The notes under the pieces are model-generated. The model saw nothing but the letters and a program-made list of their open reading frames with translations. It was not told the DNA's origin and ran no database searches. This document shows positions 1 to 64,000 of a stretch of 64,000 nt of DNA, piece by piece; the stretch's first letter is position 1; each line of letters begins with the position of its first letter. The translations under genes and the position numbers were made by a program. The stretch comes from an uncultured Phycisphaeraceae bacterium. GTDB lineage: Bacteria; Planctomycetota; Phycisphaerae; UBA1845. The DNA is taken from positions 4,508-68,507 of the forward strand of contig CAZMVD010000006.1 in assembly GCA_964569425.1 (NCBI GenBank), read 5' to 3'.

Positions 1-1072
1 ATTCGCGATAAAGCACCCGCCGCCAGTCGTGCACATGAAGCTGCCCCACGGCCAGCGCCCGAATGATCAGCGAGGTGGCCTGCGAACCGCTGTTGCCCCC
101 GCTGCTGATGATCAGCGGCAGAAACAGCACCAGCACCACGGCACTGGCGATTTCATTCTCGTAGTACCCCATCGCCGTGGCGGTGAACATCTGCCCCACA
201 AAAAGCACCGCGAGCCAGATGACCCGTTTGCGCACCATGGTGAACAGCCCCACGTCGAGATAGGGCGCCTCCAACGCCTGCACGGCGGCCATCTTCTGGA
301 TATCCTCCGTGGCCTCCTCTTCGGCGACGTCCATCACGTCGTCCACCGTAACCATGCCCACCAGCACCCCGGCCGTGTCGACCACCGGCAGCGCCACCCG
401 GTCCAGCCGCTTGAACGCGCGGACCGCCTCTTCCTGGTCCTGGTCGGCGCGCAGGGCGAAGAACTGGCGGTCCATTTTGTCTGCCAGCACGGCCGTCGGA
501 TCGGCCAGCACCAGCTCGCGCAGGCGAATGTCGTCGACCAGCCGGCCGCGCTCGTCGATGACGTAGATAACGTTGAGCGTCTCCTTGTCGTGCCCCACCC
601 GCCGGATGTGCTCCATCACCTGGCCGACGGTCCAATCGGCATAGACCGCGACGTAGTCGGGCGTCATCCGCCGGCCGATGGACTCCGACGGATACCCGAG
701 CAGTTGCGTCGCAATGCGGCGCTCGCCGGGGGTCAGCAGACTCAGCAGTCGCTTGGTCGCTTCGGCGGGCAGCTCCTCGAGCAGCGCCGTGCGGTCGTCG
801 GGGTCCATGGCGTTGACCACCGCGGCGACGTGTTCGGTGCCCAGGCTCTTGAGCAGCGCCTCTTGCGACTCGAAGGGAAGGTATTCGAAAATGTCCGCGG
901 CGAACTCGCGCGGCAGCACGCGGAAGACCACCGCTACGTCCTCAGGCGACATGTCCGTGAAAATCTCCGCCACCGTCACCGGCGTGAGCCGGCGCAGCGA
1001 GGAGCGCAGCGCGGTGAAGTTGCGCTGTTGAATCATCTCTACAATATCGGGGCCGACCAGTTTGCCGAGCAT
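1..1072 (-). CDS. mgtE: Magnesium transporter MgtE (3' end runs off the left window edge)
   Basis: Absent from the ORF track because it has no stop codon in the window. My reverse-complement translation from the ATG (complement of 1070-1072) reads MLGKLVGPDIVEMIQQRNF...LTPGERRIATQLLGYPSESIGRRMTPDYV...GMVTVDDVMDVAEEEATEDIQKMAAV...VLVLFLPLIISSGGNSGSQATSLIIRALAVGQL. This is the MgtE N-domain, CBS pair and TM domain, including the GNxGxQ motif. Confidence 0.9.
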   Translation of the reverse strand, partial: MLGKLVGPDIVEMIQQRNFTALRSSLRRLTPVTVAEIFTDMSPEDVAVVFRVLPREFAADIFEYLPFESQEALLKSLGTEHVAAVVNAMDPDDRTALLEELPAEATKRLLSLLTPGERRIATQLLGYPSESIGRRMTPDYVAVYADWTVGQVMEHIRRVGHDKETLNVIYVIDERGRLVDDIRLRELVLADPTAVLADKMDRQFFALRADQDQEEAVRAFKRLDRVALPVVDTAGVLVGMVTVDDVMDVAEEEATEDIQKMAAVQALEAPYLDVGLFTMVRKRVIWLAVLFVGQMFTATAMGYYENEIASAVVLVLFLPLIISSGGNSGSQATSLIIRALAVGQLHVHDWRRVLYRE

Positions 1073-1170
1073 GGTGCCGAATCCATTCGCGTGGCGTGGA
1101 GAATACCGCAGATGTGACTGGAACCAAAGCAGCACAGGTGAGGCTCAGCCCGCTGTGCGCCGCCCAACCC

Positions 1171-2028
1171 TCAATCAAACACGATCGTCTTGTTCTGGCT
1201 GACCAGAATCTTATCCTCGACGTGGTAGCGCACCGCCGTCGCCAGCACTACCCGTTCCAGGTCGCGCCCCTTGCGGATCATGTCCTCCACGCTGTCGCGA
1301 TGGCCGACCGGCAGCGTGGACTGCGCGATGATCGGCCCCTGGTCCAGCTCGTCGGTCACGTAGTGGCTGGTGGCGCCGATGATCTTGACCCCGCGGTCGT
1401 ACGCTTGCTGATACGGCCGCGGACCCGCAAACGCAGGCAGGAAGCTGTGATGAATGTTGATGATCCGTTCCGGGTACGCCGCCACGAACGCCGGCGACAG
1501 CACCTGCATGTAACGGGCGAGCACCACAAAATCCACGCGTGCCGCACGCAGCAGGTCCAGCAGTCCCGCCTCCTGTGCGGCCTTGTTCTCCGCCGAGACG
1601 GGCACATGGTGAAACGCCACGCCGCAAGTCTCCACCGCCGCGCGATGCCCGTCGTGATTGCCCGCCACAAACACCAGCTCCACCGGCAACTCGCCCGTCT
1701 TCCAGCGCCACAGCAGGTCATTCAGGCAGTGGCTCTCGCGGCTGACCAGCACCGCCATGCGTTTGATTTCGTTGCCCCAGTAGACCCGCCAGCGCATCTG
1801 GAAGCGGTTCGCGACCGCCGACCACGCCTCGTGGAAGTTCTCGCGATGCAGGCGGAAGCCGTCGAGTTCCACCTCCACGCGCATGAAGAACTCGCCGTGC
1901 TGTGGATCGGTGTGCTGGTCGGCCTCGAGGATGTTGCCGCTGTGCTCCGCGATAAACCCCGCCACCGCGGCGATAATCCCGCGGCTATCCGGGCAAAAAA
2001 TGAGCAAACGTGCGGTTTGTGGAGTCAT
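1171..2028 (-). CDS. purU: Formyltetrahydrofolate deformylase
   Basis: ACT-like N-terminus (LLIFCPDSRGIIAAVAGFIAEHSGNILEADQH) plus formyltransferase core (NIHHSFLPAFAGPRPYQQAYDRGVKIIGATSHYVTDELDQGPII). I moved the start to the ATG at 2028 (MTPQTARLL) because the 28 upstream codons of the track ORF only translate the heptamer repeat. Confidence 0.9.
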   Translation of the reverse strand: MTPQTARLLIFCPDSRGIIAAVAGFIAEHSGNILEADQHTDPQHGEFFMRVEVELDGFRLHRENFHEAWSAVANRFQMRWRVYWGNEIKRMAVLVSRESHCLNDLLWRWKTGELPVELVFVAGNHDGHRAAVETCGVAFHHVPVSAENKAAQEAGLLDLLRAARVDFVVLARYMQVLSPAFVAAYPERIINIHHSFLPAFAGPRPYQQAYDRGVKIIGATSHYVTDELDQGPIIAQSTLPVGHRDSVEDMIRKGRDLERVVLATAVRYHVEDKILVSQNKTIVFD

Positions 2029-2042
2029 GATGCCTCTAGAAA

Positions 2043-2077
2043 TCCGAAACGCCGAAACGCCGAAAACCAAAACGCGG
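2043..2077. repeat. Heptamer/octamer tandem repeat, B family, GAAACGCC orientation (left arm)
   Basis: tccgaaacgccgaaacgccgaaaaccaaaacgcgg. It is the reverse complement of the TTTCGGC(G) array at 2215-2274. Confidence 0.85.
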
Positions 2078-2214
2078 AGAGCCGGATGAGCGAATACGCC
2101 GGAAGGCGGCACATAAAGACGTCAATGAATTGTCCCAAGGCCGTGTTCCCGACGAGTACGCCGACAATATTTCTAACGATTCCTGGTACTACTGCGCTGT
2201 AACAGCTTCAACGC

Positions 2215-2274
2215 TTTTTTCGGCGTTTCGGCTTTCGGCGTTTCGGCTTTCGGCTTTCGGCGTTTCCGAGTTTC
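2215..2274. repeat. Heptamer/octamer tandem repeat, B family, TTTCGGC(G) orientation (right arm)
   Basis: ttttttcggcgtttcggctttcggcgtttcggctttcggctttcggcgtttccgagtttc. About 7 units, inverted relative to 2043-2077. Confidence 0.9.
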
Positions 2275-3126
2275 TCACAGCGGTTCGATGCGCAGGCGCA
2301 GCACGCCGTCAGTAGCGGCGACGCCCGCGATCCTATACGGGCGACGACCGTTGGGCCAGACGAACCGGTTGCGCAGACTCACCCCGCGAAAGGCATCATC
2401 CAGGGTTTGCACGGCGCGCACCGCATCCTGCCACGACGATGAAGCGCCCCCCGTGCCGTCGGTCATCGACGTTCTCGCCCATTCCACGCCCCCCAGCATT
2501 CGCTCAACCGCCGCGCGGGGCAACCGCAGCGAACCGCCGCGTACATCCACCAGCCGCACGCGAATCTCATCGCCGTTGGCTATGACCTCGACCACCACGC
2601 CCAGATTCGCAATTACCTTCCAGCCGTTTCGCTCCAGGTGCGCGCCGACCCGTATGGCCCCCTCCTCAAACCCCACCGCAAAGTCGCAGAGTTCCGGCGG
2701 CAGCTCCGCCTGAAGCTCGGGCCACAATACCGGCAACGCCGCCAGCCACTCCGTCACCGAGCGCGCCCTGATCGAAAGGTCAAAGGACCGACCGTCCACC
2801 AGGTGATCGCTGATGTAATCGAACACCGCGGCGGAGTCGGCCTGCGCGCGGCGCGTCGTCGCCGCCGAAGGCGCAACCGGTCGATACCAGCCCGGTTTGT
2901 GTTGAAACGTAAACCACCCTATGGTGGCCGCCAGCAGCGCGCCGCCTGCCAGGCCCAGCGCAACCCGCCGAACCCATCGGCGTTTGAACTGATCACTTGC
3001 ATGGCGGAGCAGGGCTGCCCAATCCGACCTATCCGGCGCCAACCCATATCCGACCCGGCTGCGGGCGGACGCACGATGCTTTCCCATGCCGCATATTCCC
3101 TTTGACGAGGCCGCGGTGACTCGCAC
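2275..3126 (-). CDS. Hypothetical membrane-anchored protein (single N-terminal TM)
   Basis: 283-aa ORF with a TM segment VALGLAGGALLAATIGWFTF. No motif recognised. An alternative start MGKHRAS lies at 3087. Confidence 0.55.
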   Translation of the reverse strand: MRVTAASSKGICGMGKHRASARSRVGYGLAPDRSDWAALLRHASDQFKRRWVRRVALGLAGGALLAATIGWFTFQHKPGWYRPVAPSAATTRRAQADSAAVFDYISDHLVDGRSFDLSIRARSVTEWLAALPVLWPELQAELPPELCDFAVGFEEGAIRVGAHLERNGWKVIANLGVVVEVIANGDEIRVRLVDVRGGSLRLPRAAVERMLGGVEWARTSMTDGTGGASSSWQDAVRAVQTLDDAFRGVSLRNRFVWPNGRRPYRIAGVAATDGVLRLRIEPL

Positions 3127-3230
3127 GCGCCGGGTTTGACGCTCCGCGCGACGCTACCCTAGAATCAACCGCTCGTCCATGAGCAGGCGACCGGCGACGC
3201 ACCGGCGACGCGCCCGAAGGGGGAAATCAG

Positions 3231-4064
3231 GTGTTCACGCGCACAACCGGCTGGCTGATCATACCCCTTTGGATCGCTGCCATGGCCTGGCTGATCGCCC
3301 ACGACGTCTGGCCGGCGCTCTCCGCCGTCGATCCGCCCACCATGACTTCGGTCGAGTGGCTCGAACGCGACGGGCTCAAGACCCAATACACCGTGATGGA
3401 CGATGCCCATCTCCGGCTGGGAACGATCTGGACGACCTACCTGGTGGACAAGGCGGCCGTACGCCGCGAGGACATCATCGCCATCGACGACTTCCCGCTG
3501 AACATCGGCCCGTTACGAATGATGATTGATTCCGTTTTCACCGCGGATGGCGACCTGGACGAGTTCTCCGTGGAACTCGATAGTCCGGCAGGCGAAGTCA
3601 TGCTCCACGGCGAGCGGTTTCACGCCGATTTCTCCTTTTCGCTCCGCATCGGGCGGGAGGAGCGGCTGTTCAAGGTGCCGCTGACCGATGGGAAACTCAT
3701 TTCCGGCTCCTTCCACTCGTTCGGACAACTGGGCGAGTTGCGCGTGGGCCAGCGCTGGCGCATGCAGGTGTTCAATCCGGTGGCCGCCCTGACCGGACTC
3801 GGCGAACGCTTCACCTCTGTGGTCGTGGAAGTCACGGGCGAGGAGCGCATCGAGTTGCCCGAAGGAAGCGTCAATTGCCTGACCGTGGAAGCGCCGGGCG
3901 CTCGCGCCTGGGTGGACGCGCAGGGCAACGTTCGCTTGCAGGAAGTCAGTGTGCCGTTGGTCGGCAAACTGCGCATCCGCCGCGAATCGACCTTTGACGA
4001 AGACGCCCGCTGGGAGATCGCACGCGGCCGTCGCGGCGCCCGCCGACCCGGGAGCCGATCATGA
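3231..4064 (+). CDS. Hypothetical membrane-anchored protein, first gene of an ABC-transporter operon
   Basis: N-terminal TM (GWLIIPLWIAAMAWLIAHDVW). Its stop overlaps the ATG of the downstream ABC ATPase (4061-4064). Non-ATG (GTG) start. Confidence 0.6.
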   Translation: MFTRTTGWLIIPLWIAAMAWLIAHDVWPALSAVDPPTMTSVEWLERDGLKTQYTVMDDAHLRLGTIWTTYLVDKAAVRREDIIAIDDFPLNIGPLRMMIDSVFTADGDLDEFSVELDSPAGEVMLHGERFHADFSFSLRIGREERLFKVPLTDGKLISGSFHSFGQLGELRVGQRWRMQVFNPVAALTGLGERFTSVVVEVTGEERIELPEGSVNCLTVEAPGARAWVDAQGNVRLQEVSVPLVGKLRIRRESTFDEDARWEIARGRRGARRPGSRS

Positions 4065-4813
4065 GCGACCTCATGCCCGACCCCGCCATTCTGATCACCG
4101 GCGTCCGCAAGACCTATGGAAAAAAGGTCGCGGTGCGCTCGCTGACGGTGTCGGTGCCGCGCGGGGAGCTGTTCGCCTTCCTCGGACCCAACGGCGCCGG
4201 TAAGACCACGACCATCAAGATGATCGTCGGACTCCTTCAGCCGGACGAGGGATCGGTGACCGTCTGCGGTCACCGGATCGGCGTCAACGGTCTGGCGGCC
4301 AAGGCGCAGATTGCCTACGTACCCGACATGCCCTTCCTGTACGAGAAACTCACCGGACGTGAATTCCTGTACTTCGTCGCGGAAATGTACGGACTGTCGG
4401 TGGAACACCGCGAGCGTGCCCTGGCTCCTTTGATGGCCGCCCTGGACATCGGCGAATTCCTCGACCAGCTCACCGAAAGCTACAGTCACGGCATGAAACA
4501 ACGCGTGGTGTTGGCCGCCGCGCTGCTCCACGAACCGGCCGTGCTGGTCATCGACGAACCGATGGTCGGCCTCGACCCGCGCACCATCCGCTCGGTCAAG
4601 AACCTCTTTGTTCAACACGTTCGCAAGGGCGGCACTGTTTTCATGAGCACCCACACCCTGGACATCGCCGAAGCCGTCGCCGACCGAATTGCCATCATCA
4701 ACCGCGGCGAACTCATCGCCATGGGCACGCTCGACGAACTCCGCGCCCTGGCACGCCGCGAGCATTCGCTCGAGGAAATCTTCCTGCAATTGACGGAACC
4801 CGCCGATGCCTGA
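4061..4813 (+). CDS. ABC transporter ATP-binding protein
   Basis: Walker A GPNGAGKTT, signature-like YSHGMKQRV, Walker B VLVIDEPMVGLD, H-loop FMSTHTL. Confidence 0.92.
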   Translation: MSDLMPDPAILITGVRKTYGKKVAVRSLTVSVPRGELFAFLGPNGAGKTTTIKMIVGLLQPDEGSVTVCGHRIGVNGLAAKAQIAYVPDMPFLYEKLTGREFLYFVAEMYGLSVEHRERALAPLMAALDIGEFLDQLTESYSHGMKQRVVLAAALLHEPAVLVIDEPMVGLDPRTIRSVKNLFVQHVRKGGTVFMSTHTLDIAEAVADRIAIINRGELIAMGTLDELRALARREHSLEEIFLQLTEPADA

Positions 4814-6503
4814 ACCGCCCGTGATGCAGACCGGCGGCCGCACGATGCTCGGCCTGCTCTTTCGCATCAAGGCCCGCACGGTAGGTAATCGTATCGCGCA
4901 GGCGGTCGAAACGGCGCCCCTGCGGATCACCGCGGCCGTGGTGCTCATTTCGATGATCTGGGTCGGATTGTACTGGATGTTTCATCTGGTCTTCGACCAG
5001 CTCAAGCGTTCGCCGCTCGAATCCACCGTGGCCATTCCCCTGGTCTTCAACTTCTTTTTCGTCGCCATGCTCGTGCTGCTGACTTTTTCCAACGCGATTA
5101 TCGCGTATGGCGCGCTGTTCGGAAAAGACGAGTCTTCCTACCTGCTGGCCGCACCGCTGACTGCGCTCGACGTCGTCACCCTCAAGTACACCGAGAGTCT
5201 GTTTATGGCCAGTTGGGCGCTCGTACTGCTCGGCTTCCCTCTGATGATGTCCATGGCCGAGCTGGCCGACGATCGCCTGTTCTATTTTCTTTTTCTCGCC
5301 TTTTTCATAGCCTTCATTCCCATTCCCGGCGCTCTGGGGATGCTGCTCGCCTGGGCGGCCGCGCGGTTTTTCCCGCAGCGGCTGCTCCGCGCGCTGGCGG
5401 TCGTCGCGGGGATCATTATCGCCGCCTTGATACTCGCGGGCCTGCGCTCGCTGCACCTGGGCGAAACCGCCGCCGAGCAATGGCTCAAATCGTTTCACGC
5501 GCGCATGGGTTTCGTGCAATCCGCTTTCCTGCCCAACAACTGGGTCGCCGCCGGAATCGACTGCGCCATGAATCATCGGCTCGCAGAATCCGCGCTCTAT
5601 CTGGGCGTCACCGTCGCCAACGCGCTGTTTCTCAGTTGGCTGACGGTGACGCTGGTCTCCCGGTATTTCGCCGCCGCGCTCGATCGCGCCTCCACCGGCA
5701 AGGCCACCGGCCGCCGTCCGGCGTCGGAAGCGTCCGGTGGATTCTCCGGCTCCGTTTTCTTCTACCTGCCGCGGCCGCTGCGGCTGATTGCGGCCAAGGA
5801 CCTCCGCACGTTTCTGCGCGATCCGCTGCAATGGAGCCAACTGGCGATTCTCTTCGGTCTGCTCGCCTTGTATTTGTCGAACATGCCCACGTTGCGCTTG
5901 CAGCTTTCCGGGTTGCGCTGGTACCTCATCATTCCCTACCTCAACCTGTGCGCCGTCAGCCTGATCCTGGCGACCTTCACCTGCCGTTTCGTGTTCCCGC
6001 TGATGTCCCTGGAGGGCGGCAAGCTGTGGCTCATCGGACTGTTGCCCTTGCCGCGCGGAGACGTGCTTTATGCCAAGTTTGCCTTCGCCATGACCGTGAC
6101 GCTGCTCGTCGCCCTGGCGACCATGATCCTGGCGATCGTGATTCTGCAGCTTTCCCTGGTGTGGTCGGTCATCCATCTGAGCGTGATTGTCGCGGTGTGC
6201 TTCGGGCTCTGCAGTTTCTCGGTGGGGTTGGGCGCCCGCCTGCCGCTCTTTGGCGAGACCAACGCGGCGCGGATCGCCAACGGTTTGGGTGGAACCACCA
6301 ACCTGCTCGCATCGGTGGCGTTGGTGGCGGCCGTACTGACCGCGGTGGGCATCGCCACCTGGCGATCGCGCTTTTTGCCCGAGGACCAGCTCCCCGACCG
6401 CGGAGCGCTCCTGCTGTGCGCCGCGGCGATCGTCGGCAGCCTTGCCGCCGGGGTGATCGCCCTGTCGCTGGGCCGACGGCATTTCGAGCGCGTCGAGGTG
6501 TAA
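4806..6503 (+). CDS. Polytopic membrane protein, putative ABC exporter permease
   Basis: 565 aa with about 10 or more hydrophobic segments. Its start overlaps the ATPase gene by 8 nt, so it is operonic. Confidence 0.75.
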   Translation: MPEPPVMQTGGRTMLGLLFRIKARTVGNRIAQAVETAPLRITAAVVLISMIWVGLYWMFHLVFDQLKRSPLESTVAIPLVFNFFFVAMLVLLTFSNAIIAYGALFGKDESSYLLAAPLTALDVVTLKYTESLFMASWALVLLGFPLMMSMAELADDRLFYFLFLAFFIAFIPIPGALGMLLAWAAARFFPQRLLRALAVVAGIIIAALILAGLRSLHLGETAAEQWLKSFHARMGFVQSAFLPNNWVAAGIDCAMNHRLAESALYLGVTVANALFLSWLTVTLVSRYFAAALDRASTGKATGRRPASEASGGFSGSVFFYLPRPLRLIAAKDLRTFLRDPLQWSQLAILFGLLALYLSNMPTLRLQLSGLRWYLIIPYLNLCAVSLILATFTCRFVFPLMSLEGGKLWLIGLLPLPRGDVLYAKFAFAMTVTLLVALATMILAIVILQLSLVWSVIHLSVIVAVCFGLCSFSVGLGARLPLFGETNAARIANGLGGTTNLLASVALVAAVLTAVGIATWRSRFLPEDQLPDRGALLLCAAAIVGSLAAGVIALSLGRRHFERVEV

Positions 6504-6583
6504 CCTCGCCCGAATTCAATCCGTCCCAATCGAAGCGTCCAATGATGCCGTTGCCGGCGGAGGTCGCACAGGCGGAGCGCCGA

Positions 6584-9500
6584 CTATTCCCGCGTCCAGG
6601 TGTGAATGGTGCCGCCGTCCTGGATAAGCAATGCGTCGTCAGCGATGCGCACGGCGCGCAGGTCGGACAGGCGCCCGAGGTCGATGCGCCCGCCGGGCAC
6701 CGCGATGCGTCCGCTGCCCTCGCGGTGCGTGTAAAGATACGCCTGCGCCGGCTCGTCGCCTTCGTCGGGCACGTGCAACGCCACCACATAGGCGTCGGTG
6801 AGCAGCCGGCGCGTGAAATTCGCGTCCTCCGGTGTGATCGCGTGCCAAAGCGTGGCACCACTCGTTTCCGCGAACGCGGCCACCGCCCCGGTGTGGCTCG
6901 CGATCACGCTCTCCCGCTCGCGCTGGATGGTCAGGCCCTCGCCCGGTGTGCCCAGCGGCTCCGAACGCCACAGTGTGCGCCCGTCCTCCAAGCTGATCTT
7001 GCGCACGCTGCGCCCGTCCTCCGAAAAATAGAGTGCGTCGATATCCGGCAGCAACGACGACATGCGCAATGGCGCCTCCAGCGCCACCCGCCAGCGCCGC
7101 GTTCCGCCCTCCAGATCGTACGCCGCGATGGACTGCGCCGTAACTGTAACCACCTGACCGTCCACCGCCACAAAGAACTCCTCCAGCGTTCGCGGTTCCT
7201 CCAGCGGCAGCGCGCCCAGCCACTCGCCGGTGGCGATATCCAGGTAGCACAGCATCGGCCGGCCGTCCTGAATCACGTGAAACACCACCCACGGGTCGGC
7301 CACGATCACACGCCCCGCGGGCAACGGACGCTGCGCCCGGGTCCAGCGAACCTCCCCGGTGTCCAGGGAAAGGGCCGACATGTCTCCCGTATCGCGCACG
7401 CTGACCAGCGTGTCGTCCTGCCACGCATGGGTACGAAACGCGCCGCCGTTCTCCCAGTCGCCCTCCGGGTCGCCCAGCCCTCGAGGATAGCCGCCGTGCG
7501 TCCAGAGGCGCGCCCCGGCACGCACGTCCACCGCGAACAGTTCATGCGACGTGGTGAACACCGCACGCCGCGGGGTGGCCAGCAGCAACTCGGCCGCGGC
7601 GCGCACCGCCAGCGGTTCAGCCCAGAGTTCGACGTTGGTTCGCGCCGCCAAAGCACGCAATCCGTCGGGCGTATAAACGTATACGCGCGAGCCGTCGCTG
7701 CGCGGCGCCTCGGCGAACCAGGGCTCCAGCAGTTGCGAGCCCTCGACATAGGGCTGGCTCAGGCGGGTGGAAAGCGGCGGTTCGAGCCGGGGCCGCTGCG
7801 GTTCAACCTCGCCGCGCAGGTCGGCCAGCTCATCACGGTACTCGCGAAAAGTGAGTCGGCGCCCGTTCACGTCGATGCGCAGCGTGCTGAACTCTCGCGC
7901 CGCGCGGGTGAGCCAGCGGTAGGCCGGCACACCGCGCCCCGCCTGGGCATAGGCTTCGGCGATGCGGCGCATGAGTTCGGCGCGCTGCCCGGCGTCGGTG
8001 GTCCGCTGGTAGGCACGGGCCAACTGCCGCGCCGCTTCCTCAAAACGCCCTGCCGCGACCAGCACTTCGCCCTGCGCGCCAAGTGCCTTCGTGGCGGCGC
8101 TGCTGTTGGGAAATGCCTCGACGACCCGCGCCAGCCCTGCCGGATCGCGCGCCGCCCAGGCCGCATCGAGCCAGCGCTGCGCTTCCACCTCGTACGGTAC
8201 ATAAATCACCGAGCCGTGCTGTTCCAGCAGTTTCGTCACCCGTTGTTGCGCCACGACGCCCGCCCCCGGACCGGCGACGTCGCCCCCGGTCCCCATGTCG
8301 CGTAACGTGCGATCACGGAGAATCTGCTGGTACAGCCGCAGGGCGTCCTCGGGCAGCGAATAGCGCTCGAACAGTTCGCCGAACCGGAGGCGATAACGCA
8401 GGTGGGCCGCGGCGTCCGGCGGACACCGCGCCGCATAATCGTGCAGTCGCGACAGATCCGCCGGACGCAGCGCCGAACGCGCCGCCATCGTTTCGGCAAA
8501 GAGCAGTACATCATCGAAAAAACGCCGCTTGAGCGAAACCTCGACCGTCTCCAGGAGCCCGCCCGCACGGGCGAAGGCATCGTCCAGTTGTTCGAGTGCC
8601 ATCGCATCGTCACCACCGCGCAACGCCACCTCGGCGAACTCCAGCGCAGGCACCGGGTCGTGCGGCGCGGCCGCAAGCCGGGCGCGCAACGACGCCCACA
8701 ATTCCGTCTTGCGCACGAACACGGCCAATCCCCGGCCGCCCGCGACCACCAGTTGCTCCGGCAATGCAAGCAGGTTTCCGCCGTGCCCCTCGGCATCCCA
8801 GAGCAAGTCACGCCGCGTGCCATCGCGTTGCGCATACACGCTCAGCGCCGAGCGCGCCGGGATCAGCAGCCGATCGTCCGCCCACGCACCCCGCCCCCAA
8901 AGCCCCCCTTCCGGCAGCGGAGCGTCCCACGCCGGCGTCCCGGCAGCCAGATCCCAGCAGAACACTCGCTCGCCCGCGCCGCAAAGCAGTCCGTCGCGTA
9001 CGCCCAGAATGGTTGTCACACCGTACAGGTCCGAGGCTTCGAGGACCTGAGTCAGCGCGCCGTCCTCCGGCTCGATGATGAACACTTGCGCGGCATCAAG
9101 CGGCCGAACCACCAGACGGCCGTTCCAGACATAAACGGGATTGTGCGCCCACGAAGGGACACTGCGCATGGACCACGCGCTGGAAGTCGCCTCGGTGGCG
9201 TCGCGCGGGTAGACACGCAGCCAGCGCACCGCGCCGGTGGCGGCGGTCACCGCCGCCACGGTGCCCAGGTTGGTCGCGACGAAGAGCGAATCGCCATGCA
9301 GCGCCGCCAGCGCAATGGTCGGCCGGCGATTGCCGAACGAACCGGTCGAAGCGCTGCCCACGTGCGTGCGAAAGTCGATTGTGCCCGTCGTCGCGTTCAC
9401 CCGATACACGTACGCATCCTCGAACCCGAAGGTGCGCCGGCGACGCGCGATCGCCCAGAGTGCGTTGCGCTCCACGATCGGAGAAGGATCAAAGTGCACT

Positions 9501-10873
9501 TGCGCGAATGATTCGCCGATCTGCTCCTGCCCCAACCGCCACAGCAGTGCGCCGGTGGCCATGTCCAGACAGACCAGCTCCGGAGCAATGGGCGTGGATT
9601 CATAACCATAGTAGGGCTCGCGGTCGCCCGGAATCGCGGCGTACACGCGACCTTCGTGTACGGTCACCGCTTCCCAGGTCGACGCGGACTCATCCGAGTC
9701 CGAAGTCGTCGGAAAGGTGGCGCCGCTGGAAGGATAGCGCCAGACCACCGCGCCGGTATTGCGGTGCACGGCAAAGACCTCGCGCCCGCGCTGAAGAAAT
9801 ATCGAATCGCCTTGCGTCACGGGCTGGATGGACATCAGGCTGGCGTCGTCGCGCTGCTCGCCGGGCGGTCCTTCACGAGAACCCTCCCTCTGCCGGGGCG
9901 GCGCAAACACCGCGGGCGAAATCCGCCACAACAGACCAAGCTCGTCGACGCGCGAGACCGACCGACGGCTCCGATCGCTGGCGCCGCCGAACACGGGCCA
10001 ATCGTCGCCCCGCGGCAGGGGACGCAGACGGAACGGCGATTCGCGCAGCACCGCCAGAATGTCCGCGGCAGGTCGCTCCTCGCCCATCCAGCGAAGGCGG
10101 ACGCCGGCTTCCTCGTCCGTAAGTGGCGGGACCAAAGCGCCGCCCATCGCCGCCAGAACGGCACGCAACGCCCGGTAGCGCGCAGCCGACGGCGCAGCGG
10201 TGCTTCGCATGGCGAGCAGCCGCTCCAGCAAACGGTCTGCCGTGCTGAGATCGCCCGACTCGATGGCACGCAGCGCAACCTGCTCCGCGCTCTCAGCCGC
10301 GGAGGTGGTGCAGAAAAAGCGATCTAGCGCCGCAAGGTCGTCTTCCAGAGCGGCGGTCAGCTCGGCCTCGCTCATCAGCGCGCGCATGTCGCGGTCGTAA
10401 AGCTGGCGATAGGCCTCCAGCCCCTCGGTCGGCCAATCGGCGATAAGATCAGTAATGTGCTTTCGCACCCCCCTGTATCGGCCGTCGCCGAGATGCACGA
10501 GCTTGTCGCCCGCGGTATCCATGGTGTGTTGAAGGAGTTCGGCCGCCTGCGTCCATTGGCGAGCGGCGGCGAGGCGCTGCGCGCGGGAGACCGCGTCGGA
10601 TGCCTCGAAGCTGTCATCAACATACACGCCGTGCGCAGCGGGGGCCTTCGGCGGCGCCGGCGGAGCGGCCTGCCCGGCCGAGGCGATGTTGATCGCGCTG
10701 CTGTACCCGAGAATCGTCGCCCAGATGATTCGGAAGAAGCACGACCCAATGCGGCCGTGCCCGGCACCGCCGACCACTCTGCTGCAAATCCGCGCGGACC
10801 CCCGTTCCTTCCGCTCACGAGACAACTCGAGTCCACGGGCTGCATGACTCATGGAATGCGCTTCCGGCCGCAA
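6584..10873 (-). CDS. Giant PQQ-like beta-propeller repeat protein with TPR-like helical regions
   Basis: Many copies of the PQQ/BamB-type blade signature (ALSLDTGEVRWT, AVDVRAGARLWTH, AYDLEGGTRRWRV, ISLEDGRTLWRS, AFAETSGATLWHA). Signal-like N-terminus FFRIIWATILGYSSAINIASAGQA. The start may be MSHAARG at 10852. Confidence 0.8.
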   Translation of the reverse strand: MRPEAHSMSHAARGLELSRERKERGSARICSRVVGGAGHGRIGSCFFRIIWATILGYSSAINIASAGQAAPPAPPKAPAAHGVYVDDSFEASDAVSRAQRLAAARQWTQAAELLQHTMDTAGDKLVHLGDGRYRGVRKHITDLIADWPTEGLEAYRQLYDRDMRALMSEAELTAALEDDLAALDRFFCTTSAAESAEQVALRAIESGDLSTADRLLERLLAMRSTAAPSAARYRALRAVLAAMGGALVPPLTDEEAGVRLRWMGEERPAADILAVLRESPFRLRPLPRGDDWPVFGGASDRSRRSVSRVDELGLLWRISPAVFAPPRQREGSREGPPGEQRDDASLMSIQPVTQGDSIFLQRGREVFAVHRNTGAVVWRYPSSGATFPTTSDSDESASTWEAVTVHEGRVYAAIPGDREPYYGYESTPIAPELVCLDMATGALLWRLGQEQIGESFAQVHFDPSPIVERNALWAIARRRRTFGFEDAYVYRVNATTGTIDFRTHVGSASTGSFGNRRPTIALAALHGDSLFVATNLGTVAAVTAATGAVRWLRVYPRDATEATSSAWSMRSVPSWAHNPVYVWNGRLVVRPLDAAQVFIIEPEDGALTQVLEASDLYGVTTILGVRDGLLCGAGERVFCWDLAAGTPAWDAPLPEGGLWGRGAWADDRLLIPARSALSVYAQRDGTRRDLLWDAEGHGGNLLALPEQLVVAGGRGLAVFVRKTELWASLRARLAAAPHDPVPALEFAEVALRGGDDAMALEQLDDAFARAGGLLETVEVSLKRRFFDDVLLFAETMAARSALRPADLSRLHDYAARCPPDAAAHLRYRLRFGELFERYSLPEDALRLYQQILRDRTLRDMGTGGDVAGPGAGVVAQQRVTKLLEQHGSVIYVPYEVEAQRWLDAAWAARDPAGLARVVEAFPNSSAATKALGAQGEVLVAAGRFEEAARQLARAYQRTTDAGQRAELMRRIAEAYAQAGRGVPAYRWLTRAAREFSTLRIDVNGRRLTFREYRDELADLRGEVEPQRPRLEPPLSTRLSQPYVEGSQLLEPWFAEAPRSDGSRVYVYTPDGLRALAARTNVELWAEPLAVRAAAELLLATPRRAVFTTSHELFAVDVRAGARLWTHGGYPRGLGDPEGDWENGGAFRTHAWQDDTLVSVRDTGDMSALSLDTGEVRWTRAQRPLPAGRVIVADPWVVFHVIQDGRPMLCYLDIATGEWLGALPLEEPRTLEEFFVAVDGQVVTVTAQSIAAYDLEGGTRRWRVALEAPLRMSSLLPDIDALYFSEDGRSVRKISLEDGRTLWRSEPLGTPGEGLTIQRERESVIASHTGAVAAFAETSGATLWHAITPEDANFTRRLLTDAYVVALHVPDEGDEPAQAYLYTHREGSGRIAVPGGRIDLGRLSDLRAVRIADDALLIQDGGTIHTWTRE

Positions 10874-10877
10874 GGCG

Positions 10878-11804
10878 CTATGCGTCTTTGGCGGCGGTGT
10901 CGTTCAGGTATCGGCCTGCCAGCAATTCTATTCTATCACGCACCGCCTTGGTCAGTCGTGTGCGATCAGTCCAGATCGCCATCCGGAGGGCATCGCCGCA
11001 ACCGCATGTCCCCTGGTGAGCGCCGTAACCGCGAACCGCCGCGCGGACCAGGGCCACAGCGTTGTCCGTGGCACGCTTCAGATTGGCGAGGATCTCGCGG
11101 AGCAGTTCATCCTGTCCGCGGGCGGCGTCGTGGGGGCGCCAGCAATCATAATCGGTGGGCAGCGCAATAAGGGAATAGCACAACTCAGCCTCCCGTGCGA
11201 GTTTGGCTTCCGGCATCGCGGTCATGCCGATCAGGTCGCCGCCCCATTGGCGATGAATGTGCGACTCGGCGCGGGTGGAAAACTGCGGACCTTCCATGCA
11301 AACGTATGTGCCTGCGTGGTGCACGGTGGTTTGCACCGCGCCGCCGCATTGAGCGAGCAGCGCGCGGAGCCGCGGGCAAAAAGGCTCGGCGAACTCCACG
11401 TGCACGGCCATTCCCTCATCAAAGAACGTGCCTGCGCGGCGAAACGTCTTGTCGATCACCTGATCGCACAGAACGAGATGACCCGGTTCGATGTCCTCGC
11501 GCAAGCTGCCGGTCGCCCCGCTGGCAAGTATGGCGCCGACGCCTAGTTTCTTGAGCGCCCAGATGTTCGCACGGTAAGGAACCGCCGATGGCGGCAGCAC
11601 GTGTCCCGGTCCGTGCCGCGCGATAAAGGCCACGTCCATGCCTTCCCAACGGGCCACGATGGGCGGACTGCTGGGCGGCCCGAACGGCGTGTCCAACGAC
11701 AACGGCGCGCCCCCGGCCTGGCGGAGCAGCGCATCGCCCAGCCCGGTGCCGCCGATGATGCCGATCTGTGCCTGCTTCACATGTACCTCCGCCATAGTTG
11801 GCAA
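10878..11804 (-). CDS. mtnP: S-methyl-5'-thioadenosine phosphorylase
   Basis: IGIIGGTGL N-terminus, FIARHGPGHVLPPSAVPYRANIWALKKLGV, GMTAMPEAKLAREAELCY. This is the typical MTAP/PNP family pattern. Confidence 0.88.
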   Translation of the reverse strand: MPTMAEVHVKQAQIGIIGGTGLGDALLRQAGGAPLSLDTPFGPPSSPPIVARWEGMDVAFIARHGPGHVLPPSAVPYRANIWALKKLGVGAILASGATGSLREDIEPGHLVLCDQVIDKTFRRAGTFFDEGMAVHVEFAEPFCPRLRALLAQCGGAVQTTVHHAGTYVCMEGPQFSTRAESHIHRQWGGDLIGMTAMPEAKLAREAELCYSLIALPTDYDCWRPHDAARGQDELLREILANLKRATDNAVALVRAAVRGYGAHQGTCGCGDALRMAIWTDRTRLTKAVRDRIELLAGRYLNDTAAKDA

Positions 11805-12356
11805 TCAGGGATTGCGTTGAACGGTCACCGTGTCTCCGGCGCGAATCCCGCGCCGCGCCAACTCGCCGGCCGGCACCTCCAGCGCATACAGCGCCGGCCC
11901 GTTCGAGTAATGTGGGTTGGTCGTTTCCGGCCCCATCGTCTCAATGTTGGCGATGGTCAGATCTTCGCGAATGAAGGCAATGTCCAGCGGGATCAGCGTG
12001 TTGAGCATCCAGAAGGAGAGTACTTCCGGCTGATCGAAAACGAAGAACATGCCGGCGTCGGCGGCCAGGGTGCGGCGAAACATCAAACCCCGGACGCGGG
12101 TCGCAAACGTCTCCGCGAACTCGACGCGAAAAGTATGTGCGCCGATGGTGACGGTCCCCACGGGCAACCCCGCCGGACTGACCAGCGGGGCTGATCCTCC
12201 GGGGTCGGATTCCGCCCCCGCTCCGCCCGATCCACCGGTACGCGCCGGCGAATTCAGCGAAACGCAGCCACCTACCAACAGCCATACCATCCCGAGGTAT
12301 GTGCAGCGCGTTAGCCGTCGTTTCAATCGCATCAGAGATCGGTCGTCGCCTTTCAT
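11805..12356 (-). CDS. DUF192 domain lipoprotein
   Basis: C-terminal DUF192 pattern (RVRGLMFRRTLAADAGMFFVF...LSFWMLNTLIPLDIAFI...ALYALEVPAG). Lipobox-like LLVGGC after MKGDDRSLMRLKRR. I trimmed the start from 12656 to the ATG at 12356 (or 12332). Confidence 0.75.
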   Translation of the reverse strand: MKGDDRSLMRLKRRLTRCTYLGMVWLLVGGCVSLNSPARTGGSGGAGAESDPGGSAPLVSPAGLPVGTVTIGAHTFRVEFAETFATRVRGLMFRRTLAADAGMFFVFDQPEVLSFWMLNTLIPLDIAFIREDLTIANIETMGPETTNPHYSNGPALYALEVPAGELARRGIRAGDTVTVQRNP

Positions 12357-12872
12357 TGGTCCGTCATTCTGCCTTGGTCTCTGCGTTTGCACAAACATCG
12401 GTGATTCTCTACTTCGTCCGGGGTCGATAATAAAAGTATTTTTATCGGATTCTTGTTGAGTCTTCGAAGCACAAACCGCTAGAATGCACCTCGCGTCGAG
12501 CGGGCCCCTTGAAGCCGGTGTTGGGGCTGCGCTACATGGTTCCACCGGAAATGCTGGACAACTTTCAACCGGCTTGACGATCCGGAAGACGGCGGGCGTA
12601 CGGCCGGCCGATGTTGAGCGTACGCACGGGTTTCCGCGTACCAATCGCGCCATCATTCGTCAGGTCCAAAGAGAACTGTATTCGAATCGAAGCAGAGTGA
12701 ATGGTCTGCCGTATCGGAACAACGGGTTGTGATGGCGGCGCGACCCCATTGCACCCTGAAGCCCTTTGGGGCGAGGGCCGACTCGATTTCATATTCGCGT
12801 GTCAGTCCATTGCACGAGGCGCATGGGTCGCCTCGAAATGGGAAAGGTTGATTACCAGAAGGAGATCAGCGG

Positions 12873-15131
12873 ATGACCAAGGCAAGACAGAGGGGGCGGG
12901 AGAGGCAAGGGGTCGTCGGTTCAGGTGCTGCCAGGTTTCGCGTCACAACCTCCGGATTGGCCGCCGTGCTCCTGATGAGCGCACTCGTCGCCGCCGCGCC
13001 GCAGTTCATTGCAGTGGAGCGGCCGCCGGCCATCGAGTTTCCGGAAATGTTCGTCCCGGATGAATTCGTGGTGGAATTAAGCCTCAACGCACGGCGACAG
13101 GTGACCGTAGCGCAGAACGCGGATCGTCCGCGGGTCAGTATCGCCGGTTTGCAGCGTGCCCTCGACGACGCAGGCGTCGTGGGGTTCCGGCAGCAGTTCG
13201 TGGGCGCCAAACCGCAGCCGGTAGGTGGGAAGTATCCGGACTTGACCGGCTACTACACCGTCAAGATCGGCGCCGGGGTAGACCTGAAGGCGGCGATGGA
13301 TACCTTTGCGCGGAACCCGCATGTCGCCCGCGTCGAGCCGATCGGGATCCACCCCATTCACGCAGAGCCCAACGATCCGTACTACCGCGACTCGCCGAAT
13401 CCGAACTTCCCCTTCGACCAGTGGCATTATTTCGACCGTGGGTCGGAGGCCCACAGCATTCAGGCAGACCAGGCGTGGGACCTCAACGCGGGAAGCCCGA
13501 CGGTGTATGTGGGCATTCTCGATTCGGGCGTGCGGTATTATCACTGGGATCTGGGGGGATCGAATCCGCCGGGTCCTTCAGACAACGTGACCAACGGCAA
13601 CATCTTCATCAACCTGGGTGAAATCCCTGGAAACGGCATCGACGACGACGGCAACGGCTTCGTGGATGACGTGGTGGGCTACGACTTCGTGGCGTCTGCC
13701 TCCGGCGGCGCTGGTTGTCAGTGCAGTGATTCGGACTGCGGAACTGTCGATAACGATCCGCGCGACCACAACGGCCACGGCACGCACGTAGCGGGCACCG
13801 TCGGCGCGATCACCAACAACAACGTCCTGGTGGCGGGTGTGGCCGGCGGTTTGGCCGGGGGCACGTCCACCAGCACAGCGAACGGCATCAAGATCATTCC
13901 ACTGCGAATCGGCTGGAACGCCAAGTGCTTCGGAGCAGACGGGTACGGTTTCGTCAACATGGCTTATGCCGCATCGGCCATGAACTACGTGGCCAACCTG
14001 GTGGACCAGGGGTACAAAGTGGCGTCGATCAACTGTTCATGGGGCTCGTCCAATTCGGGCGGCATCGACGCGGCGGTCAATGCGCTGTTGGCGCGCAATG
14101 TGTCCGTGATTCACGCCGCGGGCAACAGCAACTCGAGCAGCTCGGACTACTTGGGCACCAAGGCCGGGGTCATCAGTGTGGCAGCAACCACCCGCACAGG
14201 CACCGGGGCCAGCTTCACCAATCATGGATCGTGGGTGGAGGTCGCTGCTCCGGGCGTGGAAATCCTGAGCACCTATCACCACTTCCCCGATCCGGCCAAC
14301 GATTACATCGCGCTTCTGGACGGAACGTCGATGGCGGCGCCGCACGTCGCGGGCATCGCTGCGCTGCTCGATTCTTGCGTTCCAAACCTCAGCGGGACGG
14401 ATAAGCGCAACCTGATCATGAACAACGTTCGTCCGTACAGCGACAGCCGTAACCTCGGCACGGGCATCGCCAACGCCAAGTTGGCGCTCCAGGCCGCCGG
14501 ATGTTCGTCCGCGCCGCAGTGTTCGACCAATGCCGACTGTAATGACGGGGACGCCTGCACGACGGACGTCTGCTCGAACGGACAGTGCTCCAATACGCCC
14601 ATCAATTGCAACGACGGCAACGCCTGCACGACCGATAGCTGTTCAGGCGGGGCGTGTTTCAATGATCCCATCACTTGCAATGACGGCAACGCCTGCACGA
14701 CGGATAGCTGCAACTCGTCGAGCGGATGCGTGTTCACGCCGATCAACTGTGATGACGGCAGTTTGTGCACGACCGATTCGTGCAGCAACGGGGTGTGCTC
14801 GAACACGCCGATCAACTGCAACGACGGCGATCCGTGCACGAGCGATAGCTGCAATCCCAGCACCGGTTGCGTGAACACTCCGCCTGCCTGCGGCCCGTCC
14901 GACGGCTGCTGCCCGTCGGGGTGTTCTTCCGGAAGCGATCCGGACTGCGCCGCCGGACCGGTGTGCGGAAATGACATCTGTGAAATCAGCGGCGGCGAAA
15001 ACTGCACCAATTGCCCGGCGGACTGCAATGGTGTTACGACTGGTCGCCCGACCAATCGGTACTGCTGCGGAACGGACGTCAATTGCAGCGATCCGCGCTG
15101 CACCGGAAACGGCAATACTTGCCAGCCGTAA
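12873..15131 (+). CDS. Secreted S8 (subtilisin-family) serine peptidase with C-terminal Cys-rich repeats
   Basis: Catalytic triad contexts VGILDSGV, HGTHVAGTVGA and GTSMAAPHVAGIAALL. C-terminus has 5 units of about 24 aa of C-N-D-G-x-x-C-T-x-D-x-C. Confidence 0.92.
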   Translation: MTKARQRGRERQGVVGSGAARFRVTTSGLAAVLLMSALVAAAPQFIAVERPPAIEFPEMFVPDEFVVELSLNARRQVTVAQNADRPRVSIAGLQRALDDAGVVGFRQQFVGAKPQPVGGKYPDLTGYYTVKIGAGVDLKAAMDTFARNPHVARVEPIGIHPIHAEPNDPYYRDSPNPNFPFDQWHYFDRGSEAHSIQADQAWDLNAGSPTVYVGILDSGVRYYHWDLGGSNPPGPSDNVTNGNIFINLGEIPGNGIDDDGNGFVDDVVGYDFVASASGGAGCQCSDSDCGTVDNDPRDHNGHGTHVAGTVGAITNNNVLVAGVAGGLAGGTSTSTANGIKIIPLRIGWNAKCFGADGYGFVNMAYAASAMNYVANLVDQGYKVASINCSWGSSNSGGIDAAVNALLARNVSVIHAAGNSNSSSSDYLGTKAGVISVAATTRTGTGASFTNHGSWVEVAAPGVEILSTYHHFPDPANDYIALLDGTSMAAPHVAGIAALLDSCVPNLSGTDKRNLIMNNVRPYSDSRNLGTGIANAKLALQAAGCSSAPQCSTNADCNDGDACTTDVCSNGQCSNTPINCNDGNACTTDSCSGGACFNDPITCNDGNACTTDSCNSSSGCVFTPINCDDGSLCTTDSCSNGVCSNTPINCNDGDPCTSDSCNPSTGCVNTPPACGPSDGCCPSGCSSGSDPDCAAGPVCGNDICEISGGENCTNCPADCNGVTTGRPTNRYCCGTDVNCSDPRCTGNGNTCQP

Positions 15132-15183
15132 TCCGGATGGTGTGGATGTAACGTAGTTCGATCCTCCAACGCTGTTGTTCAAG

Positions 15184-15217
15184 GCAGGCCGGCGGTGAAT
15201 CCTCACCGCCGGCCTGC
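15184..15217 (+). terminator. Stem-loop terminator candidate after the S8 peptidase gene
   Basis: gcaggccggcggtga-atcc-tcaccgccggcctgc, a perfect 15-bp stem. The T-tract is weak (ggtgttatc). Confidence 0.6.
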
Positions 15218-15356
15218 GGTGTTATCGCCCGCGTACTAAAAGCGGGAATCCCAATCGGCTCGTCGCCTTCAGTCTCGCAGCGGCAGCCCCTCCCCGCCGA
15301 TCCTGGAACCGGATTGCGCTTGAATTCCGGCGGGCGACCGGCGACAATGCGCCATC

Positions 15357-15953
15357 ATGTCTCGGGCTGATTCAACTCGGGTGTCGCTTCTGCTGCGTCT
15401 GCGCGACCGCGCCGACACACTGAGCTGGTCCGAATTCCACGACCGCTACGGTGAGTTGCTCTATCGCTATGCGCGCGGCCGTGGCGCCTCCCATGCCGAC
15501 GCCGAAGACGCGGTACAGGAGGTGGAAATGTACCTGTTCAAGGCGATGGACAATTTCGAGTACGACGCGCGCAAAGGCCGTTTCCGCAGTTACTTGCGCT
15601 CCGCAGTGATCCACGCACTCGGTCGGCGGGCATCCCGCCAGGCGCGCGAGCCGGCCGGGTACGACCCGGCCACGCTGGGCGAGCTGGCCGAAAGCCAACA
15701 GGCGCCTGAGGACGCCCAGTGGGAGCGCGAGTGGCAGCTTCACCGATTGCGCTGGGCCCTGCGGTCAGTCGCCGGAGAGTTTGAAGAGAAGACCCTTCAG
15801 GCGTTTGAATTGCACGTTCTGGGTGGGTTATCGGTGGATGAAACGGCTGACCAGCTTGCAATGGGTAAAGCCAGTGTATATCAGGCAAAGTCACGCCTGC
15901 TGAAGCGAGTGCGAGAGCGGCTGGAGGCCCTGGATCCGGATGCGGATATCTGA
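15357..15953 (+). CDS. ECF-type RNA polymerase sigma-70 family factor
   Basis: Region 2-like DAEDAVQEVEMYLFKAM and region 4 HTH LSVDETADQLAMGKASVYQAKSRLLKRVRERL. Confidence 0.85.
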   Translation: MSRADSTRVSLLLRLRDRADTLSWSEFHDRYGELLYRYARGRGASHADAEDAVQEVEMYLFKAMDNFEYDARKGRFRSYLRSAVIHALGRRASRQAREPAGYDPATLGELAESQQAPEDAQWEREWQLHRLRWALRSVAGEFEEKTLQAFELHVLGGLSVDETADQLAMGKASVYQAKSRLLKRVRERLEALDPDADI

Positions 15954-16189
15954 GTTGGGAGCCGACCCGAACCGCCCGCCGACCCGCAACGTGGGTGTTT
16001 GTTGCATGATCAGTTAGATCCGCATGTGGTGTCAAGTTGGGCAGCACGACGTCTATCTTCCTTCTGAAGTAGTGCTGTGTCAGGGGGCGACTTCAAGGTA
16101 CATACCGCGCCGGGGTGCCCGGTCCGCCCCGCGTGTGAACGGAATGCCGTACCCAAAGGCAACCCCGATGCCGTTCCCGCGTTACCTGA

Positions 16190-19048
16190 ATGGAATGTCA
16201 CACTGTGTCACCTGAACCCCTGATCGAAGGAAACGACGACCCGCTGGTGGCGGAGTTGCGCGCCGCCTTCGGGTTTGGGACTCGCGGGCTGGGGCCGGAG
16301 GGCTCCCAGACGGATGGCGCGTCCAGCCGGTTATCGCCCTTCGGAACCGCCGCGCCGGAGCTATCCGCCCTGGCGCCGGCAAGCCGGCTCGGCGACTTTG
16401 AGATTCTTGGCGAGATCGGTCGCGGCGGCATGGGGGTCGTGTACCGGGCTCGGCAGGTGTCGCTGGATCGCCTCGTCGCGTTGAAGGTCCTGCCCGCGTC
16501 GCGGCAGCGACATGGCGCCTCCCTGGAACGTTTCCTGCGCGAAGCCCGCGCAGCGGCAAGGCTCAACCACGAAAACGTCGTACCCGTGTACTCCCACGGC
16601 GAGTGCGACGGATTCTATTACTACGCCATGAAGCTGGTCGAAGGCGTAACGCTCGACCTGGCGATCCGCTCCCACCCGGAACTGCTCAGTGCCACACATG
16701 CGTCATCGGCAGCGGCACGCCGCTTCAGCCGAACGAGGCCGGTGACAAAATCACTCACCGTTTCCGTGCCCGGGGCCGCCACCCCGCCCGCGCCCCACCC
16801 CGCCACCGCGGCGCCGGATGGGGAAGCCACCGTCACCTGCGACCACACCGCGCAAGACTACCGCCACATGGCGAACCTCCTCATCGGCGTCGCCGAAGGA
16901 TTGGCCCACGCCCATGCCAACGGCGTCGTGCATCGTGATATCAAGCCTCACAACCTGATCCTCGGGCACGAACAGCGTCTCTACATCACCGATTTCGGAC
17001 TTGCCTACCTGGTCAGCGAACCGCACGTCACCGTAAGCGGCGAAGTCATGGGCACCCCTGCCTATTTGTCGCCCGAACAGGTGCGCGGCCATATCCGCGA
17101 AATCGACCACCGCACCGACATCTACTCGCTCGGCGTCACGCTCTACGAAATGCTCACCAACACGCGACCCTTTCAGGGAGAAACGCGCGACCAGGTGCTG
17201 CACTCCATCAGCGCCAAGGACCCCGCACCGCCGCGGCGGCGAAACCCGCGCGTGCCCGTCGATCTCGAAACCATCTGCCTGCGCGCCATCGAAAAAGACC
17301 CCGCCCGCCGCTACCCCGGCGCGGCCGACTTCGCCGAAGACCTGCGGCGCTTCGTCGACGGACGCCCCATCCTAAGCCGCCGCGCCGGACCGATGGAACG
17401 CGCCGTCAAGTTTGCCCGGCGCAATCGTGCCGCTTCCACAGCCCTGGTGGCCGCAGTCATCATCGCCGCGGTGACCTCCGGATGGGGGCTCACGGCCTGG
17501 GCCGCCAAACGCGCGGAGGGGCAGCGCCTGGTACGAAAGGCGTACGAGCAACTGGTATACAACGACTATCGCCGGCCGGAGCGCATCGCCGCCGAGTTGC
17601 GGACCGCGGAAGAATTGAAAGCGCCGGCTACCGCGATGCACTTCGTCCGCGCGCTGGTCGCCATGGGTGAATCCAACGTAGAAAAAACGCACGCCGAACT
17701 GGCGCCCGTGCTCGCAGAAGATCCCGGTAATCGACAGGCGTTATACGTCCTGGCGTGGGCGCGGTGGCGGGCGGGCGATCCGGAAGGGTCGCGTGAGGCG
17801 TTCGCACAGGCCGAGGCGCTCGGCGGGGCGCAAGGCCCCGAAGAGTATTTCTTCCGCGGACTGGCCGCCCACTTTAATGATCCGCCGCTGGCCATGGAAT
17901 CCTATCGCCGCGCCAACCTGCTCCGCGCCCTCAACCACCAGTTCTTCCCGCAGGCCATGCTGCACCTGGCCCGTGCGCAAAATCAGCAAATGTACGCCCG
18001 ACGCACCGCCGATTCATTCGCCGAAACCGAATCCAGCCTGCGCACGCTCATCACCAACCAGTATTACGAGGCCTATCCCTATTATCTGCTCTCCATCGCC
18101 CATCGCCTCCGCGCCGAAGTGTACGAAAACAGCGCCGGAACGCGCGGCGCTTCGGATTCGCAGAACCATTTCGACGAAGCACTCCGCTGGGCCCGTGCCG
18201 GGCAGCAGGTCGATCCGGCAGACGATCGACCGGTCACCGCGGAAGCCGAATGCCTGGAACGGCTGGGCCGCTTCGACGAAGCACTGGCCGCGCGGAACCG
18301 CGCCATCGCCCTGGCCGACACCGCGCAAAAACGCTGCGAAGGTCTGCACTTCCGCTGGCGGCTGCATTACTGGCTGGGCGACTTCCCCGCCGCGCTGCAG
18401 GATATCGAGGCGCATTCCGCATGTATGCCCGATAATCTCTTCTACCGCCATGTGTATCCCGCGCTCGTCGCGGCGGAAATGGGTGACATGGCCACGGCAC
18501 AACAACACGCCGCGGCGCTCGCCGGTGCCCCCGACGCCGCGCACAGCCCCACCGCGTTGTTCACCATGCCGCGAACGATTCTCGCCGCCGGCGTGTGGCG
18601 GCTGCTGGGCCGGCCTGCGGAGGCGGCAGAATTGCTGGCGGCGTCCGATCCCGCCGGTTCCGAGAACAACGCGGAATCAACCGCCTGGTTGCGTGCGCTG
18701 TGGAGCTATTCTGCGGATCGAATGACCTTGGACGAGTTGGAGGCGATCGCCGCGGAATCTCCCCGGCCCTGGAAACTGATGGGAGAAGCCTGGTTTCACG
18801 CAGGCTTGAAATCGCTGGCGGCGGGCGATCGCGCGGCGGCGACCGCCGCCCTGCAACAGTCCTATCAGTCCTTCGATAGTGCCTTGGATTTCTCGTTTCA
18901 TTCTCGTATACTGTTGGTCAAACTGGCCGCGGATCCGCAATGGCCAATGTGGATTCCTCCCGTGCCACCCACGGAGCAGTTGCCTGTCCGGCTCCCGGTG
19001 CACAGCGGCAACGCGCCTGACCTGTCGTCCGCAGAAGGGGAAGAATAA
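16190..19048 (+). CDS. Ser/Thr protein kinase with TM segment and C-terminal TPR-like domain
   Basis: G-loop GRGGMGVVYRA, VALKVL, catalytic loop HRDIKPHNLIL, DFGLA, GTPAYLSPE. TM segment ALVAAVIIAAVTSGWGLTAWA, followed by helical repeats. Confidence 0.92.
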   Translation: MECHTVSPEPLIEGNDDPLVAELRAAFGFGTRGLGPEGSQTDGASSRLSPFGTAAPELSALAPASRLGDFEILGEIGRGGMGVVYRARQVSLDRLVALKVLPASRQRHGASLERFLREARAAARLNHENVVPVYSHGECDGFYYYAMKLVEGVTLDLAIRSHPELLSATHASSAAARRFSRTRPVTKSLTVSVPGAATPPAPHPATAAPDGEATVTCDHTAQDYRHMANLLIGVAEGLAHAHANGVVHRDIKPHNLILGHEQRLYITDFGLAYLVSEPHVTVSGEVMGTPAYLSPEQVRGHIREIDHRTDIYSLGVTLYEMLTNTRPFQGETRDQVLHSISAKDPAPPRRRNPRVPVDLETICLRAIEKDPARRYPGAADFAEDLRRFVDGRPILSRRAGPMERAVKFARRNRAASTALVAAVIIAAVTSGWGLTAWAAKRAEGQRLVRKAYEQLVYNDYRRPERIAAELRTAEELKAPATAMHFVRALVAMGESNVEKTHAELAPVLAEDPGNRQALYVLAWARWRAGDPEGSREAFAQAEALGGAQGPEEYFFRGLAAHFNDPPLAMESYRRANLLRALNHQFFPQAMLHLARAQNQQMYARRTADSFAETESSLRTLITNQYYEAYPYYLLSIAHRLRAEVYENSAGTRGASDSQNHFDEALRWARAGQQVDPADDRPVTAEAECLERLGRFDEALAARNRAIALADTAQKRCEGLHFRWRLHYWLGDFPAALQDIEAHSACMPDNLFYRHVYPALVAAEMGDMATAQQHAAALAGAPDAAHSPTALFTMPRTILAAGVWRLLGRPAEAAELLAASDPAGSENNAESTAWLRALWSYSADRMTLDELEAIAAESPRPWKLMGEAWFHAGLKSLAAGDRAAATAALQQSYQSFDSALDFSFHSRILLVKLAADPQWPMWIPPVPPTEQLPVRLPVHSGNAPDLSSAEGEE

Positions 19049-19049
19049 C

Positions 19050-20498
19050 ATGACCGTTCTCGTCGTTGCCTTTCGGGCTCGTTTTGCACTGGTCTTGGCC
19101 GGCGTCTTGTTGGGCGTGGCCGCCGTTACGACCTGGCTGCCGCGGGCCGCCGCCGCGCCCCCGGTAGCGCCGATCCCCACGCCCTTCTATTCCTTCGATG
19201 GCCAATCGCCCAAGGTTATGTCGGGTTCGTTCACCGCCGCGGATATCCTGCAACTCGGCCAGCCCGATCCAACGGTCGTGGTCGCGGGCACCGCCCTGGG
19301 CTTTACCTCACCCAACGACGAACTTGACGGCCTCTCCGCCGCCAACCAGGACCTCGGGTTGACCACCTCCTTTGTAATCATGTTCTCGGTCGATCGCGGC
19401 ACCCAGGGAAATGTCGCACCCGAGCCATCGAATGTCGCCGCCGCCGTCCCCTACAACGTGCAGGACCAGGCGGCCAAGGGCCAGGCAGCGGGCGACCTGT
19501 TCATGTCCGCGGCATTGTTCGATCGCGCCGGCATTATTCCCAACCAACTCGCCGCAGTGCTGCAGAACAACGTGCTGGCCATCAACAACTACGACGAAGG
19601 CGGCACCGACTACGCCGCCAATCCCGAAACCAGCGCCGCACAGTCCTCCACCGATCCCCAGGACAACGTCACATCCAGCACCCCCCTGCCCATCGCATTG
19701 GGGCGCGCGGCCGGCGGAGTGGTCCGGGTTTACTATTCCGCCACGGCGGCTTCGCCCTCGTTATTGAGCCTCAGTGCGCCCCAAATGCCCAGCGGCGCGA
19801 ACATCTTCTTCCACCCCGACCCCACCGATCCCGTGCTGATGCCCACGATCTTCGCCAGTTTCCAGCAACTGGGGCTGCTCCCGCAGGACGACATCAACGC
19901 CATGATCGTCATCGACGCCAACAACAATGGCCAGTTCGACGGCAATGACCAGGTCATCTACTCGCTCGCGGGCGAATCTCCCTCGCTGGAGATGATCCCC
20001 GGAACCAACCCCATTACCGGCCGAACCGATCTGTTCAGCTCCTCACCCGGAATGGGGGCGCGGCTGTATGCTTCCGGTGCGGACCTCGGCCTCGGCGCCA
20101 TGTCCGACAACATCGACGCACTGATGTTCCTGCCCTGTAACAATGCCGCCCAATGCGCGGCGCAGCACGGCATCCGCTCCCCGAAAGGCGACTTCAACGA
20201 CGACGGACAGGTGGACGCAACCGATTTTGAGGACCTCGAGCAGTGCTACACCGGCCCGGGCATTGCCTACGGTCCGGGCTGCGAAAAGGGCGACTTCGAC
20301 GGCGACGGAGATATCGATTGTGCCGACTGGCTTCAATTCCGCGATGCCTGGACCGCCGGTCCGCCGCTGCCGGATCTGGCGCAGTGCCCCAACAACGTGC
20401 CCGCCGCCTCCCAATGGGGCCTGCTGACCCTCGCGCTGCTGATGCTGGCAGCAGGATCAGCCATGCTCCGCCGGCGCCTTTCGCGCCCGGCCGCTTGA
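19050..20498 (+). CDS. Secreted protein with dockerin/EF-hand-like Asp repeats and IPTL-CTERM-like tail
   Basis: I moved the start to the ATG at 19050 (MTVLVVAFRARFALVLAGVLLGVAAV), 1 nt after the kinase stop. Contains GDFNDDGQVDATDFEDL and GDFDGDGDIDCADWLQF. C-terminus is VPAASQWGLLTLALLMLAAGSAMLRRR. Confidence 0.8.
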   Translation: MTVLVVAFRARFALVLAGVLLGVAAVTTWLPRAAAAPPVAPIPTPFYSFDGQSPKVMSGSFTAADILQLGQPDPTVVVAGTALGFTSPNDELDGLSAANQDLGLTTSFVIMFSVDRGTQGNVAPEPSNVAAAVPYNVQDQAAKGQAAGDLFMSAALFDRAGIIPNQLAAVLQNNVLAINNYDEGGTDYAANPETSAAQSSTDPQDNVTSSTPLPIALGRAAGGVVRVYYSATAASPSLLSLSAPQMPSGANIFFHPDPTDPVLMPTIFASFQQLGLLPQDDINAMIVIDANNNGQFDGNDQVIYSLAGESPSLEMIPGTNPITGRTDLFSSSPGMGARLYASGADLGLGAMSDNIDALMFLPCNNAAQCAAQHGIRSPKGDFNDDGQVDATDFEDLEQCYTGPGIAYGPGCEKGDFDGDGDIDCADWLQFRDAWTAGPPLPDLAQCPNNVPAASQWGLLTLALLMLAAGSAMLRRRLSRPAA

Positions 20499-20513
20499 TC
20501 CGCTCCGCGGAAC

Positions 20514-21566
20514 ATGCGATTTTTCGGTCGAATGTCCGAGGCGTTGCGAAAGCTGGTCAATCTTGGAATCGGTTCAGCTTTCATGTTCCGCCGCGTGACT
20601 GTTGGATTCGAACGCGCTCTATGCTTGGGCGCTGCTTGCGCCATTTCCCTGACCATTCCCTGCCCGGCCGGTGAACCCGGCCCGCCGGTTTCCCCGTGTG
20701 CGTTTGACCACACGCACGAGGAATACGTCGTCAACGCCAAGGCCATGGTGGACGCCGGCGCGGACCTGGGCGAAATGCTTGATACGCTGGCGTGCATCGG
20801 AAGGACAAAGAAGCAGACGGGTTATTGGGTAGACCCACAAAGCGCCGCCTTTGGCGCCTGGTTCGCGCTCGCACCCTCCGACGAAGTGCGGCGGCGGCGG
20901 TTGCTGGCGATTGTCGAAGACCCCGAAACGACTTATGGCTTCTTCATGCAGGCGACCGAGCTGCTGCTCTATGTCGCGGATGAACACGCCAGAAACGTAC
21001 TGCTCGCGCAGTTTCAACAGTCGTGGCCCGTGGACCAGTTTGCGCCGTCGAATCCGCGATGGCGCGCATGCCTCACCTTTTTTCTGGAGGATGACGACCC
21101 AAGGATCACTCCGTTAATAGAGAAGTTCATCGCGTATCACGAACCGAGCCATCCCATGCGCGGGCACTTCGAATCGTACTTGAGGGACCTGCGAATGGGG
21201 AATAGCAAAGAAGACTTGCTCGGGGAGATTGAATCGTGCAGAAAGGGCGGCGCTCGCCCGTGGGCCATTCGGCGGGCGCTGCGCCTGACGGACGACGCCG
21301 AGGAAGTGCGCGCGGCCGTTCGGCGTTGGATGGCGGAAGAGGTGCAGATCAACGGCAGCTTCTTGACCATCGCAGACGTGTTCGCATTCACCGAACAACT
21401 CAGATTGTTCGATGAGAATGAGGAGGGGCTTGTGGCCAAATGCCGCGAGTTCTTGCGCATCTCCGAGCGAATGGGGTGTCGAGCCGGCCCAGAGTCAACC
21501 GTGCCATGGGCGGACGAGATCATCCGGACGAAGCGCGCAGCGTATTATGGTACAACGTCGAAGTAG
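20514..21566 (+). CDS. Hypothetical protein (visibly lower GC than its neighbours)
   Basis: 350-aa ORF with no recognised motif. Its codon usage is richer in A/T-ending codons than flanking genes. Confidence 0.55.
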   Translation: MRFFGRMSEALRKLVNLGIGSAFMFRRVTVGFERALCLGAACAISLTIPCPAGEPGPPVSPCAFDHTHEEYVVNAKAMVDAGADLGEMLDTLACIGRTKKQTGYWVDPQSAAFGAWFALAPSDEVRRRRLLAIVEDPETTYGFFMQATELLLYVADEHARNVLLAQFQQSWPVDQFAPSNPRWRACLTFFLEDDDPRITPLIEKFIAYHEPSHPMRGHFESYLRDLRMGNSKEDLLGEIESCRKGGARPWAIRRALRLTDDAEEVRAAVRRWMAEEVQINGSFLTIADVFAFTEQLRLFDENEEGLVAKCREFLRISERMGCRAGPESTVPWADEIIRTKRAAYYGTTSK

Positions 21567-21630
21567 GACCACCGGCCGAATGCGGCACTCGCCGGACTTG
21601 TCGGCCCGCCTGAGTATCGGCGGCTCTGCC

Positions 21631-22130
21631 TCAGCATGGATTGTGGTGGCGACCGCGGGCGCGGAATCGCCAATCGATGCGTCGGCAGCGCTTGTTGCGG
21701 TCCACGCCCCAGTTCACGACGCGCGATCGTAATCCCGTCTCGTCATCCACCCTGGCTCCCAACGCCTGTTCTTCCAATACGTTCGGTGCGCAATCGGCCA
21801 TGTTCAGCCAGCTTCCGTGCTTGGGCGCATGAGTCACTTCGATCCGTTGGATGAGCCGCCGCGCTTCGGCCGACTCGAACGCCTCAAATGGCGTCGCGAA
21901 CAGTCGTTGGCTGTACTCCAATTGCTGCTCCGCCAGTTACTGGACCGAAACTGAGAGGCCATTCGGCCACCGTTCCAGCGCCGATTGTCCAGCTACGTTG
22001 GTCGACCCGAAAGCACACCACTCGTTGGCCCGCCTTGTTGACACCTTGATCGATCGCGTGATCGAACTTCGGAAACGCCCGAAGACTGCGAAAGGCCGGA
22101 CTTCCTTCGAACCAGGTTCGCGTTACATCC
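21631..22130 (-). mobile_element. IS630-family transposase remnant (pseudogene, C-terminal part only, frame-disrupted)
   Basis: The 96-aa ORF reads LFATPFEAFESAEARRLIQRIEVTHAPKHGSWLNMAD...VVNWGVDRN...IDWRF, matching the conserved IS630 C-terminus (HYTPKHGSWLNMAE...WRFT). The upstream continuation is broken by a stop (..VSVQ*LAEQQ) and frame changes. Confidence 0.7.
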
Positions 22131-22371
22131 GGGGTGCGAACGTAACCGTCCTGTTAACCAATTCGGGTTGTTAACCGCGAGAGGCCGAGAGTTTGAGAGT
22201 TTTCCGCGGGGGCGCGAACGTAACCGTCACGGTTACAACCGGGGTGGCGAATGTCGGGTTGCAAACAGAGAGCGCGGGCGATCGGCGGTACGGCCGTAAC
22301 GTGCCGTGGCTGCGCGACTTACGGCGCGCCGACGAAAACCACGAAACCCCCCTGAGCCGCTAACCAACAAG

Positions 22372-22390
22372 CCACCGAAGTTCTCGGTGG
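22372..22390 (-). terminator. Short hairpin immediately 3' of tRNA-Asn
   Basis: ccaccga-agttc-tcggtgg, located 10 nt downstream of the tRNA 3' end on the minus strand. Confidence 0.4.
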
Positions 22391-22399
22391 CCCGTCGAT

Positions 22400-22471
22400 C
22401 TCCCCGACTAGGATTCGAACCTAGAACCTAGCGGTTAACAGCCGCTCGCTCTACCATTGAGCTATCGGGGA
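22400..22471 (-). tRNA. tRNA-Asn (anticodon GTT)
   Basis: Manual cloverleaf of the reverse complement: TCCCCGA TA GCTC AATGGTA GAGC G AGCGG CTGTTAA CCGCT AGGTT CTAGG TTCGAAT CCTAG TCGGGGA G. It has a 7-bp acceptor stem, TTCGAAT T-loop and GTT anticodon. CCA is not encoded. Confidence 0.93.
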
Positions 22472-22904
22472 TGGGTGGAAACGAGTTCCTCGTTCGGACG
22501 GATCAGTCTAGCCCTCCAAGGGGTCAAGTCAAGCTGCGCCGCACCACTCACACGCCGCAAACCGGCGCATTCACCGCCGACCCGGCCGCACGATTCACTT
22601 GCCGAAAACGGGCGCATTCGCCGCCGATACAGCCCCCACCTGCCCGAACGTCCCGAAAAACCCATCGTATCGGCCCGTGGAAAACGCCCATCGATCATCG
22701 CCGAGCTTCCCGCGTCCCAACCGTTGAACCGCGTGCAAGCTGCCTTCTGATATCGGCCACCGCACCGTTGTGGGCATTCGACAACATCTAGCCGCCAAGA
22801 CAATCCCCGGTCGCCCAGCCGCATGGGAGCGCGGCGGCGATTCCACGAACCGCTTTGCAAAGGAATAGACGAAGCATCGGTTCACAACCAAACGCCAACG
22901 CTCG

Positions 22905-23516
22905 TCAGGGTTTTTCAACAGGTCGATCGGACGTGGTTTCGCCGTTCTCGTGTTCCGTGTCGCCCAGCTTGCGGAGCAGCCAGGTGCGGACTTCTTTCGG
23001 CGCCCGGGTCAGCCGCCACCCATCCGCTTCCGCGACAATGAGCACCACCGCCGTTCGCTTGGGCTCGCTGCGACCCGCCAGGCGCTGCGGATCCAGCAGC
23101 ACTTCCGCACACACCGCGAAGGCGGCTTCAGGTTCTCCGTCGTTCGGTTTGGACTTCTCCGCAGATGCCAGCATGACTTTTTCCACGGCGCGAATACGTA
23201 CCCGCGTCACCGCGTGCCAGCCTTGTTCGTAATCGCCACGCGGCAGCGGTTCCTCGCGGGCGCTCCACAATAAGCGGAAATTGTCGTAATTGCCCGCGGC
23301 GCAAACCCGCATGGCCCGATCGATGAATTCGTTGACGGCCGTGCTGTCCGTGCGAAGGTCCGGGGGAAACTCCAGCAAATCCGCCGCCTCCACAGCGCGC
23401 TCGCCGCTGGGTGGACTCGTGTCGGGCGCTTCCCCGCGCCGACATCCCGGGACGGCAAGAATCAGTGCCAGTGGAAGCAACCACCCGGGTGATGGACGGC
23501 GATGTGCAAAACGCAT
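22905..23516 (-). CDS. Hypothetical lipoprotein
   Basis: I trimmed the start to MRFAHRRPSPGWLLPLALILAVPGC (lipobox LAVPGC). The upstream part of the track ORF translates the CATTCGC repeat. Confidence 0.6.
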   Translation of the reverse strand: MRFAHRRPSPGWLLPLALILAVPGCRRGEAPDTSPPSGERAVEAADLLEFPPDLRTDSTAVNEFIDRAMRVCAAGNYDNFRLLWSAREEPLPRGDYEQGWHAVTRVRIRAVEKVMLASAEKSKPNDGEPEAAFAVCAEVLLDPQRLAGRSEPKRTAVVLIVAEADGWRLTRAPKEVRTWLLRKLGDTEHENGETTSDRPVEKP

Positions 23517-23590
23517 TCGTACGACCAATCCCCGAAATCTTCGCGGCGGGCCCAAACTCGAGGCCGCCCGGGCCGTCGCGGCGCGCACCG

Positions 23591-23637
23591 CATTCGCTAT
23601 TCTCGATTCGCCATTCGCCATTCGCGGCCGTTCGGCG
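23591..23637. repeat. Heptamer tandem repeat, C family (CATTCGC)
   Basis: cattcgc tattctc gattcgc cattcgc cattcgc ggccgtt cggcgga. Confidence 0.8.
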
Positions 23638-23972
23638 GAGTCTCCCATTTTGATGGCGGCTTCGAGGCCGCGTTGTGGGTTCATGGCGCTCGCCAGCGTA
23701 TCGACAGGCGGCCATTCTGACAACGCGTTCGCGGCCTCGCACTTCTTCTTCCCTGACTGTCAAGTTCTCCCGCGGGCGGTCTATGAATGGATAGAGTCGC
23801 AAACCCTGAGCGCGGCCGCGGTCCTGCCTGAAGACACGATCCGCCGCGGCTCAGCCTCGTGCCCGCTACTTTCCCTTTCGTAGCGACTCCCAGGCGGCAT
23901 CGGGGGTATGACCCTCGCCCCGGGGAATGTTGCGCGCACGTCGGATTCGGTTGGATCAACGGAGGCCAGATC

Positions 23973-26900
23973 ATGAACCCTCACCATCACTTTTGCTCAA
24001 GGCACCATCATCGTCACGCTGCCCGCGGTTTGCTACTCTTTTCCTTTGCCGCCGCGCTGGGCGCAAGCCTTGCACTTGCCCGGCCGGGCGATGTGCGCGC
24101 CGGCACCGAAGTGGCGCCGTGGCTTCCGCCCGACACGCCGCGCTGGGCGACCGCCCCCCTACCGCGCGATGGGGCCAGTTTCAGCCTCGCGGATGCGCCA
24201 ACCATCAATCTCGACGACCCCCAGGCCGTCTTCGATCACGTCATCGCCTCGTTGCCCGACTCGGTGGACGTCATCCCCACCGAAAACTACACCTATTGGC
24301 GCTTCCACACGGCCGACAAGTACGTTTGGGGCAACCTGCGCCTCGAACCCGACACCCGCGATCAGGGCATCATCCACATCGGCTATTACGAATTCCGCGA
24401 AGAACTCACCGGCCCCGAAGAAGCCAATCCGCGCTATCGGCAGCTTGACGTGGGCGACGCACTCCGGCGCGTCGACGACTTCACCTACGACCTCACTTAC
24501 GGAGGCCGCACGGTCCGTTTTCTGCTCAACCGCGTCGACCAGCATGAACCGCTGGCCTTCAGGCTCGGCGAAGGCGAACGCTTCGTCATGCGCACCGAGG
24601 ACGAATCGCGCATTCGCTTTCACCTGATCTTCCACGAAGCCACCCGGAACTTCTTCTTCGTGGCCGATGAAGACCGCGCCCCTCTCGACGGCGCCCTCAT
24701 GGTCAGCGACGATCTCGCCCTCGACACCGGCACCGGCTTCCTGTTCTTCGTCGATAAGGCGCGCAACAACCGCAAGATCCTCGTCGGCGTCTATCGCCGC
24801 AACATCGCCCAGAACAACTATTACGACGGACCCGCCGACCAGCTTGCCGACAACTACATCCCGAACGTACCCCAATACAAGTCGTATCTGGAGCAGGCCT
24901 ACCCATTCACCCGCGGCGTGATCGACCAGTTCGGCTTCTACGTTCACGACCCCGGCAGCCGCGTGGCCGTCGCCCCCTACCACTCCTACCAGACCATTAC
25001 CGAAATGCAGGGCATGGTCGACGTGTGCAAAAACTACGGCGGCGTCCCAGAGATGATGGCCTGCATCATGCCCGGCGGCATGCGCCAGGAAACGCCCGAC
25101 GACCCCTCCGCAAACGACCCGTGGGGCGACACCTCCGCGCTGCTCAACCCCCAGGTCGTGTTCTCCGAGGACTGGGAGGGCGACCCCCTCGGCGCCGGCG
25201 GCTGGACGGCGTCAGGCCTTTGGCACCTCACCACCGACAGCCCCGCCACCTGCTCCCCGCCCGACGACTTCGTGTCGCCGGTAACCGCCGCCTACTACGG
25301 CATCGAAGGAGCCTGCAACTACGACAATGGCGGCCCCAACTGGGGAACCCTGACCTCACCCGTCATTCCCAACCTCCCCGATGGTTCGTTCCTGTACGTG
25401 CACTCGCGCCGCGTGTCCGAGGGACGCTGCGGCCAGCGCGACCTGAGCTTCATCGAAGTCTCCGTCAGCGGTGAGATCGATCCGCTCACCGGCTACAAAT
25501 TCCCCATCGGCAAGCGCTGGCAGTTCCTCTTTGAGAACTGCGACAACTCCAACGCCTGGCAGGAACTCGGCCCGCTGAGTCTGGAGCGCTTCGCGGGGCG
25601 CGACATCCAGATCCGCTTCCTCTTCGACGCCATCGACTTTCAGAACAATGGTTTCCTCGGCTGGATGGTCGACGACGTCGCCATTCTCACCGGCGAAAAC
25701 GCCGCCGGACCAGACTATTCCGCGCCCCGCCACATGGGCGGCGTCTCCTGGCACTTGCCTGGTGCCACCTTCCTGCCACCAGGACATCGCCACCTCACCG
25801 GTATGACCTGGCACCAGATCACTTCGACTTGGAACCACCTGGCCGGCCTCTCCTGGCCCGAAAACCCCAATCCCGGCGGTGGCAATCTACACATGTCGGG
25901 AACGACCTTCGTGCCGCGGCCTCGTCCGCGCCCCCGCCCCGGTGGTGGAGGTGGTGGCGCGCCCCCGCCGCGCAAGCCGCCGCACATGGCCGGTACCACC
26001 TGGCACCTTGCCGGCGTTACCGCGCCGCCCCCCGGAGCCAAGCACGCGGCGGGAATCACCTGGCACCTGGAGAACATCACCTTCATCCCGCCCTGGGCCA
26101 AGCATAACTCCGGTTTCACCTGGCACGTCTGGGGCGTGTCCTTCATACCGAAAGACGCCAAGCACGCCGCCGGCATCACCTGGCATCTGGAAGGCATCAC
26201 CTTCATCCCCGGCGGCACCAAGCACATCGCCGGTACCACATGGCACCTGCCCGGAATCACTTTCGTACCTCCCGGCTCCAAGCACGCCGCGGGCATCACC
26301 TGGCACCTGCCCGGAATCACTTTCATCCCGCCGGGAACCAAGCACAATTCCGGCACCACGTGGCACGTGGCCGGCGTCACCTTCATCCCGAAGGACTCCA
26401 AGCACGCCGCAGGAACCACCTGGCACATCGCCGGCGCGACCTTCATCCCCAAGGGCTCCAAGCATAACAGCGGCTCCACGTGGCACGTCGGCGGTGTGAG
26501 CTTCATTCCACCCGGAACCAAGCACAACTCCGGCTCCACCTGGCACTTCGGCGGCCAGACCTTCATCCCACCCGGCACCAAGCACAACAGCGGTTCCACG
26601 TGGCACGTCGGCGGCGTGAGCTTCATACCGCCCGGAACCAAGCACAACTCCGGTTCCACGTGGCATGTCGGCGGCCAGACCTTTATCCCGCCCGGAACCA
26701 AACACAACTCCGGTGTCACCTGGCACGTGGCGGGCGCCAGCTTCATTCCGCCCGACGCGAAGCACAATTCCGGCTTCACCTGGCACTACAACGGACAGAC
26801 CTTCATTCCCGCCGGCACGATCCACAACTCCGGGATCACCTGGCACTACAACGGCCAGTCCTTCATCCCGCCGGGAACGATCCACAATTCCGGCTTCACC

Positions 26901-28826
26901 TGGCACTACAACGGCCAGTCGTTCATCCCACCGGGAACGATCCACAACTCGGGCATTACCTGGCACTTCAATGGGGAGTCGTTCATTCCGGCGGGTACCA
27001 GGCACAACTCCGGCATCACCTGGCACGTGAACGGCGTGTCGTTCATTCCGCCGGGTGCCAAGCACGTGGCAGGCACCACGTGGCATATGGCCGGGGCCAC
27101 GTTCATGTTCCCGGTCATCGGACCGGAAGTCCCGACCGTCGATCCCGAGCAAGAAGGCTCCGGCGATGCGCGCGGCACAGAAGATCCGGCGACCCTGGTC
27201 TACCCGAGCTGCACCGTCCCCGCCGATTGCCCGCCGCTCGAGTGCCACAGCGCGGCATGCAATCCGGAGGACAATCTCTGCGAGTACACCGCCACGCCCG
27301 GCGACCCCTGCGACGACGGCGACCCGGCGTCGACCGGCGATACCTGCAATCAGTTCGGTGATTGCATCGGTGTACTCGTGCCCGGCAATCCGTGCGATGA
27401 CTTCAACCCTTGCACGGGCGGGGACACGATCAACAACATGGGTCAGTGCGTGGGTGCGCCGACCCCGTTCGTACCTTGCGATCCGGGGAACCCCTGCATC
27501 ATCCCCGGCTCCGCCTCCTGCGATCCCATGGGGAATTGTGTCGGTATGTTTGCCGGCGGCATGCCCTGCGACGACGGCGACGAAACCACCCTGGGAGACA
27601 TGTGCGATCCATTCCTGGGGACGTGCGCCGGCAGCTTCGATCTTGACTGCGACGACCTTATGGAATGCAACGGACAGGAGGAGTGCGATCCGCTGATCGG
27701 AGTCATCGCGGGCACACCGCCCGACTGTCTGTTCCCCTGCCAGGGGCTGCACGGCGTGTGCGTCGATAACGACCCGGCCAACTCCGGTTGCGTCGGTCAG
27801 GGCGCCGACGAAAACTTCGACCTGCCCAACGACTGCGCAGAGTCCGAGTGCGACGACTTCCCCGAGCCCGACGTTCCGGTCGATTGCGACGACGACAACC
27901 CCTGCACCGTCGACGATTGCGATCCGTCCACCGGCGATTGCGTCAACACGCCCGTGCCCGACGGAACCACCTGCGACAGCGGCGACGACTGCGCCATCGG
28001 CACCTGCCAGAGCGGCATCTGCGAACGCAGCGTGATCGTCGACTGTACCGGCCTGGACTGCAACCAGAACGGGTTGGAAGACGGCCAGGAAACCGCCGGC
28101 GGCCTGGCCCCCGACTGCAACAACAACCGTCAGCCCGACGAGTGCGACGTCGCGCCCGAAGGTCCGTCGCAAGACCTCAACAACAACGGCGTCCCCGACG
28201 AGTGCGAAGGGCTGGTGAACCCGGCCGCAGTCGCTCCGGCCCCGCACGATCGTCAGAAGAACCGTTACATCTCTTTCGCGCCCAACAACCTCGGCTCCGT
28301 CGCCTTCAAGGTCCGACGCGTTTCGCCCGGACCTGCGGTCGACGTCGGGTGGGTGAGTGCCCCCGATGCCAACGGTTTGGCCAAGATCGAACCGGGACCG
28401 GTTACCCGGGTCTGGAACGAGGCGACCATTCACGGCGGCGATTGCGAGATCGTCCCCGTGGCCGAGTTCGAAGTGCTGGCCACCGCCGACGGCGTCACGT
28501 TCGCGCCGGGGCTGATCGTGCCGACCATCGACCTGCCCAGCGGCGGCAAGTTCTGGGGCGACACGGTGGGCAGCTTCGACGGCATACAGTGGACGGCGCC
28601 GAACAACATCGTGAACGCCAACGACTTCCTGGCGGCCTTGCAGAAGTTCCAGAACCTGCCCACAGCGCCGCACATCACCGTGGTGGATGTGCAGTCGGTC
28701 AGTTCCATCGATCCGTGCCTCAACCGGATCGCCAACATCGCCGACGTGTTCCTGCTGCTCCAGGCGTTCCAAGGCAACGCCTACCCCTTCACCACCAACC
28801 CGGCGACCTGTCCGCCCTGTCCGTAG
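23973..28826 (+). CDS. Giant (1617 aa) secreted multidomain protein: unknown N-domain, MAM/galactose-binding-like domain, 20-aa His/Trp repeat array, Cys-rich repeats, shared CPxCP C-terminal domain
   Basis: ATG at 23973 preceded by ggagg. His-rich signal-like N-terminus MNPHHHFCSRHHHRHAARGLLLFSFAAALGASLALA. Contains GGWTASGLWHLT...IQIRFLFDAIDFQNNGFLGWMVDDVAI, then the repeats described in the next feature, then the Cys-rich and C-terminal domains. Confidence 0.85.
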   Translation: MNPHHHFCSRHHHRHAARGLLLFSFAAALGASLALARPGDVRAGTEVAPWLPPDTPRWATAPLPRDGASFSLADAPTINLDDPQAVFDHVIASLPDSVDVIPTENYTYWRFHTADKYVWGNLRLEPDTRDQGIIHIGYYEFREELTGPEEANPRYRQLDVGDALRRVDDFTYDLTYGGRTVRFLLNRVDQHEPLAFRLGEGERFVMRTEDESRIRFHLIFHEATRNFFFVADEDRAPLDGALMVSDDLALDTGTGFLFFVDKARNNRKILVGVYRRNIAQNNYYDGPADQLADNYIPNVPQYKSYLEQAYPFTRGVIDQFGFYVHDPGSRVAVAPYHSYQTITEMQGMVDVCKNYGGVPEMMACIMPGGMRQETPDDPSANDPWGDTSALLNPQVVFSEDWEGDPLGAGGWTASGLWHLTTDSPATCSPPDDFVSPVTAAYYGIEGACNYDNGGPNWGTLTSPVIPNLPDGSFLYVHSRRVSEGRCGQRDLSFIEVSVSGEIDPLTGYKFPIGKRWQFLFENCDNSNAWQELGPLSLERFAGRDIQIRFLFDAIDFQNNGFLGWMVDDVAILTGENAAGPDYSAPRHMGGVSWHLPGATFLPPGHRHLTGMTWHQITSTWNHLAGLSWPENPNPGGGNLHMSGTTFVPRPRPRPRPGGGGGGAPPPRKPPHMAGTTWHLAGVTAPPPGAKHAAGITWHLENITFIPPWAKHNSGFTWHVWGVSFIPKDAKHAAGITWHLEGITFIPGGTKHIAGTTWHLPGITFVPPGSKHAAGITWHLPGITFIPPGTKHNSGTTWHVAGVTFIPKDSKHAAGTTWHIAGATFIPKGSKHNSGSTWHVGGVSFIPPGTKHNSGSTWHFGGQTFIPPGTKHNSGSTWHVGGVSFIPPGTKHNSGSTWHVGGQTFIPPGTKHNSGVTWHVAGASFIPPDAKHNSGFTWHYNGQTFIPAGTIHNSGITWHYNGQSFIPPGTIHNSGFTWHYNGQSFIPPGTIHNSGITWHFNGESFIPAGTRHNSGITWHVNGVSFIPPGAKHVAGTTWHMAGATFMFPVIGPEVPTVDPEQEGSGDARGTEDPATLVYPSCTVPADCPPLECHSAACNPEDNLCEYTATPGDPCDDGDPASTGDTCNQFGDCIGVLVPGNPCDDFNPCTGGDTINNMGQCVGAPTPFVPCDPGNPCIIPGSASCDPMGNCVGMFAGGMPCDDGDETTLGDMCDPFLGTCAGSFDLDCDDLMECNGQEECDPLIGVIAGTPPDCLFPCQGLHGVCVDNDPANSGCVGQGADENFDLPNDCAESECDDFPEPDVPVDCDDDNPCTVDDCDPSTGDCVNTPVPDGTTCDSGDDCAIGTCQSGICERSVIVDCTGLDCNQNGLEDGQETAGGLAPDCNNNRQPDECDVAPEGPSQDLNNNGVPDECEGLVNPAAVAPAPHDRQKNRYISFAPNNLGSVAFKVRRVSPGPAVDVGWVSAPDANGLAKIEPGPVTRVWNEATIHGGDCEIVPVAEFEVLATADGVTFAPGLIVPTIDLPSGGKFWGDTVGSFDGIQWTAPNNIVNANDFLAALQKFQNLPTAPHITVVDVQSVSSIDPCLNRIANIADVFLLLQAFQGNAYPFTTNPATCPPCP
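25731..27122 (+). repeat. In-frame 60-bp tandem repeat array (19 clean units from 25983, plus 3 degenerate units upstream)
   Basis: Units read HNSGSTWHVGGVSFIPPGTK, HAAGITWHLPGITFIPPGTK and similar. 25983 + 19 x 60 = 27123, so the phase is perfect. Confidence 0.95.
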
Positions 28827-28861
28827 GGTAACGAGCCGGCAGGACCGCTTTCTCGACTCGA

Positions 28862-28885
28862 GGGCCGCTCGGCAACGAGCGGCCC
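28862..28885 (+). terminator. Rho-independent terminator after the giant gene
   Basis: gggccgctcg-gcaa-cgagcggccc followed by ttttc. Confidence 0.75.
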
Positions 28886-29047
28886 TTTTCATTACGTGCC
28901 GTCCCTCGAAGTGGAGGGCGCCGAACCGGTCACGATGGGCAAGGTCAGTTCCCACGGATCAGCATTGGATCGGCCGCCTGTGATTCCGGGTAGCCGCCCT
29001 GGTGCGGTTCAACAAATGGTGGTTCCTGAAACAATGCCCGCCACAAG

Positions 29048-30739
29048 ATGATCGAGTGGAAAGACAACTGCGCGATCCCGGCTGCTGATGCGATGAACAG
29101 CGCGCGCCCCGCCCCATGCTGGCCGTTCGCGGTCCTCGCCGCGGCCGCGCTGCTGCTCATCTACTTCCGCCTGCACGCCTTCGACCTCCCCCTCGAAACC
29201 GACGAGTGCAACTACATCTACATTGCCGGTCGCCTGCTGGCCGGCGACCGACTCTACGTGGACGTGTGGGATCACCAGCCCTTCGGGGTGTTCGTGCTGT
29301 TCGCGGGCGTCAGCGCCCTGTTCGGCGATGCCCCGTCCGTGTTCCGCTCGTTGGCGCTCGCGTTCTCGCTGGTCTCGCTGGGACTTATCTTCCAGATCGT
29401 GCGGCGTTGCGCAGGCCCCCTCGCCGCCGCGGCGGCGACACTGATGTTCGCGCTCTGCTCCTCCGATCCCGGAACGGCCGGAGAGGGGTGCAACCGCGAA
29501 ATCTACATGAACACGCTGGTGCTCGCGGCGTGGTACGGCGCGCTGGGCGCCGGCCCGCGCCGTCGTTGGCCGTGGCTGGCGGCAGGGGCGGCACTGGCCG
29601 CGGGTTCAACGATCAAAACCATCCTCGCGGTGCACTGGCTGGCCCTGGCGGCGTGGGCGGTCTATTCCGACAAGGCGTCGCGCTCGACCGTGCAGGAACC
29701 GCGCTCGGCGGCAGCGCGGGCGCCGTCGCGCTGGGGCCGGTTGGCGTATCTGGCGGCCGGGCCGGCACTGGTGTGGGCCGGGGCCTTCGCCTGGTTCGCG
29801 GTGACAAATCGATGGCACGAATTCTACGACGCGGTGTTCGGCTTCAACCTCAGCTACAGCGGGCGGAATGAGTCGTTCTGGGTTCGCTTCATCGACTTTT
29901 TTCGGCCGGGCAGCCGCCAACAGCCGTTTGTGTTCCACAGCGCCTGGCCGCTGTGGCTGGCGGCCGTCCCCGCGCTCGCCTGGCTGGCGCTCGAGGTCCT
30001 CCGCCGCCGGCGCCGCGACGCCGCGGCCATCGTGCTTCTCGCCGCCGCCAATTACGCAGCCGTGTGCCTGCCCGCGCAGTTCTGGCCGCACTATTACCAC
30101 CTGATGATTCCTTCGCTGGTCGTCGCCGTGGCGGTCGCCGCGGAGCGACTCTGGAGTGCCAATTACATGGCACTCTCGAACGGGCGGGCGCGCCGCGCCG
30201 CGGGCGCCACCCTCCTGGTCGCACTGGCCGCCTGGCTGGCGGTGACACAATATCGGCACTATCTCAGCCAGCCGCCTTTCGGCATCACCGTGCAGCGTTA
30301 CAACTCGCGCGATTTCTGGGGCCGCGCCCACGGGGAGAACATCGCCCGGGTCACCGATCCGGAGGATAATATCTTCGTCTACGGCAACGAAGCGTCGTTC
30401 TATTACTACGCGCGGCGCCCCTGCGCCTCCCGCTTCACCATGATTACCGCCCTGCGCAGCGGCTATGCAGGCCACGAAGCGCGCCGCCGCATCTTGCTGG
30501 AGGAGATTCGCACGCGCCGCCCCCGCCTCATTCTCGTGGTGCTTGGCGAGGAGGCGTTTCCCGCATGGGCCGATTTTCTGCCCACCCGCTACGACGCGGT
30601 GGGCTGGGATTTTCGCGACCGCCCCCCACACGACCCCATCCTCATGATCCTCTGCGACCGCGATCGCCCCATCGCCAACCTCGACTGGAACTGGGACCGA
30701 TCGAGCGTGGGAGGCTGGAACCTGGGGGAACAGCGCTGA
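29048..30739 (+). CDS. GT-C fold membrane glycosyltransferase (GT39/PMT/ArnT-like)
   Basis: Polytopic membrane protein. The first loop carries the DE-x-x-Y motif (LETDECNYIYIAGRL) typical of ArnT/PMT-type enzymes. Alternative start MNSARPAP at 29093. Confidence 0.7.
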   Translation: MIEWKDNCAIPAADAMNSARPAPCWPFAVLAAAALLLIYFRLHAFDLPLETDECNYIYIAGRLLAGDRLYVDVWDHQPFGVFVLFAGVSALFGDAPSVFRSLALAFSLVSLGLIFQIVRRCAGPLAAAAATLMFALCSSDPGTAGEGCNREIYMNTLVLAAWYGALGAGPRRRWPWLAAGAALAAGSTIKTILAVHWLALAAWAVYSDKASRSTVQEPRSAAARAPSRWGRLAYLAAGPALVWAGAFAWFAVTNRWHEFYDAVFGFNLSYSGRNESFWVRFIDFFRPGSRQQPFVFHSAWPLWLAAVPALAWLALEVLRRRRRDAAAIVLLAAANYAAVCLPAQFWPHYYHLMIPSLVVAVAVAAERLWSANYMALSNGRARRAAGATLLVALAAWLAVTQYRHYLSQPPFGITVQRYNSRDFWGRAHGENIARVTDPEDNIFVYGNEASFYYYARRPCASRFTMITALRSGYAGHEARRRILLEEIRTRRPRLILVVLGEEAFPAWADFLPTRYDAVGWDFRDRPPHDPILMILCDRDRPIANLDWNWDRSSVGGWNLGEQR

Positions 30740-30810
30740 GCCCCCCTGTCACGGACTGGTTTGAGAAGACGTAAGGCGGGTGGCGTGAGGCGAGAGGAGG
30801 GGCGCAAACA

Positions 30811-30826
30811 TGTTTCGCGCGAAACA
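30811..30826. promoter_or_regulatory. Perfect 16-bp palindrome TGTTTCGCGCGAAACA (copy 1)
   Basis: Self-complementary. Flanked by gcgcaaaca...atcttgcgc. Confidence 0.5.
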
Positions 30827-30876
30827 ATCTTGCGCGCGGAGCGTGGAACTCGAAAATGGGGGTGTTAATCTGGGAA

Positions 30877-30892
30877 TGTTTCGCGCGAAACA
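30877..30892. promoter_or_regulatory. Perfect 16-bp palindrome TGTTTCGCGCGAAACA (copy 2)
   Basis: Identical 16-mer 66 bp downstream of copy 1, followed by agtttgcgc. Confidence 0.5.
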
Positions 30893-31042
30893 AGTTTGCG
30901 CTGGGTCCGCGTCAGTTATTTTATGCGTGGAGCCTGGAGTTATCGGACGAACTATTATAGGACCAAGAAATTTCGGATTGCGGAGTGACGAGACTTGGCG
31001 AAGCGAGCGCTGCGATTAGATACGGAAGAGGCGGATGGCGAG

Positions 31043-31149
31043 AATTGCGAATTGGGGATTGCCAATTGCCGATTGAGCGTTAAGACGTTTCGGCGTTCTC
31101 TCGCCACTCGCCTGCCCATTCGCCATTCTCCTTTCGCCATTCTCGTTTG
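31043..31149. repeat. Composite heptamer repeats (A-like AATTGCN, one B-like unit, C-like CATTCGC/CATTCTC)
   Basis: aattgcg aattggg gattgcc aattgcc gattg ... gacgtttcggcgttc ... cattcgc cattctc ctttcgc cattctc gtttg. Confidence 0.75.
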
Positions 31150-31293
31150 ATCCGTTCCCGTCCATGGCCAAGCGCGCGTACCTGATGTTCTGTTGACCGG
31201 CGACTCGGTGCCTCCCCACTGCCTTCCCGGCCGAACCAACAGTGGCAGCGGCACCTTGTTGACGCAACGACGGGCAGTTATACCACGCACGCC

Positions 31294-31776
31294 ATGGGAA
31301 ACGCGGTTCCATCCTTTCCCGCTGTCATGCTCGCGGTCATGGCGTTATTCCAGGGCATGGCTGCGTTCGCAACCTTCCTCCCTTCCTTTGTGCACGACCG
31401 CGTGCCCGAGCAATTCGTTCCGGTGTGGAGGTTCCTCACCCGGCCCTTCTATGGCGAAACGCCGAACGAGGCAGTCATTCAGACATTGGCAGTGGCATCT
31501 CAATGGATCATCGGTGCCAGCGAAGCCGTCATCAGCATCGCCCTGGGTCTCGCGGTCTTCTGGCCGCGGCGTCGCAGGGCGCTGGCCAGTTTCGGCCTTG
31601 GCTATGCCGCCGGGTTGTTCAGCGTTTTCATGTTCACCATGTTTGCCATGCACGACAAAAAGCTGCCCGCGTGGAACCAGTATCCCGCCATTCTCGCCTG
31701 GATCGCCGCTATCTGGCTGGTGGTGGCGCTGACGGATCGGTCAGACAAAGCAACCTCCATTCGCTCGGCGGATTGA
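31294..31776 (+). CDS. Small 4-TM membrane protein (DoxX-like topology, unassigned)
   Basis: 160 aa with four hydrophobic segments. No motif recognised. Confidence 0.55.
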   Translation: MGNAVPSFPAVMLAVMALFQGMAAFATFLPSFVHDRVPEQFVPVWRFLTRPFYGETPNEAVIQTLAVASQWIIGASEAVISIALGLAVFWPRRRRALASFGLGYAAGLFSVFMFTMFAMHDKKLPAWNQYPAILAWIAAIWLVVALTDRSDKATSIRSAD

Positions 31777-31827
31777 CCGCGCACACGTGGGCAGCGGCCG
31801 CTTCGACATGTCCCCTCCAAAGAAAAA

Positions 31828-31858
31828 CCGCGGGTGGTCTGCAGTAGACCACCCGCGG
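31828..31858. terminator. Bidirectional hairpin between convergent genes
   Basis: ccgcgggtggtct-gcagt-agaccacccgcgg, a 13-bp stem flanked by A-rich 5' (agaaaaa) and cgttcttc 3' sequence. Confidence 0.65.
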
Positions 31859-31937
31859 CGTTCTTCATGTTCGGTTCATCGGCGGCGCTGTCGCCGTTGC
31901 GGATCGATCCGCCCAAACATGCAGCGCGTGCCGTGAA

Positions 31938-34517
31938 CTAACTCAACGCCTCGCGGCGGGTGAAGGCGAGCTTCCCGGCCACAAGCAGCATCAGCCCCAG
32001 CACCACCAGTCCCCACTCCGAAACCGTGGGGATGGCGCCGACGCACCCGGGTGCAAAGACCGCGTCATCCACGCCGGGACACAGATCGTTGCAGTCGTCG
32101 ATCCCGTCGCCGTCGCTGTCGCCGGTTTCAGCTACGCCGCAACCGCAGTTGCCCGGCGCGATCTTGTTGGGATCGTTGGGGCAGCCGTCGTTGCAGTCGG
32201 CGGTGCCGTCGCCGTCGGAGTCGTCGTCGGGCGCGCCGCAGCCGCACTGGCCCGGGTTGATCTTGTTCGGATCATTCGGACAGCCGTCCTCGCAGTCGGC
32301 GGTGCCGTCACCGTCGATGTCGTCGTCCGGCGTGCCGCAACCGCAAATGCCCGGGTCGATCTTGCCCGGGTCGTTGGGGCAGCCGTCGTTGCAATCGGCA
32401 GTGCCGTCGCCGTCGGTGTCGGTATCGGGCGTGCCGCAGCCGCACTGCCCGGGAGCGAGCTTGTTCGGATCCTGCGGACATTCATCGCCGCAGGTCTCGT
32501 CCGTGCCGTCGCCGTCGGCATCCCCCTCGCAGGTGGTGCCGTCGCCGACATAGGTTCCTCCGCCGGCGGTGCAATCGGTCGGCGTCACATCCGCGGTGCA
32601 GGCGCCGTTCGTGCAGCAGGCGCCGATGCAATGAAACTCGGCATAGAAGCCGGGGCTTCCGATGTCGCCGTTGGCCGAGGCATAGGAATTCTGCGAATCA
32701 CCTACGCTCGCCAGCCGCCACAGGAAGATGTTGTCGGCGCCCACCGCATCGCGGCACGGCCAGCCGGCAAACCCGTTGGTGCGGATGGTGCCGGGGAAGA
32801 CCTGGTCCCCGTAGGTGAGCCGATCCTTGAGTACGCCGTTGCCATCGTAAAGGTTGATCTGATCTGCGCGGCCGAGGTTCACCGTGTTGGAGCCGATGAC
32901 CACGATGCCCGCAAGGCTCCAGTCGGCGATGAAGGTGGCGTCGGGGTCCTCTGCCAGGATGACGGATTGACCGGGCAGGACGACGCCGAACGCGGAAAGG
33001 TCCACGGCGCCCGGGAGGTTACTGTCGTCGTCGTAGCTCCAGCCGGTCATGTCCACCGGATTCGCGTCGAGATTGGTAAACTCGACGTATTCGCCCCCGG
33101 TGCCGGTGTACATGTATTCGGTGATTCGCACGTCGCCGTCGGCGGGCGCTGGACAGTTGGTGCTGCCGCAGTCCGTTCCGTCCCCCTGGTAGCTTCCCCC
33201 CGCCTGCGTGCATTGGGTGTATGTGACATCACTGCACAGCCCCACCGAGCAGCACGCGCCGGTGGGGATGGCGTTGCAAGATACGGCCACGTAAACGCCA
33301 GGGCTGCCAACGTCACCTTGCGACGAAGCCACCGAGCCCTGGCTGTCGCCCACGTGCGAGAATTGCCATTGGAAGATGTCGTTGGCGCCGGCCGCCTCGT
33401 CGCACGGCCAGCCGCTGATGTTCTGCGTGCGAATCGTGCCCGGAAAGTTCTGATCGCCGTAGGTGAGGCGGTCCTTGAGCGTGCCCGAGGCGTTGTAGAG
33501 GTTGATCTCGTCGTTGCGTCCCAGCCCCGCTCCGTTATTGCCAACCACCGGCACACCGACCAGTCCCCAGTCCGCGATGAAGCTCGCCGCGGGCCCTTCG
33601 ACCAGCAGGCCCGACTGGCCGGGCAGCAGCGTGCCGAGTCCGCTGAGGCTGACCGTTCCGGGAATCTGGCTGTCGTCGTCGAAGCTCCAGCCGGTCATGT
33701 TGACGGGCACGTTGTCGAAGTTGGTGAACTCGATGAATTCCGCGCCGGAGCCGGAATACATGTACTCGGTGATGCGGACGTCGCCATCCGTGGGTGCCGG
33801 GCACGAAGTCGTTAGACAGTCGGTACCGTCGCCCTCGTAGACGCCGCCGCCGTTCTCGCAATCAACCTGGGTCACCGGGTCGGAGCATACGCCCGTGGTG
33901 CAGCACGCGCCGGTCGGCGTCGCGCCGCAATTGAACAGGACGAACGCTCCGGGGCTGCCTACCGCACCCCCGGCCGACAGGAAGGAATTCTGCACATCGG
34001 CGACGGCGGAAAGCACCCACTCATACGCATCGTTCGCGCCCAGCCCCGCGGCGCACACCCACCCGCTGGGATTCTGCGTGCGTATGGACCCGGGGAAGTC
34101 CTGATCGCCGAACTGAAGCTGATCGACCAGCACGTTGGAGGCATCCCAGATATTGATGGTGTCGTTTCGTCCCAGCGCGGCCACGCCGCCGGAGCCGCCG
34201 ATGATCTTGACGCTCAGCGCCAGCCCCCACGCCGTACGAAAGGCGGCTTCCGTCGCATCGGTGATGATCACCGATTCGCCAGGCGCGACGCTGCCGAAGG
34301 CGCTCAGATCGAACGAGCCCGGCGTGTTGGAGTTGTCGTCATAACTCCAGCCGGTCATGTCGACGGCCGCGCCGCCCACGTTGGTCAGCTCGACGAACTC
34401 GCCGTCCGGCCCGGTGTACATGTACTCGGTGATGCGAATCTGCGCGACGGCACTCGACGCGCACAAGCCAAGCAGCCCCACGGCCGCCGCCAAACTCGCC
34501 CTCTTCCCTACCATCAT
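31938..34517 (-). CDS. Surface protein: 3 lamin-tail-domain modules, 4 thrombospondin-type-3-like Asp/Cys repeats, IPTL-CTERM tail
   Basis: Start MMVGKRASLAAAVGLLGLCASSAVAQ at 34517 with aggaggg upstream. LTD signatures (I/V)RITEYMY(T/S)G...E(F/Y)(V/I)E(L/F)TN...DMTGWS(Y/F)DDD occur three times. DxDGDGTADCxDGCPNDPxKIxPGxCGCG occurs four times. The protein ends AIPTVSEWGLVVLGLMLLVAGKLAFTRR. Confidence 0.88.
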   Translation of the reverse strand: MMVGKRASLAAAVGLLGLCASSAVAQIRITEYMYTGPDGEFVELTNVGGAAVDMTGWSYDDNSNTPGSFDLSAFGSVAPGESVIITDATEAAFRTAWGLALSVKIIGGSGGVAALGRNDTINIWDASNVLVDQLQFGDQDFPGSIRTQNPSGWVCAAGLGANDAYEWVLSAVADVQNSFLSAGGAVGSPGAFVLFNCGATPTGACCTTGVCSDPVTQVDCENGGGVYEGDGTDCLTTSCPAPTDGDVRITEYMYSGSGAEFIEFTNFDNVPVNMTGWSFDDDSQIPGTVSLSGLGTLLPGQSGLLVEGPAASFIADWGLVGVPVVGNNGAGLGRNDEINLYNASGTLKDRLTYGDQNFPGTIRTQNISGWPCDEAAGANDIFQWQFSHVGDSQGSVASSQGDVGSPGVYVAVSCNAIPTGACCSVGLCSDVTYTQCTQAGGSYQGDGTDCGSTNCPAPADGDVRITEYMYTGTGGEYVEFTNLDANPVDMTGWSYDDDSNLPGAVDLSAFGVVLPGQSVILAEDPDATFIADWSLAGIVVIGSNTVNLGRADQINLYDGNGVLKDRLTYGDQVFPGTIRTNGFAGWPCRDAVGADNIFLWRLASVGDSQNSYASANGDIGSPGFYAEFHCIGACCTNGACTADVTPTDCTAGGGTYVGDGTTCEGDADGDGTDETCGDECPQDPNKLAPGQCGCGTPDTDTDGDGTADCNDGCPNDPGKIDPGICGCGTPDDDIDGDGTADCEDGCPNDPNKINPGQCGCGAPDDDSDGDGTADCNDGCPNDPNKIAPGNCGCGVAETGDSDGDGIDDCNDLCPGVDDAVFAPGCVGAIPTVSEWGLVVLGLMLLVAGKLAFTRREALS

Positions 34518-34693
34518 GGTGCAGTCCCTCCTCGTTGTTTGCTGGGTTGTTTCACGGCTTCGAAGAACGCGCCCGGCCACGGGCCGCGGCCTCAACAAGC
34601 GCTTCCACACAAGAGGCGAGACGGTAACGTGTCGACGTTGGGCCTACGTCAGCGCGAAGTTAAGAAACTGTGAATTCGTGGGCGCCGCGAGAC

Positions 34694-36220
34694 TTATTCC
34701 GCCGTCGCATAATCGGAAATGTACGCTTCGGCCTCAGCCAGCAGCGCCTGTGCCTGGGAATCGGCCTTCAGTTGCCGGTACGCGTCGCGCAGGAACAGTT
34801 CCATTTCGGCGCTTTGCTCCACCAGTTCGGAAAGAAAGTCCCGGCCTTGAGTCAATCGAACTACTTCCAGGCGCGCTTCATCTCTTCGCTCCATGGCCAG
34901 CGCCGTGCGATGGGCGGCGCCGATCACCTGACCGAGGAGAGTCGACAGCGCCCGAAGTGACTCGCGCGAACGAAAGTCGGTGGAATCAAGATCCTCGCCC
35001 CAGGGGTCCTTGGTGCGGACCAGAAAGGGCCGATCGCCCATGGTCGTGTACCCCACCAGCCATTCAGGCTTGTCCGTGATGCTGGCGTGGGCATCGGCGA
35101 CGAAAGCAGCCCGATTACCTTGCGGGTCGGGAATCAGCCCGGCTCGCACCGCCGCGGGCAAGGGTTGTTCCTTGAGTTGGATGATCAACGGCTCGTCGAA
35201 ACCCTTCAGCGGGCGGTCGAGCAGCACCAGGTATTTATGCACTCCTTGGCTGCCACTGCTGCCCAAGCGCGTCCAGCGCGCGACATCAAGCACGGACTGC
35301 GACCACTCTTCTTCGGTGGAGGCGCGCCAGCGGTCGCGCGTGGTCGGCGAGCAACCGACCCGATAATAGTTCCACAGCGCCTCCACGATCTGCTTGCGAA
35401 CGTCTGCGGTCACCGGGTCCATCAGGTCGGCCGGCTTGCCTCCTTTGATGCGGGCAAGGCGAAACCGCGGCGGTGACTGGTGAATGTATTTCTCTGCATA
35501 CGACCTCGCGCGGCTCTTGCGCGCTTTTTTGAACAAGGCCGCGACAGCGCTGGAGCCGCTGATTCCCGCCGCAGCACCCCCGTCGGTGCTCACCGCCTCG
35601 ACGTATCCGCCGCAAAGGTCGCGGGTCAGGATGTTCCAGAGATCCGCGTCCAGCGAAACGCCATTGTCGGACGCGGCAAAACGCAATGCGGTGGCGGCGC
35701 GCAGCAGATCCAGGCAGAAAGGCCCTTCGAAGACTTCGTCGAGATCAACGACGCCGAAGGCGAGGTCTTCACCCGGCGCTCCGATGGACTGATAGACCCC
35801 CACATTGCCGACGTGCACATCGCCGTGCAGCAGCAGCCGGGCGGCGGGCAGGGTCATGCGTGCCGCCGACCACCTGGCGGCACGGGCGTAAAACAGATCG
35901 GCGCTCCCGCGGAAAAAAGTATACTCATCACGCATCAGACTGCGGATTTTCATGGGCAATTCACGCGGGTCCGCGGCGGAAAGGTGGGGATTCATGCCGC
36001 GAAGCCGCGCGAGGACAGACACGGTGGAGTCGGTCGTGGCGAATGGCGGCGGTGCCGGCTGCCCTACGGTCGATGGTGTGAAGGCCCCGACGAATACCGC
36101 TGCCGTCGCCAGAAACGCTGCCTTGACCAGGGTGCGAGCACGCTTGACAGCCGTATTGGCCTTCGCCGCCTGAAGGGCGCCGCGAGACCGACGAGCTGGA
36201 ATCTGATTGTTCGTTGTCAT
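34694..36220 (-). CDS. DUF2252-like protein
   Basis: MRDEYTFFRGSADLFY, LLLHGDVHVGNVGVY and FGVVDLDEVFEGPFCLDLLR resemble the DUF2252 family as I remember it. Confidence 0.6.
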   Translation of the reverse strand: MTTNNQIPARRSRGALQAAKANTAVKRARTLVKAAFLATAAVFVGAFTPSTVGQPAPPPFATTDSTVSVLARLRGMNPHLSAADPRELPMKIRSLMRDEYTFFRGSADLFYARAARWSAARMTLPAARLLLHGDVHVGNVGVYQSIGAPGEDLAFGVVDLDEVFEGPFCLDLLRAATALRFAASDNGVSLDADLWNILTRDLCGGYVEAVSTDGGAAAGISGSSAVAALFKKARKSRARSYAEKYIHQSPPRFRLARIKGGKPADLMDPVTADVRKQIVEALWNYYRVGCSPTTRDRWRASTEEEWSQSVLDVARWTRLGSSGSQGVHKYLVLLDRPLKGFDEPLIIQLKEQPLPAAVRAGLIPDPQGNRAAFVADAHASITDKPEWLVGYTTMGDRPFLVRTKDPWGEDLDSTDFRSRESLRALSTLLGQVIGAAHRTALAMERRDEARLEVVRLTQGRDFLSELVEQSAEMELFLRDAYRQLKADSQAQALLAEAEAYISDYATAE

Positions 36221-36658
36221 GGCATCACACTCCGGCGTCGCGAGTCCTTTCGAAGAAACATGCGGCGATTGGTCGGGCAGAATATCCAGGGTATGTAAAC
36301 GTTTGATGAATGTGGTGGACGGCGCGGCTCGGAGACCGCGGTGGTTCGCGGGCGGTCGCTGCGCGCCGAATGTTCCGTCGGCCTTTTCAGGCTGGTAGTT
36401 CCCTCCAATCCTTATTCACGAAAACTTAACAACCGCTTAAGCGAACTCTCACTTGAGGCGGGTACAAACCCAGCCGTTGGAGGAGGAGCGGCGGCGTACC
36501 GGGCGCCGAAGCGCTGTGCCGCGGCGCCCCTGGCATCGTAGGGCGGCGGAACGAGCGGCGAGCGTTGCGGTGAATAGCGGCGATGGGCGGCATGTTCCGA
36601 CAGCGCGATTGCCACGGATCGACTCACCGAAGCCATACTGACAAGGAAGGAACCTGAC

Positions 36659-37588
36659 TTGCGCCACAAACATTCGGCGTTCACCCTCATCGAGTTGCTC
36701 GTGGTGATTTCCATCATCGCCCTTCTCATTGCGATGCTGCTGCCCTCGCTGAACAAGGCGCGGGACAAGGCACGCGAAGTCGTTTGTGCATCCAGCCTGA
36801 GCGGCTTCGGCAAGGGCTTCCTGCTCTATGCCAATGCCAACCGGGACTACCTGTCCAGTGGTTCCTTTGATCCCGAAGTTTCCAATGGGCGCGACGGCCC
36901 GGTGGACAAGGTGGGCTGGATTCGCGACCTGGTGAAATTCCAGTATGCCGAGCCCGCCCGGCAGCTCTGTCCGGCCAACCTTGCCAAATACAACCAGAAA
37001 CTCCGGCCCGGAGCCGCGGGGCAGGACAGTTACACCGAGCAAGAAGCGATCGAGCTGATCGAGAAGGGCTACAATTCGAACTACACGCAATCCTGGTACA
37101 TGGCGCGCACCCAGTGGGACCAGAACAAGGCGCGCTCCAGCAAGAGCCCCCTGAACGTGAAGCGCACGGACACGTGCGTGGGACCCCTGCGGTCCACGGC
37201 CATGATCAACGTGTCGGCGTCCACCGTACCGCTGTTGGGCGACGGGCGAACCGACAGCGACGAGAACCTGCTGGGGGAGCGCTGCGTCAAGTCGTTGACG
37301 GACGGCCCGTTCGGCGGACCGTTCGGCATCCAGAGCTACGCCGACTTCGGACCCGCGCACGGCGTCGGTAGCTGGATACGGGGGAACAAAGGGCACAACA
37401 AGATTCGCGCGGAGGTGCTCTTCGGGGACGGACACGTCGGGGCGTTTCAGGACAACGACCGCGACGGCGAGTTCGGCATCAATACGCGGGTCAACCCGCA
37501 CGAGCAGCTTGATCTGTCGCCGACGGAGGTGTTTGACGGCATTCTGTCGATCGGTCGCCGCTCGCGCAGTCGAACGCGGCTGGAATGA
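36659..37588 (+). CDS. Prepilin-type N-terminal cleavage/methylation protein, DUF1559 (H-X9-DG) pseudopilin family
   Basis: TTG start with aaggaagg upstream. [34 protein letters not shown]-terminus and C-terminal [10 protein letters not shown]. Confidence 0.9.
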
Positions 37589-37665
37589 ACTGATCATTCG
37601 CCGTTCCAACTGAAATCAGAATGAGAGTGGTAGATTCCAGGGAATATCAACAGGAAGGGAATGAA

Positions 37666-40281
37666 ATGCGGAAAAAGTTACAATCGTGTTTGGTCTTGAT
37701 GGCAATTATGGTTGCCAGTCCCGCGAACGCCGTAGTGGTCATCAATGAAGTGTTCATCAATCCGCCCGGATCGCTGGATGACACCGCGGAATACATCGAG
37801 TTGATGGGCACGCCGGGCAAGAAACTCGACGGGTATGCGATTGCTTTCTTGGCCGGCGGAATGGCCAAGTATTACCCGCTCGACAGCATCCCGCCGATTC
37901 CCGGTGAGGGGGCCGGCTGCTGTCCGGAGATCGACGAGTTTTTCAGCCTCGACGGGCTCTCGCTGGGCGCCAACGGGCTGTTGGTCATCGCTCATGGAGC
38001 CGATTTCGACTATCCCACCGTGTTGTCGGATACGAACCTTCGTGCCAACTGGGAAGCCGACCCGGTCTGGAACGGCCTGCTGGATACGCCCGGCCGGCTG
38101 GAAAACGACGCATCGATGACCATCCTGCTGATCCGCAACCGGCCCGGCATCACAGAGGCCGATCCCGCCAACCCGGCCGGGTTGCGCTGGGGCAAAGATA
38201 TTGCTCACGACGCCGAATTGATCCGACCGGTGATCGATCCACAGGACGGAATGATGAAAGACCAATGGGGCGACGGCAATCTCGACAAGGGGCAGCCCAA
38301 CGGGCTGGGGGGCAATACGCTCGACTTGAAGGGAGCGCTCACCCTCGGCACGTTTGACGATCTCGAAGTCGTTGACGAAGTCAGTTACGAGAGCGAGCGC
38401 GGCTGGGAGTACGACGTGGACGGCCGCCACGTGGACGACGGAAGCAGCATCGCCGGACTTCCCTATCGGCACGTGCACGCCCTCGATGATCCGCAGGGCT
38501 TCAACCCGGATGCCTTGACCCGCGTCGACTATCGAACCAAGGGGCCGGGGTGGACGCCCGCCGCCGGCGCCACCGGCGAAATGGGCAACGGCAACAACTG
38601 GCAGGACACCGCCACCGAGCAGTGGATCCGTGGTGAATCCACGGTGTTGTTCAACCGCGCCGCCGGTTCGTTTGATTTCTATTATGACAACTCGGCCAAC
38701 ACCAACCCCGATTCCATACAGCCATTCATCGTGAACGTCCCGCTGTGGCTCAATGACGGCGTGGGAACAAACTACGACTTCACCAGTCAAACGACCTATC
38801 CCATCATGGCCGGTCGGGTGAATCCGCTGTCCATCCCCTTCATTCCGGGCGACGCCGATCGCGACGGCGACTGCGACACCGACGACATCGCCAAGATTGC
38901 CGCGGTGTTCGGCGACGACGACTGGATCTTCAGCAACAGCTTTGCCGATGCCCCCGAAGGCGACGACGGCGACCCGGCTGCGCAGACACGCCCCTGGGAT
39001 GTCGACGCCACCGGCGACAACGGCATCGAAGCCAGTGACCTGCAATGGGCGCTCAACTTCCAGGGAAGCACCAACGGGCGCGTGGTCGGCGTGCGGTATG
39101 ACAGCACCACGCCATCGGCCACCGGCGTGTTTCTCAATTCCAATGCCTCCGTCGCGTGCACCGTCACATTGTCGACCAACGTCCCGAGCGGGAATCCCCT
39201 TGACAACTTGTCGACGAGCGATGTGATCGAAGTCACGGTGAGCGGCCGCGTCACCGCCGGGGCCATTACCACGATCAACCAGCAAAACGGCATTATGCAG
39301 TATGTGCACGACGCGCTCCTGGACATGTCCGGCGTGCTGAAAATCGCCAGCGTGCAGGCGCTGAGCCCCTACAACACGACGCGCGCTTCGTTGATGACCC
39401 TGGACGGCGTCAGCGGCGATCTCGGCGCAAGGCGGATCAACGGCCATACCACGAACTTCGTTCAGGGGCTCACGTCGGCCGTTCCGCTCTATCGGATTAC
39501 GCTGCAGCCGGTGGGATTGGGAACGACCACGCTTTCCATTGCACCCGCAACGGAACCCAAGTTCGCCGCGAGTACGCCGTTTGGGTTGAAAGTGGGGCGT
39601 ACGAATCACAACGGTAACCCGTCGGGCGCCGCGTATCCGGCCGGGGTGACTTTCACCGTGACCACCAGTTCCCTGCTGGCGCCTAACGCCGAGACCGGCG
39701 GCTTCGCGAAGAACCGTTATATCTCCTTCGAGCCGAACAACGCCGGCGTGGTGGCGTTTCGCGTCACCAAGACGGGCGGCCCCGGGGCCGGCGGTGTGCT
39801 CGGATGGGTGGCGGAACCGGGCGCGGTGGACGCCGCGAAAATCGTTGCGACGCCGGTCTTCCGAGTGTGGGATGAAGCCGTCGTGCACGTGGGTGACTGC
39901 CCCGTCATTCCCCTGGCGTCCTACGAAATCGAGGCGACCACCGACGGCGTTGTGTTCAGCGATCCGCTGCCTATCGTGACCATATCGCAACCCGGTGCCG
40001 GAAAGTTCTGGGGCGATACGGTGGGGTCGTTTGATGGGTTTGAGTGGAGTGGGCCCAACGGTCTGGTCAACGCCAACGATTTCCTAGCCGCCCTGCAGAC
40101 GTTTCAGTTGCTGCCGCAAGGTCCTTCATTCTCGGTGGTCGACGTGCAATCCGTCAGCAGCATCGACCCGTGCCTCAACCGCATCGTGAACATCGCGGAT
40201 GTGTTTCTGTTGCTCCAGGCATTCCAGGGCAACACCTATCCGTTCACCACCAACCCGGGTTCCTGCCCGGTCTGCCCGTAG
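37666..40281 (+). CDS. Secreted lamin-tail-domain protein with dockerin-like repeats and shared CPxCP C-terminal domain
   Basis: Signal MRKKLQSCLVLMAIMVASPANA. LTD signature VVINEVFINPPGSLDDTAEYIELMG. Contains GDADRDGDCDTDDIAKIAAVFG. The last 189 aa are homologous to the C-terminus of the 23973-28826 protein. Confidence 0.88.
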   Translation: MRKKLQSCLVLMAIMVASPANAVVVINEVFINPPGSLDDTAEYIELMGTPGKKLDGYAIAFLAGGMAKYYPLDSIPPIPGEGAGCCPEIDEFFSLDGLSLGANGLLVIAHGADFDYPTVLSDTNLRANWEADPVWNGLLDTPGRLENDASMTILLIRNRPGITEADPANPAGLRWGKDIAHDAELIRPVIDPQDGMMKDQWGDGNLDKGQPNGLGGNTLDLKGALTLGTFDDLEVVDEVSYESERGWEYDVDGRHVDDGSSIAGLPYRHVHALDDPQGFNPDALTRVDYRTKGPGWTPAAGATGEMGNGNNWQDTATEQWIRGESTVLFNRAAGSFDFYYDNSANTNPDSIQPFIVNVPLWLNDGVGTNYDFTSQTTYPIMAGRVNPLSIPFIPGDADRDGDCDTDDIAKIAAVFGDDDWIFSNSFADAPEGDDGDPAAQTRPWDVDATGDNGIEASDLQWALNFQGSTNGRVVGVRYDSTTPSATGVFLNSNASVACTVTLSTNVPSGNPLDNLSTSDVIEVTVSGRVTAGAITTINQQNGIMQYVHDALLDMSGVLKIASVQALSPYNTTRASLMTLDGVSGDLGARRINGHTTNFVQGLTSAVPLYRITLQPVGLGTTTLSIAPATEPKFAASTPFGLKVGRTNHNGNPSGAAYPAGVTFTVTTSSLLAPNAETGGFAKNRYISFEPNNAGVVAFRVTKTGGPGAGGVLGWVAEPGAVDAAKIVATPVFRVWDEAVVHVGDCPVIPLASYEIEATTDGVVFSDPLPIVTISQPGAGKFWGDTVGSFDGFEWSGPNGLVNANDFLAALQTFQLLPQGPSFSVVDVQSVSSIDPCLNRIVNIADVFLLLQAFQGNTYPFTTNPGSCPVCP

Positions 40282-40305
40282 GAAAGCTGACTTTCACACT
40301 TTCGA

Positions 40306-40340
40306 CCGGCATCGCGCGGACCCGCCCCGCGCGATGCCGG
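40306..40340 (+). terminator. Stem-loop terminator candidate
   Basis: ccggcatcgcgcgg-acccgcc-ccgcgcgatgccgg followed by ctctgtttcc. Confidence 0.6.
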
Positions 40341-40502
40341 CTCTGTTTCCTGAACCAGCCGTTTCGCAGCAGCGCGAAGCGCCGGAAGCTATCGCCTTGA
40401 CCCGTCCCACTCCGGCGGTTGCAATGGGCGCCGCTTCGGGCGAGCGGACAGGCCAACCGATCCCGCGTCACGGTGCCGGTTCGGCCCTTGGAGAAACCAC
40501 TT

Positions 40503-41003
40503 ATGCGTTTGGGAATCATTGGAATTGTGGGCGCGGCGGCCCTGGTGCTTGGATCCGAACCGCCGGCAGCGCCCCTGAAGTTGGTCGGCGAGGCGGGCGA
40601 ATTGGGCAAGCTCTCCTGGATGGTCGGCTCGTGGATGTCCGACGCGGGCGCCCGGCAGTCGGACGAGCATTGGACCCACGCGGCGGGGGGAACGATGTTC
40701 GGCGTCAACCGCACGGTGGCCAACGGTCGCACCGTGTTCTTTGAGTACCTTCGGATCGAGAAGACGGAGTCGGGCATCGCCTACCTTGCCAGCCCGAAGG
40801 GCCGTCAGCCGCCGACGGCGTTTGCGTTGATCGAGTCGGGGGAACGGCGCGCCGTGTTCGAGAACCCGAAGCACGACTTCCCCCAGCGGATCATCTACTG
40901 GCGCGAGGGCGAAGCGCTGCGGGCGCGGATCGAAGGAACGGTCAACGGCGAGGCGAAGTCGAGCGAATGGGGATGGCGCCGCGGTACGCTCGTAGTGGAA
41001 TAG
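40503..41003 (+). CDS. Small secreted protein, DUF6265/lipocalin-like (tentative)
   Basis: Signal MRLGIIGIVGAAALVLG. Motifs WMVGSW, FFEYLRIE and ENPKHDFPQRIIYW. Confidence 0.6.
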   Translation: MRLGIIGIVGAAALVLGSEPPAAPLKLVGEAGELGKLSWMVGSWMSDAGARQSDEHWTHAAGGTMFGVNRTVANGRTVFFEYLRIEKTESGIAYLASPKGRQPPTAFALIESGERRAVFENPKHDFPQRIIYWREGEALRARIEGTVNGEAKSSEWGWRRGTLVVE

Positions 41004-41112
41004 GCGCGCCGCTCACAGGGTGCGCCACGCCGATTCGCGTGGCCGGGCGATTTCAGCGAGGCGCTGTTTCGATGGCCATCCGGAGTTTGGCGCCTTTGGT
41101 GTCGTACGACGG

Positions 41113-41877
41113 TCACCATCCCACGGCGTACCAATCGCCGCCGAGCGGGCGGACAAAGGCGTATCCCTCGCCGACCGCGGGCGGATGAGCGCGGTGCTCG
41201 AAGCCGGCACATTGCACCCGATCACCAAGCGAGAAACTGTTGCGCACGCGAAAGGCGACGTTACCGTCCCCGTGTTCAAAGACGCGCTGCACCCGGTAGA
41301 GCCCGACCTGCCGCGACCCGGTGCGCCCGCTCACACTCGCCCCCTGGGCGCGAAACTCGCCGGCCATGCGATCCAACGCCGGACGACTGACGCGAAACCG
41401 CAGCTGCAGCGGCGCCTGCGTGGCCGCCAGAATGACTACGACCAGAACGCAGCCGGGCAGCCAGCACCAACCCGCGCGCGCGTGCGATCGTGCGGTCGGG
41501 GCGTCACGCCGGGCGCGCGTACGATCCAGCCACACCGCCCCAACGCGCACCGCGTAATCGGCGACCAGCGCCAAGAGAATCCAGATGCCCGCGGCGACAA
41601 TGGCGTATCCCGGGAATCCGGGCAGCGAAAGGTCGAACACGGCCCAGGCTGCCAACAGTAATGTGGCCACTTGAAACGAAAGCGATGGGGGGCGCGCCCG
41701 GCTGCGCCAAGTGCGATCTCCTGGCCGACGTGCATAGGTGGAACGGTCCGCCGGTTCAAATGACCGGCCGCACTCCGGGCAACGCGGCTCGGGAAACCCG
41801 CGAAGGGGATACGCGCATTGCAGGCAGTATCTTCCGCTCGGCGGCGGGTCTTCGATGTTCATGGGACCTTGAACCAT
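41113..41877 (-). CDS. Membrane protein with N-terminal CxxC...CPECG zinc ribbon
   Basis: RYCLQCAYPLRGFPEPRCPECGRSF, followed by 3-4 TM segments. The start is uncertain (41877 or 41862). Confidence 0.55.
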   Translation of the reverse strand: MVQGPMNIEDPPPSGRYCLQCAYPLRGFPEPRCPECGRSFEPADRSTYARRPGDRTWRSRARPPSLSFQVATLLLAAWAVFDLSLPGFPGYAIVAAGIWILLALVADYAVRVGAVWLDRTRARRDAPTARSHARAGWCWLPGCVLVVVILAATQAPLQLRFRVSRPALDRMAGEFRAQGASVSGRTGSRQVGLYRVQRVFEHGDGNVAFRVRNSFSLGDRVQCAGFEHRAHPPAVGEGYAFVRPLGGDWYAVGW

Positions 41878-42312
41878 AGTAACGAATAGAATCGGAGGAG
41901 TAGTAGATTCGGGGATTGGGAAAATGTACCGTTCATTCTGCTGCCATGGGCGCCTTGATGCGGGTTTGCGCGGATTTGACGCTACAGATCCCGTCCCCAT
42001 CTATCGTTACGAATTAGCCATGAACGCTATTTGCGGTTCCGCGGACACGCTTGAATCGTTAAACTGTCGCCGCACCAGAATGGGGCTAAAGACCGGAATT
42101 GTTGACTTGCCAGCCCGGGATTGTGCGATAACAACGATTGTTCGCGCGGGCAGGAGCTTATTTCGGGCGGTTTTTGCACGCCGGCGACTTGTAGCCGCTT
42201 CGGAAGGAAATCGACCGATCATCATGGCCGAGGGAGAATCGGCGGCGGATTTCAGATACAATCGGGAAAGCGCCGCAGCGGCGCAGCGATCGACAGGCAG
42301 GATGACCACCAG

Positions 42313-43995
42313 ATGCCCATGGCGGATTCGCAGGCGATGCATGTCTTAGTGCTTGGGCACGCGCCCGGCGCGGAAGCGCTGGAACGCTGGACCACGGAGC
42401 ACGCGCACGTCGAACAAGTGGCGACGATGGAGGAAGCCCTGTGCGCACTTCGCAAGGGATCGTTCGACGTAGTCATCTGCCAGGCGTCGGAGATTCTGGC
42501 GCTACCAGCGTCGTCCTTCAGTCACGAAGCGGCCGTCATTCTCGACGGCGTTAACCAGGGAGTGGGTATTGTCGGCGAAAGCGGTGAATTGGAGTGGGCC
42601 AATCCACGCCTGTTGAGCCTGCCGACGGAGGTGCGCGCCCGGGTGTGCCGGTGTTGTGCCGAGACATTCCAGCGTGCCCAGGAGGAGGCGCGCAGTGGGA
42701 CCAACGGCGTGCGCGGCCGACACTTCAGCCTGGTGGTGGAAGGCGACGGACATTATGAGATTACCGCCACACCGGTGATGGACGTCCATCAGCGCATCAC
42801 GCGCGTGGCGGCGGTGGTGTGGGAAACGACCGCGGCCGCCCGCTTGCAGGAGAAGCTGGACGCCATCGAGCGTGCGGGGCGCGAGCTGCTCAGTCTCGAT
42901 CCCGATCAAATATCCCGCCTGGACGCTCACGAACGCCTTTCCCTCCTGGAACAGAAGGTTCTGCGTTGCACCCAGGAATTCCTTCGCTTCGACAACTTCG
43001 AGATCCGCACGTTGCACAAGAAGACCGGTCAGTTGGAACTGGTGCTGGCGTCGGGAATGCCGACTCAGGTGCTCGAAGGAGAGATTTACGCACGGAAGGA
43101 GGGCAACGGCATTCGCGGTTACGTCGCCGCCGAAGGACGCAGCTACATCTGCCCGGACGCCACGCGCGATCCGCGCTTTGCTCCCGGCATCGACAACGCG
43201 CGTTCGTCGCTCACCATCCCCCTGCTGCTCCAGGACCAGGTCGTCGGCGTGGCCAATTTTGAAAGCACCCGATTGGCCGCTTTCAACGAGCACGACCGCC
43301 AGTTCGCCGAAATCTTCGGTCGATACATCGCCCTGTCGCTCAACGTCCTGCAACTGCTGGTGTGCGAACGGCGGACCACCACCGGGCAGGTCGGGCGCAA
43401 CGTGCTGGCCGAGATCACCGCGCCGGTGAACGACATTCTCACCGACGTGGAAGGTCTTCTCGAAGACTACATCGGTCACGACGATCTGCGCCACCGTCTG
43501 CGCGGCCTGTCGGAGAACGCGGTGCGCATCCGTGATGCCATCAAGGAAATGACCTCGGCCAAACCCGGCGTGACCGGCGTGCGGCCTTCGGCGCCGCGGC
43601 AGCGCGATTCGCTGCTCGAGGGAAAGCGCGTGCTCATCGCCGACGACGAAGACCTCATCCGCGACACCGTCCGCGACGTGCTCACCGGGTATGGTTGTGC
43701 CGTCAGTACCGCGTCCGACGGTGCGGACGCCATCGCCCTGATCACTCAGGGGCCGTTCGACCTGGTGCTCAGCGACATCCGCATGCCGCGCAAGAGCGGC
43801 TACGAGGTCTTCGCCGCGGCCAAGGAGGCCAACGCGGCCACTCCCGTCATCCTCACCACCGGCTTCGGTTATGACCCCAACCACTCCATCGTGCGGGCGC
43901 GGCGCGAGGGACTTGCGGCGGTGCTGTTCAAACCCTTCAAGGTCGATCAACTGCTCGACGAAATCCGCATGGCGCTCCGCTCGGTGGCAAGCTAA
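42313..43995 (+). CDS. GAF-domain response regulator (N-terminal pseudo-receiver, GAF, C-terminal receiver)
   Basis: GAF-like GYVAAEGRSYICPDATRDPRF...SSLTIPLLLQDQVVGVANFES. Receiver domain RVLIADDEDLIRDTV...FDLVLSDIRMPRKSGYEV...PVILTTGF...LFKPF. Confidence 0.8.
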   Translation: MPMADSQAMHVLVLGHAPGAEALERWTTEHAHVEQVATMEEALCALRKGSFDVVICQASEILALPASSFSHEAAVILDGVNQGVGIVGESGELEWANPRLLSLPTEVRARVCRCCAETFQRAQEEARSGTNGVRGRHFSLVVEGDGHYEITATPVMDVHQRITRVAAVVWETTAAARLQEKLDAIERAGRELLSLDPDQISRLDAHERLSLLEQKVLRCTQEFLRFDNFEIRTLHKKTGQLELVLASGMPTQVLEGEIYARKEGNGIRGYVAAEGRSYICPDATRDPRFAPGIDNARSSLTIPLLLQDQVVGVANFESTRLAAFNEHDRQFAEIFGRYIALSLNVLQLLVCERRTTTGQVGRNVLAEITAPVNDILTDVEGLLEDYIGHDDLRHRLRGLSENAVRIRDAIKEMTSAKPGVTGVRPSAPRQRDSLLEGKRVLIADDEDLIRDTVRDVLTGYGCAVSTASDGADAIALITQGPFDLVLSDIRMPRKSGYEVFAAAKEANAATPVILTTGFGYDPNHSIVRARREGLAAVLFKPFKVDQLLDEIRMALRSVAS

Positions 43996-44239
43996 TCCTC
44001 GCTTCGTGCCTCAGTCGGTTTAGATTCCTGCGCAACAATTCGGCAACATTTCACCGCAATGGGCGGCGGGCGCGGCTGGCGGACGCCCAGCGGTCCTGCG
44101 GCAACCGGGGCATCGACAAACCCCGCGGATCATCGGCCCCTTCCCTGCTGACAGGCATCGCCCTTTCCTTGCGTCTGTTTTTCCGCGTTGCTAGATTCCG
44201 CCCGGGAATTGTCCGGAACCATTGAGGAGTTCGCCAAGC

Positions 44240-45238
44240 ATGACGACAACCTACACCGATGTGCGCGCCGTGGCCGCGCAGGCCGAGGAGCGCAGCGCAC
44301 CCTTTCGCCGTTTGCTCGATCAGATGCACCGTGTGATTGTGGGGCAGGATGTCCTGCTTCATCGCATGTTCGTTGGTCTGTTGTCCAACGGGCACCTGCT
44401 TATCGAGGGCGTGCCCGGTCTGGCCAAGACCACGGCGGTGTCCTGCCTCGCGCGCGGCATTCGCACGCGCTTCCAGCGGTTGCAGTTCACGCCCGACCTG
44501 CTTCCTGCTGACCTGATCGGCACGCTCATCTACCGCCCCAACGACGGCACCTTTGCGGTGCAGAAGGGGCCGATTTTCGCCAACCTGATCCTGGCCGACG
44601 AAATCAACCGCGCCCCCGCCAAGGTACAGTCCGCCCTGCTGGAAGCCATGCAGGAGCGGCAGGTCACGATCGGGAAGGAGAGCTTCCCCCTCGACGACCC
44701 CTTTTTGGTGCTCGCCACCCAGAACCCTATCGAACAGGAAGGCACTTATCCACTGCCCGAGGCCCAGGTGGATCGCTTTATGCTCAAGGTGATTGTGGGC
44801 TACCCGTCCAAGGCCGAGGAGCGCGCCATCCTCGATCGCATGGCCTCCACCGCGCCGGACCTGGCCATCGAGCCGGTGATGGAGCCGCAGGACATCGCCG
44901 CGGCGCGCCGCGTGGTGGATGACATCTACGTGGATGACAAGGTCAAGGACTACATCGTGGACCTGACCTTTGCCACGCGCGACCCCAACGCTTACGGACT
45001 GAGGATCGCCGAATGGATTCAATACGGCGCCTCGCCCCGCGCCACCTTGGCGCTCACGCTCGGTGCCAAGGCGACCGCGTTCCTGGCCGGCCGCGGCTAC
45101 GTTACGCCACAAGACGTCAAGACCATCGCTCCCGAAGTGCTCCGCCACCGCATCATCATCACCTACGAAGCCGAGGCCGAGGAGAAGACCAGCGAAGACG
45201 TGGTGCGCGCGGTGCTGGAGCAGGTGGCGGTGCCGTAG
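44240..45238 (+). CDS. MoxR-family AAA+ ATPase
   Basis: VIVGQDVLLHRMFVGLLSNGHLLIEGVPGLAKTT, FQRLQFTPDLLPADLIGT, ILADEINRAPAKVQSALLEAMQE. gaggag SD before the ATG at 44240. Confidence 0.92.
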   Translation: MTTTYTDVRAVAAQAEERSAPFRRLLDQMHRVIVGQDVLLHRMFVGLLSNGHLLIEGVPGLAKTTAVSCLARGIRTRFQRLQFTPDLLPADLIGTLIYRPNDGTFAVQKGPIFANLILADEINRAPAKVQSALLEAMQERQVTIGKESFPLDDPFLVLATQNPIEQEGTYPLPEAQVDRFMLKVIVGYPSKAEERAILDRMASTAPDLAIEPVMEPQDIAAARRVVDDIYVDDKVKDYIVDLTFATRDPNAYGLRIAEWIQYGASPRATLALTLGAKATAFLAGRGYVTPQDVKTIAPEVLRHRIIITYEAEAEEKTSEDVVRAVLEQVAVP

Positions 45239-45244
45239 AAAGCT

Positions 45245-45274
45245 GAAACGCCGAAAGCCGAAACGCCGAAAAAC
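45245..45274. repeat. B-family heptamer repeat, GAAACGCC orientation (left arm of cassette)
   Basis: gaaacgccgaaagccgaaacgccgaaaaac, starting 7 nt after the moxR stop. Confidence 0.9.
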
Positions 45275-45338
45275 AGGGGCAGCGACACGAATGGCCCGGG
45301 GGCCGTAGACGAGACCGCTCAAAGGGAGAAAGAGGGGT

Positions 45339-45704
45339 ATGCCGAGACTTACCGGAGACCTCAAGGAGCGTGCGCTGCAATTCGGCGTAGATATACTCGA
45401 ATTGGTGACCCGGCTCCCGAACGACACGAGGGGCTGGGTGGTGGCCAAGCAGATGGCACGCTCGGCGACCTCCGTGGGGGCGAACATCTGGGAGGCTGAT
45501 TATGCATACTCGGAAACCGATTTCGCGCATCGCCTGAATATCGCCCGAAAGGAGGCGGGAGAGACCATGTACTGGATCGAAATCTGTCGCCGTGCAGGAC
45601 TGTTGACCGCCGATGCGACCGCTGGACTTTCCGCCGAGACCGATGAATTGCTTCGCATCCTCGGCACGATCGTGAAGCGCACCCAGGACCGTGTGAAGAA
45701 ATGA
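45339..45704 (+). CDS. Four-helix-bundle protein (23S rRNA intervening-sequence protein family, TIGR02436-like)
   Basis: LKERALQFGVDILELV..LP......V.KQMARSATSVGANIWEA......DF.HRLNIARKEAGETMYWIEI, the characteristic family pattern. Confidence 0.85.
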   Translation: MPRLTGDLKERALQFGVDILELVTRLPNDTRGWVVAKQMARSATSVGANIWEADYAYSETDFAHRLNIARKEAGETMYWIEICRRAGLLTADATAGLSAETDELLRILGTIVKRTQDRVKK

Positions 45705-45960
45705 GAGAGATTCAGTTGAAAGCCAGAGTGGACAACACCGACTGCATAGTCCGTTGGTTTGTTGCGGGCAATCGTTACGAAGTCGCGGAGCGACACGCAA
45801 CCCGAATACCTGGACAAATGACAATGGGCGGCACTTTCCAATACATTTCCGGCGATTTCCGGTCATCGACTAGGCCGTCCTGTGGTTCTCCCAGCGCCTG
45901 GGTCACGCCCAACGTAGACCCGTCCCTGCGCTATTGGAGCGCCATTCCCAATTGGACGCT

Positions 45961-46003
45961 GTTTCGGCTTTCGGCGTTTCGGCGTTTCGGCTATTGGCGT
46001 TTC
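45961..46003. repeat. B-family heptamer repeat, TTTCGGC(G) orientation (right arm of cassette)
   Basis: gtttcggctttcggcgtttcggcgtttcggctattggcgtttc, ending 5 nt before the DUF58 ATG. It is the inverted complement of 45245-45274. Confidence 0.9.
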
Positions 46004-46008
46004 TCCCC

Positions 46009-46884
46009 ATGATACCCAAAGACGTTCTCAAGAAGGTGCGCCAGATTCAGATCCGCACGCGGCGGACGGTGAACGATCTGCTCGCCGGGCAGTACCACTC
46101 CGCCTTTCGCGGGCGGGGCATGGAGTTCGAGGAGGTCAGCCCCTACCAGTTCGGCGACGACGTGCGCCTGATCGACTGGAACGTCTCGGCACGTTACGGC
46201 GAGCCGTTCATTAAGAAGTTTCGCGAGGAGCGCGAGCTGACCGTCATGCTGGTCGTCGATGCCAGCCCTTCGTCACTGTTCGGCAGCGTCCGGCAGTTCA
46301 AGCTCGACTACGCCGCGGAGCTGTGCGCCGTGCTCGCCTTTTCCGCCGTGCGCAGCAACGACAAGGTCGGGCTGATCCTGTTCAGCGACGAGGTGGAGCA
46401 ATACGTCCCCGCCAAGAAGGGGACCCGCCACGTACTGCGCATCATTCGCGAGCTGCTCTACCACCAGCCGCGCGGCCGGGGCACCGACATCCCCGCCGCA
46501 CTGGGGTTTCTTAACCGCGTCACCCTGCGCAAGAACGTGTGCTTTCTGGTGAGTGATTTTCTTGCCGTGGGCATCGAGCCGGCGCTGCGCATCGCGCGCC
46601 GGCGTCACGACCTGATCCCGGTCATCGTCAGCGACCCGCGCGAGCACCAGTTGCCCGACGTGGGGTTCATCGAACTGCAGGACGCAGAAACCGGCGCCAC
46701 CACCCTGCTGGACACGCGTCATCGCGCCGTGCGCGAAGCCTACGCCGCGGAAATCGCCCGCCGCCGTGCCCAACGCGAATCGTTGTTTCGTCGAATCGAC
46801 GCCCCCACAGTGGAGGTGCGAACGGACTGTTCCTACGTGGATCCGCTGGTTCGATTCTTCCACCGCCGTGAGCTGCGCCGTTGA
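46009..46884 (+). CDS. DUF58 domain protein (MoxR partner)
   Basis: I trimmed the start to MIPKDVLKKVRQIQIRTRR. Contains HSAFRGRGMEFEEVSPYQFGDDVRLIDWNVSARYGEPFIKKFREEREL. Confidence 0.88.
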   Translation: MIPKDVLKKVRQIQIRTRRTVNDLLAGQYHSAFRGRGMEFEEVSPYQFGDDVRLIDWNVSARYGEPFIKKFREERELTVMLVVDASPSSLFGSVRQFKLDYAAELCAVLAFSAVRSNDKVGLILFSDEVEQYVPAKKGTRHVLRIIRELLYHQPRGRGTDIPAALGFLNRVTLRKNVCFLVSDFLAVGIEPALRIARRRHDLIPVIVSDPREHQLPDVGFIELQDAETGATTLLDTRHRAVREAYAAEIARRRAQRESLFRRIDAPTVEVRTDCSYVDPLVRFFHRRELRR

Positions 46885-46929
46885 ACCCGGCCGGCCACAA
46901 GCGATGACCGGTCCCCGCCGGCGCCTCGT

Positions 46930-48771
46930 TCAATTTCTCTTGTACACCACCTGTCCGCCAAAAATCGTCTGCCAGGCGGTGACGTCTTTCAGTCGGTCCC
47001 GGGGAATGGTCAGCGGATCTTCGGCCAGGATGACCAGATCCGCCACCTTGCCCGCGGCGATGGTGCCCAGCGTGTCCCCGCGACCCACGGCGCGAGCGGG
47101 GTTCACCGTATAGCAGCGCAGCGCCTCCTCCACATTGATGGCGCTCGATGCCAACCATACGTCACCGGCCAGCGTCCGCGAGTTGACCGCGGCGTCGATC
47201 CCCGCGAACGGGTTGAGCGTGACCACCGGCCAGTCGCTGCCGAAGCAAAGCAACGCCCCCGCGTCCAGCAGTTCCCGAAAGGCGTATGAGCCCTGCAGCC
47301 GATCGCTGCCCAGCGCCTTTTCAGCGTAGCGCCCGTCGTCGGCCTTGTGATAGGGCTGCATCGACGGCACCACACCCAGGGCGGCAAAACGCGGAATATC
47401 CTCCACCAGCAGGTGTTGGGCGTGCTCGATGCGATGCAGTGTGTCTTTCCGCTCCCCGGACTCGCGTGCCGCTGCATAAGCGTTCAGCAGCAGGTGATTG
47501 GCCTGATCGCCGATGGCGTGCATCGCCACCTGCCAGCCTCGTTCGTGCGCTTCGCGAATGTTCGAGCCAAACGACTCGGACGACGCGAACGCCGTCAACT
47601 GCCCCCGCGGATAGACCGTGGCCGGCGTCGCATCGGCAAACGGTTCGCGCATATAGGCCGTGCGGCTGCCCAGCGATCCGTCCATGTACGCCTTGAACCC
47701 CGCAATCCGCACCAGCCCTTGCGCGTCGGCGCCGGCGCGGGCACGAAGCAACTCGAAACTGCGGTTGTTGTTCTCGATCAGCTCGTAGTAGTTTTTCCAG
47801 TCATCGACTTGCAGATAGCTGGTGATGCGCAGCTTGAGCTTTTTGTGCGCGTAGACCATCAGGAACGTGTTGATGTCATCCAGCGTGCTCATGTCGTGCA
47901 CCGACGTCACCCCCAGCGAATGCGCATGGCGCACGGCGCGGTGCAGCGCCGCCAACCGTTCCTCCACCGGCGCCGGCGGAATGCGCGCGCTCACCAGTTC
48001 CATGGCCGATTCTTTGAGCACGCCGGTCGGCGCGCGCGTTTTCGGGTCGCGTTCGATCTCCCCCCCCACCGGGTCCTTGGGCCCTTCGGCGTCGATCCCC
48101 GCCAGCTTCAGCGCCGCGGAGTTGACCAGTGCCTGGTGTCCGTCCATGCGGGTCAGGAACGCGGGTGTGTCGGCGGTGATGGGGTCCAGCCAGTTTCGAT
48201 GCGGCGGCTCCGGCTTCTCCCAGCTCTCCACGCTCCAGCGTCCGCCGAGAATCCACTGACCGGGCAACTTGGTCTTGGCGTCCGCTTCTATCGCCCGCAG
48301 GAATTCCTCCTTGTTCTTCGCCTCGCGCAGGTTGAGCCGCGACAGTTGAAACCCGCCGGAAACCAGGTGCGTGTGGCTGTCGGTGATACCGGGAATCACG
48401 CGCCGGCCGCCCGCGTCGATCACCGTCGTGCCCGGGCCGATATGCCGGCGAATCGTTTCGTCGTCGCCCACACCCACGATCAACGCGCCCGCCACCGCGA
48501 TGGCCGTCGGTTCGCGTCGTGGGTCCGACGCTTCTTTTGCCGTGTTGGCCGCTTCTCCATCGGCCGGGCCGCGTTCCTTGACGACGCCGGCGGCGCCGGT
48601 CCAGACTTTGGCGTTCACGATCACGAGGTCGGCGGGGCGCAATTGTCCGCCACCCTCGTCCGGCTGCGCCAGCGCACAGGGCGCCACGGTCAGCCAAACA
48701 GCGACCGCGGTCCGGCAAGACAGCAGGAAACGCGAAGCCTGGTTGTGGCAACTGGACGTCGAGAACATCAT
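46930..48771 (-). CDS. Secreted amidohydrolase (Amidohydro_3/YtcJ-like metal-dependent hydrolase)
   Basis: Signal MMFSTSS...VAVWLTVAPCALAQ. Contains VIPGITDSHTHLVSGG, WQVAMHAIGD and LCFGSDWPV. Confidence 0.85.
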   Translation of the reverse strand: MMFSTSSCHNQASRFLLSCRTAVAVWLTVAPCALAQPDEGGGQLRPADLVIVNAKVWTGAAGVVKERGPADGEAANTAKEASDPRREPTAIAVAGALIVGVGDDETIRRHIGPGTTVIDAGGRRVIPGITDSHTHLVSGGFQLSRLNLREAKNKEEFLRAIEADAKTKLPGQWILGGRWSVESWEKPEPPHRNWLDPITADTPAFLTRMDGHQALVNSAALKLAGIDAEGPKDPVGGEIERDPKTRAPTGVLKESAMELVSARIPPAPVEERLAALHRAVRHAHSLGVTSVHDMSTLDDINTFLMVYAHKKLKLRITSYLQVDDWKNYYELIENNNRSFELLRARAGADAQGLVRIAGFKAYMDGSLGSRTAYMREPFADATPATVYPRGQLTAFASSESFGSNIREAHERGWQVAMHAIGDQANHLLLNAYAAARESGERKDTLHRIEHAQHLLVEDIPRFAALGVVPSMQPYHKADDGRYAEKALGSDRLQGSYAFRELLDAGALLCFGSDWPVVTLNPFAGIDAAVNSRTLAGDVWLASSAINVEEALRCYTVNPARAVGRGDTLGTIAAGKVADLVILAEDPLTIPRDRLKDVTAWQTIFGGQVVYKRN

Positions 48772-48914
48772 GGTGAAGGCGCTCCCGAAAAGAATGGGCA
48801 AGAATCTTCCATCAGGGCCGTGAATGCACAACCCGGCCTCGCGCCATATACTAGCAACGGTCCTAGTCTTGGGAAACGCCGCTGCGCGCCGCGGACTTGA
48901 GGAGCTTGCATGTG

Positions 48915-49178
48915 ATGGAACGCGATCGAATCGAGTCGACACCGATCAACGACGTGAGAGAGTTACCGCCGGGCGCAGGGCTGAAGTGGGGCGGGCCTGC
49001 GTGCCCGTTGCCGACTGAGCAGGATATCTGCCCGCGCTGCGCGCGGGTCGCGTTGCGTCCGGCGCACTGCAAGCTGATTTGCGACGGCTGCGGCTACGTG
49101 GAAAGCTGCGAAGATATCCTACCCCACTACGCCGCGGGCCCGGGCGACTCCGACGGCCCGCTGTTTGTCTCGCCCTGA
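48915..49178 (+). CDS. Small Cys-rich (zinc-ribbon-like) protein, hypothetical
   Basis: CPRC...C..ICDGCGYVESC. It ends 8 nt before pyrC. Weak support. Confidence 0.35.
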   Translation: MERDRIESTPINDVRELPPGAGLKWGGPACPLPTEQDICPRCARVALRPAHCKLICDGCGYVESCEDILPHYAAGPGDSDGPLFVSP

Positions 49179-49185
49179 GGTCACC

Positions 49186-50505
49186 ATGCCCGTACCGATC
49201 ATCGAGGACCATAGCGCCCTGCTCATCCGCGGCGGACGTTTGATCGACCCCGCCGGGGGGCGCGACGAAATCGTCGATGTCGCCGTCGTGGACGGCCGCA
49301 TCGCCGAATCCGCCCCGGCGAACGCGCACGTGATCGCAGCCGACGGATGGCTGGTGTGCCCCGGCGTTCGCGACATTCACGTGCACCTGCGCGAGCCCGG
49401 CCAGGCGCACAAGGAAACAATAGCCAGCGGAACCGCGGCCGCCGCGGCCGGCGGCTTCACGTATGTGGCCTGCATGCCCAACACCTCGCCGCCGATCGAT
49501 CAGCCGGACGTGGTCCGCTGGATACTCGACGAAGCCCGCCGCCACGATCTTTGCGCCGTGGGTGTGGTCGCCGCCATCACCCGCGGGCGCGGCGGCCGGG
49601 AACTGACCGATTTTACCGCCCTGCAGCAGGCGGGTGCCGTCGCCTTCAGCGATGATGGCACCGGCGTGGAAGACGATGATGTGATGCGCGCCGCCTTCGA
49701 ATCGGCCGCGCGGCTGGGCGCTGTGCTCGTCCAGCATTGCGAATATCGCCACATTTCTGCGGGCGGTGTCATGCACCTCGGCGAAGTCTCGCGCCTCCTC
49801 GGCCTGCCGGGACTCGACCCGCGTTCCGAAGAGGCGATGATCGAACGCGATATCGACCTGTGCCGCCGCACCGGGGGGCGCTACCACGTGGCGCACATCT
49901 CCACTGCCAAGGCCGTCGAGATGGTCCGCCGCGCCAAGGCCGAAGGGCTCCCGGTCACCGCGGAAGTGTGCACCCACCATTTGCTCCTGACCGACGAAGC
50001 CTGCGCCGCCGCTGACCCCAATACCAAGATGCACCCGCCGCTTCGTCCCCAGCCCGATGTGGATGCCTGCCGCCACGGCCTGCTCGACGGCACCATCGAC
50101 TGCATCGTCACCGATCATGCGCCCCACGCCGCCGCGGAGAAGGCGGCGGGGTTTCGGAAAGCGCCGGCGGGAATCGTAGGGCTGGAAACCGCAGTGGGCG
50201 TCGCTGCCGCGGCCATGGTAACGACCGGGCTGGCCGACTGGCCGCAACTCGTCCATTGGTTCACGGCGGGCGCGGTGCGCGTGCTCGGGGGTGAACCACC
50301 GAGCCTGGCGATCGGCCGCGCTGCGGAAATCACGCTGATCGATCCGCACGGCGCCTGGGTTGTCGTGCCGGATCGCTTCGCTTCACTCGGTCGCAACACA
50401 CCCTTCGCCGGCCTCACTCTGCCGGCGCGCGCCCGGGGCACGATCCGCGCCCGGCGTCTCATTCAATGCAACATCGTTGCTCACGAAACCCAGGAACGCC
50501 GATAG
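49186..50505 (+). CDS. pyrC: Dihydroorotase
   Basis: LIRGGRLIDP, DIHVHLREPG, ACMPNT, HVAHIST, VTDHAPH. This is the cyclic amidohydrolase / dihydroorotase pattern. Confidence 0.88.
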   Translation: MPVPIIEDHSALLIRGGRLIDPAGGRDEIVDVAVVDGRIAESAPANAHVIAADGWLVCPGVRDIHVHLREPGQAHKETIASGTAAAAAGGFTYVACMPNTSPPIDQPDVVRWILDEARRHDLCAVGVVAAITRGRGGRELTDFTALQQAGAVAFSDDGTGVEDDDVMRAAFESAARLGAVLVQHCEYRHISAGGVMHLGEVSRLLGLPGLDPRSEEAMIERDIDLCRRTGGRYHVAHISTAKAVEMVRRAKAEGLPVTAEVCTHHLLLTDEACAAADPNTKMHPPLRPQPDVDACRHGLLDGTIDCIVTDHAPHAAAEKAAGFRKAPAGIVGLETAVGVAAAAMVTTGLADWPQLVHWFTAGAVRVLGGEPPSLAIGRAAEITLIDPHGAWVVVPDRFASLGRNTPFAGLTLPARARGTIRARRLIQCNIVAHETQERR

Positions 50506-50594
50506 CCGCGCGCTGAACCGTCAAACCTCCTAAAAACCAGGATCGCGGCGGCCATCTGCCGCAGCGTTTGGTTTGGCTTTCGGGCCCGCCAAGT

Positions 50595-51302
50595 TCAGGA
50601 CGGGGCACGACGCGCCTTTTCGACGGCAGCGTTGGAAAGTTGATCCACGACCTTTCTTATCCTCTCCCAGCTTTCGCGATGGTAGTGTTCCGGGATCTCA
50701 AGTTTTTCGCCAACCTGGTATCTTGCACGTTTGCCCGCTTTCTCGACGTAGGTTGCATTGACCACGCCATTGTTATGAACCAAGATGTCCCGCGACGCCT
50801 TGATCTCTGCCAATTCTTCGATCTCCGCGGTGGTCGGGCAACCGAGTTTGGCCAACCGTTCGAGATAAGTAAACCAATCGGCAACCCGCTTGTATTTCAG
50901 GTCGTTCAATTCCTTGTCCACGACGGCCAAGACGACAGCAGCTTTGTCAGAAGCCTTCAGGATTGTGCTCATCTCCACCTGTTTGTTGGAGTGGCTACCC
51001 GGATAGGCGGCGAGCCAATGGCGGAGCAATCCGAAGAAGAATTCCTCGAACAGCGAGACAAAGTGCTGGAAAGTCGAGGACATCAGGTAAACGGTCACGT
51101 AGAGTTGCGCCCGCCCGAGAAGCGCTTGCTCGTCTACTTGTGTGCTGGTCGTCAGGTTTCGGAACGTGAACTTCCGCCCTTCCTTGACGACCTGTTGCAG
51201 CAAACGCCACACCCTTTAGGTGTACGTGTAGTAATCGTGACTCGCGTCCAGCGCGGAAAGCGTGCGATTCGCGAGGGCTTGGACATCGTTCGTCAGTGCC
51301 AT
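50595..51302 (-). pseudogene. HEPN-like (Rx4H) protein gene interrupted by a single in-frame TAA at codon 29 (or a shorter GTG-initiated CDS 50595-51212)
   Basis: The ATG at 51302 gives MALTNDVQALANRTLSALDASHDYYTYT, then TAA (complement of 51216-51218), then in the same frame RVWRLLQQVVKEG... The C-terminal half carries EIKASRDILVHNNGVVN (R-x4-H). Lower GC than surroundings. Confidence 0.5.
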
Positions 51303-51322
51303 GCTCTGCGCCCGCTGGGCCT

Positions 51323-51565
51323 TCACGGAATACTGTTCAGAAGGTCTTGAACTCGTCCCGGGTCGCTCCCGTGCCCTAGATTGATCACTGCGACCTCTGG
51401 TTTCCCATCAAGCGAAATCGCCTCGTCATCGACCCAGTAAGGAATGTGGTTCGCGTTGAGAATGGCCCTTACACTCTCAAGCTGCGCTACCGGAACCAAG
51501 ATGTACGGCCCCGCGTCCCCCTCCTTCGAGACGCAAAGCGGCCTGTCCGTTGATTTGTCGATCAT
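51323..51565 (-). CDS. Small hypothetical protein upstream of the HEPN-like gene
   Basis: 81 aa starting at MIDKSTDRPLCV. Its stop lies 20 nt before the ATG at 51302. Lower-GC composition continues through it. Confidence 0.45.
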   Translation of the reverse strand: MIDKSTDRPLCVSKEGDAGPYILVPVAQLESVRAILNANHIPYWVDDEAISLDGKPEVAVINLGHGSDPGRVQDLLNSIP

Positions 51566-51963
51566 CGCACGCTCCAGGAAAGGATTGCCATCAAATACCG
51601 CCCGCACTGATCCTCCAGTATTGTCGCCGATCTGAACCCGGCAGCAAGATCGAACAGACACGGCCAGTCGCCAGTGGAGCGTGGCTGAATCGGCGGGGTG
51701 GGCGCACACTTCCTTTCCCTCGCCCGCACCATCCTTCGGCGGAATCACCCTCCCCGCGCGCGCCCGCGGCACCGTGGGCGCCACGCGATCGATCCAATGA
51801 GCCGGCGCCGAGCGCCCCGAGAGTCCATCCAACGAGTAACCCGCACCGCGATCTTGCTGGCCCGCGACAACAGGGGCCCTTCCTACTCGGCGCAAGAAAC
51901 CGGGACCGAGTTGTATTCCTCGATCCCGGCGCTTGCAGTCCCCTTCGGCAGGTCACCGATGAG

Positions 51964-53001
51964 TCAAGGCACCGGCGTATCATCCTCCGGCAGGGGCTCC
52001 TCCGGCGGCGGCATGGGCGCCCTTTCGCGTCGCCGATCGCCGCGCGGTTCCTCCCATGGCTCATCGAATTCCATTCGATCGTTCACCGCCTTTTCGATGA
52101 TCTGATCGCGCATCCGCGCCGCCTCGGCCTGGCGCTGACGCAATTCGCCGATCCGCGCCTCCAGTTCGTGGATCTCCATCTCCCGGCGCCGGTGCCGAAC
52201 GTCGAACTGCCGGGTGCACAGTTCATGCATTCGTTGGCGCACCCGATCGAGGTCCGGGTTGTCGGCGCGGCGGACTCGCCCGGACAACATGCGGATTTCC
52301 ATGTCAAGCCGTCGCTCCTCAATCATCAGCCCGCCGCGCTCCGGATTCTCGGCCAATTGATCCATCAAGCCGCGCATCTCCGGCGCCAGCCGCATCATAC
52401 GCTGTTGAAACCGCTCGGGACTGCGTTCCTGGAGTCGCTCCAGTTCCTCGTACATCCGCGGAAAATGCTCCACCATGAACGCTTGAACCTCGGCGCGCTC
52501 CTCTTCCGAAAGGCGCGACCACAACGGTGGCGGACCGCCGCCCGGCCTGCGATCCGGCCGGCCGGCACGCAACCCGGCGCCCGCTCGATCGCGCTCGCGC
52601 TGGCGCGGCAAATCCGACTGGGCCAACAGGCCGCCGCGGTCCGTTCGTCGCGGTGTGCCCGCGCGATCACCGCGCCTGGCGCCCGCGCCTCTGGCGTCGC
52701 TCCGCTCGCGTGCCCGCGGAACCATGTCGTCGCGTGCCGCCGCGCCGTCGCGCCCGAGTCGCTCGCGTCGCTGCACACGCAGCGCATCGCAATCCGCGGG
52801 GTCGCACGGCGGCAGTTGGTCGCGCCGCTGCCGGCGAACGCGGTCGCGCTGCGCCCGATCTTGCGTCGCGGTTGCGTCGGGCGGCGGACCCGGCTGTGAC
52901 GGCGCCGCCAGCCCCAGTGCGCCGATCGCCAGCACCGCGGTCGCCCACGTAGCCCCGCGCGCCCGACCATTCGGAAAAATTCGTTTCGTTTTCATTGTCA
53001 T
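51964..53001 (-). CDS. Secreted Arg/Glu-rich helical protein (Spy/CpxP-like third gene of an ECF module, tentative)
   Basis: Signal-like ATWATAVLAIGALGLAAPSQ. The C-terminal half is heptad-like: EERAEVQAFMVEHFPRMYEELERLQERSPERFQQRMMRL... Confidence 0.6.
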   Translation of the reverse strand: MTMKTKRIFPNGRARGATWATAVLAIGALGLAAPSQPGPPPDATATQDRAQRDRVRRQRRDQLPPCDPADCDALRVQRRERLGRDGAAARDDMVPRARERSDARGAGARRGDRAGTPRRTDRGGLLAQSDLPRQRERDRAGAGLRAGRPDRRPGGGPPPLWSRLSEEERAEVQAFMVEHFPRMYEELERLQERSPERFQQRMMRLAPEMRGLMDQLAENPERGGLMIEERRLDMEIRMLSGRVRRADNPDLDRVRQRMHELCTRQFDVRHRRREMEIHELEARIGELRQRQAEAARMRDQIIEKAVNDRMEFDEPWEEPRGDRRRERAPMPPPEEPLPEDDTPVP

Positions 53002-53031
53002 TCTCCTCGATTCTCCGGCGAAAGCCGTGCC

Positions 53032-53601
53032 TTACGACCAGTCGTCGTCGAGCGGCTCCCGCGTCCATTCGTCGAGGGCTTGCTCAAGGTCCTCGTACTC
53101 CGCCTCGCTTCCGATCAACGACGAGCGCTCGCCGATCCGAAGTTCCAGCGCCAGCAAATCGTCCGTCACTCCCTGGAGTGACACAGTAATGGCATCTTCC
53201 TCGAACGCTTCGAAGGCTGAAACCACCGGCAGTTCCGCCGCCTGTGCCGTCTCCCGGCCGGGCAGCCACACGCCCGCGGCCAGCACCGCCGCCGCGGCGC
53301 TCAACCCCAGCGCCCACCTCACGGGCCGCCGCATGCGCTTTTGCGCCGAGCCCCGCAGCTCGGGAAGGGCGAGAGCCGCCCCGGTCCCCCACTCGCGGCG
53401 CACCGCCACGCGCACGCGATCCACCAGCCCCGGCGGCGCTGCCGCGACGCCCAGGCGGTCTGCCAGCCAGATTTCATCCTGTGCCATTCGCGATCGTTGT
53501 CCGATCGCCACCAGATCAACAGTGTCATGCTCGTGACACTGATCAGCGAACCAGCGCTCCAGCGCCGCGATCTCTTCAAGCTGTCGGTCTTCGCCGTTCA
53601 T
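53032..53601 (-). CDS. Putative anti-sigma factor (single-pass membrane protein)
   Basis: Its ATG overlaps the sigma gene stop in ATGA (53598-53601). Central TM VRWALGLSAAAAVLAAGVWL. Confidence 0.6.
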   Translation of the reverse strand: MNGEDRQLEEIAALERWFADQCHEHDTVDLVAIGQRSRMAQDEIWLADRLGVAAAPPGLVDRVRVAVRREWGTGAALALPELRGSAQKRMRRPVRWALGLSAAAAVLAAGVWLPGRETAQAAELPVVSAFEAFEEDAITVSLQGVTDDLLALELRIGERSSLIGSEAEYEDLEQALDEWTREPLDDDWS

Positions 53602-54167
53602 GGCTTCCGCTCCATCCACGCTCGCAGCTTGCTCAAGCCGCGGTGCCCCCGCGCCAGCGCCGTGCCCAGGGGCGTGTCCATCAATTCGGCGATTTCCGCA
53701 AAGCTCAACTCGCCGTAGTGACGCAGCAGGATCACCTCACGCTCTCCATCGGGCAGGCGATCGATCCCCGCTTGCAGCCGCTCCCGATCTTCTCCCTCAT
53801 CCTCTCCCTTTGCCCGGCGAGCCGGACCTTCGTCAGCGGTCTGAATTTCCTCGTTCCCGCCGAGCGAAGCGATCGGCGGCGTTCGCCGAATGCGACGGAA
53901 CCGGTCCCGAGCCAGGTTCGAAGCAATCCGGAACAACCACGGCTCAAAACGGTCCTCGTGCCGGTATTGCCCGAACATGCGAACCAACCGCACAAAAACC
54001 TCCTGCACCAGGTCCTCCGCATCCTCGCGGTGGCCCGTAAGGCGAAACAGGAATCCATAAAGCCTTGGCGCATAAATCTCTACCACCGCATCGAAAGCCG
54101 ATGCGTCCTTCTGTTGGGCCCTGCGGATCAGCGTTTCCAATGTCTCGACCGCCATAAGGGGCTCCAT
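53598..54167 (-). CDS. ECF-type RNA polymerase sigma-70 family factor
   Basis: REDAEDLVQEVFVRLVRMF, FEPWLFRIASNLARDRFRR, LSFAEIAELMDTPLGTALARGHRGLSKLRAWM. Confidence 0.9.
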   Translation of the reverse strand: MEPLMAVETLETLIRRAQQKDASAFDAVVEIYAPRLYGFLFRLTGHREDAEDLVQEVFVRLVRMFGQYRHEDRFEPWLFRIASNLARDRFRRIRRTPPIASLGGNEEIQTADEGPARRAKGEDEGEDRERLQAGIDRLPDGEREVILLRHYGELSFAEIAELMDTPLGTALARGHRGLSKLRAWMERKP

Positions 54168-54519
54168 CAGGGTTAACGCATCAGCCGGTCAGCCATTGCC
54201 GGGGGAAGGCCCGCGAAACGCGGGTGTTACAAGAACTGACCCCGCCAAACCGTAACTGGCTCTCGGACTTAGACCGTCAGGCAAGAGTGGCCGTGACTCA
54301 TCGGATCATGCAACGCGACGACTCCGCTGATTCTACCCGGCCGGGTCGCTTTACCTCCTTGTTGGACCCATACAGTGGCCGGGTTGCGTTAGACGCTGAT
54401 GGGGCTATACTGGCCCGACTCGGCTCCGATCCGCGTTGCGCACGTGGGTGTCGGCTCGTTTGGGATTGGTCCCGGCTGTTCGGTCGAGTTGCTTTGATCG
54501 ACGTAGGCGGAGGTGCGGC

Positions 54520-54807
54520 ATGGCACGTGTTTGTTATTTCACCGGCAAGAAGACCCGTTCGGGCAACTCGGTGTCCCGTCGCGGCAAGGCCAAGTATCTC
54601 GGCGGCGTCGGGCGCAAGACGACCGGTATCTCCAAGCGCAAGTTCAAGCCGAATATCCAGCGCGTTCGCGCCGTGATCGACGGGCGGGTCTGCCGCATCG
54701 CCGTGTCCGCCAAGGCCATCCGCATGGGACTGGTCATCAAACCGCTCAAACGCGATTGGAAGTCCGCCGAGCATGCGACCTCCGGCGCCGAATCCGCAGA
54801 GTCCTGA
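54520..54807 (+). CDS. rpmB: 50S ribosomal protein L28
   Basis: [19 protein letters not shown]...[13 protein letters not shown]...[12 protein letters not shown] ggcggaggtg before the ATG at 54520. The track ORF starts too early. Confidence 0.88.
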
Positions 54808-54933
54808 CCCGTCCCCCACGGCAGGGCGATTCCGGGTATTGTCCGGACCATTCGTACGATCTTCCCATAAGATACGCTTGGCACGGCGTTGAAACGTCGG
54901 GCTATGTTCGCCGTTGCACCGAGGCAGGCAATC

Positions 54934-55431
54934 ATGCGCGCTGACGGAAGACGCGTGGTACTCCTGGTCGGCGGCGCATTCGCGGTCGCCGCGATCATCT
55001 CTCTCTGGATCGCGCGCGAGCCCACCGTGCCGCTCTCCGCGGAAACCCTGCGCGCCGCGCGCCAACTGTGGAAACAGGCGGCGCTCCGCGATTACGACCT
55101 CTCCTTTTTCATGCACGCCAGCCGCTACGACGTCCAGGTGCGTGATGGCATCGTCCGCGACCTGCGGGTCAACGGGCAGATGACTACGTCGGGTGACTGG
55201 GGGCTCTTCTCCATGGACGGCCTGTTCGACACCCTGGCCATGGAATTGGATAACCGCCATTCCGGCGAAGGCCCATTTGCCGCAGGACGGGAGGTTTCGT
55301 TACGGGCCCGGTTTCACCCCGCCCAGGGGTATGTGGAACGCTTTCTGCGCGGCGGCACGCGCGGCGCGTCCATCGAACTGATCTCGCTGACGCCCGCCAC
55401 CCAGGTCCAGGATGCACCGCCCGCCCCCTGA
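54934..55431 (+). CDS. Hypothetical membrane-anchored protein
   Basis: MRADGRRVVLLVGGAFAVAAIISLWIA N-terminal anchor. No motif recognised. Confidence 0.55.
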   Translation: MRADGRRVVLLVGGAFAVAAIISLWIAREPTVPLSAETLRAARQLWKQAALRDYDLSFFMHASRYDVQVRDGIVRDLRVNGQMTTSGDWGLFSMDGLFDTLAMELDNRHSGEGPFAAGREVSLRARFHPAQGYVERFLRGGTRGASIELISLTPATQVQDAPPAP

Positions 55432-55449
55432 ACCGGCAAGAATGATGGC

Positions 55450-55788
55450 TTATTCGGGCTGCGATTCGTCGGGATAGACGGCGCTCACCAGCACCTCAAA
55501 ACAATCGCGGCAAAGATCCTCTACGCAGCCGGAGTCCGGCTCCGCGCACGCGGCACAGGCGACCGCAATATCGCCGAGCAATTCCCCGACGGTGGCGCCA
55601 CCGTCGCGCGCCGCCACGATGGCCGGGCGCAGTTCCGCGACCTCACGATCGCTGAAGCCCGCGTCGCGGCACACCCCCGGCGCCGCGGGAACCGGCACAC
55701 ACGCGGAAGCCAACGCGGCCGCCAACGCCGCGCCTGAGAGCCTGAATCGCCGCGCGGGCCCTTTTGTCCAGTTTTTCGCACATCTCAT
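55450..55788 (-). CDS. Small Cys-rich hypothetical lipoprotein
   Basis: Signal/lipobox-like GAALAAALASAC. High GC at third codon positions in this frame. Confidence 0.45.
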   Translation of the reverse strand: MRCAKNWTKGPARRFRLSGAALAAALASACVPVPAAPGVCRDAGFSDREVAELRPAIVAARDGGATVGELLGDIAVACAACAEPDSGCVEDLCRDCFEVLVSAVYPDESQPE

Positions 55789-55918
55789 CTGCCGCAGCCT
55801 ACCTTCAACCTCTTGCCGGGGCGAGCGCCCGGACCTGTCGAGTGGTGGTCCTGATGGACCGGCTCTGCCGATACTTCCAAGGGTGCTCTACGCCAGGACA
55901 CGGCGCGACACGATCGTC

Positions 55919-58900
55919 ATGGATGACAACTTCGGAAAGCTCGTTGGTGGTGCGTTGCTGCTGACCGCGGCGTGCGGGATCGCGGCCCCTGTCGTCGCCC
56001 AGCCGCCGCCGATCCGCTTCGCCAATGTATCCGAAAGCCACGTGCAGCCCTTCGGCCCGACGTACCTCTACCGCATCGGGCGTTATGAAATCACCAACGA
56101 GGAGTTCGTCGTCTTTCTCAACGACGCCCGGGCCAACCCGCAAACGGACGGCGGGGCGTTTCTGTCCCACGACACCACCGCCGGGCGCGTGGCCCTCACC
56201 GGCGACGGAACGCTTGTGTTCGACGCGTCGGCAGGCGGCGCCATCAACTTCGACGCCGCGGCCGATGACGGGGCTGGTGCCTACCTGGTGGCAGCGGGAA
56301 AGGAACGCTTCCCCGTCGTCGGCGTTTCCTGGTACGGCGCGCTGAAGTTCTGCAACTGGCTCACACTGGCACAGGGGATGACCCAGCCGGATCAACGTGC
56401 CTATACCGAGGGCCCGACCGCCGCGGACTGGCGGCCGCGCACCGCCGACCCGGCCACCTACGCCACCAACAACCTGAGCGCCGCGGAGCGACAGGCGCTC
56501 GTCACCCAGTTTCGCGGCTTCCGACTACCCATGGATGATCGCGCCGCCGCCGCCGCTGCGTTCAACGAGTGGTACAAGGCCGCGGCGTGGCTCAACGGCC
56601 CGCGTATCAACACCGTCTACGGCTTCGGACGCGACACCCTCGCCGCGCCCGACGCCAACTACCGCGACAGCGGCGACCCCTGGGAAACGGGGCTGACGCC
56701 CGTCGGGTTTTTCGGCGTCAACGGCAACCGCGCGCACGATGATCCGGATTTCGGCTGGGGCTTCGAGCCGCCCGAGACGTTCCTGGTGCGTAACACCGCC
56801 AACGGATACGGACTGTTCGACCTGACCGGCAACGCCGCGGAGTGGGTGCAGGACTTCGGCGCGGCGGCGGGTGAGCGCGGCATCCGCGGCGGCCATTTCG
56901 ACAGTGTGATCGGTTCGCCGCTGCTGACGAACTCGGCGCGGGGCACACGCCCGGCGAACGCCGCTTCGCCGCAGGTGGGCTTCCGCATCGTACAGACGCC
57001 GGTGTCCGGCAGCATCGCCGCGGGTGCTTCCGTCGTGCGCATCGAAGGCTACGTGGGCGGCTCCTATTCGCCCGCCACCGTCGACGTGCAGATCAGCCAT
57101 ACGAGTCCGCAGGCGCTGGACGGGCTGGTCGTGCAGTCGTCCGCCGCGTGGCTGGTGGTGGATGGCAGCGCGCCGACCTTTGCGCCGCCGGCTAATGCCA
57201 CGTTGGTGACACTCACCGTCAAGGATGACGCCCTGCCCACTCCGCCGGCGGCTCCCGCGCCGCCGGGAAACTTCGCGTTGGTTCCCGCGACGGACGCCCA
57301 ATCCGGCGGCCCCGACTACGATTACTGGATCGCGCGCGCGGAGGTCACCAACGCTGAATTCGCGGCCTTTCTCAACGATGCCCGAACCAACGCCGCCGGC
57401 CCCGCGCCCGATGCCCGCAGCACCCACATGTATTTCGATACCGATTCGGGCGACGTGTACCTGCACGACCGCGCCGCCGGCGAAATCGGCACCGCCGCGC
57501 CCACGCCGACCATCGTCACCAAATTCTACGACGCCACCATCGGACGCATCCGGTTTTCTAACGGTGCCTACGTCGTGACACCCGGCTACCAAGATCATCC
57601 GGTGGTCGGCGTGAGCTGGTTCGGTGCGGTCAAATACTGCAACTGGCGCTCATTGAAAGAGGGCATTCCCGCCGACCTGCTCGCGTATGCCGAAGCGCCC
57701 AGCCCGAACCTCAGCGCATGGCGCCCCAACACCGCGGACGATATCTCGTGGGCGCCGGGGGGCTTTGTCCCTGCCGCGCGCGATCGCCTGGTCCGCGATA
57801 CGCTCGGCTATCGCTTGCCCATGGACGACGAGAGCGCCGCCGCGGCTGCGTTCAACGAATGGCACAAGGCCGCTTCCTACCGCGGACTGGACAGCGCCGG
57901 CGTGCCGACCTTCGGCGCCACATTCGGATTCGGACGCGATACGCTCACCACGTCCGACGCCAACTTCGCCGGCAGCGGGGCGAACGCCGCGGACGGCACC
58001 ACGCCGGTCGATTACTTTGACGGCGTGCGGGCGCTCTTCGTTGCGCCGAGCGCTTGCGACATTCGAAATCCGCCGACCACGCGAACCAACGCCACCGAAA
58101 ACGGCTACGCGCTGCTCGGCGCTGCAGGCAACGTCGCCGAATGGATGCAGGACTTCGGCGCCGCCGCCAGCGAACGCGGCACGCGCGGCGGCAGTTGGCG
58201 CGACCCGGTCGATTCCGCGTTGTTGACCACAACCGCCCGCGGTTCGCGCCCCGCGGATCTTCCGGCCGACGACGTGGGCTTTCGCATCGTCCGCGGCACC
58301 GGCCACCTTACTACGGTCACTATTACCGAAAGCGTCTTTGGCGGAGTAGCGCGCCGGCACTTTCTCTTTGACCTTCGCGAGCCGCTGGAGTTCACGCCGC
58401 GCATTGATCCCCAGTTTTCCTGGCTGTATCGCAACGGCTACGCTCCCACCGGATATGCCTTCAGCTTCACCAACCACTCCGCCGCGGACATGGACTGGAA
58501 ACTGGCCGTCGATGCCGACTGGCTGCACGCAGCCGTCGCCGGCGCCGGTCCGCCCGATCGGGAAGTCAGCGGGACGATTGCGCCGGGAACAACGCTTGGC
58601 GCGGCCGTGCTGACCAACGTCGCCGCCCAAACGCTCCCTCCCGGTGAGCACGTCGCTACCCTCACCCTCACCAACGAAACCAGCGGCACCATGCTGACCC
58701 GCAAGGTTCGCGTCACCGTTTCGCCGCCTCTGCAACTGGCCTCCGACGCGCCTGATCCGCTTCCGTTCACCGGCCTGCCCGGCGGTCCTTTTGCCATCCA
58801 CGAGGGCACGCCGCAATCATCGCTGCTGCGCAACTACACACTCTCCGGCCTCGTGGATTTTCCGCTGGACTATGGGATCACGGTCAACCGCCCGTGGCTG

Positions 58901-61009
58901 ACGATTGAACCGGCGGACGAGCTGACCGGCACGCTCTCACCCGGTGCGACACTTCCTCTCACCGTCGCGACCAACGGCGAAGCCGCCACCCTGCCCGTGG
59001 GTACGCACACCGCGCAATTGCGCGTCGGTTTCACCGATCCGGCCAACGGCGAGGGTGCGGGCAGCGTTGTTCAGCCGGTCACGCTCATCGTCCGCGACTG
59101 GCTGACCGTGACTCAACCGGCGGAACCCTGGTCGATCCCCTTCGCCAACGGCGCGGCCGTGGGGTCTGCGCAAACCTACCGCATCAGCAATCCCTCGGGG
59201 CCGCCCATCGAAGTGGCGATTTGCGCCGACGCCGACTGGCTCGACGTCTCACCCGACTTTGTCGAGGTTTTTCCCGGCGAGGTTGCGGACGTGATTCTCA
59301 GTGTCAACAACGCGGCACTTGAGCTGCTGGACGGCGATTTCCGCGCCAACGTCGTTTTCGAAAATGCGCTCACCGGCGTGCAGCACCTGCGGCGCGTCGA
59401 ACTGCTGATCGACGAGGATTTCTTCGTTCTGCCCGCCCAATCGACCGTCGCGCGCGGCGTTGCGGGCGGGTTGATCCTTCCGCCGGGAACCGTCTACTCG
59501 CTGGTCAACGCCTCCGGCGCCGCCGCGAACTGGACCGCCGCCGTTACCTACGCCGCGGGCAGCGGCTCCGGCTGGCTGCGCGTCAACGGACAAAGCAGCG
59601 CGGCCGGCTCGATAGCGACCGATGAAACGCAGAACCTCGTGGTCAGCATCGACCCTGCACAAACCGCCGCCCTATCCGCCGGAACCCATCAGGCCACCGT
59701 CAACATTCTCGATACCACCCATGGGCGTTCCTTCGACCGCACGGTGTCGGTGACGCTCTTGGTGCCGGCGCTATCGGTGGAGGAGGTGGTTGTTCCGGCC
59801 ACGCCGGCGCAGCCGAATGGTCCGGCTTACTCTTTCGCGATGGGTCGATTCGAAGTCACCAACGCCGAGTTCGTTACTTTTCTCAACGACGCCCTGGCCA
59901 ACCCGGCCAACGAGCGCGGCGCCTACCTGTTCTTCGACTCCCTCACCGGCGACGTGTACGCCAACTACGATGCACTGGGCGAAGTCGCCGCCGGCCCCGG
60001 CACACGGACCGTCAAACTCTTTTCGCCGTCGGCCGGCGGACAGATTACCCTCAACGGCACCGCGTATGCCCTGAACACCGCCCCGCTCGATTACACCAGC
60101 CACCCCGTCACCGGCGTGAGCTGGTACGGCGCGCTCAAGTTTTGCAATTGGCTCACCATCGATCAGGGCCTGTTTCCCGCGGATCGGTGTTACCACGAAG
60201 CCAGCGCCTGGACCATCAACGCCTGGCGCCCCGTCTCGGTCAGCGAAGCCGCCTGGGCCTCGCGCGACCTGATCGACAGCGAGCGACAAGCGCTTGTCAC
60301 TACCTGCCGCGGCTTTCGACTGCCCATGGACGACGGCTACCACAACCCCGACCCCGCGACCGACGCCGCCGACGCTTACAACGAATGGTACAAGGCGGCC
60401 GCCTGGCAACCGGCAAACGGGGTCAACCGCCTGTTCGGCTTCGGGCGCGACGTGCTCACCGTCACCGGCCCCAACGCCGGCCGCGACGCCAACTTCCGCT
60501 GCAGCGGCGATCCGTTCGAAATCCCGCTCGACTGCATGGTGGGCGGCTCGACCCCGGTCGGGTACTACGGCGGCACGAATCAGTCAGCCGCGTACGTCGC
60601 GCTGCCCAATGCCAACGCCTTCGGCCTTTTCGACCTCTCCGGCAATGTCTACGAGTGGATGCAGGGCCGCTACAGCACCCAGTCGGGCAACCTTGCCCAT
60701 CGCACCGTCCGCGGCGGAAGCTGGAACGACCCCGCCGCCGGCGCCGCCCTGCGCAACACCGCGCGAACCTTCGCACCGGTCGCCTTCACCAGCGCCCAGA
60801 TCGGCTTCCGCGTCGTCCGCACGCTCCCCGCCGACGGCGACATTGACCGCGACGGCGACGTGGATCTGGTGGACTTCTTGCTGATGGGTGCACAATTCAG
60901 CGGCCCGGGCGGCGCGCCCGCGACGGCGTGGTCGGCCTTCGATCTCGACGGCGACGGCGATATCGACCTCGCCGACTTCGCCGCCTTTCAGAGCCTATAT
61001 TCCGGCTAG
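55919..61009 (+). CDS. Giant (1696 aa) secreted protein with three FGE/SUMF1-fold domains, Ig-like spacer domains and a C-terminal dockerin/EF-hand-like pair
   Basis: Start MDDNFGKLVGGALLLTAACGIAAPVVAQ. Three occurrences each of (E/Y)(I/V)TN(E/A)EF..FLND, VSW(Y/F)GA(L/V)K(F/Y)CNW, (F/Y)RLPMDD, NEW(Y/H)KAA, G(L/A)(F/L)(D/G)..GN(A/V).EW(V/M)Q, RGG(H/S)(F/W) and (V/I)GFR(I/V)V. The protein ends DGDIDRDGDVDLVDFLL...DLDGDGDIDLADFAAFQSLYSG. Confidence 0.88.
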   Translation: MDDNFGKLVGGALLLTAACGIAAPVVAQPPPIRFANVSESHVQPFGPTYLYRIGRYEITNEEFVVFLNDARANPQTDGGAFLSHDTTAGRVALTGDGTLVFDASAGGAINFDAAADDGAGAYLVAAGKERFPVVGVSWYGALKFCNWLTLAQGMTQPDQRAYTEGPTAADWRPRTADPATYATNNLSAAERQALVTQFRGFRLPMDDRAAAAAAFNEWYKAAAWLNGPRINTVYGFGRDTLAAPDANYRDSGDPWETGLTPVGFFGVNGNRAHDDPDFGWGFEPPETFLVRNTANGYGLFDLTGNAAEWVQDFGAAAGERGIRGGHFDSVIGSPLLTNSARGTRPANAASPQVGFRIVQTPVSGSIAAGASVVRIEGYVGGSYSPATVDVQISHTSPQALDGLVVQSSAAWLVVDGSAPTFAPPANATLVTLTVKDDALPTPPAAPAPPGNFALVPATDAQSGGPDYDYWIARAEVTNAEFAAFLNDARTNAAGPAPDARSTHMYFDTDSGDVYLHDRAAGEIGTAAPTPTIVTKFYDATIGRIRFSNGAYVVTPGYQDHPVVGVSWFGAVKYCNWRSLKEGIPADLLAYAEAPSPNLSAWRPNTADDISWAPGGFVPAARDRLVRDTLGYRLPMDDESAAAAAFNEWHKAASYRGLDSAGVPTFGATFGFGRDTLTTSDANFAGSGANAADGTTPVDYFDGVRALFVAPSACDIRNPPTTRTNATENGYALLGAAGNVAEWMQDFGAAASERGTRGGSWRDPVDSALLTTTARGSRPADLPADDVGFRIVRGTGHLTTVTITESVFGGVARRHFLFDLREPLEFTPRIDPQFSWLYRNGYAPTGYAFSFTNHSAADMDWKLAVDADWLHAAVAGAGPPDREVSGTIAPGTTLGAAVLTNVAAQTLPPGEHVATLTLTNETSGTMLTRKVRVTVSPPLQLASDAPDPLPFTGLPGGPFAIHEGTPQSSLLRNYTLSGLVDFPLDYGITVNRPWLTIEPADELTGTLSPGATLPLTVATNGEAATLPVGTHTAQLRVGFTDPANGEGAGSVVQPVTLIVRDWLTVTQPAEPWSIPFANGAAVGSAQTYRISNPSGPPIEVAICADADWLDVSPDFVEVFPGEVADVILSVNNAALELLDGDFRANVVFENALTGVQHLRRVELLIDEDFFVLPAQSTVARGVAGGLILPPGTVYSLVNASGAAANWTAAVTYAAGSGSGWLRVNGQSSAAGSIATDETQNLVVSIDPAQTAALSAGTHQATVNILDTTHGRSFDRTVSVTLLVPALSVEEVVVPATPAQPNGPAYSFAMGRFEVTNAEFVTFLNDALANPANERGAYLFFDSLTGDVYANYDALGEVAAGPGTRTVKLFSPSAGGQITLNGTAYALNTAPLDYTSHPVTGVSWYGALKFCNWLTIDQGLFPADRCYHEASAWTINAWRPVSVSEAAWASRDLIDSERQALVTTCRGFRLPMDDGYHNPDPATDAADAYNEWYKAAAWQPANGVNRLFGFGRDVLTVTGPNAGRDANFRCSGDPFEIPLDCMVGGSTPVGYYGGTNQSAAYVALPNANAFGLFDLSGNVYEWMQGRYSTQSGNLAHRTVRGGSWNDPAAGAALRNTARTFAPVAFTSAQIGFRVVRTLPADGDIDRDGDVDLVDFLLMGAQFSGPGGAPATAWSAFDLDGDGDIDLADFAAFQSLYSG

Positions 61010-61111
61010 GTACCGAACCGCGCCGCACGTAGCGGCCATGCCGGAAAATGCCATGGCGTGTCACAACTTCCGCCCGAAAGGGACTCTGCCGAAAACCTTT
61101 CGCCCGCTGTA

Positions 61112-61624
61112 TTACCTTGACTTGGGGTGCAGCCGCTCTTCCAGCTTCTGCGCCACGTCCAGCGGCACCAGCCGCACCAGGTGCTCCGGATCGTAATTGC
61201 CGATCTCCACGATCTGCCGGATCAACGTGCTCGAAGTGAGAATGTGCTGCCCGCTGGTGAGCAGAAACACCGTTTCGATGTCGCCGATGATCCGGTTGGT
61301 CATGGCGATTTCCAGCTCCGCGTGCAGGTCGACCGTGTCGCGGATGCCGCGCAGAATCACCCCCGCGCCGATCTGCCGCGCGAATTCCACCGTCAGTCCC
61401 GCATAGGTCAGCACCTCGATGTTCTTTAAGTCCGCGGTGTGCTCCAGCAACATGGCCTTGCGCTCTTCGGGCGTAAACACCTGCGCTTTTAACGGGTTGT
61501 CCCCGATGGCCACGATCAGGTGCTTGTACAGGCGCGACGCCCGGCGGATGATATCCAGGTGGCCGTGCGTCACCGGGTCGAACATGCCCGGAAACATCAC
61601 ACGATCGACGGAGTTGTGGAGCAT
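61112..61624 (-). CDS. coaD: Phosphopantetheine adenylyltransferase
   Basis: FPGMFDPVTHGHLDIIRRA, IVAIGDNP, ILRGIR...D...E..MA..N, SST.IR. Confidence 0.9.
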   Translation of the reverse strand: MLHNSVDRVMFPGMFDPVTHGHLDIIRRASRLYKHLIVAIGDNPLKAQVFTPEERKAMLLEHTADLKNIEVLTYAGLTVEFARQIGAGVILRGIRDTVDLHAELEIAMTNRIIGDIETVFLLTSGQHILTSSTLIRQIVEIGNYDPEHLVRLVPLDVAQKLEERLHPKSR

Positions 61625-61670
61625 AGAGAATCCTCCGGCGCCGCATCATCGCCGCGCCCCGCGGATCATG

Positions 61671-61774
61671 TCAATTGTCAATTGTCAATTGCCGATTGCC
61701 GATTGCCGGTTGTCGATCTGCAGGTTCGACGTTTGGGCGTTTCGGTTTTCGGCGTTTCGGCTTTCGGCGTTTCT
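61671..61774. repeat. Composite heptamer repeat: A family (CAATTGY/CGATTGC, 6 units) grading into B family (TTTCGGC(G), 5 units)
   Basis: tcaattg tcaattg tcaattg ccgattg ccgattg ccggttg tcgatct gcaggtt cgacgtt tgggcgt ttcggtt ttcggcg tttcggc tttcggcg tttc. Confidence 0.9.
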
Positions 61775-61925
61775 TTCCGTGGCTTCGTGGCTGAATCTTG
61801 CCCAGTACCCGGCCCTCGACCGATGAACCACCGCGCGGGCTGAAGCCGCGCGGCTCGTTATTCGCCATTCCCTATCCGCCAATCCCGCCGTTGACATCCT
61901 CGCTCCCGTCCCGGATGTTGAACGC

Positions 61926-62873
61926 ATGTCCACGACATCCGCTACCGACGCCGCCGTCGATCTTTCGGTGGATCTCGCCGGCCTCCGGCTGGCCAACCCG
62001 GTCATGACCGCCTCCGGCACCAGCGGCTACGGCGCCGAATACGCCGATTATCTCGACCTTAGGCAGCTCGGCGCCTTTGTCACCAAGGCCATCTCGCCGC
62101 TGCCGCGCAAGGGCAACCCCCCGGAACGCACCGTGGAAACCCGCGGCGGCATGCTCAACGCCATCGGCTTGGCCAACGTCGGCCTCGAAGCGTTCATCGC
62201 CGACAAGGTGCCCTTTCTCCGCAGCCTGGGCATACCCACAATCGTCAACGTCGTCGGCCACTCCATCGATGACTACCGCACCGTGTGCCGCGCCCTCGAC
62301 CCCATCGAGTGCATCGCCGGGCTGGAACTCAACGTCTCCTGCCCCAACGTGGCCGACGGGCTGGAGTTCGGCACCGATCCGGTGCGCCTGCGGAAGCTGG
62401 TCGAGGCGGTGCGCGGCGACGTCCGCCGCGCCAAGCTGATCGTCAAACTCTCCCCCAACGTCACCGACATTACCGCCACCGCGCGGGCGGCGATCGACGG
62501 CGGCGCGGAGGTTCTCTCGGTCATCAACACGCTCAGCGGCATGGCCATCAACGTGGACACGTGGAAGCCGATCCTGGCCAACCGCACCGGCGGCTTATCC
62601 GGACCGGCCATCAAGCCGGTGGCGCTGTTCATGGTCCATAGGGTCTATCGCGCGGTGGCGCGCGACGCGGGCGTGCCCATCATCGGCATGGGCGGCATTA
62701 CCGACTGGCACGACGCCGTCGAGTTTCTGCTCGCCGGGGCCACCGCCCTGGCCATCGGCACGGCGCTATTCGTCGATCCTCGCACCCCGCTGCGCATCTG
62801 CGATGGGCTGCGCGAGTACGTGCAGCGGCGCGGGCTGTCATCGGTTCGTGCGCTGATCGGGCAGCTACAATAG
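61926..62873 (+). CDS. pyrD: Dihydroorotate dehydrogenase (class 1, Cys active site)
   Basis: LANPVMTASGTSGYG, GGMLNAIGLANVG, ELNVSCPNV, NT...GGLSGPAIKPVAL, IIGMGGI. No pyrK is adjacent. Confidence 0.9.
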   Translation: MSTTSATDAAVDLSVDLAGLRLANPVMTASGTSGYGAEYADYLDLRQLGAFVTKAISPLPRKGNPPERTVETRGGMLNAIGLANVGLEAFIADKVPFLRSLGIPTIVNVVGHSIDDYRTVCRALDPIECIAGLELNVSCPNVADGLEFGTDPVRLRKLVEAVRGDVRRAKLIVKLSPNVTDITATARAAIDGGAEVLSVINTLSGMAINVDTWKPILANRTGGLSGPAIKPVALFMVHRVYRAVARDAGVPIIGMGGITDWHDAVEFLLAGATALAIGTALFVDPRTPLRICDGLREYVQRRGLSSVRALIGQLQ

Positions 62874-62949
62874 CGTTGGCTTTGCCCGCCGCTGCCAGAC
62901 CAAAGTACGTAGTAGGGATTGAGCCCGGCTTGCGGATTGCGCGTAATTG

Positions 62950-63264
62950 TTAACTCCGTTCGACGCGCTTGCCGCACTCCGGGCACGTTCCGGAGACATT
63001 GCCGGTAAGATTGTAGTCGCAGAACGGGCAGCGGCCCTCGCGGATGCGCCGATCGGCCAGGGAGCCCCGACGCCGGGCTCGCTCCGCCCACCACTCTCCC
63101 AGCCCCGCCACCGATCCGACCACCGCCCCGCCGACAGCTACCCCAAGGACAATCGCCACCGCGACGACATAGCCCTCCACCCCACCAGACTGCCCGAAAA
63201 CCAGTAGCGCCGCGCAGGTGACACCCAGAAGTGCGAACACGGCCGCAAGAATCCACTTCGACAT
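62950..63264 (-). CDS. Small membrane protein with C-terminal CxxC...CPECG zinc ribbon
   Basis: I trimmed the start to MSKWILAAVFALLGVTCAALLVF. Two TM segments, then EGRCPFCDYNLTGNVSGTCPECGKRV. Confidence 0.55.
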   Translation of the reverse strand: MSKWILAAVFALLGVTCAALLVFGQSGGVEGYVVAVAIVLGVAVGGAVVGSVAGLGEWWAERARRRGSLADRRIREGRCPFCDYNLTGNVSGTCPECGKRVERS

Positions 63265-63603
63265 CCAGGAGACTCCGTGCGCCGCGGTTCTGCCGCGACC
63301 CCGACCGGCCGTCGCCCGCGCCGCCGTCGGTGAAGTACTGGATCGCAGGCTGCCCGTCGAACGACGCCCCCTCCCGGCAAACGACTCCATCCGCTCGCAG
63401 CCCGCCACCACCCGCGCCCACCACCGCCTCGCCCGGCAGCCCAGAACCCCACTGGTTGACGGCCTTAGCAAGTCGGTAGAGTATTTCAGGGGAGAGGTCG
63501 GCGCATCCAAGGCATGGTAACACGCCTAACCTGTGCCACGGCGTGTGCGAAGCTCGAATCGCATCGTCCAAGTTTACCGGGCGCCGCCGTTGAAAAGGCC
63601 GCG

Positions 63604-63840
63604 ATGATGAAAGCGAAGAATAAGAACCCCCGCAAGGGCGACATGCTGGCCGGGTACGACTTCTCCGCCGGAGTTCGCGCCAAGTACGCCAGTCGCAATG
63701 CAAAGGGCACGAACCTGGTGCTGCTGGCCCCCGACGTTGCCGAGGTGTTTCCCGATGCCGACGCCGCGAACCGTGCGCTGCGCGCCTGCGGCGAACTCAT
63801 CAACGCCCTGCCGCCCGTGCGAAAGAAGTGCCGCGGATGA
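63604..63840 (+). CDS. Small antitoxin-like protein
   Basis: MLAGYDFSAGVRAKYA...GTNLVLLAPDVAEVFPDADAANRALRA, a pattern I associate with small type II antitoxin-like proteins. Its stop overlaps the next ATG (ATGA at 63837-63840). Confidence 0.5.
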   Translation: MMKAKNKNPRKGDMLAGYDFSAGVRAKYASRNAKGTNLVLLAPDVAEVFPDADAANRALRACGELINALPPVRKKCRG

Positions 63841-64000
63841 TTCGCCTTCTCGAAGACAACCGTGCAGCGGTGCAGGCCCTGTGCCGGAAGTACTTTGTCG
63901 CCCGGCTGGATGTCGTCGGTTCGGCGGCGACCGGAGGTTTCCGCGAGGAAGACAGCGACCTGGATTTCCTCGTTACTTTTCGCTCTCCGCCGCCCGAATC
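63837..64000 (+). CDS. Minimal nucleotidyltransferase (MNT/Pol-beta superfamily), 3' end outside the window
   Basis: VARLDVVGSAATGGFREEDSDLDFLVTF, which is the GS-x(n)-D-x-D nucleotidyltransferase motif. Confidence 0.7.
   Translation, partial: MIRLLEDNRAAVQALCRKYFVARLDVVGSAATGGFREEDSDLDFLVTFRSPPPE

Follow-up and report, generated by a model that had tools for sequence, protein, structure and literature searches.

RESULTS

The 64,000-nucleotide stretch of DNA analyzed here (the window), from an uncultured Phycisphaeraceae bacterium, carries on its forward strand a gene (23973 to 28826) that yields a product of 1,617 amino acids when read from the ATG at 23973, exactly the length given in the initial annotation. 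An alternative GTG start at 23859 would extend the open reading frame to 1,655 amino acids (23859 to 28826). An exact-sequence lookup of the window protein returned no record. An artifactual open reading frame in GC-rich DNA was considered and rejected, because the frame and the flanking domains are conserved in more than 10 homologues. Long antisense open reading frames are also present at 25715 to 26779 and 25887 to 28955; these are without support.

The product is predicted to be a secreted multidomain protein whose architecture is common to the homologues P0075, P0078, and P0079. Inspection of the translation by eye suggested a signal-peptide-like N terminus with a His-rich n-region (MNPHHHFCSRHHHRHAARG-LLLFSFAAALGASLALA; 23973 to 24080). 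Together with a Cys-rich region nearer the C terminus, this makes the protein look secreted, in agreement with its original description as an exoprotein. An undescribed domain of about 330 residues follows (24108 to 25154), which carries the motifs PTENYxYWRF, WGNLR, DES, NNYYDGPADQLADNY, and RVAVAPY. Next is a beta-sandwich accessory domain (GWTASGLWH...FLGWMVDDV; 25155 to 25694), recognized from its matches to P0040 and P0042 to P0044. This accessory domain is common to secreted metallopeptidase-type proteins and is weakly similar to an InhA-like MAM domain. PF20773 was matched at an E value of 0.03 in one family member, and a Pfam search of the window's own copy gave no match.

The repeat region begins with one complete His/Trp unit (HMGGVSWHLPGATFLPPGHR), three broken units (HLTGMTWHQITSTWN, HLAGLSWPENPNPGGGNL, and HMSGTTFV; all four at 25731 to 25913), and a linker that is first Pro/Arg and then Gly rich (PRPRPRPRP-GGGGGG, PRPRPRPRPGGGGGGAPPPRKPP; 25914 to 25982). 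The initial annotation had the linker right and had described the segment upstream of it as three degenerate units. The main array (25983 to 27122) consists of 19 units of 20 amino acids with the consensus H-x-x-G-x-T-W-H-x-x-G-x-[TS]-F-I-P-P-G-x-K. It is followed by an acidic linker (27123 to 27200) and by the Cys-rich region, of the CxDxxxCTxDxC type (27201 to 28202). Part of the latter (approximately 27882 to 27956) belongs to the Dicty_CTDC family (PF00526), with matches of 28.6 and 31 bits against a Pfam gathering cutoff of 27. The protein ends with a domain of about 205 residues whose family was not recognized (NRYISFAP...; 28203 to 28826, including the stop codon). Relatives have a dockerin-like or FN3 end at this place.

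Cutting the main array every 60 bp gave perfect phase throughout, and the peptides quoted in the initial annotation were recovered exactly. Tandem Repeats Finder returned periods of 60 (16.5 copies, score of 505) and 120 (6.7 copies, score of 564). H1, G4, T6, W7, and H8 are present in all 19 units, G11, F14, and P16 in 18, I15 in 16, and K20 in 14, in line with the positions that had been called invariant or nearly so. The array therefore has the unit pattern by which we propose to define a new family (H1, T6, W7, and H8 in 19/19; F14 and P16 in 18/19). H....TWH motifs number 20 in the protein; among 2,000 residue shuffles, the maximum was 1. The first unit (HMAGTTWHLAGVTAPPPGAK) and the last (HVAGTTWHMAGATFMFPVIG) are distinct and cap-like, and three consecutive units have I at position 20. 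No second array was found on either strand of the whole window.

Two of the units, the 9th (26463 to 26522) and the 11th (26583 to 26642), encode the same peptide; as had been reported, the 5 nucleotide differences between them are all synonymous. Pooled over the window units, pS was 0.525 versus a pN of 0.265, and adjacent units were only 74% identical at the DNA level. These values uphold the earlier view that selection acts on the peptide and that the array did not arise by recent duplication of DNA. They indicate purifying selection on the repeat peptide, which points to a functional module rather than filler. The 40-residue super-repeat that had been proposed is weak in the window (mean unit identity of 0.71 at lag 2 versus 0.69 at lag 1) but strict in relatives (0.83 versus 0.50 at locus L014; 0.80 versus 0.61 at L013).

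The array had been regarded as unassigned, and it remains so: it gave no Pfam or NCBIfam match at an E value of ≤1 and no match to PDB sequences, and a consensus array of six units searched against Pfam at an E value of ≤10 gave nothing relevant. Individual families were also considered. CW_binding_1 (PF01473) was not matched in Pfam-A hmmscan searches at an E value of ≤1 (array and whole protein) or ≤10 (consensus array). There was no Pfam match to the pentapeptide repeat (PF00805), and the Gly residues of the unit, at positions 4, 11, and 18, are spaced 7+7+6, not 5. The hexapeptide left-handed beta-helix profile (PF00132; [LIV]-G-x4 hexads, 18 residues per coil) had no match in the window protein; its sole match was to the N-terminal extension of P0011, which is unrelated material added to the shared domain. 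RTX repeats (HemolysinCabind, PF00353; nonapeptide GGxGxDxUx) were not matched in Pfam or NCBIfam, and the invariant set contains no Asp. None of the autotransporter, AIDA, or pertactin profiles was found in the 1,617-residue protein, the C terminus of which consists of the Cys-rich region and the domain of unrecognized family. No profile of ice-nucleation or antifreeze solenoids was matched; those solenoids have a TxT or TxN ladder on a flat face and coils of 12 to 16 residues (or 19, when Ca bound), and the unit instead has T-W-H and [TS]-F-I with a period of 20. A full-text literature search for peptide strings of the unit and of the N-terminal domain found no mention of them, and keyword searching gave nothing specific. 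Taken together, these results indicate that the His/Trp 20-mer is a previously undescribed tandem-repeat module.

Homologous arrays are present in relatives. A word-indexed search with the array recovered 2 proteins only and thus underreports the family, so exhaustive profile searches and searches with the N-terminal domain were needed. Searching 1.84 billion representative proteins with a profile of three units gave 28 matches, about 10 of them genuine, and 8 array loci were found among 185,579 species genomes, in Phycisphaerae, Planctomycetales, Kordiimonas, and Halieaceae. Among the exhaustive-search matches, P0049, P0051, and P0053 to P0056 were rejected, their sequences being unrelated eukaryote-like repeats. 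P0057 to P0069 were left out of the family on the strength of the match list, in which their E values are weak (1.8e-6 to 9.9e-4) and the regions matched are short.

The 20-residue register is strict in the 15 arrays compared, whose 262 units contain no indel. H1, H8, and [TS]13 are conserved in 100% of these units, T6 and W7 in 99%, F14 in 97%, and P16 in 95%. Position 9, which would share a strand face with W7, is hydrophobic in 93%. At position 20, 58% of units have K and 15% have R; about a quarter have I, S, E, T, A, or V. G4 is not invariant in the family, being absent from P0047 and P0048. One rung of P0079 that lacks T6 and W7 still has H1 and H8 (HVVPWSPHSPTWSF...), and the same protein has 8-residue HxxGxTWG mini-repeats. 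In composition, the array is rich in His, Trp, Pro, Gly, Ser, and Thr. A distinct terminal unit, H[MV][AS]G[TL]TWHxxGATF[LM], recurs among the Phycisphaerae proteins.

The number of units is conserved, at 16 to 21 and usually 20. Twenty units were counted in L008, L009, L014, P0075, P0078, P0047, P0005, and P0007, and in L015 once a frameshift was read through; P0006 has 21, P0079 has 18, and P0048 has 16, and the window has 19 plus the complete unit before the linker. Degenerate versions with 3 to 4 units (P0009 and P0010) show that about 20 is not universal. The closest relative of a unit lay within its own array in 17/20 cases for P0047, 15/20 for L014, and 15/15 for P0048, so units are partly homogenized within lineages. 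A comparison of arrays for positional orthology of their units gave no diagonal signal, and alignment rung by rung across lineages is therefore impossible.

Searches with the N-terminal domain of about 330 residues recovered 45 homologues at first and then at least 213, and the domain is widespread in bacteria. In Pfam searches with all 39 aligned members, the only matches were to add-on domains that are unrelated, and a profile of the domain searched against PDB sequences at an E value of ≤10 gave nothing. The AlphaFold (AF2) model of the domain is confident, with a pLDDT of 91 and a pTM of 0.89; a fold search with this model in the PDB and BFVD gave no match. The window domain is 46 to 63% identical to those of P0003, P0005 to P0007, P0047, P0075, and P0079, all of which bear arrays. 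In the window, the array lies C-terminal to this domain (PTENYxY...NNYYDGPxDQLxDN), as in our proposed family definition, and every His/Trp array with an intact N terminus is preceded by it. The sequence of P0004 stops just past the start of its first unit.

Long extensions were present in 18 of 146 proteins with this domain, and in 16 of the 18 they contained Trp/His-rich or His/aromatic repeats, of the 20-mer, 12-mer (SxSWPxxH), or HFP type. In P0013, a Trp/His repeat is N-terminal to the domain, and P0052 has a 7-mer RSWH repeat on an unrelated N terminus. A hydrophobic N-terminal segment was found in 114 of 121 proteins with the domain and a lipobox-like motif in 20, and a Cys pair is common. 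The array lies between head domains and a Cys-rich, dockerin-like tail in the planctomycete proteins, makes up the free C terminus, at the opposite end from the lipid anchor, in proteobacterial lipoproteins (Kordiimonas and Halieaceae), and ends the protein in P0007.

A comparison of six homologue loci, together with tblastn of 12 window neighbors against the fetched loci, revealed no conserved neighbors and gave no clue to function. No protease, maturase, exporter, or metal transport/resistance gene was consistently near the arrays in the loci compared. A PMT_2 glycosyltransferase gene lies downstream in the window (29048 to 30739), and O-glycosylation of a Thr/Ser ladder by its product was considered; this idea was dropped because the gene is not conserved beside relatives.

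The AF2 model of the array is a regular all-beta structure with three short strands per unit (unit positions 6 to 9, 12 to 14, and 20 to 1), a mean pLDDT of 61, and a pTM of 0.51. No residue has a pLDDT of ≥90, and the alignment had 7 rows only. The best PDB matches in Foldseek were to three-stranded beta-helices, namely, Ag43 (4kh3; E value of 1e-4, probability of 0.96), 7kob (probability of 0.97), and the HK620 tailspike. In a comparison with real right-handed parallel beta-helices, this low-confidence model gave a TM-score of only 0.2 to 0.29. The initial annotation had hypothesized a beta-hairpin solenoid; the prediction agrees with the solenoid, with modest confidence, and replaces the hairpin with three short strands. 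It had also held that pure disorder, combined with a lack of homologous arrays in relatives, would argue against a structured solenoid. Since relatives do have such arrays, that combination does not apply.

DISCUSSION

We tentatively favor the notion that the array represents a new family of beta-solenoid repeats and serves as a rod for multivalent binding, with glycan or metal as the putative ligand. Each 20-residue unit would form one rung of a three-sided beta-solenoid, with Gly 4, 11, and 18 and Pro 16 and 17 at its corners. The usual rise of a beta-solenoid is approximately 4.8 Å per rung, and about 20 rungs would thus give a rod of approximately 10 nm whose first and last units are distinct. 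With H1, T6, W7, H8, [TS]13, and F14 in each rung, the rod would carry continuous His, Thr/Ser, and aromatic ladders; the alternation of residues along each unit suggests which side chains face outward. Such a rod could offer a multivalent surface to an extended periodic ligand, for which a polysaccharide or other polymeric surface would be the first choice. The His ladder may make binding sensitive to pH or metal, and the array may target or hold the conserved N-terminal domain outside the cell. We infer both that the module binds at all and what its ligand is.

Two invariant His residues per rung fit metal ligands better than they fit a typical carbohydrate-binding surface, and a metal-templated solenoid is possible, if somewhat doubtful. 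H1 and H8 of one rung or of two adjacent rungs would coordinate Cu, Zn, Ni, or Co at some 10 to 20 sites in a column; the metal would drive extracellular folding, and the role would be capture, storage, buffering, or metal-dependent adhesion. Consistent with this, both His residues are retained in all 262 units, even in the P0079 rung without T6 and W7, and the other repeat types on the same N-terminal domain (12-mer SWPxxH and HFP type) keep His and an aromatic residue, as does the RSWH repeat of P0052. The 40-residue super-repeat of relatives would suit one site per rung pair, an absent cofactor could account for the modest AF2 confidence, and the small residues after H1 (AAG or NSG), with the mini-repeats of P0079, recall the prion octarepeat. 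However, no metal-binding family or motif was matched in Pfam or NCBIfam, the invariant set lacks Cys, Met, Asp, and Glu as co-ligands, and metal transport/resistance genes are not consistently nearby. A more far-reaching version is rather unlikely: a metal-ion column of about 10 nm, with 10 to 20 sites (one per rung or per two-rung super-repeat) and lined by about 20 stacked Trp residues approximately 4.8 Å apart, could serve as an extracellular metal store or scavenger with metal-switched folding or as a Trp/metal chain for long-range electron hopping. This column would be delivered with a domain whose fold is unseen in solved structures.

A passive rigid spacer would hold the N-terminal domain about 10 nm from the Cys-rich or anchoring end, its invariant residues serving structure alone, in the packing of the core and as internal ladders of His and Thr. 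Core positions would likewise be invariant in every rung, unit number is conserved at about 20, and the planctomycete arrays do sit between head domains and a Cys-rich, dockerin-like tail. We nevertheless consider it unlikely. The lipoproteins of Kordiimonas and Halieaceae, and P0007, terminate with the array, and the lipid anchor is at the opposite end, beside the N-terminal domain, so nothing is spaced there. The free array end of the lipoproteins speaks against a simple stalk joining anchor to head. In addition, the repeat of P0013 precedes the domain, and the domain is also found with other repeat types that are unrelated but similarly rich in these residues, which suggests that chemistry matters and not length alone. 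The His-, Trp-, Pro-, Gly-, Ser-, and Thr-rich composition, the low AF2 confidence, the adjacent Gly- and Pro-rich linkers, and the marine, particle-associated lineages of the family would also be expected of an unfolded, cohesive His/aromatic-rich extracellular material, cross-linked by metal or coacervating in a pH-dependent manner, for matrix, holdfast, or aggregation. His-rich structural proteins of marine invertebrates are the analogue here. This is improbable given the exact 20-residue register with zero indels, the cap-like ends, and the conserved unit number, which are hallmarks of a defined fold, and given the sharply differentiated strand and turn positions. Least credible is a polyprotein precursor that is cut into 20-residue peptides after Lys/Arg 20 and whose N-terminal domain carries or processes them. 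Unit length is exactly equal and position 20 is mostly K or R, but about a quarter of units have another residue there, three consecutive window units end in I, and the loci compared do not share a nearby gene for a protease, maturase, or exporter. Moreover, downstream Cys-rich, dockerin-like domains would be pointless in a precursor, and the model predicts beta structure between units.

If the prediction holds, the array would be a new and unusually exact sequence solution to the beta-solenoid: six positions are 95 to 100% invariant over more than 260 rungs, with no indels and about 20 rungs across three bacterial classes. A regular array of this kind would be attractive as a natural scaffold of ordered His and Trp residues for metal coordination, catalysis, or materials. 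The analysis also brings to light a secreted domain, so far without annotation, in at least 213 proteins. Trp/His repeats are the only recurrent fusion partners of this domain, and the coupling gives a practical starting point for working out what the two parts do. In marine Phycisphaerae, whose uncharacterized surface proteins are numerous, the array contributes one defined module.

Several known systems resemble the array in part. The prion octarepeat PHGGGWGQ is a Cu(II)-binding tandem repeat that is disordered without Cu. As an analogy only, it shares a His anchor, small or Gly residues, and a Trp per unit, and P0079 has mini-repeats of 8 residues; the distance from H to W is +4 in PrP and +6 in the array, which is predicted to be beta structured, and there is no homology. 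In the RTX beta-roll, residues are nearly invariant because each turn binds an ion, and folding occurs only after secretion, making it the analogue for a metal-templated solenoid. RTX repeats, however, have a period of 9 (18 per turn) with Asp and Gly carbonyl Ca2+ ligands, whereas the array has candidate His ligands and no RTX match. The pentapeptide-repeat beta-helix (A[D/N]LXX) is likewise a regular solenoid with 4 × 5 = 20 residues per coil; the array has no 5-residue subperiod, and three sides are predicted rather than four.

CW_binding_1 repeats are aromatic units of about 20 residues that form a solenoid-like superhelix, build ligand sites from the aromatics of consecutive repeats, and target catalytic domains, and the mode of action proposed for the array would be analogous to this targeting. 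They have the motif GW...WYY and form a hairpin, whereas the array has H...TWH...F.P, three predicted strands, and a distribution in Gram-negative marine lineages. The passengers of self-associating autotransporters of the Ag43 type, which serve as extracellular adhesion and self-association rods, are parallel beta-helices that have three strands and about 19 to 20 residues per rung. They (4KH3, 7KOB, and 7KOH) are the best structural matches to the array model (Foldseek E values of 1e-4 to 4e-3, probabilities of 0.87 to 0.97). The array differs from them in having 10 to 13% identity, no Pfam match, TM-scores of 0.2 to 0.29 for its low-confidence model, and no C-terminal beta-barrel translocator. 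Moreover, the rungs of Ag43 are degenerate, whereas the array has six positions that are 95 to 100% invariant and two His residues per rung.

Sequence of the repeat array

The array lies in a long plus-strand ORF (23859-28826). Translation from the ATG at 23973 gave a protein of 1617 amino acids, precisely the length reported in the initial annotation, with a signal-peptide-like n-region (23973-24030) that is unusually rich in His (MNPHHHFCSRHHHRHAARG). When 25983-27122 (+) was cut into 60-bp slices, the 19 peptides described previously were recovered in perfect phase, and Tandem Repeats Finder returned periods of 60 and 120 bp. H1, G4, T6, W7 and H8 (residue and position within the 20-residue unit) were present in 19/19 units, and G11, F14 and P16 in 18/19. 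The H....TWH motif occurred 20 times in the protein, compared with at most one in 2000 shuffles of the same protein. The array is preceded by four units, one complete and three broken (25731-25913), and by a linker, PRPRPRPRPGGGGGGAPPPRKPP (25914-25982); no second array was observed elsewhere in the 64-kb window. Two antisense ORFs, 25715-26779 (-; 354 aa) and 25887-28955 (-; 1022 aa), are unsupported as genes; high G+C and repeats would be expected to give rise to such ORFs over the array and the Cys-rich region.

Units 9 and 11 encode the same peptide and, as had been noted, differ at 5 nucleotides, all synonymous. Pooled across all pairs of window units, pS was 0.525 and pN 0.265, and neighboring units share only 74% nucleotide identity. 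At the DNA level, then, the array is old, and it is the peptide that is maintained.

The repeat had been considered unassigned, and our searches agree: the array had no match in Pfam or NCBIfam at E ≤ 1 or among PDB sequences, a 6-unit consensus array retrieved nothing relevant from Pfam at E ≤ 10, and a full-text literature search for the repeat peptide strings found no paper. The sole Pfam/NCBIfam match of the whole protein was Dicty_CTDC, in the Cys-rich region.

Distribution and conservation of the repeat family

A profile of three units (alignment A1) was run over the full set of 1.84 billion representative sequences, which stand for ~15 billion proteins. There were 28 matches at E ≤ 1e-3 (6 at E ≤ 1e-30), of which ~10 were judged genuine on reading the sequences. 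Pattern scanning of 185,579 species, each represented by one genome, identified 8 loci: five in Phycisphaerae and one each in Planctomycetales, Kordiimonas (Alphaproteobacteria) and Halieaceae (Gammaproteobacteria). The His/Trp repeat family is thus real and very rare, and it spans three bacterial classes.

Across 262 units of 15 arrays there were no indels. H1, H8 and [TS]13 were conserved in 100% of units, T6 and W7 in 99%, I/V/L15 in 98%, F14 in 97% and P16 in 95%, and position 9 was hydrophobic in 93%. G4 is missing from the homologues P0047 (HATYITWH) and P0048 (HMQDVTWH) and therefore is not a family invariant. The units are of two types, HAAG.TWH[ILV]PG.T and HN[ST]G.TWH[VY].G[QE][ST]. 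The 40-residue super-repeat proposed earlier holds in some relatives, where the types alternate strictly (unit identity at locus L014, 0.83 at lag 2 versus 0.50 at lag 1), but the window shows only weak alternation (0.71 versus 0.69).

Unit number is strikingly constant. There are 20 units in each of L008, L009, L014, P0075, P0078, P0047, P0005 and P0007, 21 in P0006, 19 plus one complete unit ahead of the linker in the window, 18 in P0079 and 16 in P0048; locus L015 has 20 when an in-array frameshift is read through. In several arrays, the majority of units have their nearest relative within the same array, and no rung-for-rung matching between lineages was obtained, so the sequence has been homogenized while length was held. 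The two terminal units are distinctive, and the final one reappears from one lineage to another, as is the case for solenoid caps.

Some gene calls (P0003, at L015 ~6800-6860, and the C terminus of P0001) end in out-of-frame repeat translations (…YPSRYETQFGSNLARIRR…, and AGHQAQLGFDVARERGELHP four times). The L015 array continues in the +1 frame with 11 further units and the Cys-rich region, and its frameshift probably reflects an indel in the assembly and not biology. In the orthologue P0079 (locus L011), 4 to 5 copies of an 8-residue mini-repeat, H-x-x-G-x-T-W-G, precede the linker (aa ~640-680); it corresponds to unit positions 1-8, iterated alone. An unrelated 979-aa protein, P0052, also has a tandem array of the [ST]-W-H kind, in which the 7-residue unit G-R-S-W-H-x-K is repeated ~55 times (aa ~560-960); it lacks the shared N-terminal domain.

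The partner domain

The partner domain occupies residues 84-432 (window 24108-25154). It precedes every His/Trp array with an intact N terminus. Single-sequence search returned 45 homologues and profile search at least 213 (including P0003-P0039 and P0070-P0174), with no Pfam annotation for the domain and every named member a "hypothetical protein." Carriers include Thermoanaerobaculia, Andersenbacteria, Verrucomicrobiales, Xanthobacteraceae and Gammaproteobacteria; P0070-P0072 apparently contain two copies in tandem. Most members are stand-alone proteins of ~350 aa. The domain is extracytoplasmic, since a hydrophobic N-terminal segment is found in 114/121 proteins and a lipobox-like motif in 20, and many contain a Cys pair. 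The AlphaFold2 model of the domain was confident (pLDDT 91, pTM 0.89), and Foldseek found no match to it in PDB (best E 0.024, TM ≤ 0.17) or BFVD; the domain profile returned nothing from PDB sequences at E ≤ 10. Conservation reaches ≥90% at about two dozen polar residues, among them those of DES and NxYxDGPxDQLxDN, which suggests a candidate catalytic or ion/ligand site.

Long extensions were found in 18/146 partner-domain proteins, and 16 of the 18 contain Trp/His-rich or His/aromatic repeats (P0004 is cut off right after its first unit starts). These comprise the 20-mer, a degenerate 20/21-mer (P0009 and P0010), an HFP type (PPHFPRITFS; P0041) and a strict 12-mer, S-x-[ST]-W-P-x-x-H-x-x-x-x, in 16 to 19 copies (P0012, aa ~400-629; P0085, aa ~350-547; P0013, aa 1-90, where it is N-terminal to the domain). 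The extension of P0011 is of a hexapeptide type (1/18). Several Trp/His repeat types thus occur on one domain, and the coupling is between domain and Trp/His repeat chemistry, not one repeat sequence.

Gene context

The gene context was uninformative: neighbors differed in every homologue locus examined, and none was conserved. In the window, a PMT_2 (GT-C, dolichyl-phosphate-mannose-type) glycosyltransferase gene (29048-30739, +) follows on the same strand after 220 bp; its product could O-glycosylate Thr/Ser-rich secreted proteins. No PMT_2 gene was found beside the homologous genes of other genomes. The neighborhood is dense in large secreted proteins (12873-15131, 18879-20498, 31938-34610 and 55592-61009). 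They are an S8 peptidase carrying four Dicty_CTDC repeats, a protein that bears a dockerin, another that combines 3 lamin-tail domains and an IPTL-CTERM sorting signal, and a protein of 1805 aa that has six matches to FGE-sulfatase as well as BACON and dockerin.

Predicted fold and function of the array

AlphaFold2, run on the array (380 aa) with an alignment of six homologous arrays, produced a regular, all-beta model of low confidence (mean pLDDT 61, pTM 0.51). Three short strands per unit were predicted (positions 6-9, 12-14 and 20-1), consistent with Gly4, Gly11 and Gly18 being spaced 7+7+6 and with a corner at Pro16-17. The top Foldseek matches in PDB were three-stranded beta-helices, namely, the Ag43 passengers 4kh3, 7kob and 7koh and then the HK620 tailspike, at TM-scores of only 0.2 to 0.29. 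Of the beta-hairpin solenoid envisaged initially, the solenoid stands as the best-supported, not established, fold, but with three strands per unit in place of a hairpin. Parallel beta-solenoids usually rise ~4.8 Å per rung, and 20 rungs would form a rod of ~10 nm if the array is a solenoid. Strand alternation would place W7 and hydrophobic position 9 on one face and T6 and H8 on the other; which face is exposed we can only infer.

Our leading, still tentative, reading is that the array is a beta-solenoid rod presenting ladders of His, Thr/Ser and aromatic residues. These would form a putative multivalent surface to which an extended ligand binds, and this binding would target the N-terminal domain. 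The main rival, which we consider less likely, has the His pairs binding transition metals, with the fold templated by the metal. It draws on the complete invariance of H1 and H8, both retained in P0079 where T6 and W7 are lost; the lack of another ligand residue and of metal-related gene context weighs neither way.

Domain order bears on a further alternative. Planctomycete proteins run from signal peptide through domain, beta-sandwich, array and Cys-rich region to a dockerin-like, FN3 or unknown end, whereas the Kordiimonas and Halieaceae proteins and P0007 have a lipobox, the domain and then the array up to the stop codon. A passive spacer, a reading that we regard as improbable, hardly accounts for an array located distal to the anchor. 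Unfolded cohesive material ranks lower still, and a peptide precursor is very improbable.

Comparison with known systems

Pfam and NCBIfam profiles placed the array in none of the Ag43-type, choline-binding or RTX families. We propose that it is a new family of repeats belonging to the beta-solenoid class; the domain to which it is tied is undescribed and matches no fold among solved structures. Among known systems, the array would come closest to the Ag43-type beta-helices in predicted fold and to the choline-binding repeats in proposed mode of action. Were metal to template the fold, the closest analogue would be the RTX rolls.

Follow-up and report, generated by a model that had tools for sequence, protein, structure and literature searches.

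A dockerin-like C-terminal domain shared by unrelated secreted proteins of Phycisphaerae-type Planctomycetota

Planctomycetota export very many giant multidomain proteins. To our knowledge, how these proteins are retained at the cell surface is largely unknown. The stretch of DNA that we analyzed (the window, 64,000 nucleotides from an uncultured Phycisphaeraceae bacterium) raises this question in a specific form: why do two large secreted proteins with different upstream parts end in the same kind of tail? A previous sequence-only reading of the window proposed that the tail is an old module maintained by selection. It also proposed that the Cys-Pro-x-Cys-Pro end of the tail either links two chains, as in the hinge of IgG1, or serves as a C-terminal sorting or anchoring signal. 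The features that we discuss are listed in Table 1.

Table 1. The two genes, their shared C-terminal domain, and nearby features (positions in the window).
Feature	Position	Strand	Evidence or remark
Gene 1, giant secreted protein	23973..28826	+	Signal peptide, repeat and domain scans
C-terminal domain, copy 1 (200 aa and a stop codon)	28224..28826	+	AlphaFold2 pLDDT 96; HMM match from 28230 to end
Copy 1, beta-sandwich, residues ~1-102	28224-28529	+	
Copy 1, dockerin-like helical half, residues 103-200, ending CPPCP	28530-28823	+	
Copy 1, Cys74 codon (VGDCEIVP motif)	28443..28445	+	Predicted disulfide partner Cys196 (28809-28811)
Copy 1, Cys165 codon (DPCLN motif)	28716..28718	+	Predicted disulfide partner Cys199 (28818-28820)
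Copy 1, terminal C-P-P-C-P	28809..28823	+	Second Cys is Cys199
Terminator-like hairpin 3' of gene 1	28860..28889	+	GAGGGCCGCTCG-gcaa-CGAGCGGCCCTT, then T-run; 12-bp stem at 28860-28887; RNAfold
Gene 2, secreted protein	37666..40281	+	Signal peptide and domain scans
C-terminal domain, copy 2 (ends in CPVCP, then a stop codon)	39676..40281	+	HMM match from 39694 to end
Terminator-like hairpin 3' of gene 2	40306..40340	+	14 pairs, 12 of them G-C; folded

When the two whole proteins are compared with BLASTP, the only significant alignment is of the C-terminal 190 amino acids, with 123 identical residues (65%, E = 2e-64). The next best alignment has E = 0.08, so the tails are related and the upstream parts are not, as had been proposed. 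(The tail translations given earlier match exactly.) The DNA of the two tails is 65% identical overall and 49% identical at third positions, and 57 of the 123 identical residues are encoded by different codons. This agrees with the earlier remark about third positions; the DNA strings quoted for it are located at 28680 and 40135. With dS = 1.27, dN = 0.31, and dN/dS = 0.25, the tail is indeed an old module under purifying selection. The C-terminal (helical) half has changed more slowly than the beta-sandwich (dN of 0.17 versus 0.47). Searching for the tail across the window with tblastn gave no copies beyond these two. A recent duplication and a chance similarity are both ruled out by the E value of the tail alignment, the dS, and the presence of only two copies in the window. 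The extent of the shared tail needed one correction: its true start is about 12 residues further upstream than first drawn, which gives the limits in Table 1. The conserved domain starts with the motif P-x-P-H-D-x-x-K-N-R-Y. Overall, the shared tail is a real, discrete domain that is common to unrelated secreted proteins.

The rest of each protein has its own architecture. If translation begins at 23973, the protein of gene 1 has a Sec-type signal peptide (MNPHHH...ALA/RP), followed by an N-terminal region, about 20 His/Trp repeats of 20 amino acids, and Cys-rich modules, and it ends in the C-terminal domain. (The open frame reaches upstream to a GTG at 23859.) Gene 1 also has a Dicty_CTDC repeat match in Pfam, and there are 60-bp tandem repeats in its DNA. 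The protein of gene 2, if it begins at 37666, likewise has a Sec-type signal peptide (MRKKLQSCLVLMAIMVASPANA/VV), followed by a weak match to LTD, by acidic repeats of EF-hand-like type, and by a beta region rich in Thr and Ser that precedes the C-terminal domain. (Here the open frame reaches upstream to an ATG at 37621.) As noted before, there is a strong terminator-like hairpin behind each gene. Surface proteins of the Dockerin_1, LTD, and IPTL-CTERM types are also encoded in the window. The IPTL_CTERM models match neighbouring genes, not the proteins of genes 1 and 2.

How widespread is the domain? An exhaustive search of representative sequences found 1050 clusters (at 50% identity) with E ≤ 1e-3, and 133 with E ≤ 1e-30. 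All of the family members with a source name are from Planctomycetota/Phycisphaerae. The domain is mostly, and not always, C-terminal: of 247 family proteins, 233 have it at the end, and in 202 of these the last two residues are Cys-Pro. Internal and tandem copies do exist. One protein (P0150) has seven internal copies and no terminal one, and four others (P0006, P0007, P0012, and L005) have internal copies plus a terminal one. A few proteins (P0002/L010 and P0003) are small and contain little beyond a signal peptide and the domain; P0001 is similarly short, and a signal peptide is not evident in its sequence.

The groundwater metagenome-assembled genome JACQXM01 illustrates how many different proteins can carry the domain. 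It has 17 loci with the domain, and at least 19 such genes were counted in the DNA examined, each with a C-terminal copy. Most of the encoded proteins have a signal peptide. The passengers range from proteases and a sialidase-like protein to propellers and adhesin repeats, and include FG-GAP/ASPIC, M10, BNR, trypsin plus P-domain, LDL-B propeller, PMP repeat, reprolysin, and S8 proteins. Peptidases, not glycoside hydrolases, make up most of the passengers found. The occurrence on otherwise unrelated exoproteins, first seen with two genes, extends to many different secreted passengers in one genome.

The domain also does not correspond to one that has been described. The tails from the window have no match in Pfam with E ≤ 1, no score reached the threshold of an NCBIfam model for the window copies or for 32 diverse members of the family, and no sequence relative with a solved structure was found at E ≤ 10. 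We conclude that this is a widespread extracytoplasmic domain in Planctomycetota of the Phycisphaerae type and that it has not been described before.

AlphaFold2 models the whole domain with pLDDT of 96 and pTM of 0.91. In the model, a 7-strand FN3-like sandwich (strands across residues 15-100) and a three-helix half (helices at 132-142, 151-154, and 172-182) pack as one unit. The last 10 residues are modelled as ordered (pLDDT 87). The helical half by itself is modelled less confidently (pLDDT 76). Foldseek searches with the whole domain against PDB and BFVD gave nothing at E ≤ 1e-3 and only generic FN3/Ig sandwiches, and the weak matches of the sandwich were FN3/Ig domains. The domain has invariant aromatic and acidic residues (W43, W64, W111, D113, W123, and Y187).

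The helical half is an internal duplication: segments 124-146 and 164-186 align to each other (hhalign probability 97.8%, E = 7e-13). Each is a loop-helix segment of about 22 residues, and in the AlphaFold2 model a helix follows each loop, with a short helix in between. In both loops, position 5 is Asn or Asp (89-98%), position 9 is Asn (87-90%), and position 12 is Asp (99%). Position 1 is Trp in the first loop and Asp or a gap in the second, and position 3 is Pro or Ala in the first loop and Cys or Val in the second. The EF-hand-like set of calcium ligands (positions 1, 3, 5, 9, and 12) is incomplete, and because the canonical ligands at positions 1 and 3 are missing, calcium dependence is doubtful.

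This pattern resembles dockerins, and several comparisons point the same way. First, NCBIfam's NF041540 (dockerin_GC), a domain model for "GC-type dockerin domain-anchored protein", matches 19 of the 32 diverse members with E < 1 (best E = 1.4e-5, all below the cut-off). Positions 10-64 of its 67 align to tail residues 122-183, and the scores on the window copies are 16.6, 16.9, and 18.4 bits, versus a cut-off of 29. Second, when the isolated half is compared to PDB with Foldseek, 10 of the top 19 matches are dockerins (target-normalised TM of 0.33-0.61; E of 0.75-6, which is not significant). Third, aligning the family profile to the window's two Pfam dockerins with hhalign puts both loops in the dockerin register; these alignments are not significant because the templates are single sequences. 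Pfam's Dockerin_1 (PF00404) matches just 1 of the 32 members (E = 0.3), and a profile search with the helical half returned only the tail family, all annotated as "hypothetical protein", and reached no annotated dockerin. (A literature search on "GC-type dockerin" found no paper, and Pfam's Cohesin has no match among the scanned proteins of the window and the loci.) The best reading is that the helical half is a degenerate dockerin, with two duplicated F-hand-like loop-helix segments.

What, then, do the cysteines at the end of the tail do? We considered 188 instances of the domain. Cys74 is present in 183, Cys196 in 168, and both in 167, and these two cysteines are invariant in two family alignments (A1 and A2). 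Cys165 and Cys199 are both present in 85 instances and both absent in 96, with 7 discordant. Another pair, at positions 42 and 55, is present in 39 and absent in 149, with none discordant. Because each terminal cysteine covaries with an internal one (Cys196 with Cys74, and Cys199 with Cys165), intradomain staples are indicated. Thus, the CPxCP cysteines probably staple the tail to the body of the domain, rather than forming hinge bonds between chains; we infer the disulfides from the covariation only. The conservation of the terminal cysteines turned out to be split: the first is found in 89% of instances, and the second (Cys199) in only 87 of 188, so about half of the family ends in xCP. In the internal copies, the Cys-Pro motif runs straight into further sequence.

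The other part of the earlier proposal, a sorting or anchoring signal, fared better in its general form. A shared anchoring or targeting role is most plausible, but a classical sorting signal does not fit the internal and tandem copies or the tails themselves. The tails (ending ...YPFTTNPATCPPCP) have no hydrophobic or transmembrane helix, no cluster of Arg or Lys, and no basic tail, which rules out an exosortase-type signal (PEP-CTERM or IPTL-CTERM).

We propose that the domain is an anchoring dyad like the X-module and dockerin of cellulosomal scaffoldins, or in other words, a stapled, non-covalent docking handle for secreted passengers. We give this specific proposal about an even chance. 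In the proposal, the N-terminal 7-strand FN3/Ig-like sandwich would pack against the C-terminal three-helix degenerate dockerin, and the last residues would fold back onto the body, held by intradomain disulfides. The Cys74-Cys196 bond would be found throughout the family, and a Cys165-Cys199 bond would be added in the CPxCP subfamily, which includes both copies in the window. By analogy to the cellulosomal dyad, the module, with which many unrelated Sec-exported proteins of one genome end, would be a non-catalytic handle. It might hold diverse secreted passengers on a common receptor, either at the cell envelope or within a surface complex of several enzymes. Through its staples, the Cys-Pro end would also stiffen the exposed terminus and resist exopeptidases. 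That the domain docks, that it resists proteases, and that a receptor exists are what we infer from these features. Since hundreds of different enzymes secreted in this lineage terminate in the module, it most likely serves them as a common handle for docking or anchoring, and not as a hinge-like cross-link. Counting against docking, no receptor (cohesin or other) turned up, the resemblance to dockerins stays below every formal threshold, and a strict Cys-Pro end without a ragged tail is not something that a pure docking model needs.

Alternatively, the domain might be a secretion or sorting domain, like the C-terminal domains (CTDs) of the type IX secretion system (T9SS). The folded domain or its Cys-Pro end would be read by a dedicated planctomycetal export or attachment machinery, and the domain would perhaps be cleaved or covalently linked to the envelope. 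The extreme C-terminal position of most copies, with the stop codon right after Cys-Pro, would suit this explanation, as would the diversity of passengers in JACQXM01 and the Ig/FN3-like sandwich of the N-terminal half, which T9SS CTDs also have. In addition, the neighbouring genes use IPTL-CTERM tags, so the organism does invest in C-terminal addressing. But the internal and tandem copies, including the seven of P0150, are hard to explain this way, and so are the small proteins that contain little besides a signal peptide and the domain. The T9SS CTD models do not match, a transmembrane or basic tail is lacking, no gene emerged as a candidate sorting enzyme, and the covariation of terminal with internal cysteines fits staples better than an acceptor site. 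We consider this explanation unlikely.

Another explanation is that the domain binds carbohydrate, the cell wall, or a substrate. In that case, the sandwich would contact a polysaccharide or a glycan of the envelope, and the helical half would only buttress the structure. The passengers to which this beta-sandwich with its accessory subdomain is attached do include hydrolases and adhesin-like proteins; the invariant residues (W43, W64, W111, D113, W123, and Y187) could build a sugar-binding face; and the internal tandem copies resemble arrays of carbohydrate-binding modules (CBMs). However, no CBM, SLH, or other binding family in Pfam or NCBIfam matches, and it is the dockerin-like half rather than the sandwich that is most strongly conserved and evolves most slowly. 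The passengers are also mostly peptidases instead of glycoside hydrolases. A binding module seems to us just as improbable as a sorting domain.

The strict Cys-Pro ending could mean that the free C-terminus itself is recognised. In a bolder version of the proposal, the domain would be the address tag of a new planctomycetal surface-display system, with the free Cys-Pro carboxy-terminus recognised by a dedicated receptor or enzyme, through non-covalent capture or through covalent attachment or processing. This is a long shot. If it were true, each cell would carry dozens of enzymes mounted on its envelope. For freshwater Phycisphaerae, a cohesin/dockerin "planctosome" has been hypothesised in which peptidases are assembled and which has LTD, P-domain, and reprolysin parts (PMC6461901). 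Under the address-tag version, such a peptidase planctosome would combine a new class of dockerin with a new partner that is not a cohesin.

Finally, the C-P-x-C-P pattern is the core of the IgG1 hinge, and CPPCP and CPVCP are identical to it in pattern and form the last residues of exported proteins, which enter an oxidising compartment, but paired interchain disulfides that dimerise or covalently tether these proteins are very improbable: about half of the family has just one terminal cysteine, each terminal cysteine is gained or lost together with a specific internal one (which argues against a hinge-type bond), the prediction shows an ordered, packed tail, and in internal copies the motif continues directly into more sequence.

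Returning to the docking handle, the module is abundant (over 1000 clusters at 50% identity), and lineage-specific, and one genome alone uses it on at least 19 different secreted proteins. Pfam lacks it, and the one NCBIfam model that touches it does so below threshold. With the domain defined, one class of surface proteins in uncultured Phycisphaerae-type bacteria has a marker, and a receptor search has its bait; the published planctosome hypothesis therefore becomes concretely testable. As the predicted fold is compact, disulfide-stapled, and of high confidence, it might also serve as a display or docking tag.

How does the domain compare to known systems? Like the T9SS CTDs of Bacteroidota, it has a folded Ig-like sandwich and forms the very C-terminal end of many unrelated secreted proteins per genome. 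It differs in being twice the size, with an added dockerin-like half, and in having internal and tandem copies. The T9SS CTD models had no match at E ≤ 1 in the NCBIfam and Pfam scans, and we know of no T9SS in Planctomycetota.

Type I dockerins (PF00404) share the two duplicated loop-helix segments of about 22 residues and the conserved loop positions 5, 9, and 12, and the best fold matches of the half folded alone are dockerins, although with E values that are not significant. However, the Pfam model is effectively unmatched, with its gathering score not reached, and the tail has W and P at loop positions 1 and 3 of the first loop and D-or-gap and C-or-V in the second. The repeat spacing of the tail domain is 40 residues. 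The GC-type dockerin (NF041540) is the sole curated model that the tail touches, and it too is a C-terminal anchoring-type module. But the model spans only the helical half, with all scores below the curated cut-off, and the beta-sandwich, the WGDxVG junction, and the YPFxxxPxxCP(xCP) tail lie outside of it.

The closest architecture is the X-module-dockerin (X-Doc) dyad of cellulosomal scaffoldins, such as the type II X-Doc of CipA from C. thermocellum. The tail domain has no detectable sequence similarity to X-Doc, its loops lack calcium ligand positions 1 and 3, and it is stapled by one to three predicted disulfides and ends in Cys-Pro. It occurs in Planctomycetota, where its carriers are mainly peptidases and adhesin-like proteins instead of a cellulosomal scaffoldin, and it has no known cohesin partner. 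Nevertheless, the predicted order and sizes are the same: an Ig-like sandwich of about 100 amino acids directly precedes a dockerin-type helical module of 70-90 amino acids. As in X-Doc, the sandwich is immediately N-terminal and is modelled as packed with the helical module as one unit (we compare the architecture here, homology to X modules being a separate matter). Both lie at the C-terminus, and both would presumably anchor a secreted protein to a surface receptor.

Gene 1 and gene 2 (see the table) encode giant secreted proteins with a common C-terminal domain of about 200 residues. A sequence-only reading had quoted the two tails, and its quotations are exact translations of 28260-28829 and 39712-40284 (its DNA strings lie at 28680 and 40135). 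The tails are real as quoted, but they were begun too late: the conserved unit opens about 12 residues earlier. In a BLASTP comparison of the full ORFs (23859-28826 and 37621-40281), the last 190 residues form the single significant alignment (123/190 identical, or 65%; E = 2e-64). No other segment scores better than E = 0.08, in agreement with the earlier view that the upstream architectures are unrelated. A tblastn search of the whole window with either tail found no further copy beyond these two. As had also been noticed, third positions differ where the protein is identical: 57 of the 123 identical residues use different codons, and codon-aligned nucleotide identity is 65% overall and only 49% at third positions. 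Nei-Gojobori estimates are dS = 1.27, dN = 0.31, and dN/dS = 0.25, which fits the proposed old, selectively maintained module; dN is 0.47 over the first 100 codons versus 0.17 over the remainder. This divergence marks an old duplication, or an independent acquisition, held by purifying selection. The predicted terminator hairpins were found 3' of both genes. If the start codons at 23973 and 37666 are used, as in the sequence-only reading, both proteins begin with a Sec-type signal peptide.

Features of the window: the two domain copies, their genes, and neighboring elements
Feature	Coordinates	Strand	Description
S8 subtilase	12873-15131	+	four Dicty_CTDC Cys-rich repeats (E 1e-25)
ORF	18879-20498		Dockerin_1 match; sub-threshold IPTL-CTERM-like tail
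Gene 1	23973-28826	+	carries copy 1
Tandem array in gene 1	26031-27065	+	60-bp (20-aa) period; at least 16.5 copies at 75% match; 120-bp super-period
Domain, copy 1	28224-28826	+	corrected limits, from the conserved P-x-P-H-D-x-x-K-N-R-Y start; ends CPPCP
Hairpin after gene 1	28860-28887		GC-rich, then T-run
Glycosyltransferase	29048-30739	+	PMT_2 family (dolichyl-phosphate-mannose-type); directly downstream of gene 1
Hairpin	31827-31859		perfect 14-bp palindrome; terminator score on both strands
Lamin-tail protein	31938-34610	-	890 aa; three Lamin Tail Domains (E 1e-52)
Tandem repeat in lamin-tail gene	32086-32471		99-bp period
Gene 2	37666-40281	+	carries copy 2
Domain, copy 2	39676-40281	+	corrected limits, same conserved start; ends CPVCP
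Hairpin after gene 2	40306-40340		GC-rich
FGE-sulfatase-type protein	55592-61009	+	1805 aa; six FGE-sulfatase-type stretches; BACON_2-like region; canonical C-terminal Dockerin_1 (aa 1749-1797)

No Pfam-A model matched either tail at E ≤ 1, and a word-indexed search found only five homologues. When 1.84 billion cluster representatives were searched exhaustively with HMMER, 1050 matched at E ≤ 1e-3, 487 at E ≤ 1e-10, and 133 at E ≤ 1e-30. The members with a named source are all from Planctomycetes/Planctomycetota, Phycisphaerales or Phycisphaerae MAGs. They are titled "hypothetical protein" (save one, whose annotation comes from DUF4215, a passenger domain unrelated to this one), and the precomputed Pfam annotation of members is empty across the domain.

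Is the domain always C-terminal, as the sequence-only reading had asked? With an HMM built from 32 diverse members, it lies at the C-terminal end of 233 of 247 collected proteins, though internal copies exist. Of the 233, 202 have Cys-Pro as their very last residues (115 as xCP, 76 as CPxCP, and 11 as GCPxDxCx6PCP), and another 14 have 1-3 additional residues past the Cys-Pro. Internal copies accompany a terminal one in P0006, P0007, P0012, P0034, P0055, P0080, P0087, and L005 (P and L denote collected proteins and loci); past the Cys of these copies, and of those in P0150, the chain runs straight into Cys-rich linkers. Pro197 (numbered in the 200-residue unit) comes after Cys196 in 90% or more of the sequences, at the chain end and inside the chain alike. 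Being kept even when non-terminal, "Cys-Pro" is a structural feature of the domain boundary, and the family proteins stop there.

Several members have unusual forms. P0150 (2714 aa) bears the domain, or its helical half, seven times internally and never at its end; acidic thrombospondin-type-3-like linkers space the copies, and the protein could act like a scaffold or in homotypic interactions. Three small proteins of 236-306 aa, P0001, P0002 (L010 3680-4606), and P0003, are near stand-alone versions, with a Gly-rich motif (GGxYxLxGTxGQ...GGFWS) and then the domain alone. P0002 and P0003 start with a signal peptide and none is evident in P0001, which is 86% identical to copy 1 across the domain. 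In L012, L017 (both at aa ~1330-1583 of open frames), P0042, P0054, P0093, and P0044, the sandwich is interrupted near HMM positions 76-84 by 30-40 inserted, Cys-rich residues; these have a longer Cys-rich tail after YP(A/F)Y and still end in CPxCP(P). A third tail subfamily (P0060, P0072, P0077, P0078, P0083, P0089, P0168, P0171, and L013) ends in YPFGCPxDPCxDxxxxPCP, with three terminal cysteines and the Cys-Pro finish kept.

We then examined the fold. An AlphaFold2 model of the 200-residue unit (from a 63-sequence alignment) has mean pLDDT 96 and pTM 0.91, with every residue at 70 or above and a mean of 87 for the final ten. It has seven strands within residues 15-100 and helices at 132-142, 151-154, and 172-182. 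Foldseek found nothing at E ≤ 1e-3 in PDB or BFVD; the weak top matches are FN3/Ig-type sandwiches covering ~100 residues. A search for sequence relatives with a solved structure found none.

Five observations liken the C-terminal half to a degenerate dockerin. The loop-helix unit is internally duplicated (residues 124-146 versus 164-186; hhalign probability 97.8%, E = 7e-13). Both loops conserve the EF/F-hand-equivalent positions 5 (N/D, 89-98%), 9 (N, 87-90%), and 12 (D, 99%); neither loop has acidic residues at positions 1 and 3, so two canonical Ca2+ ligands are missing. The only curated model touched is NCBIfam NF041540 (dockerin_GC), which 19 of the 32 diverse members match (best E = 1.4e-5); the window copies score 16.6-18.4 bits, below its cut-off of 29. 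When the helical half was folded alone, dockerins made up 10 of its 19 best PDB matches (5m2o_B, 2mte, 2ccl_B, 4fl4_D, 4dh2_D, 4uyp_B, 4uyq_B, 8x39_B, 5nrm_B, and 1ohz_B), at target-normalised TM 0.33-0.61 and non-significant E of 0.75-6.3. Finally, hhalign placed both loops in register with two dockerins that Pfam recognises at other places in the window, again non-significantly. The confidence of the helical half drops to pLDDT 76 when it is folded alone, which fits dependence on the sandwich.

Across 188 near-full-length instances, cysteines occupy few fixed columns and are always paired. C74 (VGDCEIVP, in the sandwich) and C196 (the first terminal Cys) are both present in 167 and both absent in 4, with 17 discordant; for C165 (DPCLN, in loop 2) and C199 (the second terminal Cys), the counts are 85, 96, and 7; for columns 42 and 55, they are 39, 149, and 0. 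Both window copies have the four-Cys pattern. Most simply, this covariation means that the pairs form intradomain disulfides. A C74-C196 bond would tie the chain end to the sandwich, and in the CPxCP subfamily a C165-C199 bond would staple it to the second dockerin loop as well. A stapled Cys-Pro end would plausibly shield the exposed terminus from exopeptidases.

How many proteins of one cell carry the domain? A one-genome-per-species scan gave 19 loci, 17 of them from a groundwater Planctomycetota MAG, JACQXM01. Searching the fetched DNA in six frames with the HMM raised this genome's count, which the sequence-only reading had wanted to know, to at least 19 genes, including both CPxCP and xCP subfamilies. 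In all 17 JACQXM01 loci the domain is at the ORF's end, and most of the 11 inspected ORFs with a complete 5' end have Sec-type signal peptides. The passengers are of mutually unrelated types: FG-GAP/ASPIC repeats, matrixin M10, BNR sialidase-like, trypsin with P-domain, LDL-receptor class B propeller, PMP repeats, reprolysin M12B, and subtilase S8.

The explanation we favour most is a non-covalent handle for docking or anchoring, with about an even chance of being right. The domain is a self-contained, probably disulfide-stabilised extracytoplasmic module; it is C-terminal on many unrelated Sec-exported proteins of one cell; it combines an Ig-like sandwich and a dockerin-type helical pair; and the helical half is the most constrained. 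Such a handle would hold many different passengers on one shared receptor, either in the envelope or in a multi-enzyme complex. This reading does not account for the missing Ca2+ ligands, nor for the scarcity of residues past Cys-Pro. A secretion or sorting domain, comparable to the T9SS CTD, would also account for the strict position and the many passengers, but we consider it unlikely, given the internal and tandem copies, the paired cysteines, the absence of anything typical of CTDs or exosortase-type signals, and the near stand-alone P0002 and P0003, in which a signal peptide and a short Gly-rich stretch are nearly all that precedes the domain. We give a similarly low chance to a glycan- or wall-binding module: the sandwich does have invariant aromatic residues, but family support is lacking and the conservation of the dockerin-like half would be unexplained. 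More doubtful still is an address tag whose free Cys-Pro terminus is recognised by an undescribed surface-display system, for which the near-absolute lack of residues past Cys-Pro would be expected. The IgG-hinge analogy of the sequence-only reading is very improbable, because interchain pairing needs both terminal cysteines free, whereas they covary with internal ones and the second is missing from half of the family.

The window has other features of note. Gene 1's tandem array encodes His/Trp-rich repeats (H-x-x-G-x-T-W-H-x-x-G-x-x-F-I-P-P-G-x-K) that match nothing in Pfam and could be a metal-binding or beta-solenoid repeat. A Dicty_CTDC-type Cys-rich repeat, as in the S8 subtilase, also lies just upstream of the domain in gene 1. 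The adjacent PMT_2 glycosyltransferase might glycosylate secreted neighbors. The lamin-tail protein has an IPTL-CTERM sorting signal above threshold, a second and different C-terminal addressing system nearby; the palindromic hairpin lies just downstream of its stop, before the intergenic stretch that follows the glycosyltransferase gene. The canonical dockerin on the FGE-sulfatase-type protein indicates that this genome uses classical dockerins beside the new module.

Among known systems, the X-module-dockerin dyad anchors cellulosomal scaffoldins to the cell surface, and the domain shares its order and size (an Ig-like sandwich, then a dockerin-type helical pair). By the families' own thresholds, the domain is neither a Pfam Dockerin_1, with which it shares the duplicated segment and not the full set of calcium ligands, nor an NCBIfam GC-type dockerin. 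It is also not an exosortase-type signal, a T9SS CTD, or a hinge, and the domain libraries and literature that we searched hold no description of it. From its sequence and predicted structure, we class it as a putative divergent, disulfide-stapled dyad of the X-module-dockerin kind, specific to Planctomycetota. A "planctosome" was hypothesised for freshwater Phycisphaerae from canonical cohesin/dockerin matches, and its parts list also includes LTD, P-domain, reprolysin, S8, and thrombospondin-like Cys-rich repeats, as among the passengers here (PMC6461901). Both the elements of the fold and the overall principle of docking through a C-terminal module are already familiar; the family is large and its paralogous expansion striking, and it gives a way into the organisation of the planctomycete surface proteome.

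Follow-up and report, generated by a model that had tools for sequence, protein, structure and literature searches.

Genes for MoxR ATPases and DUF58 proteins normally abut in their operons. In the stretch of DNA considered here, 64,000 nucleotides from an uncultured Phycisphaeraceae bacterium (hereafter the window), the two are separated by 770 nt, in which a gene for a four-helix-bundle (FHB) protein stands between two inverted arrays of short tandem units. The question raised by this locus is what kind of insert this is and how it came to lie within the operon. We compare it with related junctions, with other members of the FHB family and with known elements of similar layout. We will argue, with a probability that we put at roughly 60%, that it is a copy of a widespread, compact and selfish FHB cassette, inherited here after an old insertion, with an RNA stem that is likely cut by RNase III.

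The upstream host gene is moxR (44222-45238, plus strand), which encodes an AAA_3 ATPase (Pfam AAA_3, 2e-63; AAA_lid_2, 2e-23) with 70-78% identity to its orthologues; the best MoxR matches in the contig scan come from Phycisphaerae MAGs, at 70-71% identity. Downstream, on the same strand, lies the gene for a vWA-like DUF58 protein of a Bat-type operon (46009-46884; Pfam DUF58, 3.4e-80), whose ATG start codon at 46009 is consistent with the orthologues. A preliminary description of this DNA had placed the moxR stop at 45238 and the DUF58 start at 46009, 770 nt apart, and both the coordinates and the gene identities proved right. The same applies to the FHB gene that it had located in the insert (45339-45704, plus strand, 121 aa; Pfam 3.4e-22). 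The product scores above the curated cut-offs of both family models, with 79.1 bits for PF05635 (23S_rRNA_IVP; cut-off 33.8) and 92.6 bits for TIGR02436 (cut-off 24), and the gene is the only one of its kind in the window. Its solved relatives are PDB 2RLD (E = 2e-22) and 2GSC (E = 2e-3), with five chains each, and on the strength of these matches we take the protein to be a homologue of solved four-helix-bundle pentamers. The lower GC content remarked on earlier is also borne out: the cassette has 58.3% GC compared to 64.5% for the window, and GC3 is 0.71 in the FHB gene compared to 0.84 in the flanking genes.

Ahead of the FHB gene there is a spacer with the leader (45272-45338, plus strand), which contains the Shine-Dalgarno-like, purine-rich GGGAGAAAGAGGGG at 45324-45337 and has no homologue among the other loci compared. 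The inner 3' spacer (45705-45960, plus strand) is 256 nt long, which is atypical, the family median from FHB stop to 3' arm being 5 nt. It is non-coding (56% GC, GC3 0.62, no coding signature), its fold is unremarkable (z = -0.29), and neither a homologue in the fetched loci nor an FHB remnant was found for it. An open reading frame across this spacer (45701-46012, 103 aa, with an ATGA overlap on either side) was considered as a gene and rejected, having no Pfam match, a GC3 of 0.62 as against 0.84, and a C-terminus that is translated arm sequence. It is worth pointing out that FHB reading frames are often extended through the 5' arm by gene callers, and that annotated frames resembling 45701-46012 are probably artefacts. 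Rfam gave no match between 44900 and 46300 at E ≤ 1, and at the gathering threshold a tRNA was the sole match in the whole window, with no rRNA. A terminator scan found none, and a promoter scan gave a single weak promoter-like site, in the inner 3' spacer (45818-45847). Since the cassette has no evident promoter of its own, it is probably transcribed as part of the operon.

We now consider the arms, which were delineated by repeat search, TRF and folding. The TAG stop codon of moxR (45236-45238) lies 2-6 nt ahead of the 5' arm (45241-45271, plus strand), an array of tandem GCCGAAA/CGCCGAAA units whose A-run continues to 45274. The complementary 3' arm (45961-46003, plus strand) consists of tandem TTTCGGC/GTTTCGGC units and ends 5 nt before the DUF58 ATG. 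The preliminary description had the arm strings in the right places, but took them for heptamer arms that are inverted complements of each other. The unit length in fact alternates between 7 and 8 nt (TRF periods 8 and 15), so that these are not strict heptamers, and the complementarity is not exact: the best registers pair 27 nt at 93% (45245-45271 with 45977-46003) and 31 nt at 81% (45241-45271 with 45962-45992). Because the arms are tandem arrays, they can pair in several registers. The expectation that they could form a stem agrees with the calculations. The MFE fold of 45225-46025 has the arms paired, as does the centroid fold, and the arm-arm duplex amounts to -58 kcal/mol; the fold of the entire 801 nt is only marginally better than that of shuffled sequences (z = -1.9).

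The arm motif is also found elsewhere. With up to two mismatches allowed, GCCGAAACGCCGAAA occurs 12 times in the window, compared to 0.43 expected, a count that was not attained in any of 100 shuffles. At 2043-2274 (minus strand), motif search and folding revealed an ORF-less sister element, in which GCCGAAA arms (2043-2067 and 2217-2274) enclose a non-coding core of 149 nt with 52% GC. It is flanked by two co-directional minus-strand genes, its RNA folds into a long stem (z = -5.55), and the core has no similarity to the interior of the FHB cassette. A single array of cassette-arm units, partnerless within the window, was located by motif search and TRF at 61732-61773 (minus strand); it adjoins TGTCAAT and ATTGCCG heptamer arrays (61669-61726) and lies upstream of a minus-strand gene. 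Since the motif occurs at 2043-2274 and at 61732-61773 without an FHB gene, arms of this type are not confined to the gene. Two further arrays without assigned strand, of GAATTGC and CATTCGC type, were detected by TRF and folding at 31042-31148 and fold as a short-loop hairpin (z = -3.37). Tandem units of about 7 nt occupy five intergenic sites of the window, much as STRR-like intergenic repeats do.

The moxR-DUF58 junction was also followed through related genomes. A 56%-identical FHB protein (P0013) is encoded between moxR and DUF58 in the MAG GCA_964426945.1, where the order of the genes for a GAF response regulator, MoxR, FHB, DUF58 and BatA-like vWA proteins is kept, and this copy has inverted arms of its own, (GTCGAAA)n versus (TTTCG..)n. 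Five more homologues with 55-67% identity occupy the same junction (L088, L168, L171/L172, L173 and L174), which brings the orthologous moxR-FHB-DUF58 cassette to seven lineages. In all seven, the 5' arm starts 0-6 nt past the moxR stop, and only a short distance separates the 3' arm from the DUF58 start downstream of it; the inner spacers range from about 20 to about 250 nt. The arm units differ by lineage (GAAACGCC, GAAACGTC, GAAACGCA and others). Cognate arms nevertheless pair with -50.6 kcal/mol, compared to -38.6 kcal/mol for non-cognate ones, and only 2 of 5040 permutations do as well. That the arms diverge between lineages and yet pair better with their own partners argues for co-evolution. 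As there are seven orthologous lineages, with FHB proteins only 55-67% identical, the cassette is not a recent insertion. It is an old, vertically inherited resident with co-evolving arms, and the earlier suggestion of a mobile element has to be read accordingly: it describes the family, where the cassette behaves as a discrete duplicating unit (see below), but not recent events at this locus.

The corresponding empty sites, which the preliminary description had proposed to look for, come from a survey that covered 72 related moxR-DUF58 junctions across many phyla. Most have a short gap and no FHB gene; the gap is ≤150 nt in 59 and ≤40 nt in 33 of them, in agreement with the preliminary description, according to which moxR and DUF58 are usually contiguous. 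In two Chthoniobacteraceae loci (Verrucomicrobia; L034 and L050), the same junction holds an FHB gene whose product shares only 23% identity with the window protein and still matches TIGR02436 with 94.5 bits. Its arms are built from another heptamer, (GTGATTG/GTGAATG)n versus (CAATCAC)n, complementary over 30 nt at 90%. This amounts to an independent occupation of the junction. Two other loci have a small GIY-YIG gene there, between inverted repeats that are not heptameric, and ORF-less inverted heptamer hairpins are present in 8-9 of 30 related junctions.

These data bear on one alternative, namely that the FHB protein specifically serves the MoxR-DUF58 (Bat-type) system, as an accessory or as a regulator, with the repeats acting as a regulatory region at the locus. 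Conservation of the arrangement in seven lineages, and the independent arrival of a similar gene in Chthoniobacteraceae, are what one would expect in that case. The 59 junctions of at most 150 nt are, on the other hand, too short for the gene, the same site also receives GIY-YIG mini-genes and ORF-less hairpins, and FHB cassettes are found in many unrelated operons, including between cas2 and cas1 and between drmD and pglX. We therefore regard this alternative as quite improbable.

We next consider the FHB family at large. A metagenome scan with the FHB alignment yielded 80 loci, and an HMM identified 96 FHB ORFs in all loci gathered. For each gene, an inverted-repeat score was obtained by aligning the 200 nt upstream to the reverse complement of the 450 nt downstream; 73 FHB genes were usable, and 143 long non-FHB ORFs from the same loci served as controls. 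The median score is 36 for the FHB flanks and 18 for the controls (Mann-Whitney p = 1e-20), with 50 of the 73 FHB genes above the control 95th percentile. In 44 of these 50 armed cassettes the best autocorrelation lag is 7, and the median arm is 36.5 nt long, or about five units. The layout is tight, with medians of 2 nt from the 5' arm to the ATG, 5 nt from the stop to the 3' arm, and -0.5 nt, that is practically zero, from the upstream host stop to the start of the arm. The heptamer itself varies widely among loci (CAATGAA, AGTTTTG, ATTTACG, CAAAACT, GCCGATT and others). Where the neighbours could be resolved (53 cassettes), both lie on the same strand as the FHB gene in 39 cases and both on the opposite strand in 5. 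About 30% of the FHB genes are armless, for example the orthologous group L110/L127/L133/L154, and one armless orthologous group overlaps the start of the next gene. No rRNA was found in any of the 20 census loci with ORF-poor flanks. Judged by these alignments, the inverted-array architecture is general for the family, which is very large: a single-sequence FHB search returned 7,735 clusters at 50% identity within E ≤ 1e-3.

With these numbers, the possibility can be assessed that the repeats have nothing to do with the gene and arose by chance or by slippage in an intergenic region prone to repeats. In many genomes, heptanucleotides make up the most abundant class of tandem repeats (PMC4679880), and the window itself contains several unrelated heptamer arrays. 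Such an origin, however, leaves unaccounted for the 12 motif occurrences where 0.43 are expected, the contrast between FHB and control flanks, the co-variation of the arms, and a layout that is conserved across phyla. The motif enrichment, the control contrast and the co-variation refute it, and we give it next to no credence.

It was further found that the cassette has sharp boundaries. Two paralogous copies on contig L095 share about 95% identity over the whole stretch between the outer ends of their arms and are unrelated beyond, each of them sitting between an upstream TAA and a downstream ATG. In addition, many FHB pairs with 70-93% identity have unrelated flanks and share the heptamer type. 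No target-site duplication was seen at either L095 copy or at the window cassette, no mobilising enzyme was found, and the cassette encodes no transposase. On this comparison of copies, the FHB cassette behaves as a discrete duplicating unit. The protein is also maintained, with dN/dS values of 0.05-0.21 in twelve pairs of FHB homologues, which indicates purifying selection.

The closest known counterparts are the ORF-bearing intervening sequences (IVSs) of 23S rRNA, for which we compared those of Leptospira, Coxiella burnetii (helix 45), Xanthomonas and Brucella. Like the FHB cassette, they carry a sense PF05635 ORF inside terminal inverted repeats with a stem of about 28-30 bp, ORF-less versions exist, and the distribution is sporadic, which suggests horizontal spread. 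The Coxiella IVS is particularly instructive. It has a 28-bp terminal stem and a sense FHB ORF, with 3-4 tandem GACAGAT heptamers, of strain-variable copy number, ahead of the start codon; the first of these repeats is where RNase III cuts (PMC4990558). With stem, FHB ORF and upstream heptamers, its anatomy matches that of the window cassette, where the tandem units occupy the same position 5' of the ATG. The window insert likewise has terminal inverted repeats predicted to form a stem around it, and a sense FHB ORF in the loop with tandem repeats ahead of the start codon. There are also clear differences. The host of a 23S IVS is an rRNA, whereas here it is a protein-coding operon and the insert does not take the place of an rRNA helix; the ORF in Coxiella is in decay and is probably not translated, while the FHB family considered here is under purifying selection; and RNase III cleavage has been demonstrated for 23S IVSs but would apply to the FHB cassette by analogy. 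Because the cassette lies between moxR and DUF58, outside rRNA, it is by location not a 23S IVS. The preliminary description had spoken of an IVS-like cassette, on account of inverted flanks around a sense FHB ORF, and this reading holds.

On this basis, the following scenario is what we favor. The cassette, ending on both sides of the FHB gene in inverted arrays of tandem 7-8-nt units, lies precisely between the moxR stop and the DUF58 start codon, co-oriented with the operon, and after an old insertion it was inherited vertically in this, probably planctomycete, clade. It would be read within the operon transcript, where the arms can form a duplex of about 30 bp and so shut off the FHB segment in the manner of the ORF-bearing 23S IVSs. 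The most likely consequence would be RNase III cleavage in the stem, parting the moxR, FHB and DUF58 segments, and such cleavage would make the insertion tolerable. The preliminary description had already proposed processing of this kind, by which the expression of moxR and DUF58 might be uncoupled. We infer the pairing of the arms in vivo and the RNase III cleavage, as we do the manner in which the cassette moves. Against the cassette explanation as a whole, we have counted the armless FHB genes, the missing mobilising enzyme and target-site duplication, and the marginal z-score of the complete fold.

Two findings speak more specifically against the RNA stem. First, selection for a stem in the sense RNA alone would be expected to leave an excess of G:U pairs, and none is seen: among the arm mismatches of 60 cassettes, G:T and T:G together number 87, compared to 93 for A:C and C:A. 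As there is no such excess, the complementarity may be kept up in the DNA itself, either through templated correction or owing to a role of the arms as DNA ends. Second, the typical 5' arm overlaps the ribosome-binding region of the FHB gene, so that pairing would block FHB translation, which is at odds with a protein under purifying selection.

Another option considered was that the element acts at the DNA level, the arrays being terminal repeats or hairpin/cruciform ends that are recognised or recombined in DNA, with RNA pairing as a by-product and the ORF-less arm pairs as non-autonomous MITE- or REPIN-like derivatives. The mismatch spectrum is readily understood in this way, and so are the unit boundaries exactly at the outer arm ends at L095, the retention of the same arms by paralogues in unrelated contexts, and the ORF-less arm pairs, both those of the window and those of the 8-9 junctions among 30 related ones. 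Homologous recombination between arms of 25-50 nt that are dispersed in one genome could, we presume, also allow cassettes to be exchanged. Of what would mark a transposon or MITE, inverted ends and discrete unit boundaries are seen, a target-site duplication and a transposase in cis are not, and a factor may conceivably act in trans. What this option lacks is an enzyme: the cassette encodes no transposase, recombinase or nuclease, and the FHB protein is a small helical bundle with, to our knowledge, no catalytic site. Nor are there target-site duplications, and the co-orientation with host transcription (39 versus 5) is not something that a purely DNA-level element needs. We consider it a genuine possibility, if clearly the less likely one, and it should be added that the RNA and DNA models of the arms are not mutually exclusive.

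The layout of a gene between inverted repeats is shared by RAYT genes flanked by REPs, which counts in favor of the DNA-level option. As with FHB cassettes, the RAYT gene stands amid inverted short repeats, and the repeats are dispersed as ORF-less inverted pairs (REPINs). RAYT is, however, an HUH/Y1 transposase and REPs are imperfect palindromes, whereas the cassette has a non-enzymatic helical bundle and tandem heptamer arrays. An identity with RAYT/REP was accordingly rejected, the gene being PF05635 and not a Y1 transposase, and the repeats being tandem and not palindromic. A RAYT gene flanked by REPs was met by chance in one of the loci (L123).

A comparison was also made with Avd, the accessory protein of diversity-generating retroelements (DGRs), which shares the PF05635 family and fold with the window protein. 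Avd has a reverse transcriptase as partner, whereas the immediate neighbours of the window gene are moxR and DUF58. The window protein gives no match to the Avd model NF033474 at E ≤ 1e-3, no reverse transcriptase gene is immediately adjacent, and an identity with Avd was thus set aside; the Chthoniobacteraceae protein of L034 matches the model weakly, with 27 bits.

Cassettes of the same kind are found in cultured strains. The plasmid collection has 30 records with a relative of the window FHB protein, half of them from Nostoc, and inverted heptamer arms were present in all five cases inspected. The arms are (AGGTCGG)n in N. punctiforme and four AATTCAA units, perfect over 31 nt and in another phase TTCAAAA, in N. 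flagelliforme. In Planktothrix, the cassette lies between drmD and pglX and has (CAATCCC)n arms (CCCCAAT in another phase); in Anabaena cylindrica, it lies between cas2 and cas1 and has (AAAAAGT)n arms. Treponema saccharophilum has 13 GAAAGNG units. Heptamers of CCCCAAT and TTCAAAA type are classical intergenic repeats of cyanobacteria. Such STRR or intergenic heptanucleotide repeats resemble the cassette arms in being tandem 7-nt units, intergenic, near start codons and with no settled function; they differ in having been presented, in the papers open to searching, as direct repeats or regulatory elements, and not as inverted pairs around an FHB gene. A study of Nostoc 7120 treated TTCAAAA repeats as regulators with a postulated partner that it left unidentified, and a study of Beggiatoaceae described TAACTGA repeats upstream of start codons; neither mentions FHB genes. 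Among openly searchable papers, we found none that reports the architecture seen here or connects FHB genes with inverted heptamer arrays on their flanks, the heptamer remark on the Coxiella IVS excepted.

A further possibility is that the FHB protein, whose homologues are pentameric in their crystal structures, binds the arms, so that the cassette is autoregulated and the protein also acts on dispersed ORF-less arrays. The protein is under purifying selection, and Avd, a relative in the FHB family, binds both nucleic acid and a reverse transcriptase. The heptamer type is constant within an FHB lineage and distinct from that of others, even where two cassettes share one contig (L114 and L094), but co-inheritance alone accounts for this match. 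The same heptamer also forms arrays elsewhere than at the gene, the median of about five units per arm can be set beside the five chains listed for each of the two PDB homologues, and the heptamer for which the Nostoc study postulated a partner is that of the N. flagelliforme arms. The window protein, on the other hand, is not markedly basic (net charge about +1 by manual count), and binding alone does not explain why the arms are inverted. We hold this to be rather unlikely, and a broader version equally speculative, in which FHB cassettes and dispersed heptamer arrays, including the cyanobacterial STRR-type ones, would form one system, with a pentameric FHB protein binding the arrays to propagate them or to modulate operons. 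In its propagating variant, this could possibly be a selfish network analogous to RAYT/REP, perhaps via an RNA intermediate and a reverse transcriptase as for Avd in DGRs.

The selfish FHB cassette that we favor touches on puzzles that are decades old, namely the ORF-bearing 23S IVSs, the very large FHB family with the DGR protein Avd among its members, and the heptanucleotide repeats that lie between genes in cyanobacteria and in other phyla. If these are facets of one cassette type, the rRNA IVSs would be rare special instances of an element whose usual place is between the cistrons of ordinary operons. Such a cassette, inserted with stop-to-start precision and carrying a conserved protein, may cut or insulate polycistronic mRNAs.

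Of 30 relatives whose moxR–DUF58 gap measures 50-340 nt, 8-9, from several phyla, have this gap filled by an inverted heptamer hairpin without an ORF (L018, L019, L027, L029, L030, L035, L044 and L060), and such hairpins are commoner in these gaps than cassettes bearing the four-helix-bundle (FHB) gene. The same junction is occupied in two Verrucomicrobiota loci by a small GIY-YIG gene (L033, 4992-5264; L047, 5021-5359), with a product of ~90-112 aa and an inverted repeat of a non-heptamer kind at its flanks (GTCATCCCGAGCGAAGTCGAGGGA...). A third Verrucomicrobiota junction, L071, has this same pair of repeats at 4999-5246, and there the gene is absent. The GIY-YIG gene and its bracketing repeats are a second class of arm-bracketed mini-cassette, beside the FHB type.

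Within the window cassette, the FHB stop is separated from the 3' arm by a non-coding spacer of 256 nt with lower GC (window 45705-45960), for which no counterpart was found in the other loci inspected; the spacers of L172 are similar to it in size and unrelated in sequence. A single weak sigma-70-like site is located inside it, at 45818-45847. We also considered an ORF of 103 aa (window 45701-46012), the ATG of which overlaps the FHB stop and the stop of which overlaps the DUF58 ATG, in both cases as ATGA. It has neither a coding signature nor a Pfam match, and as a gene it is probably spurious.

Heptamer arrays are also present in other intergenic parts of the window, at 2043-2274, 23591-23625, 31042-31148 and 61669-61773. 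The array at 2043-2274 is an inverted pair without an ORF; its repeat unit, GCCGAAA, is also that of the FHB cassette, and its fold z is -5.55. The units of other arrays are CAATTGN or CATTCGC. Long tandem repeats with units of 60/120, 69 and 99 nt lie at window 26031-27065, 14544-14711 and 32086-32471, and a tRNA is encoded on the minus strand at 22400-22471.

Heptamer-armed FHB cassettes were found on two plasmids, between cas2 and cas1 in Anabaena cylindrica pANACY.01 (L176, 1501-1848) and between DISARM drmD and BREX pglX in Planktothrix agardhii p1 (L177, 1486-1845); the setting is in both cases a defence locus. Among the control genes, which are long non-FHB ORFs of the same loci scored for flanking inverted repeats, the top score belongs to a RAYT-like ORF with the MPNHFHLL motif (L123, 2158-2811), situated between 37-nt REP-type palindromes. 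RAYT/REP is a known system, and its layout is analogous to that of the arm-bracketed FHB cassette.

N-terminal extensions of 20-40 aa are common among database FHB proteins, including P0002 (e.g. 'KRRNAEKPKRRNKK'), and they look like gene calls running through the 5' arm, in which case they would be a systematic annotation artefact. One orthologous FHB group (L110, L127, L133 and L154) is without arms, and the stop of every member overlaps the start of the gene that follows. The armless group may represent a subfamily that has been domesticated or that differs in function.
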